A stretch of 64,000 bases of DNA from Proteromonas lacertae (Eukaryota): positions 124,001 to 188,000 of the forward strand of contig NGBS01000585.1 of NCBI GenBank assembly GCA_002245135.1, read 5' to 3'. The position numbers and the translations under genes were made by a program. The notes under the pieces are model-generated. The model worked only from the letters and a program-made list of their open reading frames with translations, ran no database searches and was not told the origin of the DNA. Shown here piece after piece: positions 1 to 64,000 of this stretch (its first letter is position 1; every line of letters begins with the position of its first letter).

Positions 1-3000
1 TATCTATAATCAGGCCATTCATCACTAGAATCACCATTACTTTCAGCATATTCTACTGCAGCTTTCCATAAATATATTGAACTGTAACTTGTTTCAAAAA
101 TTTCACCTAATAAAATAGTATTTTGATAAATCTGTTGAATTGAGTATGAAAAAGCACCTGAAGTTGTACTTTTGATTTCTGATGTATAAGGAGAAACGAT
201 ATACGTACCTGAAAGTTTATTTATTGTTTCTTCACTCAAATCATGATAATCATAATTCATAAAGAATATACTGATAGAATCTTTATCAATTGTTGTATCT
301 GAAAAATAATAGGATAAAAACTTCTCTTGTTCTGCACCAGAGAACAAATTAATACATACAAACCTTTCTACATCAACAAATATTGATTTGAACTTGGCAA
401 TAATACCTTCCAAATCATTAGGATTATATGGAGTGAAGAAATGAGAACCAATATAATTAAAACCCTTTTCAATTGCCATATTCTTTATAACATTCTCCAT
501 TATAGTTGTACTATTAGCAGTACTACCAATAACAAACAAATTCAACAATTCCATAGAATGAATATAATTCAATGTTGGTTCAGCTTTTTGGTTAATTGTA
601 ACACCAGTACTTAAAACATATGGAGAACATGTAGCACCATCTTCTCTTCCTAAATAGTCAAATATAACATCACTATTTGCAGCTTCTAAATATCTTTGAG
701 CTTCAGTTCTGCACAATGGAGTCATACAACCAAATATTATCTTCAAATTATCAGTGGATGTCATTATTGTTCTCATTTGCGCATATACTTTTGAAGATAT
801 AATAAAGTAATGATCAGCAATTAATAATCTACCTAAAATACCATTTCCATCATTAATTTCATCAATTGCTATATTCTGAATTAATAAGTTAAATTTCTCA
901 CTTTGTGAACCAATATCACTTTCATGTATAAATGCAACATGAATTGGATCATTATTATGCATTTCACCTAACTCTTTATTCCAATCACATACATAACCTC
1001 TTAAATCTCCATTCCATTGATTATAAAGATCTGGATCAATATATGCTGTTGGATGCCAATTGATTGTAATACTTCTATCTTGAATTGTACCTGAATAAAT
1101 CAATCTTTTCATTACATTATTACCTGCTAATTCAACTGATTCACTTGGAGTATCTATATAATAATCATATAGCAAAGAGAAAGTATCATAGTCAAAACTA
1201 TTAGAATCAGAAACTAATGATTTCCAAAACATTACCATTGTAAATGCAGTTTCAAATTCACTTCTAAAATACTTATCACTACCAATATTAACATGTACTT
1301 CTTGATTAAACTCAGTAGCCAAATAAGGTATTGTAAATGATGTTTTACCAGATACTCCAACAGATTCAAAGTATGTACCTATTACTTGATTACCATTTAA
1401 ACAAGATGGTTCTACTTGATACAGCAGATTCTCATCAAAGAGAGTTGATAATACAACCCAATTGGGAGGTATCATATTATAATTACATAAATCTTTAAAC
1501 AATGATATATATAGTTCATTACTATTCAATGTTGCTATAATATATCCTTTACTATTAGCAATAGATAATCTTTGAAGTTGAGCTGCATTATTATGTCCAC
1601 TATACTTGATATTACCCATCAATAATATATTCAATTCACCTAAATAATCTACCATATAATCATTCAATTTCTCAGTATAATTATCAGGTGAATATACCAA
1701 TACAACTGATGTTGTTTCATCTAATGACTTTTTAATTGCACTTATAGCTATTTGTGATGGATTTAATTCACCAGTTATTACATTTGAAGGACATTCAATA
1801 CTATAAGTATGCCCACAGAAGAAGAAGAATGCTTTTTTATCTTTCATTATTGATGTAATTATTTCATAATGATCTGGACTAACACCTCCAAATATATAGA
1901 CAATACCATTGTTTATTGCTTTGTTTATCAATTCTTCATATTTAATTACATCTGATTGTACATCATATATTTTATAATTCAAATAATAACCTAACACTTG
2001 ACCATTATTATTCAAATAATTAATTGCTGATAATAATGAATCAAACACTGGAGTTTCACTTTCTTTTAAACTGCCAGACAAAGACAATATTATTCCTATT
2101 GTATAAGTATTTACAGCCTTTCCATTACCTATTTGAACATCATCAAAATTACATTTTACATAATTACCATTTTCGTCATTATCAAATGCATCTGGAGTAT
2201 GCATATATTCAGTATAATGTAATAAATGACTAACTACATTTTCATCAATAAAAGAATCAGATATAGTTCTTCTTAAATAATTATTTTCAGCAAATTTTAT
2301 TTTACCCTCTGGACTATTATACTCAATTGATGACATATATTTTCTTACCACACTTGGTTCAAAACTCTTAGCCATTTCAACACCATTTGACCATATCATT
2401 ACACTTGAATATAATGAGGATGTAATATCATTAATAGAAGTTGTTGCTTTGTTAATTCTTTCATTCATACTCTCAGTAAATGCAAGACCTTCTGGTGTTT
2501 CATCCTCTGCTCTAAAAGCTTCAAATACTTCAAAATTCCTGTATTGTGATAATATAATTGTACTTGATGGTTCAACTACTATTAATCTTACATCTGGTTC
2601 ACCTAAACCATATTTTGTTAAATTCGTCTCAATATCAAAGAAACCTTGTGAAAAACCTCTATAGATTATTGCATTCTTTAAATTTCCACTTTTTGTAATG
2701 TCTTCTTTCCACATTTCTAATCTTTTACTAGCATCTTTTACATTATCATAGTAAATAGCATTAACTGATAAATCATGTAACTTCTTATAATAATATTTAC
2801 CAGATTCTTCAAATACCTTTTCAGCTGTAATTATTAATATTTCATCATAAAATCTATTTCTAATTGCATTCAGTAAAGGTTCATCTAATGATACATGATG
2901 ACTACTGATCATCACATTTTCATTACAATAACCAATATCTTGAACTAAGAAATGGAATAGTAAAACATTCTTCTCTTTCAATAAAGGTTCTACAGCATTT

Positions 3001-6000
3001 CTACATTCAACTCTATTAACAAAGAACACTGCGGGGGTGTTTTGGGTATTTATATAAGTTGATAATAAAGAAATACAAGTATCAGGATCAGATTTTGAAT
3101 CATAAATTTCTGGCTTTAATCTATAACCAAATACTCCACCTTTTTTATCATTCAATTCATTTGTTGCTAATTTAAACGCATCAACAGCACCTAATGAAGA
3201 TTCAGATAAACTTCCTGTGATTGGAGCGATTAATAATACTCTTGTAGCCAATACATCATATTGTTCCTTATTAATATCTTTAGACCATGAACATTGTTTA
3301 CCATATGTTGCTTCAATATTCCAATTCCAAGCCATTGGTGTTTGTAGATTATAGTTCTCAGAAACAGTAACAATATCTATTCCATCATCATTATATCTTG
3401 CTATAAAGATTGGAAGTTTTGGATAATGAGTTTCTGTCATTTCGATCATACCTGTACCATCTTTAACAGAAGTTGTTATTAACTGATTTCTTATATCTTC
3501 AATGTTATCGTAACTATTCAAAGCAGTAACTGCTTCATAATAAAACATTACTGATGCATAAGCTGCATTTGTACCAACAGTAGGTTTTGGTAAGTTTCCA
3601 AAATCAGATGTTTTTCTTTTAAACTCTTTATTTGCATCATTATCCAAATCATAGAAATAAGTACCAACTAAATACACACTACCTCTTTGTTCTTCAGTAA
3701 ATGTTTCATAATGTTCAAATTCTGATATTATATCAATGAATCTATATTTCATAACGTCAACACGTAAACTAACACACATTCTTAAAAATGAATGTATTTC
3801 TTGCATATCAGTAACTATAAACATTATTACTCCACCATTTTTAAGATTTCCATTTGTAATACGTGTAATCATATTAGTTGAAACAGGATTTGTATCATCT
3901 ATAGTAATAGTATTTTCAACTACAAATAAACCATCAGCTTCATATTGTACCATTTCACCTAAGTTTTGAGCAATACTATCACCACTTTTTACAATTACCA
4001 TTGATTTTGTTACTTCTAATGTTATTAAATATTCAAGAGTATCAGCAATATATTGATTTGGAACAGGTCCAACATAGAATGTATATTTATCACATTCTTG
4101 TCCTACTGATTTTCTTGGGAAGAAAAATATTGCATTTGATACTTTAGCTATTGGTTGGACTAGTGATCTACAATTACCATCATAACAACCAACAACAATC
4201 TTAACTAACTCATCATCAAATAATTCATGAGCTTTTGATTCAATTAAAGATACATCAGATTCATAATTGCCAATTTTTGCTACTGGCACAGAACCTAATA
4301 TATTTCCTTTAGATATTATTTCTTCAAGAGCAATTAAAACACCAAGTAAAACAGGACGATGAACATTTGCATCTGAACCAGTGGTTGATAATAATATTCC
4401 TATCTTTATAACAGAATACACTGTCTTTTCACCGTATTTAGCTTTACAGTTATACATTTCATTTGGTCCTCTAAATATAGATAAATATGGATCAACAACT
4501 ATATCATTTGTAGTAGAAAATTCACTAAGTAATTGAATATTTCCATTTTCATCTAAAGCTACTTTCCTAATTATAAATGGCGAAGGAATATGATTATTAT
4601 CTTGAAATTTGAATCTTCCTAAAGGTGTAACAACAGAAGTTGTATATAATTGTGGTTCCACAACACTAATATTCATTGTACCTGAATTATCAATAATATT
4701 TTCTAATAAAACCATTGCTGAATAAGCTCTAGCCATTCTATCAGATAATGAAGTCAAATAGGAGAATCTCTTATGCAAATTATTTGTAACAGTTTCTATT
4801 TGTTGAATTGTTTCAGGATCTCCTTTCCCTTCTCTATCAAATCCAGAAACAAAATAATGCCCTACAGCAGCTTCACCTAAATCGTCGATTTGTACAGCTG
4901 TTAAATCAATGCTTAAAATTGGATATAATGCTGAAGATATTCCTTCATCATACATTTGTTGTAATAGATTAGGCGCAGCAACACCTTCAAGCAATGATAA
5001 TATAAGTGCTCCTTCTGGTGCTTTTATTGTTGTTACATCTAAAATTGATGATAAATCATCTGTTTCATCTGGAACTGTAAACTTATAAGTGAATTCTACA
5101 GAGAATGAAGATATTTCACGTTGAATAAATTCAGCAAATGATGATGAATAATGTGATGTACTATATATCAATACCAACACACCAGGATTATTCTCCATAA
5201 TCCAATTATAGGTTGGATAATAAGAAACAAATGGTAAACCCATATTATATCCACTATATAAACAGGAATCTCCTTCATAATTCATTGGTAAAAATAACAA
5301 ACCACCAAAATCTTCAACAGTTTTATATATTGCATCTCTTATATCATTTCCCCATCCTCCAAAATATATTTTAATACCATATTTGTCATGAATCTTTAAA
5401 GTATTTACAATCGCATTCTCTGCTGATCCACCATCTGAGTATATAATCAAAATCAAATAATCACCATTTACTCCTCCTCTATTATTAATATCAGAAACTG
5501 CAGATAATAATGTATTTACAAAAATAATACCTACTTTATATAGATAAGTGGCTGTAGGAATCATTGCTGCAAATAATGTAGAACTTCTTACTAAATCACC
5601 ACCTAAGTGTTCTTGCCAATTACAATATCTATAAACATTAGTATTAAATGAAATTCTATAAGGGTTAGTAGAATAACCACCTGTAACTAAACTTTTGTAT
5701 ATTAAATCACCATTTTCATCAATTGTAGTAATCATAATTGTCTCTGAAAAATGATTAGTTTCTTCCATACTAAGATCACCTAAACAAGATGAAATTTTTG
5801 TCAAATATAATTGGTTTCTTACTGTAGAAACTTCTGAATCAGCAGCATCAGTAATAGATTGAAGCAAAAATGCACAAGCAACAAGATTCAATTCATCATA
5901 GAAATTTGGTGTATATTCACCAGATCCTAATACTTCAACATCATGAAAATATGAACTACACCTTTCACTTCCATCATTTGCAAATGGAGTATAAACAATT

Positions 6001-9000
6001 TGACCAGCTCCACCTTTATCAAACTTTATTTGAGTATCATCAACAATATATAAATGATATTTTTTACTACATTCTATTGGTGTCAATCCTTCTGCTTTGC
6101 ATACTTTATCATTAAATATTTCCAGAAAATCGTTAATGTATTTATTATGTAATAATACAATTATATCCTTAGAAAATATAAATCTATTTCTAATTTCTAT
6201 CAACTGTTTCTTCATTTCATCTTTATAATCACTTGATTCAACATCAATTTCTGCTTCATATGTAAAATCATTATTAACATCAACAAAAATACTTTTCAAA
6301 AAATCAGCTCTACTTCTATACAATCCCCTTTTAGTATATATAAAATGTGGGTTCTTAATAGATTGATAAAGTAAATGCATTCCAATTGGATATATTTCTT
6401 GATATGGCGTTGTTGACAAATAAATAATCTTCTCTAAACATTCTTGGCCAGGATCAACACCAGTGTAAAATAGCACAGAATCAATTGATTCAAAAGCAGT
6501 AACCATATAACTTTTAACTGTTGGATTGCATGCTCCAATAACAAATGGAAATCCTCTAGCCTTCAAATCAATAATTAAAGAAGAAGCATCATTCTTTATG
6601 GTTGGACAGTTATACAATTCATATTTTATTATTGTTCTTCTAATACCTTCATCAATATTCAAAGCTTCTATTTTAGTAACAGCATGTTCATATGTCAAAA
6701 AAGAAGCATAATTGTCAATATCAGTCAAATCTAAAACAAATGCTATACCAATAAATATCTGAGGTTGTTTAATTACATAAGGAGTTACAGAAAAATCTGT
6801 ATATAGGAATTCATCGTTATTCCTTAAGTTATAATATGGTACAGCTGTAATACTAGTAGTCATTTGCACAACAATTGTTTCTTTAGTTTCTTCAATATGT
6901 ATTAAGAATGGATAAACATTCATATAATTTGATCTTGACAGACGAAGTGAACCAACTGGACAATCAATTGTATTATCATAGAAATATGTCCTTAGGTTTA
7001 CAGCAGTTGTTTTATATGAAACGCCTAATGCTTTCAATGCAGTTTGCATCAACAATAATGAATTATAAAATGACATTGTTGTATCATCCAATAGTGTATA
7101 AGCATTTCCTTTATATTTTTGTACATTATTAACTAGGGCTGTATTTAAAATTGTAGTAATTTCAGGTGAATAAGTAGAATAGTAATAACAATTTTTAAAT
7201 AATGTTTGATTCTTGGCGTTTAAATATACTCTTATTGTATAATCCATCAACAATATTTTGAACCTTGAAGTATCATCAACTTCTCGATAATAAGCATCTA
7301 AGAAATCTTCAGTATGAGTAAATATTTGAGAAATAATTATAGTTTTTTCACATCCTGCAGTGTCCTTTACTATTTTTTCTACAATCTCATCAAAATTCGA
7401 ATTATCCTTAACTACTATATCAACTTTTGGTGTTATTCCTAAACCTTGAAGATACAATTTTAAATATCCACCAATATTTTTATTATTAAATGTATTATCT
7501 GATGTTAATAAAACACAATTAAGTGTTTGTTGTAGAAAATAGTGTAAAGGTAATGAGAATAATTGGTTTGGTACTGAATTCACTTGTATTACATTTGGAT
7601 ATTCTTCTTCACCACCACTTATCAAGATTGAAAACAGCAACACATCATATTTTATTAACAAATCACTTATTGCTTCTCTCTCAGTTTTATCATTTGTTCC
7701 TATCAAACACAATGGATTATCGGATATCAACATTCCTTCAACTTTTTCTTTTAAATCATTCATGTCATTCTCATCCCATCCAATCAAGCTAGTAACAACT
7801 CTTTTACCATTTATTCCACCATCTATATTAAACATATCTATTACTATTTCTAATGTATCCAATACAGTAACCCAAGATTGACTGAATCTATTAAATATCA
7901 TTCCAATTCTATAAGGTTCTTCAATTCCTGTAATCATTGAATTATCTGAAAAACTACATAATTCTTCAGGTCCACCAAATGCAAATGACTCTTCTACAAA
8001 TGTCGGTTCATATACTAATTCAGCTTTACCATCTGATTGTAATCTAAATATTTTAATATCACCTCTTGCCATTGCATTTGTATATATTTCATAAATACCA
8101 TAAGAAACTGAACTTGGAATTGTATGATACATATATTCTCTATACAGTGAAGGAGATGTTGAAGATGATGATAATATAGACTAAATAATAATAAACAAAA
8201 TATAAATACATCAATATATAATTCCATTACATTGTAGAGAAATGCCATTGTTGAAGTAATTGGAATATTCTCATTAAAAATATCACTTAAAAACTTATGA
8301 AATGTCTCTAAATTTTCTGATCCTAATTCATTACTACTATGCTGAATCATTAAAGATCCGCTGACCTATTTATAACAATTACATAAATAAATAAATAAAT
8401 ACTAAATCATATCCTAACCCTTTAGCTATTAGTTGATTCATATTCATTGCTATTATTTCATAATTGTTCTCTTTAGTGATATTCCATTTTTTAAATGTTT
8501 TAAATAATACTTCCAAGTATGATGATTCACAAGTAAGAATAACGATTGTTCCTTCTATTCAATAATAATAGAATAATATTTATTAATACGATCTTTAAAA
8601 GTACTATAAATAGTAGCAGCTGTTCTATTTGCTTCAGCTTCTGTTGTATTATCAATATTCATTTCCAATATTTTCTCACCATCCATTTGCTGAGATATAA
8701 AATATTCTTTCATGTAAATTCTTGCAGATTTACCAAACAGATCTGTTGTTCCAACTATTGTAGAGTTTTCATAACCTGAGTTTCTGGTATATTTGTATAT
8801 TTCTCTTGTATAACTTTCTTTATTGAAATTAGCAAATAATACATTCAAATAACACACTCTACCTTCGTTTGGTCCGAAATAAATAATCTCAAAGTTATTT
8901 TCGTTTTTAAATTCTGTATAGATTGCTTCTCTATCTTCAGAACTTGTTAATATAAAAAGAGTATTAACATTTTTATTCTCAAAATAATCACGAATTTTTG

Positions 9001-10464
9001 GAATAATTACATTCAATCCTTTATCTCTATTTATTAAAATAGGATGTAATTCTTTACCAAGAGTATCTTTCTATTCAATTTATAAAACATAATATATATA
9101 TATATATATATATATACATTAGCATTTAAATCATCAAATAATAAAGTGATAAAAGTCCATAATATTTTTGATTCATAAGTTGTCATATCAGATAATATCA
9201 TAACAGGCAAATAATCAGGATTTATAAAACCAGTATCAGGATTTTCACTATAATCACATAACTGTTCGTCCATTATTGACTCATATTGATTAGGTTCAAT
9301 TGAATTATCAATGGGTATTGTATAATCATAAACATACTTTGCATTGCCACTTTTTTCAATAATGTGATAGATATAATGTGTTGTAGCCATATAATGACTG
9401 TCTAATAATACGATTTCACCACTTGTGTAATCAAATAATTTATCATATACGAATGTAAACATTGTAAATATCTTTGGAGTTGGAACAGCACTATCAGCAT
9501 ATGCTAAAATATCCAACATAGCAAATGCAATTGAAGCAACATCTTCTCTTGCTGTAGCTTTAAATGGTTCAAATAGTATTTTAAATAATTTATTTTTTTC
9601 AGTATCTAAATCTTTATTATATGATGTGATTGAATAGGTTGAAGCTAAATCAGCTATATTAACACCAGGTGTTTCAAGTACATTTTTCAATGATATACCA
9701 CCTTCATACAATAACATTGGAAATTTATCTATATCATTATAATCTGTCGCTCTATCTGTTTGTATTTTTATTAAATCATCTGCTTTCTTCAACAATAATA
9801 ATGTTACAACACCTTCAGTTTTATATTTAGACAAAACATCAATATATTCAGTTATTTTATCAGCTGTAATTGTTTCATTATGAATATCAAATACTATTTC
9901 ATCGGCGTATAAATCTATTTCGTGTAAAATATGACTATAATAAAAATCACAAATAGCAACTTCTTTATCGAAGATTATTGCATAATACTTTGAATGTAAT
10001 GAACTGAGAATAAAAATGGCTATTTAAACAGAAATAAACAAAATATAAAATATACACAATTCCATTGGAGTTATAACTGATATACCAGGGATCTTATTCT
10101 TTGGACAGCCACCATCTGTATATAAATCGTAACACCATAACACTGTGCCATTACCAGCAATATATTCTTCCAATTGCTCATTTACATTTTCTGCACAATT
10201 TGCTATAGCCACTGTCATTGAATCATCTGCTAAATCTTTAGCAAAGGTGGGAGAATCTTCTGCTAAGTCAGTTACGGCAAACTCTGTAGCCATATTTTTA
10301 CTTAATTCATCAGAAAATGCTTTAAGTATATCGTAATTAACACTATGTAAGTGTGGACTTATATACCCTATCTTAATAGATGTGGCAAATGAAATAAATA
10401 TAAGAAATAACAATATTTTAATTTTATTTCTTATTAAATACATCCTAAATAAAATAACTGACAT
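1..10464 (-). CDS. Giant multi-Venus-flytrap (9x PBP1, UrtA/AmiC-like) receptor, paralog A; 3'-truncated by the window edge, before the expected 7TM
   Basis: Hydrophobic N-terminus (ILLFLIFISFATS-IKIGY). Introns at about 10020-10055, 9071-9117, 8554-8589, 8366-8403 and 8181-8209. The final exon from 8180 to <1 is in the same frame at both ends, and no stop-terminated ORF is listed in that frame. Repeated 'IN..GG.(L/N)G' motifs and YFGGWGNDIRDAIYK...LFLPMNYEG. The left edge reads SYSSIYLWKAAVEYAESNGDSSDEWP, matching AYSTIYLWKAAVEYSTDYSSDEWP of paralog B. The start could also be 10443. Confidence 0.88.
9092..9116. repeat. (TA)n microsatellite inside an intron of receptor paralog A
   Basis: Direct reading. 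Similar intronic (TA)n runs occur at about 17577-17590, 18288-18307 and 61555-61580. Confidence 0.85.
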
Positions 10465-10574
10465 TATCGTTTCGATAATTATTTTGGCTTGACACTTATA
10501 CCTGAAAAAATGAAATATAGTGATTCTGACTGGTATATATGAAATTCTTATACTTCTTCCCATATTTCTGCATA

Positions 10575-11983
10575 ATGAATACATTGGAGTGAATATATAT
10601 TTACTTAGGGATTATAAATTCAAAATAATACTTGTTGGTGATACAATGGTAGGTAAAACATCATTAATGATGATTTATGCCAATAATAGGTGTGCAGAAA
10701 TTTTTATAGATAGTGTTGGTATAGATAGTGTATTTGTGCCTGTAATCATTTTATTTTAGAAATATAAAATCATTGAAATTGATGGTAAAAGAATAAGGTT
10801 GGAATTTGTATTGTTGTTTAAATTATAAATATTTAGTGGGATACTGCAGGTCCAGAGCGTTCTAATGCTATTACAAAATCATATTACAAAGACACTGATG
10901 GCATTATTATTGTGTATGATGTTACTAATAGAGGAAGTTTTGATAATATTAAAGAAAGGATTGATGATATTCATAAGTATAAATTCCATATATTAATGAT
11001 ATAGATATGCTCCAGAAAATGTACAACGTTTATTAGTAGGAAACAAATGTGATTTAACAGCTAAGAGAATTGTTACATATGAGCAAGCTAAAGAATATGC
11101 TGATAGTTTAGGAATTGAAGTAATTGAAACATCTGCAAAGAATGCTACAAACGTAGAAAAAGCTTTCTTAGCAATGGCTACTCAAATATTAAGTAATAAA
11201 AATGAAGAAGAGAGTTATCCTGATAATAAAATGAAGAGAAAGAATGTTTTAATTGGTGTGACAGGAAGTGTAGCTGCTGTTAAAGTATATGAATAAGATT
11301 TATATTTTGTATTTAATAGATATCAGAATTAGCAGTAAAAATAAATGAATTTGCCAATGTATTAATATTGAGATATTTTTAATGATTAGGTTAAAATAAT
11401 CTTGAGTAAATCAGCTGAACATTTTTATAACATATCTGATGAGTATTTTTTTATATACTTTCACCCATAGTTATAATCATGAATATTACAAAAGATTGAA
11501 GAAAGAGAAAATAGAAATATACAGAGATGAAGATGAATGGAAGAAATATAAACATATAAAAGAAGATAAAGTCCTTCACATTGAAGTATAATAGATATAA
11601 TATATAGTATAATTGAATAGTTAAGAAATTGGGCTGATTTGTTCTTAATAGCACCATTATCATGTGATTCATTAGCTAAATGTTCAAATGGATTGTGTGA
11701 TAATTTACTTGTATTTGTGATTGATATATTGTTTTTATAGACATGTGTAGCTCGTGCTTGGAATTTTTCAAAACCAATATATGTAGCTCCAGCGATGAAT
11801 ACAGGCATGTGGAATCATCCAATTACAGAAACTCAGTTGAATATATTGAAATCATGGGGATATGAAGTAATATACCCAAAAGAGCAAATATTAGCTTGTG
11901 GAGAATATGGAATTGGAGCAATGGAGAGTGTTGATATAATATGTGAAAAAATTAAGAAAAAACTAAAGTCAATAAGTGAATAA
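10575..11983 (+). CDS. Rab1-like small GTPase fused in frame to phosphopantothenoylcysteine decarboxylase (PPCDC/HAL3/CoaC flavoprotein)
   Basis: Spliced translation gives [21 protein letters not shown] and ETSAK. With no stop it continues ...[67 protein letters not shown]. It has several 20-35 nt introns. Confidence 0.8.
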
Positions 11984-12022
11984 AATTATATAATTATGTA
12001 TGTATATATGCATTTATTTATT

Positions 12023-14121
12023 TTAAAATAATGTTGTGAAAATACTTGGATGATAAGGTTTGTAGTAATTATAAGCACATACTTCAGAATTTCCAGAATA
12101 GAATATATCTCCAGCTTCTATACGCTTTTCTTTGTTCTTTTTTAATTTAACAAATGTACCTGTCTTCGATTGTAAATCTTGCAAAAGCCATTTACCTTCT
12201 ATATACTCAATTTTACAGTGTCTTAAACTCAACGATGTTTCAGGTATTTGAACCATCGTATCTCCTCCTTTACATCCTATTGTATTCACTCGACTATTCA
12301 AATAATACTTCCATCCTCTCACTGGACCTGTTAATGATTGAATACCAATATAAAAACCATAAGATTGCAGTTGGTAAGCAAATTCTAAATACTCCTCAGA
12401 ACTAATTTCACCTTCTCTTTTTGGTGCATCTGTATCTGGTGGCGGTTCTTCTTCTTTTCTACTTCCTTTTACACTCGTTTGTATTTCATCATCACCTTCT
12501 TCTTTAAATGCATTTTTGTGTTGATCAAGATTTGATTTGGCTTTAAATATTGTATTTATACCTTTCTTTTTCTCTTTTGGTTCTTCTTTCTTTTCCTCTT
12601 TCTTTTCTTCCTTTTTAGATTCACCACCATCACCACCATTCTCTTGTTCAGCTTTTGATCTTCTTATTTGTTCTTCAAGTTCAATCTCTTTATCATCATT
12701 CTCTTCATCTTGTTTTTTCTAATTATTATATATATCAATATACTCTTAAAAGTTTTTGTAATGAACTAGCAGTACTATCTCTAAATTGTTTTAATGGAGG
12801 AATATAATGATTTAATCCTTCAATTGGACCTAAAGCAGAAACCATCTCATCTCTGTTAATTTCTAACATTATACAATCAGTTTTGGTTGTGATTGTATTT
12901 TTATGAGGAATATTTCTAATCAATTGATATTCATTAAAGAATTTATTTTGTGTAAGCGTTGTTTTATCATCCAATTCAACTGTTCCTAATTGAATAAAAT
13001 AACAATTACCACTAATCTTGCCTCTTTCAATTAACACTGTTTTTGGTTTATAATTAATCTGTTTAAATGATAATGCAAGATTCAACATTGCATCTTCAGA
13101 TAAATTACAGAATAATGGGTGTTTATTTAACTGTGCTAATAATAAACGAGTTTTATCTTTCTGTTTCTGTAATATATCAGCTGATTCAGTTGCTATTTCA
13201 AATACCTGGAAAGCTGAATTACCAATTCTAAATACATCACCTTGCTTTAAGGTTACTGGAATATTGAAATATCTTGCCCAAGGTATTGTTTCACCTTGAG
13301 CTGGACATCTTCCAACTAATTGATAAATTGATCTTAAACGACTGTCTTCAACTGCTTTTATATAGAATCTATTACACTTTGCATAGATTGTTGCTTGTGT
13401 TGCAGCTATTTCCATATCATCAATGTTAATATAACAATTCTTACTTCTACCTAAATAATGTTGCATACTTTTAGATAATGTTGTTGCATATGGAGGAAAT
13501 ACAAAACTTTCAGCATTATATTGATATTTACGTCTTGATTCTCGAAGTTTTGTTACTTTTATTGCCATACTGTCCCATTCAGTATCAGGATCAATACTAA
13601 ATCCAACTTCATAAGTGTTTAAGAATATACGATCAGATGGTAATATTGGAATCTATAAATATGAATAATAAAAAGCGATAATATTTATACAATTCTTATT
13701 AAATCCATTCTTGTTGAAAGACTTGGCTTACTAGCTAAATCTTCCCACCAAATTTCACCATCTTCACTGTATATTTTTACTTGTACTTTAGCAGCTCTAT
13801 CATCTTTAATAACTACTTGACATTCATTGGAACAACCAATTAATATTGGTAATCCTTTAGGTTCAATTGTGAAGTCTTTGGGAGGATTATCACCTTGTGT
13901 TATTGTAAATGTTACTTTGTCAATATAAATGTCTTCTTTTGTTGTTTCATATACTGTTAAATCAGGCATTGATCTTCTCAATAATTGTTCTATTATTAAA
14001 TAATATTTTATAATAATTTATGAACTAATACGTGTATGCTCTTCTAATTTAACAGTTGTATGATTATCAGGTTGAATTTCTTCAACATCACCAAACTTTA
14101 TCTTCATTTTCTTCTTCTTTC

Positions 14122-14159
<38 letters not shown>

Positions 14160-14720
14160 TACTTTTGTGGAGTTCCAATATCAAAACTAGCATTCTCTGG
14201 TAATGCATCTTGAATATATTTCTCATAATTAGTTGTAGAATATCTACTTTGATCTGGCTGTATTGCATCTTCCATTAATCGAGAATGGGTTAGTTTTGTA
14301 TCATGAATTGCTCCTGGTCTTCGCTGTATTATTGTTTGTTTGCCAATTTCACCTGTAATGATTTTGCTATTTAATAAATAATAATAAATAATAATAATAA
14401 TATATACGTATAAGACATCATAGTTACTCTTACTTTAGTGTTTCTTCCTATAGTAAAACTATCTCCTTCATATAATTCTATTCTATGTCTTAATTTTCCT
14501 TTTCTTATGTATAACTGAGTGAAACAAGTTTCTCCTGTTCCATTTCCATCTTCTGCAAAGTTTCCGTCAACTATTCCATAGACTATAACCACAATAAATG
14601 TTTGAAAATACTCTGCGGAGAGATTGATACAATTTTGGCATGTTTAGGTAAAACTCCATCCTCCTTTACTCTCATCTGACAGGTTTTATCACTTCCTATA
14701 TATCCTTCAGATATAGGCAT
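12023..14720 (-). CDS. Multi-FHA domain protein with a cyclic-nucleotide-binding-like domain
   Basis: FHA-like segments IGSDKTCQMRVKEDGVLPKHAKI, LIGCSNECQVVIKD, YLGRSKNCYINIDD and TIGCKGG..SLRHCKIEY..DLQSKTGTFV. cNMP-like segment LNKHPLFCNLS...LIERGKISGNCYFIQLGTVEL. The 5' end is uncertain, with possible extra exons up to about 14960. Confidence 0.7.
14122..14158. repeat. (TAA)n microsatellite making up most of an intron of the FHA gene
   Basis: Direct reading. It causes the spurious poly-Ile in ORF 14018..14275. Confidence 0.85.
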
Positions 14721-15060
14721 GTAAGAATTTTAAATTAGATTAAAAAAACTATAATTGGTTTTCAAAAAAAATAAATAAAAGGATATATAATCATATCCAT
14801 AAACATACTGAGTAAGACAAATCCTTTCTCTTACATAATATCCTAAATCTTCTAAACCTTTAGCATCAAGAAGAGTATTATCTCCAGAACTTCTACACTC
14901 TTTAATTTTATCTATTGTAATATAATTTATTTTGTCAATACTCCAAATGTTAATCATACGATTAGCTTTAAAACCACAAAAACAAAATACTTTCAACACT
15001 TGTTCATAGAATTTAATCAAAATAGATTTTATTATTTCTTCTTTTTGAAAAATTAAGAAG

Positions 15061-16571
15061 ATGAATACTAGTGAAGTAGATGAAATTGATGCAGCTATAC
15101 AAAATGCTACAAAATTATATCGTAGTTTAGAACAAGGTATTCTGATTTTTTTATATTTATAACAGCTGAATGTTCTACTTCAATAGCACCAATACCTGAA
15201 TTGTCATCCATTGATTTACCTACATTTATTGAGAAAGAGGTCATTCCACCAGCTAAAGATAAAGAAGAGAGTGAATGGCTAGAATCTTTGATTAAAAAGA
15301 CAATGGAAGCTAAAAATTACATGAATTATCCCATATTAAGTGAATTATGTTATTCACTTGATGTACTATTGAGTAATGTATTTGCTTTTGAAATATACAT
15401 TGACAAATTAACCTCATTTGCTCCATCAGGAGAATTTGTACCATATTATCAACTGATGTATTCAATTCCAGGATTAGAAGAATTATCGATAGAATCACAA
15501 CCAAATCTATTAATTCACAAACTATTTGATGGAGATGCAATATTCAATTTTCAAAAAATATACCCATTCTCATTTGACAATGAAATACTAAATGAATGGA
15601 TTGAAAAAGATATAATAATAACAATCTACAAAATACAAAAGAGAAAACAATCAATAAATAATGGTAAAAATAAAAACAATAATAAAAAGTTACCGTTACT
15701 GTTCTATGGTCAAACAATAGTATCACTTCGAAGTATGTTATTTTCATCTGATCTAACAATGAGAGTATAAATAATAATAATTATTATTATTATATTTGTA
15801 TAGCTATCTTTACCAATAATTAGAACAGAAATTCCATCTAAGAAAAGTTCATCTGATTCTATACCTCAAGAAATAACAGTTGGTGTATTAATAGGATATA
15901 TAAAGTTACATGTAAGGAAGCAATCTTTAGTGAAACCACCACCACCATCATTAACACCTGAAGAACAATCACAACAACCTGTAATAACAGCGAAAGACTT
16001 CATTCCACCTACTGATATAAGTGATATAAAATGTAATAATAATAATAATAATAAAATGAGTAATAGTTTTATAAATGATTCATTTAGTTCATTTATAGAA
16101 AATCCGAATATTCCAATGAGTATGAATGATATATATCTCTCAATAACAATCAATGGAATTATACTCTCTTCTATTCCAAATAAATCAATAAGTATAACGT
16201 TTCGAGGTAAATCAATAAATCCAATTCATAAAGAAATCAAAAAGTTTAAAGCTAATCGTTTAATAACTGATTTATCAAAATATTATATTCCAATAAAATG
16301 CAGTTTTAATAAAAATGATTTGAATAATAGAAGTACTTTTTATATAGAAATTTGTTTAGATGATGATATTTTAAATGCTATTAAAATTCCTTTAGATGAA
16401 AATGTATATTTTGAAACTAGTTTAAGTGTGAATGATCTTGATGAAAATGAAATTGGTCAATTAGAAGGAATATTTAGTAGTGGTAATGAAAGAAAAGTAA
16501 AAAATAGAATGAAAGAATATAAAGCTGGTTTGACAATCTTGAGATTCTTACAAATACATAAAAGAAAATAG
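15061..16571 (+). CDS. Hypothetical protein with a C2-like domain (possibly C2CD3-related) and a C-terminal IQ-like motif
   Basis: ATG at 15061 and two short introns join ORFs 15201-15770 and 15930-16571. C2-like pattern FNFQKIYPF..W...ITIYK...YGQTIVSLRSML; C-terminal AGLTILRFLQ. The family assignment is weak. Confidence 0.5.
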
Positions 16572-16738
16572 TGTAATGTAATTTAACAATATTTGTTAAT
16601 TGATTCTGTTTATAATCCAAAATGTTTTGGATGTAAATAAAATAATAATACCACTCTATACCTTACATTAAGTTTCATTTTGAAGATATATTGAAACGAA
16701 TATATTTTTAAAACACTTACTTCTTTTTTTTGTTTGCG

Positions 16739-19391
16739 ATGCTTCCAAGTATAATTTCAATATTTTCCGCCATTATAGCTCCTTCTGAACAATATAAAAT
16801 TGTCAATGAGTTTTTAGATGAGTATAAATCACGAGGTGTTGTAGTTGGCGATAAGTGGTATTTATTAGATAATAAGTGGTATGAAAATTGGAAAAACTAT
16901 GCGAAAGTATAAAATAGTATTTATTAGATAAATAGTGCAATACAAAGGTTTGTCCTTTTGAAATTGATAATGGAAGTCTATTGGAACGATGGGATGATGA
17001 TGAAGAAATCACAGATAATGTATAATTAGATATTTAAATGAAATAGAGCTCTATAATAAAATTGCATTTGATCGAGAATTTAGACTATATCCTTGTACCT
17101 GAAGAAGTATGGTTATGTTTAGAAGATTGGTATCATGGTGGTCCATGTATAGAAGTGAAATGTGAAAAAATGAAGAATAAAGTAAAAATAAATCTCTATA
17201 ATGAAAATGATAATATATTCAAAAAATCAAACAACAATAATAATAATGACATTAATAAAAGATGTAGAGTATGCAATTCAAAGAGTAGATTTGTCTGTAG
17301 TGAATGTTTAAATACATATTATTGTTGTAAAAGTTGTCAAATCAGTGATTATGGAGTTCATAAACAATATTGTGAGTATATAATTATTATATAATTATAT
17401 TTAGTCGTAATAATAATAATAATAATAATAATCTTTATCGAGGTTTAGTTGGTATTAGTAATATAGGTAATACATGTTTTATGGCATCTTCATTACAATG
17501 TTTATCAAATATTTATTCATTAACACTTTACTTTTTAAGAAGACAATATATGAATCATATAAATACAAAAGTATTGGATATATATATATATATTGTTATT
17601 ATTATTTGTATATATAGAATCCATTAGGTACAGGTGGAATCATTGCTAACTCTTATGCATTCTTATTAAAAGATTTGTGGTTAGAAAACTATCCATATAC
17701 TAGTCCAGTATATATATTTATATAATTAATTGTTATATAATAGTCACGAATGAAGAAAGCTATTTCTCGTTTTAATAATCAATTCTCAGGATGGTCTCAA
17801 AACGATTCACATGAATTTTTATTATTCTTATTGGATATGCTACACGAAGATTTGAATTTGATAGAAAATAAACCTTATTATGAAAGTGATGATGATATTG
17901 AAAAAGAAAAAGTATTTTTCTTTTTCTTGTTATATATATAATAGGATGAAGAAATAAAGAGTAATTTATATTGGGAAAGATTTCTAAGTAGGAACAACTC
18001 TATTATTACTTACTATTTTACTGGACAATTTGTTAGCAATATTGAGTGTTTAGAATGTCATTATAAAGTGAATAACTATAGTAGTTTCAACTCAATTTCT
18101 TTACCATTTCCATCTACTAGTATGTTTAGTTTAATTGTATATATATATATATTCATCAGTATTTATTTATTAGTGTTTAATCATAAGAAACAACCTTTCA
18201 TCATCATTTCCTGCTAATTCTGAGAAGTATTATCAAGTCACATTGAAATTGTCTTACCATTCTCAGATTATTGATATAAAGGTATTGAATATATATATAT
18301 ATATATATTAGAAAGATGTAGCTTCAATATACTCATTACCAATTGAATGTCAAGAGATTATCGCAATTAATAATAACAACGCTATTGTTGATATTTGTGG
18401 AAATGATAAATTCATTTTTGATTATTATGATTACACAGAACCAATCAATTTCTTGATTTATGAAAAAGAAAAATTGTCAACAGAAGTAAAAAGTGACACA
18501 ATTATCATTCAACAAATGCATGCAGATGATGGTATTCATTATGTAAATATTCCATTTATATTAAATATAAAGAGTAATAAAATTACACTCAAAGAATTAT
18601 ATCATATCATCTATGAGCTAGTAGTTTATGAACAAATAAAAGAAGTTGATGATGATGTTAATAATAATAACAAATATTCAATAGATGAGAAAGAATGGTA
18701 TAAGAATATATCAATTCATTATTACAACAAAGAACTGAACGATTGGGAAAAAGATAGAATTCCAATAGATGAGAGTATTACATTAGAAACATACTGTAAA
18801 AATAATGGAATTAAAGATAAAATAATCAGAGAATTGTGTATTAATTATAGTAATACTCCATCCTATCTATTTGATGCAATTGAGTTGTTATCTTCAATGA
18901 AGATATCTTTATGTGAAAGTGATATGATTGGAACTAATATTTATGATTGTTTAGATTCATTCTCATGTTGTGAAATATTAGATGAAGAGAATAAATGGAG
19001 TTGTCCAAAATGTAAAGTTAAAAGAAGAATTCAACAAAACTGTTTCATTCAAAAATTCCCAAAGATTTTGATATTACATTTGAAAAGATTTTCATTCATT
19101 AATCGTAATTATGTAAATAAGATTAATAATTTTGTTGATTTTCCATTGAAAAATTTAGATTTAAGAAAGTATGGAAATAGAAATAGTGATGTTAATGAGA
19201 AGCATAGTTATGATTTGATAAGTGTTGTGAATCATTATGGAGAACCATCCTATGGACATTATGTAGCCTATTGTAAGCATGGTACGAATGGCAAATGGTT
19301 TGAATATGACGATAGCAGAGTGAATGAGATTGATGAAGAAAATGTTGTTACTGAAGGTGCTTATATATTGTTTTATAAATGTAATGAATAG
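16739..19391 (+). CDS. Ubiquitin-specific protease (C19) with DUSP and MYND zinc finger
   Basis: DUSP ([31 protein letters not shown]), MYND (CRVC..CSEC..YCCKSCQ..H..YC), Cys box [25 protein letters not shown], and His box [16 protein letters not shown]. Multiple short introns. Confidence 0.9.
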
Positions 19392-19535
19392 ATTTCTCTT
19401 ATTATAAAAATATTATTACTTTTATACTTTTGTTATTTGCTATTTTTATTACTAAAAATAACTATTTACAAATCTATACAATCCATTAAAAAACAATTTA
19501 TAATAATAATAATATTTATTATATCAACAATTCAA

Positions 19536-22500
19536 TTATACTCTAACTCCTTCTTTATTGTGTTTTTCAGAAACAGATATTCTCCTACAAATTGATTCAT
19601 GTCTTGCTGTTTTTTTGAATATTCCAGTTCTTAATAAACAAAATAAAATCACTAATATCACGATTAATCCACCTGCTACTGATCCAATTGCTATTCCAAC
19701 TATTGCTCCACTATTTACATTACATTCACTTTCATCAATTACACTCCAAACACCTTCATTATTATCAATCATTAAACATTTTCTTCTCTTCATTCCACTT
19801 TTTGCTCCTCCACATTCTATCAACACTTCTTTTCCTCCTTTCTCAGCTGGAGTTCTTGGAAATCCAGAATCAGATTCACAAAATACTGCATCAAATCCTA
19901 TTTCCACTTCTACAGTCTCAATCTCTGTTGATGGAGGATTTCGAATTGTAAAGGTATATTTCGTTTTTTCAACATATTCTAATGGTGATCCATATATTTC
20001 TCCAGATTTTGAATCTAATGATATGCCTTTAGGCAATTCTGGATTTACTGCAATTTCAAGATTTGTTCCAACTGCAACAAATAAATATTCTGATTTTATT
20101 ACTTCTCCAAATTTAAATGTTTTATTTGATACTTTACTGGATGGAACTATCACTGGAATATCAGGAATTGAACATGATAATATAAATGAAAATGAAACTT
20201 GTTTTCCACTTCCACTTATTAAGATTGTGGTATTTACTGCATCAAAACTATTAGATATATAACCACTTATTCTTCCTTTCGAGGAATCAAATTTCAAAGT
20301 TGAGAATGGAAGATTGGGTATGATTGAATAAACTAAATTCTTTCCAGTTATTCTTCCTAATTCTAATCCATCATATTCTTTTCCACCTTCGATTGCTATA
20401 TTATCTACATGTCTAATTATTACTGGTTCTACAGATTCTTCAACATTTATTGTGATTGGATTGGATATTTCACCAGCATCATTATGACATTTGAATGTAT
20501 ATGATTTATTACTTGGTGGTTCTACATTTACTTTTCCACTTATTATTCCACTATTTTCATCAAATTTTAATCCTTCAGGTAATGCTGGTTCAATTGAATA
20601 TAATATAGTTTTTGCAACACATTCATATGGTTGAATATCATTATAACTCACTCCAAATATCATTATCACTTCTTTTTCATATTTTATATTATTCGGTTTG
20701 ATTGGTAATGTCACATTCATTTCAATTGTTATATCAATATAATCAACTTCATTTGAAGCTGTGAATTTACTTCTCATAGAATTCTCTTCAATCACCATTC
20801 CAGAAATTAAACCACTTCTTTTGTCTAAACTCAATCCATTTGGTATTTCATCTACACTATATTCAATATTTTCACCTATCACATAAAATAATTTCAATTC
20901 TTTATATTCTTTACCAGCTTCTAATATCACTGATTCATTACTCCAGATTTTTATTGGATTTTTAGAAGGTAAAACAGTTATGGATATTTCAATTGTTATA
21001 CCTTCATCACTTCCTGAATAAGCATTATTAGCTTTGAAATAAACTGGTTTTGATGATTCTTCAATATATGCTTGACCAGATATTAAACCAGTTTTATTAT
21101 CTATTCTTAAGCCACTTATTTCAGGATTCATTGAATAAAATACATCTTTTCCTGAAACTGTGAATAATCTCACATTTTCATAAAAATCACCTGCTTTGAA
21201 TCTATAAGATGTTTCTTTACTAATTAAAGATGGACTTTCATCACATGTATTTTCGATTTCATTCCACCATTTATCATTATTACAGTATAATGTTCGATTT
21301 CCTGTTATACCTGATGTTTTACATCCAATAGTTATTTCTGTTCCAGTTACAGTTTCTGGTATATCTTCTATTGCTTCACAATATCTTATTGGACATAAAT
21401 GGAAATTTATATCATATAAACTAATTGTGTCACTATTTGATGCTGTTATATTGAATCTAATTGCTGAATACATAATAGTTGTACTGTAATTATTAAACAC
21501 TCTCTTTCTTTCAGGATAAGTAATATCTTTAAAAGAGCCAATTAAAATCCATTTTGAATTGTAATATCCTTCCACTGAAAAATCTTTTGGACCACCATTT
21601 CTAGAATATACATAAATACTAAATTGATTGAAATATGTATGAAAATGATCTTTATATCTCATTATTGCCCAACCAGGGATTGTGTCAGTATACCATTCTG
21701 AATTAGGGTTTTCATCAAATCCATAAGCAACAGGATACATTGCTGATACGGTATTTGTTTCAGTTACTCTTTTAGCATATTTATTAAGAATTAAACAATC
21801 TTCTTTACTTCCAATTATTCTTAATAAAGATGAACTTATTTCAGGGAAATTTTCTTCACCATTGAATTTGTGTAATTCAATCGAAATTTCAACTGGATTT
21901 TCTTCTAACCAAGGAATTGGAAGAATAAACACTTCATCAGTTAAACCATCATATCGATTATTTGCCATTGTATCTGGAGATATTTCACCATTTGGTAAAT
22001 TATTTCGAAAGATTTCTTTTCCATTCACTTTTATTAATATTCCACTTATATAACTCACTTTTAAAAGCAAATCCATTATATTTATCTTCATAATCAAATA
22101 CATCTATCTTTCGAATATAAATCACATTTCCAGATACTTTGTTTAATTCAGATAATTTGGATTTTGACCATGTTAAATGTTCAGCATTTGGATTATCCCA
22201 ACCATTTTCATATTCAATTGAATTTTCCCATTCTGTATTATAATCATAATCCAATGTTGAATGGAAATGTCTTTTCTCTCATATCTTGTTCACTGACTAA
22301 TGTTGTTCTATCAACTGGAATTCCATATACTAATACATCTATAAAACCATCACCATAGCCCAAATATGATAAACTTCCTCTATAGACAGCAGTATATTCA
22401 TGATTTGATAAACAATATTCATATTCATAGATATTATTTCTTTCCCATCCTTCTTCTGATCCTTCTAAATCAATTATTGAAGTTTTATTCTGATTATCCA

Positions 22501-25500
22501 TTTCAGATGTTTTATAAAGAGATATTCCCCAATCTTCTGGATATGTATTTGAACTTCCATTCACATAAATAGAAATTAATGTTTTTGATTGTTTTAAACA
22601 TATTTCATTTATTGATTCATCATAAAATGTTAAATTTAAATACCTTGTTGTTATGCCATTCACATTTGATCCTGTTATTGTATATAATTGTTTTGGTGAT
22701 TCTTTTGTTACTACACCAGTTATTTCACAACTCTTTTCATCAAAGTGTAAAAATGAAGGTAATTCTGGTGATATTTCACAATTTTCAACCATTTTTACTT
22801 TAGGTACAATTCTAACTACTTCATTTAAATAGTATTCTTCTTTACAACTTTTAGGTAAATCTATTATTGGAGATTTTACAATTGTATTTATATCAATCGT
22901 ATTTGCGCTGTAGTGTTTTGCTTCAATTCTATCAGCAAGTTTTCCATCAGTGTAAAATTCAAACAGAAATGTTCCATCTCCTCTTTGAAAATCATTAAAA
23001 TAAAATTTATAATCTCCAGGAATTAGACATAAAACTGGGAAATATAATGGAAGTGATCCTGCTGGAATTGTATAATCTCGAATTGTTTTTTCATTTTGAT
23101 ATTGAAATTCACATATTATCTTCTCTCTCGGATCAATTGTATCTACTACTTTCACAAAATGAGATTTATATTCACCAGAACATCCACTTATTACATTTGT
23201 TATAATTTTTCGACTTACATATTCACTATTTGAATAATAAGCTCGAATTTCTAATTCATAATTATTTAAATATTCGGTTGCTACTATTTTTACACTTCCA
23301 GTATATTTATTATATGTAAAACCACCTGGAATAACTGGTAATTCATAAAAAATAACAGATCCACTTTCAATACTTATCAATAAATGACTTTCATTTCCAA
23401 TAAACAGATTCAATTCTTCTACTATTATTCCTTCATTATCTAAATCTTTTATATGTAATCCTTGAGGTTTTACATCTCCTATCACTTTTATAGATATGGC
23501 TGTGTTTACTGTTGAACCATCAGATAATTTACCATTTATCATATAAGATTTCACATCTTGAACTGTTGTAGCTGTTCCTCGAATTGTGCAACCTGATAAC
23601 TCTAAACCAGGAGGTAAACTTGGCATTGATTCACACTCACTTATTATTTCATCTCCTTCGATAAATGGAATATTGTCAGATATTCGATTATTCACTATAT
23701 ATACTGCATAACTAACTCGATATTCAAAATCTCCTCTTGGAACAAAATATAAAACATCTTTCAATTCTTTAAACTCGGAATCTAACTCATTCTTATAAGA
23801 TAATTTTATTCCACTTCCTCCTACATTCTTCATGTAATTCACTCTTATGAAGTGATATCCTTCACTCAAATATTTTGTTCCTGTTTTGCAACTCCAATCA
23901 TGAATTCCATTGTGATTGATTATCTCAATAAAATCAATAAATAACCAAGATCCTTGAACAGATGTTAAATTGAATGTATAATTTCCTGACGTTTCTATCT
24001 TTATATAACCTTCCCAATTTACTCCAAATTCACTGGCAAAATTGGGAGTTAAACCATCCCAAATTGATTGGATTGGATTATATTCTTCATTTATTTCATC
24101 TTCTAATCGAATTATTTCAGTTGTTACACCTTCACTTGAAGGAGTATAAGGATTTAAACAACTTGTGTCAAATTCATCAGATTTTAGATAATAAGCAACT
24201 ATTCCTTTTATATATTTATCAATTATATCAATATGGATTTTCACTTCATTTGTTGTGGATGTTTCTGTTGAACATTCCACTCTTAATTCTAGATTTATCA
24301 CTTCATTTATTTGTCCTTTCAATATATGGTTTGTAACATCAACTACTATTCGATCATCTCCTGTTTTACATTCACTTGCTACTCCTCTTTCGATCTTAAA
24401 TGGAATTTCAAAATAAGAATTCATTGGCATTGTAAAATATTCACTATCAAATGTTAAATGTGATACAACATTATATTCTACTAATGATTGATAGAACTGA
24501 ACTGGCTCTTCTATTTCTTTACCAGGTGGTGTCCATTTCATCAAAAATTTATATGTAGAACTATTGTTCATTTCATTACATTGAGTAGTAGAAGTTGATG
24601 TAATACACATTTCCTGTTTAAAAGAATAATGACCAACTATTCCGATTTTATGATATCCTGATGTTAATTGAGTTGAAACATATTTATCTGATTCTTTCCA
24701 CACACTACATTCAGTGGATGTGTAATATTTTATGAATTTTCTAACACCATGTTCATAAATTTGGCTGTATTTATTATTATCAATGTAAGAGTCAAATCTA
24801 GTAAAATCAGAATTTAGATGAAAAGAGTATTTACCACTCTTTGGAGCATATAATGCTCCTTCCATTGTATAATTCCAATAGAATACATTATGACTTGATA
24901 AAAATCCATCTAATTTATTATCCCATACTGAATAAGCATCTTCTCCATCTAATCCATCTAAATTGTCTATTGTTGTTTCTTTACTGTTATATATTGTAAG
25001 AATGTCATTTACACTACCACACATAAAACTATTTACATGATCTACTTTTATATTCAATCCAGATCTTATTACTTCATCAGCTTTTGTGATAACTATTGTG
25101 GTTGAAACACTACCAGCTGGATTTTCACCATTTATTGTTATTCTATTATTATTATTAAATATCATTTATATATACGTTATTGGATTTTCAGGAGGTAATA
25201 ATTCATCTATTTCTAATATTCCATCATCAGAGATTGATATTGGATAAGAACCAGATGGATTAAAACTAATTGACCAACTTTTCACTTTCTTGTCACTTTT
25301 ACAGGGAAATGAATCTGTTTGTTTTGCTCCAATTGCTAATTTAACTATTCCACATGTCATACTATTGGGTTTATCCCAAACTATACAAGTAATTTGAAAT
25401 TTATACCTTTCATTTCGATATTAGCTTTCATTACTACATTATCTGGTGTCGTTAATGTAATTGTATAAGTAGATTGATATTCTTCAAGCGGAATACCACT

Positions 25501-25739
25501 AATTTCGCCTGATGTTGGATGAAACTCGAGGCCTTTACCCAATGATGGGGTGATTGAGAATATTGCTCCTTTAATTGCAAAATTTGGATGATTGGGAGTA
25601 ATTTCATTTCCAACTACATAATCTGGTTTAGGATTATTATAACTGAAAGACTGTTCAGCATTTGAATATGCTAAACATAAGCCTAATTACATAAATTATC
25701 AATATATATACAAATAACACAAAGCAAAGCGTTTATCAT
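19536..25739 (-). CDS. Large type-I membrane surface protein with putative-Ig (He_PIG-like) repeats, two PA14-like domains and a discoidin-like domain; contains two apparent frameshifts
   Basis: Signal peptide MINALLCVICLCLA with introns near 25683-25711, 25381-25406 and 25143-25175. Repeated LP.GL.(F/L)D..(S/T)G.ISG motifs; PA14-like FGVNWEGYIKIETSGNYTF...GYHFIRVNY; C-terminal TM GAIVGIAIGSVAGGLIVILVILF. Frame breaks at about 22246 and 22063. Confidence 0.8.
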
Positions 25740-26241
25740 GAGTGTTTATTAATTGTTTAGAGAAAACTACTTTGAAACGATATTTTACAAAAACAAAAAA
25801 CACATCCTCATTATCAAATTGTAAAGTACATATCACATAATAATAATAGAGACACTAAATATATGGTTCCTGTTGTTATTTGACTAAATATTCAAAAGCT
25901 CTTGCAATTAACACATCTTCTATGTACATACTCAAAATATTATCGATATAATTATTTTCACATATTATATTGAGATATATCTAATCTGAAATATCAGAAC
26001 CGGCTGTAATAAAGATTAACACCAATATTATTTGTAACACTCGTACATCATTCTATGATAATAATCAGCGTCACCTTTTTGTTTCAATTGTTATTGAATA
26101 TATATAATCACTTCATCAGCCATCAGTTATAAATCTATTATTAATAACAGATCAAAACGAAGTCATTACCATAATTACATCTAGAAAATTCTTATATCCT
26201 AAACTATGAAGAATAGAATAAGAAAAACCATTCTAAATATC

Positions 26242-26267
26242 TGGTTTATCAAAATTTTGATAAACCA
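26242..26267. repeat. Perfect 26-bp palindrome TGGTTTATCAAAATTTTGATAAACCA
   Basis: The sequence equals its own reverse complement. It lies in the intergenic region between the RTEL1 3' end and the surface-protein 5' end. Confidence 0.9.
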
Positions 26268-26375
26268 TACATAATTAATATTTGTTTAAAGCGTATTTAT
26301 ATTTGATTTTAACAATATTAATTATTAGAAGTGAAAAGTATGAGGAAAACATATAAATAATTAAATTATTTCTAC

Positions 26376-29300
26376 TTATTCATCTTCAAATACAATAATA
26401 TAATCTTTCTTCTGTCTTACATACTGCAATCTACAAACTGGACATCTATTATCACTATGACTCATCTGAATCCAACAAGACCTACAAAAACCATGCAAAC
26501 AATTCGTATAATACAAAGGCAATTCACTACCACAAACAGGACAATCTCCAACACCTTTTAACAATAACTGAATAATATCTGAATCATCACTGTATCTATT
26601 CACTTTATATTCATAAGTATCAACATCAACATCATCATAAGTGTCATTAATACTTGTCGGATAGAGTTTAGGACGAGATAATGGATCTAATGGTTTTCCT
26701 GTTATTAAATCATGAGTTAATACTTTAGAAATACCACCATTTGGATGAGGTTCAGGTGTTGTACCTGTTGTCATTGAATGGGATCTATTTACTAATAATG
26801 AATTACTATTATTATAGATATTGTCATTATCTACATCAGTGAAATTAGTATTAAATGATAATACAGGAGGTGGTGGTGTTTGTATTTTATCTCTTACTTG
26901 GAAGAATGAAGTGATTTGAGCATTAACTTTATTCTTCTTCTTTGGAGTGTTTGACAGTTCTAATGGTTTTGCTACTTTTCTTTTCTTGCTAGAGACAGTA
27001 AAACTCATTACTGGTTTAACTACTGATTCAGTTTTTATATTTGAAAATGTAAAGTCTTTATTCTCATCCATTTCTTCATTTTCATCTTCATCTATTGAAT
27101 AATGAGTAATTTCTTCAGGATTATCAACTTTTTCATATCGCTTTATTCTTACATTCTTACCAAACACATTCTTTAATGGTTTTACTTGAGATATTACTTT
27201 ATGTGGTTTCTTTAGTATTGATTTAGATGATTGACTATCAAAATCATCAAATTGACTTGATTCTATCCTTTCATTCATCTTAGCAATAATTTCACCTGCA
27301 AAACTATTCATACTGCTATTATTCTTATTATTATTAATTTCATTCTTTACAAAGAAATTCTTGATTGTATCTTTATTATCTTCTTTCTTTTCTATTTTTC
27401 TTGGTTTATAAGTGTTAAACATCAATGTCAATTTCTTTGAACTAGAGGATTTAGAATCATCTTTACTATCTTTATTACTATTACTAAATGAGTTAAAAGA
27501 ATCATTAGAATTTACATCAATTGAAGGATTAGAAAAAATATTAACAGAAGATGGAGATGAATCTGTAGTAGTAAATGATGATTTAGAAGATGTATCTATT
27601 TTCTTATACAAATTGAACAATGATGGAGAAATAATTGGTTTAGCTGAAGATGGAGTTGATGAATTAATATTCGTTTTACCATTTGAAAAAGATTTAGATG
27701 ACTTTATATTGTTTATATTCTTCGAATATCTATTATCTTCTTGATCTTCTTCTTCTTCTTCTTTTTCATATTCTAAATCAACATGAGTCTTACTATTGTT
27801 ATCTTTAATATCTAATCCAATTCTCGGAGGATTAATTCTTAAATCATGAAAGAATTTATTCAATGGTGAAATAGAATCATTTATACTTTCATAATGTCTT
27901 AAATATGGTCTTAACCAAGCAGATAATCGATCGATTTGATCTTGTCGACTAAATCTTTCATCTAACAATATTATACTCCCATAATCATTCTTATGTCTAA
28001 TAACTCGACCAATAGCTTGATTAACAGCTCGAGATGCTTGTTGACAATACCATTGTTGGCCATTTATACGAATTATTCCACTAGGTGGTATATATTTATC
28101 TTGAAATTCTTTCTGTAATAGAACACGTGGATTATAGGCTGGTGGAAATGGTATTCCTGTGATTATAACACATCTTCCATATTCATTACTATAATCCATT
28201 CCTTCACTAGCTTTACCTCTACATATACCCATCATTATACCTTTATGAGTTGAATCTATACTATTTCTATACTGCGCTGATATTAAATTAAACTGATCAC
28301 TACTTCTTGGTTCAATAAATATTGGCTTGACTATCTCAAGCTTGCCATAAATATTTGTGTTTTTCCACACTCTAATACACTCATCCATTACAGAATAAGA
28401 AGGGAAAAATACCAGTATCCCACCAGTCACATTTTTACTAATAGTAATAATTGATTCACCTAATGCTTTTATATAGAATTCATTACTTCTCGTTTGATAA
28501 GAAGAATTGAGTGTAATATTATTAGCAGATTTCTTTATAACACTTAAAAATATTTGTCTCTGATGGATAATATGAGGATTCTCTAATTGAACAGGAAATG
28601 GTAATTGCATTGAATTAACAAACGAAGATATAGGTGACAATGTACCACTAGTTAATATAATATTATAAATTCCCAACTTTATTAATTCATTCATTGCTAT
28701 ACCTGGACTGAAACACCAATAACTTATTATCACATCTTCAGTTACACTATTCTTTGAAGATCTTAGAAATGATAAAGATGTCTGTTGTTGTTGTTGTTTT
28801 ATTATTTCTTTATGAATATGCAATTTATAATATTTACTTACATCTTTTATATTCTGATTTTCTCTAAATACTATTTTTACAAACTCTGCAAATGTTCCTA
28901 TAGCTGATGTTTTAGTGTTTATTAAATTAACAGTTTCTTCAGTCTTTTGTAGAGTGTCGATTATCACTTGAACTGTTTGTTGGTTTATACCGATATTATT
29001 GAATATTTTAAATATATATTCACCTGACTATTTACAATAATAATAAATATATATATATATACTAATGACTCTTTATTATCATGCAATTTTATATCATTAA
29101 TACTTTGTTCAAACTTCAACATAATGGTTTTCATTATTTCTAAAGTCTTTTCACTCACTAAATCATAATCCATCGATTTATAAGTATCTTTCTCTTCGTC
29201 ATATTTCATTTTACATCTATCTAAATCATCTACAATTGAAGCAATAGTGGATAATTTAAAATCATAAGAAGCTGCATCACAACAGACAGATTCAAGATTA

Positions 29301-30049
29301 TGAGCTTCATCAAATATAATAATTGAATTAGTCCATTCTATTTTCAATGATTTTCTTATGGTAGGATCTACTAGATAATTGTATGGTAATAATATTATAT
29401 CACATGATGTTTGAATATCATCTGAACGACTGTAATGGTAAGGACAAGCTCCTTTAGATTTACAGAATTGAACAATGTCTTCTATATCCATTATTCGATT
29501 ATCTGCATCGTGAAGTGTTTTGGATGGTTCGTAATAGGGACATAGATTCTTTTTAACCATTGCTCTACATCTTATATCTAAGATTCTGTTGTTTTTGTTA
29601 CTATCTTCTATTAATTGCTCATTTATGCACATTTGAGTTCGTGATCCTATAACACAAACTTTTGGTTTGTACGTTGTAGATTTAAGTTCTTTCACTACTT
29701 GTGTTAGTTGTGAATGTGTTCTGGAACAATAGATGATTGTTGGTTTTATTTGATTTTGACCCATAAATGAATTTGTTTCATTGTTACTTACTTTCTGTCC
29801 TGAAAACTTCTCTAATTTCTTAACATATTCATTCCTCCAAGCTATCGTAGCACACAACAGACATAAAGTCTATAAATATATCATTTTAGAACATTATAAT
29901 AATACTTTACCCGTCCCTGTTGGACTTTCTAAAATTGCATTCTGTTTATTATTCAGCGATTTTATAACACTTTTCATATAATCTATTTGACAGTCATACG
30001 GTTCGAAAGGAAAATCGATCATAATATGATCTATAGTGAATTTTGGCAT
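26376..30049 (-). CDS. RTEL1: RTEL1-like Fe-S DNA helicase (XPD/FANCJ family) with C-terminal RING finger
   Basis: [74 protein letters not shown]-terminal [20 protein letters not shown]-like QITSFF. Confidence 0.88.
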
Positions 30050-30058
30050 TTTTGTTAA

Positions 30059-30070
30059 TTTCGCGCCAAA
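30059..30070. promoter_or_regulatory. E2F-type site TTTCGCGCCAAA (overlapping inverted TTTSSCGC sites) in the 24-bp divergent spacer between RTEL1 and thymidylate kinase
   Basis: Matches the TTTSSCGC consensus on both strands. It is a CpG-rich word in an otherwise CpG-poor window and is flanked by two DNA-replication genes. Confidence 0.6.
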
Positions 30071-30073
30071 ACT

Positions 30074-31385
30074 ATGAAAAGAGGTGTTCTTGTTGCTATA
30101 GAAGGATTGAATACACAATATATTCATGATATAGCTCAGACTGTGACAAATAAAATAAAAGAATCGCTGTCAAAGATAAAGGTTATAGATCATTCAAGTA
30201 TTTATATTGATAATTTCATTAGGTATTAAAACAAGTATATCACCATTAATACAGCAATATACAACTGCTAATTCATCAAAAGTACCATTAGTTATTCTGA
30301 ATTCTGCTAATCGTTGGGAATACTAGTATACTTTATGAGAATTTTGTATTTTTATTAGTGATGAGGTTATGAGTAATTTAGAGAAAGGAAATAATGTAAT
30401 AATAAGTAATTATACTTCAGAATCAGTGAAATTATCTCAACAATTCAATTATGATATAAATTGGATTAAAATATTGGATAACAATCTACTATTACCAGAC
30501 TACATTATCTCAATTAATTCAAAAACTCTTCAATTAAACTCATATTTAGATTCTTTAATACCTTCATTAAACAGTATAAAAATAGTGTCAGATGATTCAG
30601 AACAAATCATTCATCAGTGTATTAAACAAATGCAATCGATTCTAAGTACATTCAATTCATCTACGCCAATCAAAACAATCAATTTTAAACGAATGAAAGA
30701 ATTTGATTATTCTACATTTTTAACAACTCACCATCATCGAGAAAGTGAAAAAAGAGGGATGTTTATCGTATTTGAAGGTTGCGACAGAAGTGGAAAAAGC
30801 ACCCAAGTTGATTTATTAATACAATATTTCAAAAAATCAAACTTAAGGTTTGAACATTTTATATTTCCAAATAGAAATACAATTATAGGGAAATGTATTA
30901 ATAAATTTTTATCAAAAGAATTATCATTGAATGCACATTCTATTCATATGTTATTTGCAGCTAATCGTTGGGAAATGAAATCTCAATTAGAAGATGCATT
31001 ATACAGTGGTAGTAATATAATTGTTGATAGATATGCATTTAGTGGAATAGTTTATTCAAGTGCAAAGCGTATTCCAGATATGTCGCTTGATTGGTGTATT
31101 TATCCTGATTGTGGTATACCTTCCCCTGATTTGATTATATTTATGGATATCAAGCCAAGTGTTTGTTCCAATAGAGCTGAATTTGGTAATGAAGTGTATG
31201 AGACTAATGCATTTCAACAAGAAGTGTATCAACAGTATAAATTGTTGTTTAAAGGATATGATAATACACTATATGTAGATGCTTCACAATCAATTGATTC
31301 AATTCATAATGTGATTAAACATGCGATAATGAGTAAGATTAATCAAGTTGAAAAGAAAGTAATACTTCCAATAACTCCCAAATAA
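30074..31385 (+). CDS. DTYMK: Thymidylate (dTMP) kinase with tandem duplicated domain (N-terminal copy degenerate)
   Basis: C-terminal domain: [39 protein letters not shown]-terminal domain, via two short introns: [32 protein letters not shown]. Confidence 0.88.
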
Positions 31386-31446
31386 ATCAGAACAAAGAAA
31401 GAGAAAAACTTAAAATAATTATATATATATATAAATCTATATTTTA

Positions 31447-32610
31447 CTATTCTATTAGACTTTGATTCATAATTAGACATAACAGTCGTCTTCTGAAGTA
31501 ACGCATCTGTGATTGTTTAAATGAAAGTGATGTAAAACCTTCACTGAGGAATTCAGTAGCTGTCAACATAAATACACCGCAATCACTTCCATTATGTTGT
31601 TGAGGTGTGTATCTTCTACATGATTCGCAGATCCATGCATCTATATCAGCATATTCTGTCTTTTTCTTATCCATATGCTCATCTTTTAAATATTGTAAGA
31701 TATTCTCAAAAATATAATCTCCAGATCCTCCAAGACTATCTACATAATATATCACTTTATCAAGCATATCAAGCAATATTAATGTCCAATGCATCTATAT
31801 ATAAAGACAAATATGAATAATATATACATTATGAGTGTTGATTGGAATAAATATCTTATCTTGAGCAAACACATCAAATTTCCTACTCCATCTTCTAACA
31901 CCTGCATAATTATACTTTCCTCCTTGTATTAGCTTATTATAGAAATAAGTATTAAAGAATCTAATTGGTGGTTCATTTTCATGCTCAACTCTATAATCAT
32001 TACGTTCCTGTAACATTGCATAATAGAAATTAACTACATTATCATTAAGCCACTGACCATCTTTCAGACATTGCAAATTATCACCTGTCAAATCGATTTG
32101 ATACTTTGAGATAATTGTTTGTCTATATTTACTATCTATTTCATTTATATAATCAATATAACTATCTGTATTACTGTGATTTATTTTATATTCCCTGACT
32201 ATGTATTTTATTTGTTCATCTATTATATCTTCAAGTACTATATCTTCTATTGATTGTACAATGTGATTCTATTAAGTATATAACAATTTTGAAAAATACA
32301 ATGGACTGTTCTTCATATTTATCATCATATGACTTCTGTTCCTTTTCAAGGCTATCTTTAGTTTTAGAAACATTTGTATCTATAGCTTCTAATTTTGTGT
32401 TAATATCTAAATTACTTATTCCATCAATTAAACCATCTATATCTCCATCTGCTTCATCAATAATATTAACAGTAACATTATGATATTTTGATTGTTTGTA
32501 ATTCTAAGAATAAAAAAAGAATGTCATACTTTCATTGGTGATACTAAATCATCATATGGAGAGGCGAATATAGGTATTTTTGTGAAGGAATCATCATAGC
32601 TTGCATTCAT
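31447..32610 (-). CDS. Ulp1/SENP SUMO protease (peptidase C48)
   Basis: WLNDNVVNFY, FFNTYFY, HW.L, YVDSL and QQHNGSDCGVF catalytic motifs. The N-terminal exons and start are approximate. Confidence 0.88.
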
Positions 32611-32826
32611 TTACTTAATATTAACTGATAAAACAACAAATTAAGTGATCAAGCTTCAAGCTTTTCATTTTTAAATGTTTGAAATAATCTCATATTCGTA
32701 TATTATATTCCTTTTATAGTATTCATTACTTGTGATTACCTCTTGTTAAACAAAATTACAAAAAAATATATATAATTAATGAAAATGGTAATAAATTAAA
32801 AGACAATCTAATAACTCTAATTACAT

Positions 32827-33490
32827 TCATAGACGAGTTTTTTTCTTTGGTGGTTCAGCTATATCAGATTGTTTGATTTTTTGATTTTGTCTATTATCAA
32901 TAATATCGATTTTATTATACCCTAATTTCCAATCATTGAATAATTTAGTAATAGTAACAGCTGATTCAAAAATGACCATCTCAGATCCTGTTAAATTATG
33001 ATAAATATCTGAAAAATCTTGATTATTAGAATTAAATGCTATTTGAAGCAACTCTGCAATTTTAGTAACAAGCACTCTACATTATAAATTATATTTATAA
33101 ATCTGAAACTATACCTTCGCAGTAGTTCTACTAGAGTTTTATCTAAAATAAAACCTATGTCCCTTCCAACTCTAAAATAATATGGACACAACTCTCTCAG
33201 GTTCAACTTTACTGATGGTGATCTTAAAGTAGGTCTATACAATTATTTAGAGACTAATACTTGTATTTCTCACCAAAAAAAATAGGAGGGTATAGAGTTA
33301 CAACACCCACTTCAAACATTTTTTCTGCAAGCCATGCAGACAGTTCTAGATGGGTATCTTTCTCAATATCTTCACTTCCGCTTGCTGGATTAAGATATCC
33401 TAAACTTACAACATCGACATTAAAAGAAACAGGTATTTTAGTTTCTTCTGCTAATATTTCATCCAGATCATAATATGATTTTCGCGCCAT
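32827..33490 (-). CDS. PSF3: GINS complex subunit Psf3
   Basis: YYDLDEILAEETKIPVSF..LGYL..LELSAWLA; VKLNLRELCPYYFRVG; three exons. Confidence 0.88.
33479..33490. promoter_or_regulatory. Second E2F-like word (TTTTCGCGCCAT) overlapping the PSF3 start codon
   Basis: Matches TTTCGCGC. PSF3 begins ATG GCG CGA AAA, codons that are unusually GC-rich for this window. Confidence 0.4.
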
Positions 33491-33614
33491 TTTAATTTGA
33501 ATTTCTAATACATTTGTATTGATTTGTATTTTTTATGTACTTTTAAATAAGAGAAATCCTTTTTTACAATCAAATAATAAAAATAATGAAATACACAAAT
33601 CTTCAAATACAAAA

Positions 33615-35579
33615 CTATTTTATATTGTAATACTTTTTCACTTCATCTCTCAATACATTAGGACAGTCTGTCATTAATTCTCTTCCTTGACTTGTTTTAG
33701 GAAATGCTATAACATCTCTGATAGAATTCTTATTTAACAATACTGCTAAAAAACGATCTAATCCAAGTGCAAATCCTCCATGAGGAGGACAACCACACTT
33801 CAGGCCATTTAATAATGTAGAAAATGACTATAAAATTGGATTAATAATATATAATAAACATACATCAATTTCGATTTGTGATAATTTCAAACACTCTTTC
33901 AAAATCCACATCTGTAAGTCATAATTATGAATTCGAATTGATCCACCGCCAACTTCATACCCGTTTATCACTAAATCATAACTTCGTGATAGTATATCCA
34001 ATAGATTCTGAGATTTAAGTTGCTTAATATCAGTTGTAATAGGAGATGTGAATGGATGATGACAACTTTTAATTTCATTTTTATCATTCAATTCAAATAA
34101 AGGAAAATCTGTTATCCAACTAATATGATATGGTTTTAATGGTTTATAATATTTAAGTATTTGATTTCGTATTGTTCCTAATGCTTTAGATGATTCATAT
34201 TTTTCCCCATAACTTATAAAAGCTATATCATTATCATTCTAATAATAATATTAATGAAAAAAAGGGGTAAGTTATACAATTCCTAATGTTTCAATTATTT
34301 TTCTTTGATCTTCTAGTTTTATATTCTTAAGTATTGCACCATTCAATTTATTATTATATTTTGTCATAAATGTAATATGTTTCAAACCTTTCGTTATTTC
34401 TTTCAATTGACTTTTTGATTGATATTTCATTAATCCATCTACTTTGAGATAATTAACAGACATATCTTTATTGAATTTACTAAAGAATGGTATTGTTGAT
34501 AAGTCAATCAAATTATTAGGAAAACTATTTATATTTATATTATATCTCAAATCAGGCTTGTCACTTCCATATTTATTCATAACATCATTATATTTCAATT
34601 TCATTGGTTTAACATATTCTATTTTTAAACCTTTAAAAACATCTTCTAACAATTTCTCTACAATATCATATATATCCTATTAAACAAATAAAACAAATAT
34701 ATATACATTTTCATCAATAAAAGACATTTCTAAATCTAATTGTGTAAATTCATTTTGTCTATCATTTCTTAATTTTTCATTTCTAAAACATCTTACTATT
34801 TGATAATATTTTCTATATCCACCAATCATCAATAATTGTTTATATTGTTGCGGACTTTGACTCAATGAATAATAGTTATCAGTATTACTACCAAATGGAA
34901 CAATAAACTCATTTGCTCCTTCTGGACTACTTCTACACAACAGTGGAGTTTCTATTTCGATAAAATCCTCTTTATGTAATAATTGATGAATTTGAAATGT
35001 AATATTTGAGCGTGTTTCTATTGTTTTATGTAAATCTTCATGTCTGTGATCTAAATAGCGATATTTTAATTTTGTATCTTCGTTTAATTTTTTTGTTGAT
35101 ATATTAAATGGAAGTTGTTGTGATAGATTGATTATTTCAATGTTATTTAACAAGATTTCATATTCACCGAATTTCTTATTATTGTTTTTATCTTTCTCTG
35201 GACGGTTCTGAAAAGTTCCTGTTATGCTTACTACACTTTCTAAAGGAATTGATTTGAAATTATCTAGAGACAGAGAAGCTAATAATAAATAACTGTTAAA
35301 TTATATACCAATATCTTTGGTCATTTTAATCTGAATATCGTCATATCCATCATTTACAACAAAAAAAACAATCTTTCCCATCTTCCTCATAAAATGCAAC
35401 CAACCCTGTAATTTTACATTTTTTCCGATTAATTTATTTGATAACTCTTTTGTTGACTTTAAAATATGAACTTCATTTGAAAATGTTCTAATAAAGGAGT
35501 TATATGTTAAATTATGGTGACATAATGCATTACTTATTCTTTTTGTTGAAATATTTCTAAGAAATACAGAATAACTCAT
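33615..35579 (-). CDS. DARS2: Organellar (bacterial-type) aspartyl-tRNA synthetase
   Basis: N-terminal presequence-like leader; [94 protein letters not shown]. Confidence 0.9.
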
Positions 35580-35693
35580 AAGTTATTGAGAAATGTAATT
35601 ATTTATTAATTGACAATGTCAATATGTTCTTTACCAAATCTAAAAAATATCCGTTTCATATATCGTTTTGAATAATTTTTTAAAACAATATTG

Positions 35694-38600
35694 ATGAGGA
35701 GCTGGGTTGTTGTTGATATTATATTTTTAATCTGTTGCGTTACTTTAAGTAATGAATACAAAATTGGCTTTATAAAATCTAAATATGATGATACTAATCT
35801 TATAGATGTCACAAAAAAGCATATAGAAACTGCTAATAAGATCGATCAACTAGGTACAAAAATAAATTTTCAAGAATATACTGATGATCAGGCAGAATCG
35901 TCAATTAAGTCCAACAATCCTGATGAACCAACAGAATTTGTATGTAATTGTGCAGCTGATAAAATGGATTATTATTTGAGTATCGTTAACAATACTAGCA
36001 AAATGATTTGGTGTTTATCACCCTATGCTCCCTATAGATGTAATCGTTCATTTCTACCAGGTGTATCACCCAATAATGCTGTTCTTTATAGTATAATATG
36101 TATTTACAATGAAATTAATAGCTTCTTACATAATGGCTTCAAAATATGATGCAATAGCATTTATAGGTGGAAATAATTTAGTTGATGAATATTACATACC
36201 AAGATTTGAAGCACTAGGCAATAATATGGGACAACATGTGTTTAAAGCATTAGAAATGAGTAAAGTAACTGAAAGTACAATAGATGAGTATGTTACTGAG
36301 ATATTAACATATGAAAGTTGTATTATTTATACAACAGTTAAAGATGATGCATTACTTACTCATCTAATAAGTAAAATAGGTGGTGAAGATCATACTAAAT
36401 ATACATTGATGTTTTTATTAGGAGGAATGTATGAAGATAATATTCTCCACTATAAAGCAGATATTCAAGATTATTTTATAGAAAAAATATATAAAATAGA
36501 TGATGATAATGATAATTTTAAATTGTACAAACAATATAGAAGCAATGATTTAACAAGCCATACAATATCTGAAGAAATGTTAATGTATAATAATAATCAT
36601 CACCATTTATATTTTTGTAAATAGAATGTCTTATATATCTGCATTAACTCATATTAGAACATTTGTAAACTCAGATGAAACGGTAAACTTGGTAAGTCAA
36701 GCATACAATCGAGAAATTCAATATGCAGGAGGTGAAATAGCATTTTTACCAGCTCAATCTACAGCTGTAACAACTTATATCTATAAATTCAAAGATAATA
36801 CAGGTAGTCAAGATTTAATTTATACACTACCTAATTCACAATCCATTGAACCAAATTATATTCATGGAAAAGTATTAACAGAGACATGCAATTTCATTAA
36901 GAACTCTGCAACAGGTGTTAATAGAAATACACCAGTGGTATTGTTTCAAATTGCTGATGTTAATACTGCAGATAAAAAAGACTCCTCTATTTATAATAGG
37001 ATATTTTTGGATTTTTTGATAGAGAGAGTAAATGATGCTAATGGTGTTTTAGGCTCTTTAATAAGTGTTTTATATATCAATTATTATAATAATTCACAAA
37101 TTGTTGAAGAGATTATTGATAATTATGAGATTTATCATCCCTCTGCTATAATTATTGATGTATTACCACAAATTAGAGATTATATTGTTAAAAGTATATA
37201 TTAAATAATATAATAATAATTCATATATAACAATGAATAGATACTGAATTTTTAGGTGATAATCTATTATATTTCTATATGGGATATAATGAAGGTGGAT
37301 ATTGTAATAAACATATAGTCTCAGCTTCTAATGTGAATAATGATATTTTGTTACCATTAAGATCATTTGCTAGAGATAAAGGTTATAAATCATTAGTATT
37401 ATTAGGATCTGATGGAAAGTATAATATTATTCTATTATTATTAACTAGTTATGGAGAATCTACCTATGCCAAAATGTATGAGAATATGAAAGCTCATGGA
37501 ATAAGTTCTGATGATATTTTAGGTAAGAAATTAACAAATAATACAAAACAATACTGTGATGATATAATTGATTCAATAAACAGATTCTTTCCAGATGGAG
37601 GAGCTATTTATAGTGTTGCAGAAAAGAATTATACTGAATGTATTCTCAAATCAATACATAATCATCCAAATGTTTCTCTTTCAAAATATAGTTTTATATC
37701 AGCAACAATTGATGAATTACAGATGAAGAATATCGGATGGGAATATGTAGAAGGAATTTATTATTTGACTTATTATTGGAATGGATCACATCATGAAACA
37801 ATTGAATCTTTTAGAAAGTATTACAGTAGTTTAATGAATGATGAATATCCTACTGTTAATTCAATTGCTTTGTATTATAATATCATTTATACATGGATAT
37901 ATGCAATGACTTTATCAGCATCAACAGAAGCATCAAATTATTTATCATATTTATTCCATCAAACATTAGATAGTGTAGTAATAAAACCATATGAAATTTA
38001 TACAAATGGAATGGGTCAATGTGTTTTAAGTATTTTAAAGATTGAAGATAAACAATCGATATATGATTCTAATAGTATGTTTGCTCAAGAAGCAAAAGTA
38101 TTCAATAATGGCAGTTATTACTGTAATTTGAATAATGATCCACCCATTAGTCAATCTATATTCTATACAGTTGGTGTGTTGTTTAATGTTCATGATCCTG
38201 AAGGTTTAACAAGATTAGATGAAATAGATTTAATCATTAATCTAATCAATCAAGATGGTGGTATAAATGGAAGATTACTAGTCACTAATTTTACGAATTA
38301 TGATGGAAATCCAGATCATATAGTAGAAGCGGCAAAACAATTGGTGTTTGACAGTAATCTATTATGTTTTATTGGAGGTAGAACAAGAGAAGAAAGAGAT
38401 GCACTTGATGATTGGCTAATTGAAGTTGATAAATTAATGTTTTCTATATATCCATCTACTGCTGAAGTGAATTATAGAAATATTATACAAGTTGCTGCAA
38501 TTCCAAATACATTAATTAATGATCAGCTGTTTATATCTCTTGATAGATGTGATGTTATTACTATTTTAGCAATGAATCAGTCAATTCAATATGAATATCT

Positions 38601-41600
38601 ACAATATGTAAATAATGTGACAAGTTACTATGGTTTGAAAATGAATGATATTATTACATTTACTAATTTGACATTAGGAATTGATGATTTTTATCCAATT
38701 CTATCAGCAGTGAATGATTCATTCGCTACTTCATATGATAAAAGAAAATGTGTAATTTCATTGGTTGGAGATAATACTGATAATATGATTCAAGCATTTG
38801 CTGAGTATTACACAACTGATGATTGGAGGTTTTTAATATTTGACTTTTCTATTACTTATTATTTGAATTCTGTTAATGGTAGTAATTATGACAATCATTT
38901 TATTGGTACTTCATATTATTCATTGAATTCTTTCACTGCTAATATTGTTATGAGAAATAATATTGATAATTATAAAGGTAATTCAATGTTGTTATTAAAT
39001 GAATATTCTGTTTCTGATTATAACTCAATGTTATTAGTTGCATTCGCAATGGATGGAATGACTGATGTTTCTGCAACTACAATTAAAACCAATCTCTATT
39101 ATGCATCTATAGAAGCTCCAACTGGAACTTTGCGTTTAGGATTGTCCAATTATTGTGTAGGTATTTGTACAATGTGTGAAATGCATGGTGCTATTGGTGC
39201 TGTTGAATTTCATACAAATCCAACTCCAATCATTCCAAGACCATTTTATTATATTGTATATTATATATTTGTTTATTTTATATCTAATAGAATCGTGATA
39301 AGAATTATTATACATCGGATAATTCATTGAATGGAGAGAGTAAAATGGTTGAATTAGACACGATTGGTATTCTATTATTGATGGATTATAATGAAAAAAA
39401 AACATTTATAAGATATGCATTAGCTCAAACAATTGCAGATATATCAAACTATCAAGCAAATATCAAAAATAAAGAAGTGGTAGTTGAATTAGATCGTTGT
39501 CCAACAACCAAAGATAGAGCTTCTGGCTTATTATTCGATTATCATAATCGTGGATTTAGAATTGTGGCTGGAGGATGTGATTCAACAACAAGAGATTTAA
39601 TGAGAAAAGCAATTGAAACATTAGATATGATTCTATTATATTGGGGATATAATACTGGTCATGATTGTTCAAAGAATATATTTTATTTAGCAACATCACC
39701 TTCACAAGAGATTATACCTACTACATTACATTATTTCCAAACAGTTAATAGAGATTCTATTGTTTTATACTCAACAGATCCAAAATATGAAATAAGAATT
39801 GGTATATTGAAATCTATGTTTAGTGATTTTGAATATAAGATTAAATATGAAGCAAATGTTGATTATACTGATTTTGAAAAGAATTTGTATTATCATTTAC
39901 TTCATTTCGATATTGCTTGTCCAGATGGTTGTCCAGTTTTAGTTTTATTAGATGGTGATAATGCTGAGACATTTTTAACAGTTTTTTATCAATACTTTAT
40001 TAAAAGATATTCAACAAGTGAAGAAATTTTAGAACATTTTCCAGTGTATATGTATGATAATTCACATACAACTTATTCATTAGGGAATATTACTAAAGGT
40101 GTAAATGTGTACAGTCCATATTTAAGAACTTACTCTGAAGAAGAGATATTATTCCATACCAATTATGAGACAATTGCAAATTATTCAATTCCTAATTATT
40201 TCGATGCTGTGGAATCTGAATCATTAATGTGGTTGTTGGATGTACTGAAAGATGCAACATCATTAGATACAGCTGATATTTTGAAACAAGCTTATATCAC
40301 AACTAAAAAGACAGCAATTGGAACAATTGTAATGGATATAAGTAATTCAATTTCTCAGAGTATTTTTTATGGAGTTGTTGATGAAAAAGGTGATGTTATT
40401 TATAAAGCAACAGTTAGTAATAATTGGGCAGGTGAACCTTGGAGAGATTCACTGAATAGATTTGTTGATAACAGTTGCGATTGGAAGAATGGTATTGGTG
40501 AAAAATATACAAGAAATGTGTTAAGATATGCTGTTGTTATTTCATCTATACCAGAATATAAATCAGAAGGTGTTGTATTCTATCAAGCATTATACGCTGC
40601 TGGTTCTAAGATCAATAAAGAAGGAGGCATTAACGGAATGATTTTAAATGCACTAGTTTTTTGTGATGGTAATGATAATAAGACTGCATATAGTCGTTTC
40701 ATTGACTTTTATAATAGAAATGTGACATTTTTCTATGGTGGTTGGACAAAAGAAGTAAGATATGGTTTAAATGAAGCAGCTATTGCTTCAAATTCAATGG
40801 TATTTAGTCCAGTAAATCTAGTAGGAGAAGAATGTTACACAAATTTGTATTTTACTAGTCTTACCTATCAGTCATTCTTCTTCTTTATTCCTTGGATATA
40901 TCAAATAACTAAAGGTAGTATGATATTATTATATAGTGATTCTGAGTTATCCAGAGGATTTGCTCAATCATTTATTAGAGAATTTGCTGTATATAAAGTG
41001 TCATTGCTGTTAGAGTATCAATTACCATTAGATAATGAAGATACTGATGGTATTGCTGAATTAATAAAAAGAGAATCACCTGATTATGCATTAGTATTGT
41101 CTTTCTTGGAAGGACCATCCAAGACTGCATTATTCAGATCATTCGAAAAGTACAATATGAGACCACCTACATATTATATTGTTGGTGTGTTTATAACTGA
41201 ACAAGATGTATTAGAAATTGGTAGTATAACGAATAATCATTATTATCTATCACCTTATGTTGAAACTGAAGAAACAAAACAATCACAAGAAGACATGATG
41301 AATCAAATCAAATCAATATTTAGTTATTATGAAGGTTCTACTCCTGAATTAGTTCATGGTTTTACAGCTTTAGAAATTGGTGCAAGTAATGCTATAAGAA
41401 TTGGCAGTACTGACCCAGCTAAATTAAGAGAAGCATTATATACATATGATGTTGAAACACCAATCGGAAAGGTCGTATTTAGTAGTAATAACATGATTAA
41501 TAATGTTGTATCATTTCAACAAGCAAAATGGGATAATAATGAATTTTCTAAAGTTTCTGTTTATGATTCAACTATACCAATTATTCCACAACAATATGGT

Positions 41601-44600
41601 TCAGTTTTATTTGATGATCCAATTATTCAGTGTGATATGAAGAATGACAAATTGATAGAACATAAAACAATAAAAATAGGAATATTAGTTAGTTTGACAG
41701 GAAGTTTAGAATCAACACACACTCCACTCTGTTTTGGTATTCAAACTGCTGTTCATGAATTATTTAGTATTGGAACAGTAAATGATCATTATGTACTTAT
41801 ACAATTTGGTGATTATGGATCTAATAATAATAAAATAAGAGAAACTATAGCTAAGTTGTATGATGTTGAAAAAGTAGGAGCAATAATTGGATGTACAGAT
41901 ATAGAATGTAAAAGAATAGCTCAAGAAGAAGCAAAAAATAGAAATAAGTTGTTCTATTATGTGTCATTGTCTGTAGGTCAAGAATGTGATTATAATACAT
42001 TTTATATTGGATCTGTTCCAAACCAATACATTTCTAGAGGATTTGAGTTTTTAATTACACAAAATTATCCAAAATTTGCATATTTGATAGCTGATAATGA
42101 TGAAGAGACAATGAAATTGGTTGATATAATAAAAGATGCATCAAGTGGTTTGTTTTCTTTAGAAGAACCATTTATTATATCAAATGAGAATTATTTATCA
42201 GTTGATATTATTAGTGATATATATGACAAATTAAAAAATGGTGGAATTATTCTAACAGCTGTAAAAATAAGTCAATTAAAGAAATTTTTAGAGTATTATT
42301 CGAATATGAAGGTAGACCATGAGAAATATGCTGTTTATGATATATTATGTAATGTTGATGAATTTGATTTACTTCAACCTTCTTTAAGAAGTAATGTTTA
42401 CATAAGTGGAAGGTATTTTTACGATATTGATAATGATTATAATAAAAACTTCATTAGAACTACAAAGCATTATGTTGCTTATGCTGAACCAACTGCTATT
42501 GCAGAAGCTGCTTATTTAGCAGTTCATTTCTGGGCAAGAGCAGCAAATGTTTCTGGAAGTTTTGAAACTGATGATGTAAGAAAAGCAAGTTATGGTTTAG
42601 AAATAGAATCAGGAAGTGGTAAAGTGACAATGACAGATGATAATCATATTACAGCTGCTTTTTTTGTAGCAAGATTTAGTGAAACTGGAGAAACATATTC
42701 CACAGTTTATTCAAAATTTGATGGAGAAACTGCTTTAGCCTTGGAGTTGGAATATTGAATCAACATTTGCTAAGAAATGTACATTCTCTGATGGACCAAG
42801 TGGTAATTTTACTGATGTGAATGTAAGACGTGTCTTGTTAGTTGCATCTTTAACTGGATCTTTGTCATCCAATTCAATTGGTTTGGTAGATGCTTATCAA
42901 ATTGCTATAAATGAAATTAATGTTGAAGGAGTTGCTGGTTATACATTAAAAGCTGATATTTTTGATTTACAGTCTGATATTGATGAATGTAAAAGTTATA
43001 TTAAAGATTATATTGAAAATGATAAGAAGAATCCTCTAGCTATATTCGTATCAGCTCCTGATGCTATGTTTGAATACTATTATTAAATTATGCTGATGAA
43101 ATAAACAGTGATATGATTGTGTTTAACTATTGAAACACAAGCTATAGGTTATTGTCATGATTCAGTATTTGTTGCAGTTGAACATAGTACATTATATGAA
43201 GAAGTAATCAGTTTGATTAGAAATAGATTCTATGATAAGATATTACTATTAGCTGAAAGTACAAATAATATTGCTGGGTTTGTTTATAAAGAATTTAATA
43301 CATACTTTTCTGATGTTATATGGAACAGTAACATGAAATGGACTGCTAGTGGTATTTCTACAGAATTAGACTTATTAAAATCATATATATCTCAAATAAA
43401 AAATGGTCAAGGTTGTATTTGTGTGTTTGCATCAGTAGAACAGTATAAGTTATTAGTTGATACGATGGAATTGCTAGGAATGGACTATAAATCAGACTAT
43501 CATATTATAGTGATGGATAAAGGTAATTTAATAAGAGATAGTGGATATAGAGATTTTGAAATAGTATCATCTTATATGCAAGAAGAAGGATCACCTGAGA
43601 ATGTTGCATTTAAAACAAAGATGTATGAAAGAATATCTACTAGTAATCATATTTCAGATATTGCATCAAGAACTTATACTTCAATTATATTATGGTCACA
43701 GGCAATAAACTCAGCTAATAGTTTATCTAAATTGAGAATAAAACAGCAATTGAGAAAAGAGCAATTGCAATCACCAGAAGGTTTGGTTTATTTTGGTTCT
43801 AATCAATATCTAGCTAGAATAATGAGAATTTATTATGTTAATGATGATGATACAACTACATTAGTTCATAACACAAAAACAGCTCATTTACCTGAAGCAT
43901 ATGAGATAAAAATTGACAATGTAAAGAAATGTGATTTTGATAATATAGATATAGGTGAAGAAGGAAATCTACAGCCATATGCAATAGCATTTGTTTATTC
44001 ATTTACAGGTGCAAGTAAGAGATGGGAGATTCCTTTATTTGAGACTGTTATGACAACTCTAAATTTGATCAATAATGGAGGTGGTATATTAGGTAATTAT
44101 TTGACTTCTGAAGCATTTAATGCAGAATCTTCAGTAGAAAAATATGTAGAAATAATGACCGAATTAGTAAAAGGCAATAAATTTACATATATATTTGGTG
44201 GAAGTGATGCTGAGACATTAAAAGCTATTGGTCCAATATTTGATAATACAGAAAAGATATTGTTCTATACTGGAAATGCTTATGGTGATAAAAGTTATTC
44301 AAATGTAATAGTTTTAACTCCATCATTAGCATCACTTGCAGATGCAGTGTCAAAGAGAGTTTTAGAATTGTCAAATAGTGCTTATATAGTAGCATCAGTT
44401 GATTCTTTTTCAAAGCAATTTGATAAACTGATTTTATCAAGAATGACAAATCTTTTGATTTCTCAAAATGGTCATTCTGATTATTATATAGATAATCCAA
44501 CAAAGACTGCTAATGAGATAAAATTAGCATTGAAAGGAAGTGGTTATATTGTTAATGCAATATATAATGTTAATGAGAATTACATATTTTATGATGCAAT

Positions 44601-47403
44601 CTGTAAAGCAGGAATAGTTGGACCTGATTATATTATAATAAATGTTTTCTTAAATCAAAATCTCTACAAAAGATTAGATCCGAAATGTATAGAGGGACAT
44701 ATATTTATTAATTCCTATTTTGAAGCATTAGGTTCATATGAAACAAATATGTTAGGAAGTGTCCCATATCTATCTCCATTATATAATGCTGATTTTGGTA
44801 TTAGAGTTGGTGATATTGATCCAACAGCTGCTACAGAAAGTGCAGCAATTGCCCAATTAATATGGAAAGGAATTGCAGTGAAAGTGAATTCATTGGAATA
44901 TAATAAAGTGAAAGAGATGTATCATTATTCAATTGATACACCATCATATTCTGTAGAAGTTGGAACAAATAATTATTTAAAAAGAAGAATATTTTCTGGT
45001 GCAATTCAAAATGGAAAATTGATTATTGACTGGGGACCTGACAATTATTTCACTTCCACAGTTTATAATAAATGGGATGGAAAGAATCTCAAACAAGTTG
45101 ATGATTGGTCTGATAAAAATAAAGGAGAAAACTATGAACAACCCACTATAATACTTGCATTTTTGCATGAAAAAGATATAGGTGGAAAAACTGAACAAAT
45201 GTCAGCTTTAATCGAAGATTTAGCAGTGGAAGAAATAAATGATCAAGGTGGAATATTGAATTACCAATTGTTTGCTAGACATTATTGGGTGACAATAAAT
45301 GATGCATATAAAACAGTTAGAACAATTCAAGAAGAAGGAAATACAACAGCAATATTTGGTTGTTCAACATCAGAATGTAGAAATGAAGTAGAAAGATATC
45401 TTTCCATTTCTACCAAAGACATTCTATTTTTCTATTTAGGAAGAGATGATGGATATTTATGTTCAAAGAGAACTGTTACAGCTGGTGTATCAATTAATCA
45501 AAAAGTAGAACCATTAGTCAAATACTTAACAAATGTTGATTTGAAATATATTTATCTAATTGGACCAGCTAGAAATTCAACTTATATTCAATTTGAAGTG
45601 TTGAAAAAATCTTCAATAACTGAAGGTTATGAAATAGTTGGTGAAGCTGCTTTCAGTCCATTTAATACCGAATTTGTTAGTGCTTGTCTTGAAGATTTAA
45701 AATCAAAAGTTGAATTATACAAAAGAGTTGGTATTTTCAATCTATTCATAGCTAAAGAGAATGCATTATTCTTAGAAGAGTATGTAAAAGATACAAGTTT
45801 ACAAACTACAACATCATTATTCATATTTAATTATGATCCAGCTGACATATCTTCATCAATCAAACAATCAATAGATGGATCATTTATAATTGCTGGTTAT
45901 TCAGATGCAGTTAAAAATACAGCATCAGGAGCATTTAAATTTACATCAACAGCAGAATATCAAGATTCGATTGATTTATCTGAATCATTAGAAGTGGCAT
46001 ATAGTACAATCTATTTGTGGAAAGCAGCTGTTGAATATTCAACTGATTATAGTAGTGACGAGTGGCCTTCAACTGAATATGTTGGTTTATCAATCAAATA
46101 TATATCATATGATGCACCATCAGGAACTTTACAGATTAGAAATAACAACAGAGCTTATAGAACAATGTATTTATTTAGATTAAGTGATCAAGAAACAATG
46201 CAAATATATCCAAAACAAGGAGTTCAATATATGGTTGAAAGTGAATTGACTTATATATCCAGTAGTGATTGTGTATTTGGTAAGAATAAAGAATTATACG
46301 AATACAATCCTGCATTGCAGTATGTAACATATATATTATGTGGTATAAATGGTTTTCTTTCACTAGTTACATTGTTCTTCGTTTATATGTATAGAAATAC
46401 AAAGATTATTAAAAGTGCAAGTCCGTTGTTTTTATATTACACAGTTATCTCAATAATGTTAATTGCTGCAATTGGTATTGTATTTACATTAGCTCCAACT
46501 AAGAAATCAATATGTCTAGCTAGAATATGGTGTTTGGCAATATCAGTAGATTTCTTATTCAGTATTATGTTTTCTAAAGCATGGAGAATTCATAAATTGT
46601 TCAATAATAAAGAAATGAAAAGAGTTAAAGTATCAAATTTGATGTTATTGAGAATGATAGCTGTGATATTAGGAATACAAGTTGGTTATTTATTAGTATG
46701 GACGTTTGTTAAACCTTCAGAACCAACACAGACATTTTCAACAGGTTATTCAGATTATCTAAGTGATGTTTATTTACAGGAATGTACTGAGAATTATGTA
46801 TTTATAGTAATTCAATTAGTGGCTGTGTTTATATTATTTGGATGGGGTACTAAGTTAGCATGGGGTGTGAGAAATGCATCAGCTGAGTTTAATGAATCAA
46901 TGACTCTAATGTCAACTATTGGTGTAATTATTGTAATGGGAATTATCATTGTTCCACTGAATTTCTTGATGGCTGGAGAACCAGATACATTGTTATTGAT
47001 AAGAAGTTTAGGTATTGAATTAGGTGTTTTTGCTGTTTTAATTCTACAGTTTGGATCAAAAATTATGTATTTGTATGTATTTGAAATAGGAGGAACATCT
47101 ACATTTAGTGGTTCATTAGGAAGTAGTAAACAGAGTAGTGGAAGTAAAGGTGGTGGAGCAAGTAAAGTAGCTAGAAGGAATGTAGCTCGTGGTAGATTTA
47201 CATTGAAACCACATATTTTAATAAGAGAACCAATTGAAATGGCAACTATTTCTTGTCCTGATATGTTTTATATACCACCTGAAGCATTTCCTGGAAGTAG
47301 TAGTAGTGTAAGAAGAGCTAATAGTACAAGTAAGCATAGTGTGAGTGTTAGGAAAATGTCAGATAGAGAAGGGTTAAAATCTGCTTATTCAGCTAGAGGA
47401 TAA
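35694..47403 (+). CDS. Giant class C-like GPCR: signal peptide + 9 tandem PBP1 (UrtA/AmiC-like) domains + GABA-B-like 7TM (paralog B); frame broken at about 42738 and 43072-43131
   Basis: Introns at about 36091-36121, 36585-36624, 37194-37240, 37419-37448 and 39256-39290. Domain starts about every 1.15 kb. The 7TM at about 46320-47070 has KIIKSASPLF, C.ARIW, FSKAWRIHKLF and VRN...FNES, followed by a Ser/Gly-rich tail. Confidence 0.88.
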
Positions 47404-47567
47404 GTGAAATTTAAAAATTAGTCTTATTTATATAATATATATATACACAATTTTTATATATCTTATTCATATCTTATTCTATTTCGTTGTTGTTTTTAAA
47501 AATGATGAAAACAAATATTTATAGGTAATTATCAAGTAAATTACTTAATTGTCTCTATATATTAAGC

Positions 47568-48258
47568 TTAAACAGTCTGATTCTTATTCTCTTCTTCTGC
47601 TAGCATAGTATAATCATCCTTTTCTTTATGTGAAATTAATGGGACTGTATTTGATACTGAGAATAAATCATTTTCAGTTAATGCTGATTGGAAGACAGGT
47701 CTAGGTGTGAATTTAGGATGATGAACAAAGAAATATGTTATAATAAAACCAACAAAAGCAATGCAGCCACACATTACAAAGGTCTATATCAATAAATAGT
47801 ATAAAATATACGAATTTACTTCCCATTTTATCATTTATTGATTTGAAGAATAAACCAGCTAAAGTTGCTCCAAATTTTCCTGTTGCTGCACTTATTCCAT
47901 TAAATGTACTTCGAACTTCACGAGGATATAATTCCGTTGATAATAAGAATGTAGTGGCATTTGGTCCAAAATTAGTGAAGAAGAATGACAATCCATATAA
48001 TATTAACATTATAGCTGTATATTTAGTGAATATATCCAAACAAAATCCAAGTAAACAGTAAATTATACACATCATCATAAAGCCCATTAATTGAATATTT
48101 CGACTTCCTATCTTATCCATTAGAAAGGCACTTAAGAAATAACCAGGTAATCCAATTGCAGCTACTAATAAATACTGTTCAGCAGTTGAAACTGGATTAT
48201 CAGCCTTTAATACTTTATCTAAAACAGTTGGTCCAAATAAGATATTAGCATATAACTA

Positions 48259-48289
<31 letters not shown>

Positions 48290-49242
48290 TACAGTTAAAT
48301 CTAACAAAAACCAACATCCAGCTGAAGCTACTAAATGAACCCAATATTTCTTTTGTTTCAAAGCATCAACAAAACTGATTTTCTATATAATAAATATAAT
48401 ATTAAATATATAATTATACACTATCACTTTCTTCTCTTGTTTTATCGACATTCTGTGGTTTCTTTGTCTCAATAACCCAGTAACATAATACAATAATAAC
48501 ACAGGCTGGAACTGCTCCCATTGTAAAAGATAATCTCCATACTAAATCATAATTCTTACCACAAATAGCAATAAACATCCAACAGATTAATGGACTTAAT
48601 AAATTAGCGACTCCTTGCATTGCAAATGCTGTGGCAGTACTTTCTATTGATTTAATAATAAAAAAATTAAAAAAAATACTTCCTCTATGTCCTTTACCTG
48701 CTGATTCTGCAGCTAGTGTTGCAGAAATTGGATAAACACCACCAGCACCACATCCTAGTAAGAATCTCCATATAGCTATTGTTGTATATAGTGACATTGA
48801 TCCAATTTTGTACGATGCTGCACTATATTATGTATGATATATAAAATGTAATACCTTCCAACTGCTCCAATGATTGTCATTATCATACTGACAACCATTC
48901 CTTTCTTTCTTCCAATTTTATCACCAACATAACCAAACGCTAATTGTCCAATAGCTGCTCCAATTAAGCACATAGTTGCCATTAGCGAATTTTCAGTAGC
49001 TGATATTGGCTATGAACATCAAATTTAGAATAAGCAAATACTTTTCCTTCATTTTCAGCTTTTAGAACAACTAATGCCATATTTATTACAAATAAATTGT
49101 AATCAGTTCCCATCATACTTAAACCTGATACAATTTGATTTATGTTTATATTGAAAGAGCAAAAGCTTTTCTTTGGTTCTGTCTCCTTTTTTATGTTTGG
49201 ATCTTCAATGGAGACATACTCTCCTTCAACAGATTCGCTCAT
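47568..49242 (-). CDS. MFS inorganic phosphate transporter (Pho84/PHT1-like)
   Basis: GQLAFGYVGDKIGRKK, WRFLLGCGAGGVYPISATLAAE, FAMQG, LVASAGCWFLLD, FFFTNFGPNATTF..E.YP..VRST..GISAATGK. Confidence 0.88.
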
Positions 49243-49359
49243 TTAATAAACACAAATAATAATAGTTCAAAAATTTTGGTACAGATTCAACCTTCCCATA
49301 CTATTTAAATACCTTATCTCTATTGATATATTCTGCTTTGTCTCATTCTAGTTATATAT

Positions 49360-49729
49360 TTAATATGTATCCACTATGATGTACTGCATCAGCTTATGCT
49401 GAAGTAAAAAAATAAAGAAATAACGATAATATTAATTGACTAACGTATGCTCCTACTAGACACATTGTTGCCATAAATGAAATGTCACTGTAAGATAAAT
49501 GCTATAATGTTATAAAAAGAGATACTTTATCAGATCTTATTGATGTTAATATGACTAACACTCTCTTGTGTCTCTCAGATAATTGACCATCTACAATTCT
49601 GAGAGTCGGTTCATCAGAAACATGTATTGTTTCCATATTTTTGTGCTTTTGGAATGAATCTTGAAAGAATCTCTGTACAAGCCTCGAGCCTTTTTGATTA
49701 CCCAACCATGTAAATAAAAATTTTCGCAT
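49360..49729 (-). CDS. Small spliced hypothetical protein (3' end uncertain)
   Basis: The ORF MRKFLFTWLGNQKGSRLVQRFF... continues in frame across two GT..AG introns (gtatctc..ttatag; gttaagt..cttcag) as HLSYSDISFMATMCLVGAY|HKLMQ. No recognisable family. Confidence 0.4.
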
Positions 49730-49827
49730 AATCGCTGCCCCAGATCATTACAAATTTAAACCAATTATATTTCTTTTAGATCAAAAAATCTAAGATTGTT
49801 GAGCTTTTTTTGAATCTTCGTTTATAA

Positions 49828-50633
<806 letters not shown>

Positions 50634-50751
50634 ACTATCCATCATCTGTTGTAATTTCCTTAATTATTATACATTATTATTTTTAACGTCAAATTTTATT
50701 CTCATATCCCCATTTAACAAAAGTATTAATTCATAGAACCAATCATAATAA

Positions 50752-51734
50752 TTAGATTATGAATGGAACAATCGATTTTCTGTGTAATTTCTTATAATCA
50801 TCTCCATAATTCTTTATATAGCCTCTATGTTTTTGTAAAGCCCATTGTAACATCTGTAAAAATCCACAAACTGTAAAAACATAACTCATTGCGACTTTAG
50901 TATAAATACTGAAAAATATCCATGAACATACTTCAGCAGTGTAATTTGGACATGATACAAGCATAAATAATGGCCCTGTTGGAATAGGATGTCTTTTATC
51001 CCCATCTTTCTTCTTCATTAATCTGAATTGTAAATGAACTGCTCCATTAATACATTCACATATTGCCCATCCAATTATACAAAGTTTACCACACAATTCA
51101 CAATTTAGTGGTTGGTATAATGGACTACATAATGGGAAACCAATAGCTAATGCAAATCCCCAATAATAAATTGAGTTTTTGAATATATTACGTATTGGCA
51201 TCGTACCTCTACTGAATGTATGAACGAAAAATGTTTCGAATAATCTCTTACCATAATGGATCAACCATAAATAAACTGCAACTCTTGCATTACTTGAATA
51301 GGCTTTATCTCTTTCCTCTGAACCATATATAAAAGATGGACGTAAGAAATAAATCAACATAATTAAGAATGGACCTAAATATTCAACAACAAACACTGTT
51401 CTATATCCAATTTGTGGACCAAGATCGGTAACAATAATTTCATTTGCATTATATTAAAGAATTATTGCTTTATATGCTAAATTAAAAAAAGATATCATCC
51501 TCTAAAACACCATACTCACTAAGACTTTTAGAATCATCATTTAAACGGATTGGATTCTTTGGATCTGATCTTACTATCTTAAGACCTTGTCTTTCTGGGC
51601 TTATCCTCACTACATCACAATCAAAAATAAAAAATACATAATTCTTTGATTTTTACTCTCAAATATTGCACTGCTACACTGTCTTCAATCTGGATTTCGA
51701 CATTGCGTCGCTTAGATACTAAGATGATTCTCAT
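50752..51734 (-). CDS. TECR: Very-long-chain enoyl-CoA reductase (TECR/Tsc13)
   Basis: N-terminal ubiquitin-like segment, DLGPQIGYRTVFVVEYLGP, HYGKRLFETFFVHTFS, NS.YYW, VSCPNYTAE, WALQKH. Confidence 0.92.
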
Positions 51735-51790
51735 TACGCAAGAAAATCAAAATTGCATAACAAGCCAAGTTTTTTCTTAGTTTTTTATTA

Positions 51791-53865
51791 ATGGAATTCT
51801 CAGCAAGTGATGTAAAAATGCTGTTTGATGACATTGGAAAATCTCTCAAAGGATGATTTGCTTGGGATTCCTTTTGTTATTGGTAATACATCGCTGAAGA
51901 ATGATTGTTTTGTTGTAGATAACAGTAATGAAATGTATGTGACATTAAAATCAAACCTATTTGACAGTGATTCCTATATTCAATTAAGAACTTATGTGAA
52001 TCAATGTCTTAATCGAGCAAATACACAGGATAAATGTCTTATATGCAATAATAATTGGTGCTCTGATGAAATAATAAAATGTGCGAATAATAGTTGTGCA
52101 AATGCTGTTCATGAATCTTGTTATGGGTTAATACCAAGAAATAATCAAAAACGTTGGTATTGTTGGAATGTATGTTTAATATATTTATCTAATTGATAGT
52201 GTATAAATCAAACAACATTGACTTGTGCAGTTTGTTTAGAAAAAGGTGGAATTTTAAAACCAACAAATAATGGTCAATATTGTCATGTAATTTGTGCAGC
52301 CTTCACTCCAGGTATAAATTAATATCTATTAATTATAATAAATTAGAGACTTCCTTAGCAGATAATCCAATGTTAGAACCAGTATTAGGAATAAAGAACA
52401 TATCAAAAGAAAGATATACATTACAATGTTCATTATGTAATAGACACAAAGGTGCTTGTATTCAATGTTGTTATGGGAAATGTACAGTATCATTTCATCC
52501 ATTATGTGCATTAAAATCACAATTACTGTTGATATCTGATAATGGTATTCCATTTGTAACATATTGTAATAAACATATGAAATTAATACAAAAATGTATA
52601 ATATAATTTATATTATTTAATATATATTTATAGCAAAGATAAAGTATTGCATTTGTAATAAAGAAAGCATTGAAAATGATTTCTATATTGAATGTACTTA
52701 TGGTAAAGGTGGTTGTAATGGTTGGGTTCATCCTGAATGTATTGGAATGACAAAGGAAGAAGCTGAACAATTGGAGAATTATATCTGTCCATTGTGTAAG
52801 CCATTATATGAAAAAGAAGAGAATGAAAAACAAAAAACAAAGACTAAATCGAAAGAGACAAATGAAAATAATAAAATATCATCATTATCATCATCGAAAA
52901 GGAATTTAAGGAAAAGAAATAGAGTAAGTTATAATTATGAAGAAGAAGATGAAGATGATGAAAATGAATTAAATAGTTCAAGTGATGAAGATGATAATAA
53001 CCCATTTCCATTATCAAGTGAGTTTTGTGATAATTCTTGGGATATTATAGGAAAAGATGATTTAACAATTCATTTAAGATTAACCAATGAATTAATTGGT
53101 TTAAATTATGTGAATGAAAACTATAAAGGAAAAGAAAAGGAATATGAAGAAGAAGAAGAAGAAATAGAAAGTGAAGTTGAGAATGAAAGAGGAAGGAAAG
53201 ATAAAGGAGAAGATGGAGATGATGACTATAATTCCTCTGAATCAAATGATGATGAATCTGATACTGATAAAGTAAGAAGGAGTAATAGAAAGAGAAGAAG
53301 TTATAGTGAAGGAAGTGAAGAAGAGGAAGAAGATGAAAGTGAAGAAGAATCAGTTGAAGATCAAACTGAAGATAAAGATAAAGATGATGTTGAAGAAGAA
53401 GATGAAAAGGAAGTGAAAGAAGAGAAGAGTGTAAAGAAGAATAAGAATAAAAATAAGAATAAGAATAAAAGTAAGGAAGTAGATGAAAATGAAAATGATG
53501 AATATGAATCACTCTTTTATTATACCTCAACATGGAAGATAATTAAGCAGAATGGATTAAATATAAGATTGAAATTAACTGGATCTGTATTGGATAAAAA
53601 CAATAGAAATAATGATAATAATAGAGAAAGAAAAAGAAAGAGTGTTATGGATAATGATGATATGGAAATAATGGAAGATGATAATGAAGAAGATGTTGAT
53701 AATAGTGAAAATAATGATGAAGAAACACCAAAGGAGAAGAAAACTGTAATTAAAAAGAAAACTCCAATAAAACGGAAATCTGTAAGTAGAAGATCTTCAA
53801 TAAAGAAGAAAAGGAACGATTATTTAGGAGATGATGATAATTGGAGTGATAGTTACAGTGATTAA
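51791..53865 (+). CDS. PHD/PZP (BRPF/JADE/Nto1-like) chromatin protein with extra PHD finger and acidic low-complexity tail
   Basis: CLIC..C..C..AVHESCYG..WYC..C; CAVC..KGGILKPT..HVICA; CSLC..GACIQC..C..SFHPLCA..YCNKH; third finger YCIC..IEC..GWVHPECIG..YICPLC. The start may be 51791 or 51828. Confidence 0.85.
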
Positions 53866-53947
53866 GTATAATTTAACTCATTTAGTGTATTATATGTATT
53901 TATTATCATCAAAAACACTATTTATAAACTACTTTGTGTGTTATATT

Positions 53948-55979
53948 TTAATATTTAAATGTCTTACTACCATATCTTGGAGAAATGATTTCAAATTGAA
54001 ATCCTTCTTTCTCATACTTCTGTTTTAATTCATCCACTTCAATATCTTTAATAATTCCAAATACTGCACCACCACTACCACAAAACTTCGCACAACAAGC
54101 GTTTTCTCTTGCGATTTCAATCATTCTGATATTTTCTTTACCTAAAACCTCATCTCCAAATACCTTTCTTCTTAAATCGAAGTTTTTATTTATTAAACTG
54201 TATAATAAATCATGTTTGTTGTTAATTAATGCATTTTTACCTTGCTCAGCATATAGTGCAAATCTATACAACATATATATGCTATTATATATATATATAC
54301 TCTTTCATTGCATCAATTACAGTTTTATCACCATGATCAAATCTATGTCTAACGTCAGAATGAATCTTACCAGAGTAAAAATATGTATAAAAGAAACAAT
54401 AATATTTATTATATATATTTATATTTAAAAAAATGATATTTCACTTGGTTTATTAATATAAGCTAAAAACAATTGTGGTAATTCGACATTCAATATTTCA
54501 TACTTACCTCTTTCTGTTATATCCATATACTCTTTATCAAAATCCATATATACTAAGTTATCATATACTTGAACCACTCTATCTTGAAGACCAGCTGTTA
54601 TATTCAACTCTTTCGTCTCAACAGATAATATCAATGTTGGTAATACTTCGATGGGAATATCATCATTTGTAACATGATAGGCGTTTAATAAACAATACAT
54701 TAAGGATGTAATGATTGCACTTGAACCTGATAAACCAACTTGTCTTGGGATTGTAGTATCATAACTATTAAAAAATATATATATATAATTATTATATTAT
54801 ATTATATATATTCTATATACCTTATTTCAAAATTAAAATCTGGAACTGATATACCGTAATCTAAACATGCTTCATAAAATATTTTACAGGTGGCTAATAG
54901 TATTCTTAAACCTCCATTATATACACTTTTAGAAAATTGATTATACAAATCGCTTATACTGGCAAATTCTAAATTATCAAAGCGTGGATGAGGTATTATT
55001 TTGAATTTATCACTTGGAGTTATTGATACATCTGCATAATAATTATTAATAGTAAATGAAATTGTTTTACCATTGTAACCATCAGATGGATTTCCTAATA
55101 AGCCTATTCTTGCATATGTTCGATCTATAAATAGATAATGATAAATAATACGTGTAAATGATATTGGTGCTTTTATTTGTGATGGATATTCATCAACTGT
55201 TAGTATTTTCATCGCATAAAATGATTCTGTTTGTGATAACCACTGCAAAAATGATTCTATTGTTGTATTAGCAGATGTTAGATTTGTTTCATTTGGTTGA
55301 ATGAATAAAGGTATTGATAAAACTGATTTTCCAGTTAATAATATACAATCTGATACTAATAGACATTTAGAGTTATCCAAGTCAGTAAATTCTTGTAGTT
55401 TATGAGAGCTTTTATCTATTTTCAAGTAAAGTTGGTTTGGTACTTGGCTTGAACAATCACTGTTATAGAGAATTATATTTTCTTTTTGTTTATTGAAATA
55501 GGAGAGAATAGATTTTATATGGAGATTGATAGGAATTAGACTCTATAAAATAATAAATGTAAATAGAATAGATATATACTGAACAATTCAAAAATAGACA
55601 TATATCTTCAGGTTTGAATGAGGTGATATGATCTGAGAGTAGACTAAGAAAATCCATACTAATGCAATGCATAATATAAAAATCATACGAATTAGATGAT
55701 TGTTTTTGTTTACTGTATATTATATGATTAAAACGAAAATTCTAAAACTATATATAACAAATAATATACAAGTTCTTTAAGCCAATTTTCAGTAGACTCA
55801 TCATCTGAAACATTTGTTATAAGAAACGAATCATATAATTGAGATATTTCCTTAATAGTGGATCCAAACGGATTTAAGTCTGGAAATCCAGATCCATTAG
55901 CGTCCTTCTGTTGAAGTGGATGTTGTTCACAGTCTATAGGTAGATGGTTACAATCATATAAAAAAATAAGATGTAACAT
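53948..55979 (-). CDS. Glucuronokinase-like GHMP kinase with N-terminal extra (degenerate nucleotidyltransferase-like) region
   Basis: [61 protein letters not shown]. Confidence 0.82.
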
Positions 55980-56238
55980 CTCAAAATTATGTTCGTTTCT
56001 TATATGAAAATTTCAGTTGATTTTTGATTTTTTTATTGAGACATAATTAAAATATGTTTTGAGGGAAGAAAAAGAATAACTGATAGGAAAAGTAATATAA
56101 AATTGAAAAGAACAGACTTAAACAAAACAGAATCAAGAATTAAGAAAATAAATCTACAGCCAATCTCTAATTTTTATTCTTATGCTGTATCATATTACTA
56201 TACTGCAAACAAAATTCTATGCATTGCGACATTTATGA

Positions 56239-57750
56239 ATGTTTGAAAAGTCTGAAAAACTGAAAGTTTCTAATTTTTTCATGTCTGACACATTGAAAAG
56301 ACAGAATACTTTCGAAGGAGATAAATCATTAGTAGAATACCAGAATGAGCTTAGTAACATAATATTTCCTTTCAGCCCTGCTGACGTTGGTATTAATCAT
56401 AAATGCTATATGAATAATAGATGAAGACTTTTCATTTGCTCCTGCTAAATTCACATTCTTCTTTGAAGGTATAACAGATCCAGGAGAAGTAGGTATAAAC
56501 AATCAAGACGAATATTTCATATTAAGGCTTCCTGAAAGTAGTGCTATTGTATTTGGAGTATTTGATGGGCATGGCAAATCATTAGGGCATATTGCATCAA
56601 GAATTGCAAGAAATTCGTTTAAAAATAGTTTCAGAGACAAACAAGCTATAGCTCAACTTAAAGAAGATCCTCAAAACTTTTTTAATCAAGTTTTTGAAAA
56701 AGCTAATAACGACATAAGAGATGTATTGAGTTGTTTGTTATTCTAATTTTGTTAGGCATTTCGTGATGTAACAAAGAACAAAGGTATAGAAATGAAAGAA
56801 CGTGATGGTTATCTATACAGAGAAAAGAATGGAAGAGAATTTACAGTTCAAGGAGGAACAACAGCAACAATATGTGTTATAGTGGATGATTATAGATTGT
56901 ATGTTGCAAATGTAGGTGATTCATTAGCTGTACTAGGAGGCTGTTCCTTACCAAGTCATGAAAGTAATTATAACTACACATCCACTCCCTCAGAATCACC
57001 ATTAATGCCAGGAAGGAGTTTATTTCCATCAAATAATGATTTTGATATGTTAGGATCATTACAGAAATCAATGAGAGTATTGACTGAAGATCATTCACCA
57101 ACATCTATTGAAGAATATAAAAGAATTAAAGATTTTAGATGTGATTCTAATAATTCAAAGTATTTATATATATTATGTATTTTATTGTTGATAATAATAG
57201 AGTTCCTGCTTTACAATTCATCTTTGATGATTACAGTGAAGAAAAGTTAGGATGTACCAATATATTTAACGATAGTTTTGGACGTATAATAAAGAATAAA
57301 GGTAATTTCATAAAGAATGCAAGATCAGAATATGCTTGTTTAGTTTTAACACCAGATGATGATATTAATAAAACTGCATTAAGTTTTACACGATCTTTAG
57401 GTGATTTTTATATGAAAACATATGGTGTAACTTTTAAACCAGCTGTTAATTGCTATGATCTGAGAGAGTTGAAAGGTATGCAACAGTTATATCCAGGTGA
57501 TATTGCTGGTTTATTAGTGTTAGGAAGTGATGGACTTTGGGATTGTTATAAGTTTGAAGATTTGTTTTATCATTTGTTACAAAATGGTATTTATATTTAT
57601 TTATATTTTATAGAAAAGAGTGATATTGTTGGAAATACATTAGGTATTGCTCATAATTTGATGGTTGACACAATAAACAATGCAAATGCTATGTTTGGAG
57701 AAGATATAGATAATATTACTTTCATAATGTGTTATATAATGGTAGAATAG
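56239..57750 (+). CDS. PP2C/PPM protein phosphatase
   Basis: NQDEY, FGVFDGHG, GGTTAT, ANVGDS, TEDHSP, FTRSLGD, GSDGLWD, DNIT. The start is uncertain. Confidence 0.9.
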
Positions 57751-57780
57751 TATTAATGTAATAAATAAATAATTTGAAAT

Positions 57781-59662
57781 TCATTTAATTGTTTTATTGT
57801 TTATTAATTCTATTCTCATCATTTGACTAGAAATTGATAAAGCTGTTTCTAAAATACTAATTTTACTCATTACAAAATCAACAATTCCTTTCTTCATCAC
57901 GTTTGATATTTCTATTTTACTATTTATAGGATTGATGTAAAAACCTTTCACTTCTGTATTCTCAACTTTATTCTCTTCTAAAATACTATTAATCTCTGAA
58001 AATATTATTGAATCATTCTTCTGACAAAGATATTTAGGAGTTGATTTATACATTACAGAGATATTATCACAAACAATCTTGAAAAGATAAGATAAATAAG
58101 GATTAGAAGAATATATTTCAGGAATTGAATTGGATAAATCCTTGAACAAATAACAAAGATATAATTCAACACTACAACCTCCTCCATAAATGAAAATACT
58201 CTATATAAGAATAATAAGCAAAATGATATACATCTTCATCAGATTTTGAGTATTTTTTTGATTCAACTAAGTTCAGTTTCAAAGTATTCAACAATCTAAT
58301 GATTGAGAATTTATATTGTTCTCCGATTGATTGATTTTCACATCTCAATAATAACTGCGGTATTTGATTAACAGAATTTGTTTCATTCATATTATTAATA
58401 CCACTTATCTATTATTAGTAGTGTATTCTTATATACTTGCGTGTAATATTTATCACCAAATAATAGAGGAGATATAAAATCAGCAACACCAATATTCTTT
58501 TCTTCATTTAAATCAAAATCTATAATAAATCACAAACATATATTTATCTAAATACATTCTGAATAACCTAAAAGTGGTGATATGTTATAAACATTAGTTA
58601 TATTATTTATATCTTCCTTATTTACTCCATCAATAACTACAATTCCATTATTTATAAACACTTGTTCACTCCATTCAGGAATACTATATCTAGATATTAT
58701 ACAGTTTATATTATTATTATGAAAGTAAATAATCAGCTTATTCAATATATCATATTCATAATTAATTGTATTCATAACTTCTTTATTACTTGAGACTTTT
58801 ATTTTGCATTTATTCTCTGTTTTTATTAGAAAACTGCCTGCTAAAAGTACAAATCGAATATTTTCGAATTTCTGTTTATTCATTCGATGACTTGGAATAA
58901 TTCCAGCAGATATTATATATCCATTACTTATTATTATACTTTTATTAAGCGTAGAGCCAGATACTACATAATAATAATAATAATCAATACAAATTAGTAT
59001 GAAATTCTCTCTCAATAAATATGTCAGGATAAAAACTAAATCATGATTTTGATTTGATTTCTTGCTTCTACAATACATATATAATATTTTTATACATTTC
59101 TAGCCATTGTATTATTATTGATGAGAGTTCTTTTGCTATTAATGTATTTATATTTGTTGAAATTATTGTCGAAAATATTGGATATAAAAGTTTTAAATTT
59201 GATATTACTATTTTCTTTGATTTTTTGATAACTGATGGAATTATATATTCACTCAATAAGTGATAATGTATATAATCATAAACTTTACTAATATCAACAT
59301 ATCTAATTCATTATATTCAACTATATCATATACAATTTTCTGTCATTACTACTTATTCTAGACAATGTCTGCAAAATGTTTTGAAACAATTCTGTAATAC
59401 AAATCAAAAGCATTGAACTCCCATCTCCGTTAGTATCTCTAAAACTAACTAGAGTATTCTTTATGATTACCCCGTATAAATTTGTTACATCTAATGAATT
59501 TAAAATTGTAGCTCCACATGTTGTAATCACTAATTGAGTAGGAGAGGTGTTAATTATTGAATCTAAGCCTAATGGTCCAAATGATTGTTTAATAATAGAT
59601 AAGAGACTATTACAAACCTAAAACAAATTACATAGACTATATACTATAACTATTTCTTTCAT
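57781..59662 (-). CDS. Divergent group II chaperonin-like protein (BBS10/MKKS-like rather than canonical CCT)
   Basis: IIKQSFGPLGLD, ITTCGATILNSL, GDGSSM (degenerate GDGTT), C-terminal GIVDFVMSK...AL.ISSQMMRIE. Confidence 0.65.
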
Positions 59663-59721
59663 AAAAAGCAAAAAATAAAATTGTCTCTGAGCTTGTTTCA
59701 ACAAGCCTGACATCTATTTTT

Positions 59722-61906
59722 ATGTCTATTCTTGATTTATTGAATGTAGAGAAGGGTTTATCCAGTATACCTTGTTTCTATATTTATATCATAGATAATT
59801 ATTCAATAAACCCATATTCATATCACCACTGTTATGAGATTCTAGGTGTATTTTTTTGTACTTTCTACATTATTCTAGCAATCTTGTTCTTACTGTTATC
59901 ATGCCGCTTGTGTAAATACAATTAAATGGAAATACGATGGAAATGAATTATTATCTTCAGGAGATGATTTGTGTATTACTTGTGTTGACACTTCAAAACA
60001 CTATCCTTCTACTCCTCCGATAGTATAATCATATTGAGTTAAATCTCGATAGAAATGGAAAGCTGTTACATCACATACAAATAACATATTTAGTGTCAAT
60101 TATTTATCATGTCAAGACAGAAATGTAGTATCTAGTGGTTTAGATTGTAGAGTAATAAATACAGTAATAAGAGAAGATGGAACACCAACTACTGTTTCTG
60201 TATGTAATTGTTCAACAGAAACAACTCCTAATACAGCAACTCATCATTCTTTACCACATAATTATTGGAGTTGTAGTTATAATGGATATATATATCAAGT
60301 ATTTATATATATTTATTATCAATTAAATAGTATGATAATAGAACTCCTCATCATTGTCAAATTACTACTTCTATATATGATATACCTTCAGTAGCAATAG
60401 TTAAGCGTCATTCTCAAATACAAACAATAGCCATTAATCCTAATAATCCATATGAAGTATTTCTATTGTAATAATAATTATTATGTAGTTATGTTCAGGA
60501 GAAGATGGTGGATCAATAGTATTATATGACATTAGGAGAGTTAGTATAGATGATGATGAAAGTATATTTATTATTCTTTATGAATATAGATAACTCAATT
60601 ATTCAGGAAATCACTCTACCTCATATGATTGATAAAGAAATTGGAGATAATAGAAGGTTTGGTCCTACAAATATACAATACAATAAGAATGGAACAGCCA
60701 TTATTGCACATATGCTTGGTGATCAAACATATATATTTAATTTAAATCAAACTGATGAAGAATCAGTTATACCATTAACCATTAAACCATCTAATAGTGA
60801 TATAAAAAAGGCAGAATATTTCTATTCAAAAGTATATAACAAACATTCTTATATTAACTGAATAGTATCAATTATGTGATAATATTCATGATAAAATAGC
60901 AAATTTAAATATGTGTATTTATTATGATCCAAACAATGTGAATTATCTCAATCTAAGAATAGAATGTTATAGAAATAGAAATTACACGTGTGATTCATCA
61001 AATGTATGGTTGTTATTATCATATATTATTTAATTGTAGATTGTTCAAGATTTAATATATTTACATAAACTCACTAAACAAATTGATTATTTAATTGAAA
61101 TAATAAAAATATGCAAAAATGTATTATATTTGAAAAATATTGTAAATGATAGAAATTGAAAGTTGATCTTTATTCAAATCTCGTAACAGAATATTTAGTA
61201 CACGCTACAGTAGAAGATAAGACAAAATTGAATTCAATTATTGATGGAATGGGAAATTTAAATCAATGCGACAGAAAAATGTATATATAATATAGATTTT
61301 ATTTTCTACATAATAACTATAGAAATACTCATTTTACACGCTCTCTTGTAGGTTGTTCTAATTTTGAGACTTCAATCAAACAAGCGACGTATAATAATAT
61401 ATGTTATTAATGATAAAAATAGCTTTCTTGGAAAGAATTCTGAATATGCAGCAGCTGGAAGTGATGATAAATCTTTTATGATATGGAATGTTAAAAGTGG
61501 GAAATTAGTAAGAAGAATAGAAGCTGATAGTACAATTGTTAATTGTGTACAAGTATATATATATATATATATATATATATCAATATAGGCTAATCCTGTT
61601 GATTTCAGAATAGCTACTTCAGGAATTGATCCAGATGTTCATATTTTTGAACCAGGATATGTTAGTAAATATGCATTGGAAGATTTATCGACTTTTATAG
61701 AAACAAATCAAAATGGAAATGTTGGTGAATTCTTTAATGGAGATCAATTGCAGATGATTTTACAAATGTTATTAGGAAATCCAATTACACATGTTGATGG
61801 GCTTGGCTTTTTTGGAGATTATTATAGTGATGAAGAGAACAATACAAGTGATAATAGTAGTGATGGTAGTGGAGGTGATACTGACGGTGCTGATGGAAAC
61901 TATTAG
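59722..61906 (+). CDS. WD40 DCAF protein (WDTC1/DCAF6/DCAF8-like) with central helical/TPR-like insert
   Basis: HAACVNTIKW..DG..LLSSGDD, HTNNIFSV, GCSNFETSIKQAT|FLG..SEY..AGSDD..F.IW, ADSTIVNCVQ, ATSGIDPDVHIFEP; many short introns. Confidence 0.8.
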
Positions 61907-61970
61907 ATATTCAGGAAATAATTAATAAATTAACATACAATTCTAAAAAACATAAATGAATAACAAAATT

Positions 61971-62476
61971 TTAATCTGTTTTACGAATTAAACAAAATAT
62001 TCTTCCTTCTGACAATTTTTCTGGAACTAAATTTCTTAATAACTGCATACTTCCTTGAATATTCATCATTAAACCACCAAAAGATATATAAATAGACACA
62101 TTTTGATTATCTTGTTGATCATATTTAAATAATTTACCATGCATAGCATATTCATAATGATCAAGAAGAGTAGGCTATTTTTATATAAAAATCACATTAT
62201 ACAAGAACATGCGGCTCAAAAATACCATTATCAGGTTCACCTTTTAGATTTATTGTCTTTGCAAGTGCAATTGTTAAATTATCTGTAGATTTGCATGGAT
62301 AAACATCTATATTAATATCTAAAGTAATTTCAACGTTATCTTCTGATTTTACTACAAAACGAGAAACTATAGAATAAAAAGTATTGAATTATACCCTTTT
62401 CAAACTTTTTTCCATCTGGATCAATTTTTTCAATACGAAATTTATCTTCAAACAGAACAAAATCGGTTTCTGACAT
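61971..62476 (-). CDS. RPB8: RNA polymerase I/II/III shared subunit RPB8
   Basis: LFEDKFRIEKIDPDGKKFE, LDINIDVYP, YEYAMHGKLFK, YISFGGLMM..QG; absent from the ORF track because of introns. Confidence 0.92.
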
Positions 62477-62547
62477 TTAATTTCTGGTAAAAAATGTAAT
62501 GTAATCTACAAAATTCAAGCTTTTGCTTGTTAACAAATTAAGTTCAA

Positions 62548-64000
62548 ATGAGTAAAAACAGAAAAGGTAAAGGTGTTAATTCATCATCAAAAAGCGAACA
62601 ATCGTACAATCTATTATGTGAGTCAGGTACTGGAATGTTAGACTTCTCATCAGTTACAATGATCAACTGTCCAACTTTACAAAATGTATCGCCATTAACT
62701 TCTTCACCATCTCAATTAAGTCCAATGTCTAATCCTGAATTTTTAGTGGCATTGAAAAAAATTAGTTCAAAAGATGACACAACCATTACCAAAGTATGAT
62801 TAATATATCATTTATCATGCTAAATATAGGGATTACAATCATTTGAAGAGTTGATAGATAAAGAATTACCTCAAACCTGCGTGTTATATGCAGCTGAGTG
62901 GAGTGATCATTATGAAAAACTATTGTACAATAGAGACACATTCATCAGAAAAAGAGCGCATCAATGTATTATATAAACATTTATAAATTATCAATTTAGT
63001 AATGGGATTGTATGGAGCAAAGGTTAAGAAAGGAATATCTCCTTATTTAGATTTAGTATTACCACACTTGTTTCTAGGTATGTCAGATCCCCAACAACGA
63101 ATTCAAGAAGATGCAATTAAATCCTATCAGATGATCTTCACAACAGACAGAGCTAAAGAAACGATATATCAGAAATACACTAAAAGTTTATTAAAATATT
63201 ATAATAAAATATTAACTAATATAAATAATTATGATAAAAACATTACTGATAGATTATTACAGTCTATTTACACATCATTATCATTTTTGATTAATGATTT
63301 ACCTCAAACTCTGTTTGAGGAAATGTCATCCAATAAAAATGAAGGATTTGAACTAGTATTTAATAATTATATATTATGTTTATGATAGATTTTAACTCCA
63401 AAGTTTTTCCAACAAATGTCATCAATTGAATCTCTTCAAATAGTGGAAAGTGTAATGAAAATAATCCAATCATCTTTAAAGAGAAAATATGATATTATAT
63501 TAAATACTAAATGTAATATTATACAGCAGTTAATAAAAGGAATGAATAGATATTGTAATATGTTTATCTATTGGGATATTTTATTACAATTTATTAAGAT
63601 GTATATATATATTATAAATATTATAATCCTATACCAAATAGTTATCCAGAATCATTTAATTGTATTCAGAATAGTAAAGGTATAATGAACGCAATAGAAA
63701 GATTATTAACAAAGTATAATATATGTATATATTATTATTGTAATAGTAATGATATTGAGAAATATTCAACAGTTGTTTATCCACATCTATTACCATTATT
63801 AGATTCAATTCATCAGTATTTTATACACCTTATATATATTATTATTCATAATAGATCATGGAAAGATAATTTCCCAAGTCATATTTTATCATTTTTCACT
63901 TCATTATTCTCTTCATCAGAAATATTAACATCATCCTCATCATCATTTACAAAAAGTGAATTGTATTTTGATACATATATTGAATGTACTCTTTATATTG
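62548..64000 (+). CDS. LTN1: Listerin (LTN1) E3 ubiquitin ligase, N-terminal part; runs off the window
   Basis: MSKNRKGK..SSS, LVALKKISSKDDTTITK|GLQ, W..HYEKLLYNRD..IRKRAH, KKGISPYL....P......DP. Confidence 0.78.

What the first reader, a model, noticed from the sequence alone, without database searches (positions are those of the whole stretch)
35694..47403. Giant class C-like GPCR carrying nine tandem bacterial-type urea/amide-binding (UrtA/AmiC-like) flytrap domains
Seen: a roughly 3,800-aa spliced product with a signal peptide and nine units of about 380 aa, starting near 35760, 36930, 38165, 39360, 40525, 41670, 42830, 43980 and 45150. Each unit opens with a hydrophobic strand plus an 'IN..GG..G' type motif, and most are joined by a short Cys-containing linker (ETCNF, NSCDW, IQCDM, KKCTF, KKCDF). 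A 7TM follows, with SASPLF, KAWRIHKLF and FNES motifs. Established: characterised class C GPCRs (mGluR, CaSR, GABA-B) carry one flytrap domain, and motifs such as GGWT...R, LF.P..YEG and G..PNQ are typical of bacterial UrtA/AmiC/LivK-type periplasmic binding proteins. Inference: a polyvalent chemosensor built by fusing and amplifying a bacterial-type solute-binding domain on a eukaryotic GPCR, possibly sensing several small amides or amino acids. I know of no characterised receptor with this architecture. There is no cysteine-rich domain before TM1, as in GABA-B.
Basis: partly seen in the sequence, partly recalled or inferred. Interest (0 to 1): 0.92.

Follow-up and report, generated by a model that had tools for sequence, protein, structure and literature searches.

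The report
Nine-flytrap GABA-B-like receptor of protists
A single-celled eukaryote encodes a GABA-B-type membrane receptor carrying nine copies of a bacterial urea-binding module in a row, where studied receptors of this class carry one; all nine copies have lost the urea-binding residues, so the chain likely works as a long stiff antenna for other signals, and this copy's sequence has three frame breaks that are likely assembly errors.

Summary
The architecture is real. The gene (35694-47403, +) encodes a hydrophobic leader, nine flytrap modules closest to urea-binding UrtA, and a class C 7TM closest to GABA-B2, with no cysteine-rich domain. An unbroken 3,886-aa homologue (P0001) and an open nine-module paralogue in this window (7TM beyond the edge) share the order. 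Three corrections. (1) After five introns the frame still breaks three times within 400 bp (about 42735-43130): likely a local assembly error, possibly a young pseudogene. (2) The nine modules keep 0-2 of 9 UrtA urea-pocket residues, so urea sensing is not supported here. An unnamed nine-module relative (P0005) keeps 7-9 of 9 in six modules. (3) The 'Cys linker' is the C-terminal tail of cyanobacterial-type UrtA, predicted to be disulfide-pinned. Modules group by position across homologues, so the array is old and fixed. AlphaFold predicts rigid packing of modules 5-6 and of module 9 on the 7TM. The host is likely a Blastocystis-like stramenopile; a relative exists in Capsaspora. Eight literature searches found no multi-flytrap class C receptor. 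Verdict: new variant of a known kind; ligand and G-protein coupling untested.

The parts
35694..47403 (+). Whole gene: ATG to TAA, six exons, 3,843 aa when the three breaks are read as X
   Evidence: 36% identical to P0001 in a global alignment
35694..35753 (+). Predicted signal peptide
   Evidence: hydrophobic residues 1-19; P0001 and the paralogue also start with a hydrophobic leader; no signal-peptide predictor was run
36091..36121 (+). Intron 1 (31 nt, phase 1), position shared with the paralogue
36585..36624 (+). Intron 2 (40 nt)
37194..37240 (+). Intron 3 (47 nt)
37419..37448 (+). Intron 4 (30 nt, in frame, no stop; inferred from the GTAT..TAG consensus and gap-free alignment to P0001)
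39256..39290 (+). Intron 5 (35 nt)
35760..36904 (+). Flytrap unit 1, most divergent (17% to P0001 unit 1); Cys pair kept; 0 of 9 pocket residues
   Evidence: no Pfam PBP hit
36932..38139 (+). Flytrap unit 2; Cys pair kept; 2 of 9 pocket residues
38164..39332 (+). Flytrap unit 3; both Cys lost; 0 of 9 pocket residues
39360..40508 (+). Flytrap unit 4; Cys pair kept; 2 of 9
40509..41651 (+). Flytrap unit 5; keeps the pocket Trp (GGWT); Cys pair kept; 1 of 9
41658..42804 (+). Flytrap unit 6, best UrtA match (Pfam E 8.8e-38); 1 of 9; first frame break lies in its tail
42735..42738 (+). Frame break 1 (stop follows at 42756-42758)
42814..43962 (+). Flytrap unit 7; 1 of 9; contains breaks 2 and 3
43070..43131 (+). 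Frame breaks 2 and 3, a compensating pair around about 18 codons in another frame; stops lie in the main frame between them
43966..45129 (+). Flytrap unit 8; both Cys lost; 2 of 9
45130..46281 (+). Flytrap unit 9, next to the membrane, best conserved (46% to P0001 unit 9); 2 of 9
46306..47076 (+). Class C 7TM, closest solved relative GABA-B2 (E 1.4e-16)
47077..47403 (+). Ser/Gly-rich cytoplasmic tail with an ARGRFT motif shared with P0001 and P0002, and the stop codon
3..10443 (-). Paralogue: five introns, 3,419 aa open to the window edge, nine units in the same order, 28.5% identical; its 7TM would lie beyond the window and was not seen

Best explanation
This is a class C (GABA-B2-like) seven-helix receptor gene whose outside part is a chain of nine UrtA-derived flytrap modules that have lost the urea-binding residues and likely form a stiff antenna in which only some modules would bind new ligands, signalling, by inference, through module 9 to a G protein. 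Shown: module order, 7TM class, lack of a cysteine-rich domain, loss of the pocket residues, position-specific descent of each module. Predicted: each module's C-terminal tail is pinned by a disulfide to its own first lobe and runs as a hairpin into the first strand of the next module, fixing neighbours; module 9 sits in a fixed pose on the 7TM that differs from GABA-B. Inferred: binding or contact at a distal module shifts the chain and module 9, which moves the 7TM. Inferred history: a cyanobacterial-type UrtA was acquired, fused to a class C 7TM and amplified, first as a urea sensor (the P0005 type), then fixed and repurposed in this lineage. The three frame breaks are likely (about 65%) a local assembly fault.
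For: Domains. One chain: P0001 is an unbroken 3,886-aa frame with 9 Peripla_BP_5 stretches plus 7tm_3. Pocket: 0-2 of 9 in the nine units, 9 of 9 in all 10 bacterial UrtA rows; none of 120 units of the divergent family keeps more than 4. Pocket columns are no better conserved than the rest of the unit in units 3, 6, 7 and 8, whereas they are in bacterial UrtA (0.97 against 0.52-0.58) and in P0005 (0.81 against 0.44). Each of the nine units groups with same-position units of homologues (SH 0.97-1.0); units within the gene are only 9-17% identical, against 17-46% to the same unit of P0001, highest next to the membrane. Cys pair: of 134 unit rows with letters at both columns (of 163), 127 have both, 5 neither, 2 one. 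AlphaFold: units 5+6 pLDDT 92.4, pTM 0.91; unit 9+7TM pLDDT 90.6, pTM 0.81, top match GABA-B. Origin: a P0005 unit is 54-57% identical to cyanobacterial UrtA; 38 of the 40 loci with both Cys, among 80, are cyanobacterial. Breaks: three within 395 of 11,530 nt (p 0.003 if uniform); no other stop, low third-position GC on both sides, no extra divergence.
Against: No ligand, expression or coupling data. No genome is held, so G proteins in this organism were not checked. The homologue set mixes orthologues and paralogues, so variable pockets may mean diversified ligands, not lost binding. Units 5, 2 and 9 lean towards pocket conservation (p 0.04, 0.07, 0.10, uncorrected, nine tests). The rigid pose rests on 30-32-sequence alignments, and the overall fit to GABA-B is poor (TM 0.42, rmsd 26 A). 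The UrtA tree could not be rooted; eukaryotic units sit beside, not inside, the cyanobacterial group. TM7 has GSKI where GABA-B2 has VPKL. P0005 units do not pair by position with this gene, so a shared nine-module ancestor is not shown. A recent pseudogene is not excluded.
Confidence: 0.45

Rival explanations
1. Polyvalent chemosensor: most or all nine modules still bind small molecules, each with a new specificity.
For: The fold is intact and closest to ligand-bound UrtA and AmiC. Position-specific pocket signatures exist, for example W..DE in unit 5 and RD in unit 9. P0005 shows that the family can carry many intact pockets. Pocket variation among paralogues is what ligand diversification would give.
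Against: Pocket columns are at or below the unit average in units 3, 6, 7 and 8, and unit 7 pockets are more variable than average. No route is shown by which a distal module signals across eight others.
Confidence: 0.22
2. Adhesion or mechanosensing receptor: the chain is a spacer that reaches out to a surface, a microbe or mucus and binds no small ligand.
For: Conservation falls from unit 9 (46%) to unit 1 (17%). Predicted rigid packing. 23 N-glycosylation sequons in the ectodomain. Pockets degenerate.
Against: No adhesion domain was detected. The residual signature in unit 5 suggests at least one site. No binding partner is known.
Confidence: 0.18
3. This copy is a recent pseudogene, or makes only a secreted 2,293-aa protein of six modules that stops before the 7TM. 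This concerns this copy and is independent of the family's mechanism.
For: As assembled, the spliced frame stops at aa 2294, at the end of unit 6. No consensus intron bridges breaks 2 and 3. Other long frames in the window are unbroken, 855-2,726 aa, so the assembly is not generally error-prone. An open paralogue could cover the function.
Against: The breaks cluster (p 0.003). About 6% of single changes would give a stop, and none is present in 11.1 kb; codon pattern and divergence match on both sides of the breaks.
Confidence: 0.3
4. The 7TM signals without its own G protein, as a partner subunit of a paralogue or through another effector.
For: Several family members have lost the TM3 KxWR motif (P0013, P0016, P0024), which hints at division of labour. 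TM7 deviates from GABA-B2. Canonical GPCR-G-alpha coupling outside amorpheans is debated (PMC3971589 passage).
Against: This copy keeps the GABA-B2-like TM3/ICL2 stretch and the FNES motif; that GABA-B2 is the coupling subunit is recalled. Stramenopiles have most pathway components.
Confidence: 0.15

Closest known systems
GABA-B receptor (subunit B2)
   Same: 7tm_3 domain; best sequence match among solved structures (E 1.4e-16) and best fold match; flytrap joined to TM1 without a cysteine-rich domain; KxWR motif and TM3/ECL2 Cys pair aligned.
   Different: Nine flytraps, not one; modules are UrtA-type, not ANF-type (ANF_receptor hit in 1 of 9 units); different predicted flytrap-7TM pose (TM 0.42, rmsd 26 A); no GABA-B coiled-coil family hit; dimer not shown.
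Bacterial UrtA urea-binding protein, cyanobacterial type (8HIC, 7S6E; TIGR03407) and AmiC
   Same: Best sequence, profile and fold match of the modules; the QEC Cys and C-terminal CDW tail are shared.
   Different: 14-24% identity; scores far below the TIGR03407 cut-off (117 against 493 bits at best); pocket residues lost; tandem and fused to a eukaryotic 7TM.
Protist and fungal class C GPCRs with ANF, Bmp, OpuAC or SBP_bac_1 ectodomains (Dictyostelium Grl, chytrids, gut fungi)
   Same: Bacterial solute-binding domains recruited onto 7tm_3 (passages of PMC3251606, PMC5168858, PMC3971589, PMC10445921).
   Different: The passages I read describe N-termini up to about 1,600-1,667 aa and mention no UrtA-type or tandem array; here the ectodomain is about 3,470 aa.
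Capsaspora owczarzaki CAOG_05347 (P0034), a database entry named hypothetical protein
   Same: Several Peripla_BP_5 stretches plus 7tm_3.
   Different: About 3-4 interrupted units. I found no paper naming it (the one eLife supplement file held had no hit).
Trypanosome receptor adenylate cyclases
   Same: Two tandem flytraps on a eukaryotic receptor, ligand unknown (PMC6027212 passages).
   Different: One TM helix and a cyclase domain, not a 7TM; two modules, not nine.

Membership tests
Class C GPCR | 7tm_3 domain with seven helices | tested here: met
   Pfam 140 bits against a cut-off of 33.5; seven helices in the model
Class C GPCR | N-terminal type I flytrap domain in the same chain | tested here: met
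   units 7-9 share an open frame with the 7TM; all nine do in P0001
Class C GPCR | TM3 basic motif, TM6 acidic residue, TM3-ECL2 Cys pair (motif roles recalled) | tested here: met
   KAWR, FNES and both Cys align with GABA-B2
Class C GPCR | TM7 xPKxY motif (recalled) | tested here: not met
   GSKIMY; Pro replaced, as in P0001 and P0002
Class C GPCR | Obligate dimer | not testable with these tools
   needs biochemistry
Class C GPCR | G-protein coupling | not testable with these tools
   no genome held; no assay
mGluR/CaSR/T1R subgroup | NCD3G cysteine-rich domain before TM1 | tested here: not met
   no NCD3G hit; one Cys between unit 9 and TM1
GABA-B subgroup | Single ANF-type flytrap | tested here: not met
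   nine UrtA-type units
UrtA (TIGR03407) | Score above the curated cut-off | tested here: not met
   best 116.9 against 492.75 bits
UrtA (TIGR03407) | Urea pocket W120, S122, Y141, Q144, E146, Y190, F192, N246, S274 | tested here: not met
   0-2 of 9 per unit; P0005 units 1-3 and 5-7 keep 7-9
UrtA, cyanobacterial type | QEC Cys plus C-terminal CDW tail (signature defined here) | tested here: met
   both Cys aligned in 6 of 9 units, probably also unit 9; both lost in units 3 and 8
Peripla_BP_5 (PF13433) | Score above the gathering cut-off | tested here: met
   pieces of 8 of 9 units pass; unit 1 does not
Intact expressed gene | One open spliced frame and an mRNA | tested here: inconclusive

The most novel reading that the evidence does not exclude
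An undescribed protist family of class C GPCRs arose by capture of a cyanobacterial-type urea-binding protein whose disulfide-pinned tail let it polymerise into a rigid chain of up to nine flytraps. The P0005/P0022 type, with intact pockets, would be the first urea-sensing GPCRs, with several sites per chain; the gut-protist type seen here retuned individual modules to new host- or microbe-derived ligands and relays distal binding along the chain to the 7TM.
Probability: 0.3. Interest if true: 0.88.

Novelty: new variant of a known kind. Interest (0 to 1): 0.72.

Why it matters
Class C activation models assume one flytrap per subunit. A family with up to nine, fixed in order over long evolutionary time, poses a testable question: can a distal flytrap drive a 7TM through a chain of others, or do most serve as a spacer? 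The family supplies both ends of the experiment: P0005 and P0022 have intact urea pockets and a predictable ligand, while this gene has none. It also documents a separate recruitment of a bacterial binding protein to a GPCR with an identifiable donor type. If the host is Blastocystis-like, it points to surface receptors of a gut protist; one recent genome paper on the genus has no occurrence of 'GPCR' or 'receptor' in its main text.

Tried and rejected
No whole genome is held, so G proteins, arrestins and family size were not searched. Sequencing runs: none was listed, which is no evidence on expression or on the breaks. Metagenome scan for close relatives: 42 pattern matches, 0 confirmed; an alignment query had no conserved stretch to search with. 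Homodimer prediction for unit 9: no answer, score 0.00, neither support nor evidence against; the 7TM dimer was never folded. VIA-align searches were never run. ESM Atlas: nearest clusters were single-flytrap 7tm_3/ANF proteins, no multi-unit cluster among the ten rows shown; a second look with P0022 did not complete. Rooting the UrtA tree with four distant PBPs failed: very long branches, outgroup not monophyletic. The 7TM tree did not settle one fusion against several. Lobe 1 is more conserved than lobe 2 in 7 of 7 units tested, but also in bacterial UrtA (0.58 against 0.52), so I give it little weight. Introns as the cause of the breaks: rejected for breaks 2-3, unlikely for break 1 (GTTT donor, 29% GC against 11-16% in the four accepted introns listed, removes conserved residues). 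Recent tandem duplication or concerted evolution: rejected (units 9-17% identical). Chimeric assembly of a bacterial gene with a GPCR: rejected (introns inside units, collinear homologues). Earlier scan findings: none in three look-ups. Supplements: 12 files of PMC12129017 and the one held file of PMC12716839 had no hit; that paper's supplementary file 12 on glutamate-receptor domains was not visible and may list the Capsaspora protein.
Full report
Setting. The window is eukaryotic, 24-30% GC, with 29-47-nt GTAT..TAG introns. A neighbouring enoyl-reductase exon has Blastocystis entries (58% and 60%) among its best named matches, with oomycetes close behind (53-57%). The host is therefore a stramenopile, likely Blastocystis-like; the margin is small and this is one gene. 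No genome is held.

Gene model. From ATG 35694, five introns (36091-36121, 36585-36624, 37194-37240, 37419-37448, 39256-39290) give an open frame to aa 2293, which then stops. Comparison with P0001, P0002, P0003, P0004 and the paralogue shows that coding sequence continues in another frame at about 42735-42738, and again across a compensating pair of breaks at about 43070-43131. Read with X at the breaks, the product is 3,843 aa and 36% identical to P0001 end to end. An enumeration of GT/GC..AG options found no consensus-type intron that bridges them. Three breaks within 395 of 11,530 nt has p 0.003 under uniform placement. There is no other stop, although 6% of single changes would make one; third-position GC is 0.14-0.15 on both sides; and the gene is no more diverged than its homologues. 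I put a local assembly fault at about 65% and a young pseudogene or truncated product at about 30%.

Domains. Pieces of units 2-9 pass the Peripla_BP_5 cut-off and unit 1 does not; a family HMM finds all nine, unit 1 at 20 bits. The best NCBIfam match is UrtA, far below its cut-off. The best solved relatives of unit 6 by sequence and of units 5+6 by fold are UrtA, then AmiC; no solved chain matched both units (query TM at most 0.44). The 7TM hits 7tm_3 (E 1.4e-40) and is closest to GABA-B2. There is no cysteine-rich domain.

Family. A search limited to 2,500-5,000-aa proteins returned 2 of 2,971 candidates: P0001 (3,886 aa, unbroken, hydrophobic leader, nine units, 7TM) and P0002. A full HMMER scan gave 3,834 hits, of which 150 were listed. 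Among the proteins I carried forward, 112 besides this gene had a near-complete 7TM, and 19 of these carry two or more UrtA-type units. Most begin in mid-unit, so their true counts are unknown; P0001 and P0005 show nine plus a 7TM, and P0004 shows nine but ends before it. Of 22 clusters looked up, 21 are unnamed Logan records and one is Capsaspora CAOG_05347. The paralogue in this window is open for 3,419 aa with nine units and shares intron 1.

Descent of the units. In a FastTree tree of 122 of the 163 unit rows, each unit of this gene groups with same-numbered units of homologues (SH 0.97-1.0). I numbered fragments from the 7TM end or by analogy, and some units of P0015, P0035 and P0127 did not follow their number. 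Units within the gene are 9-17% identical; identity to the same unit of P0001 rises from 17% (unit 1) to 46% (unit 9). The array is old and fixed. P0005 units do not pair by position with it, so its nine may be a separate amplification.

Pocket. PMC10392092 (passages) names nine residues around urea, four of which hydrogen-bond it. The nine units here keep 0, 2, 0, 2, 1, 1, 1, 2 and 2 of nine, and S122 in two units is the only one of the four retained. None of 120 units of the divergent family keeps more than four. P0005 keeps 7, 8, 9, 5, 9, 9, 9, 3 and 1 (the first unit is cut short), and P0022 one full set. Among same-position homologues, pocket columns are at or below the unit average in units 3, 6, 7 and 8, and above it, but not after correction for nine tests, in units 5, 2 and 9. 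The set mixes paralogues, so this favours but does not prove loss of binding.

The 'linker'. Cyanobacterial UrtA such as P0226 ends in a CDW tail and has a QEC Cys. In the eukaryotic units these are the two best-conserved columns (92% and 89% of 103 units) and they are lost together (two independent events). A disulfide is predicted, not seen. A P0005 unit is 54-57% identical to cyanobacterial UrtA. With the tail removed, eukaryotic units form one group (SH-aLRT 88) beside the cyanobacterial group, but the tree could not be rooted. 'Cyanobacterial-type donor' rests on the shared tail and on identity.

Models. Units 5+6: pLDDT 92.4, pTM 0.91; the tail strand is followed by a long strand that is also the first strand of the next unit. 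Unit 9 plus 7TM: pLDDT 90.6, pTM 0.81, seven helices, an ECL2 hairpin and a stalk strand; GABA-B structures rank first but with TM 0.42 and rmsd 26 A, which I read as both domains matching in a different pose.

Mechanism. Shown: architecture, pocket loss, positional descent. Predicted: disulfide-pinned rigid joints and a fixed unit 9-7TM contact. Inferred: a long antenna in which a subset of modules binds new ligands or surfaces and module 9 transmits. Untested: ligand, dimer, G protein, expression.

Prior knowledge. Diverse bacterial-type binding domains on protist and fungal class C receptors are known (passages of PMC3251606, PMC5168858, PMC3971589, PMC10445921, PMC12716839). Trypanosome cyclases carry two flytraps (PMC6027212 passages), and Entamoeba has a GPI-anchored single flytrap (PMC12965686 passages). 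I also read passages of PMC12129017 and bioRxiv 10.1101/2024.02.22.581678. Eight searches surfaced no class C receptor with tandem or UrtA-type flytraps; none of the five listed papers holds '7tm_3'. The library lacks most subscription papers, and the relevant eLife supplement was not visible. The roles of the TM3, TM6 and TM7 motifs and of GABA-B2 as the coupling subunit are recalled.

Verdict. A real, apparently undescribed architecture within a known receptor class: new variant of a known kind, interest 0.72.

Noticed in passing
window 3-10443, minus strand: Open paralogue with nine units in the same order, 28.5% identical; it runs off the window before its 7TM.
   Followed up: yes
protein P0005 (unnamed Logan record): 3,745-aa class C receptor with nine UrtA units, six of which keep 7-9 of 9 urea-pocket residues; the best candidate for a urea-sensing GPCR.
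   Followed up: partly
proteins P0257 (Polarella glacialis) and P0230: Two UrtA units (first intact, second degenerate), then Cys-rich repeats, a hydrophobic region that is not 7tm_3 and a weak TIR-like hit: the same module on another receptor type.
   Followed up: partly
proteins P0202 and P0279 (JGI): Two UrtA units fused to a glutaminase domain.
   Followed up: no
proteins P0013, P0016, P0024: Family members whose 7TM lacks the TM3 KxWR motif, possibly non-coupling subunits.
   Followed up: no
window 19536-25165, minus strand: Large predicted surface protein with PA14 and He_PIG Ig-like domains and a C-terminal hydrophobic helix.
   Followed up: no
window 26376-29869, minus strand: RTEL1-like helicase with a C-terminal RING finger.
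   Followed up: no
window 12023-13652, minus strand: Adjacent exons with FHA, cyclic-nucleotide-binding and FHA domains, probably one signalling protein.
   Followed up: no
window 30339-31385, plus strand: Thymidylate kinase domain preceded by about 140 residues without a Pfam match in the same frame.
   Followed up: no
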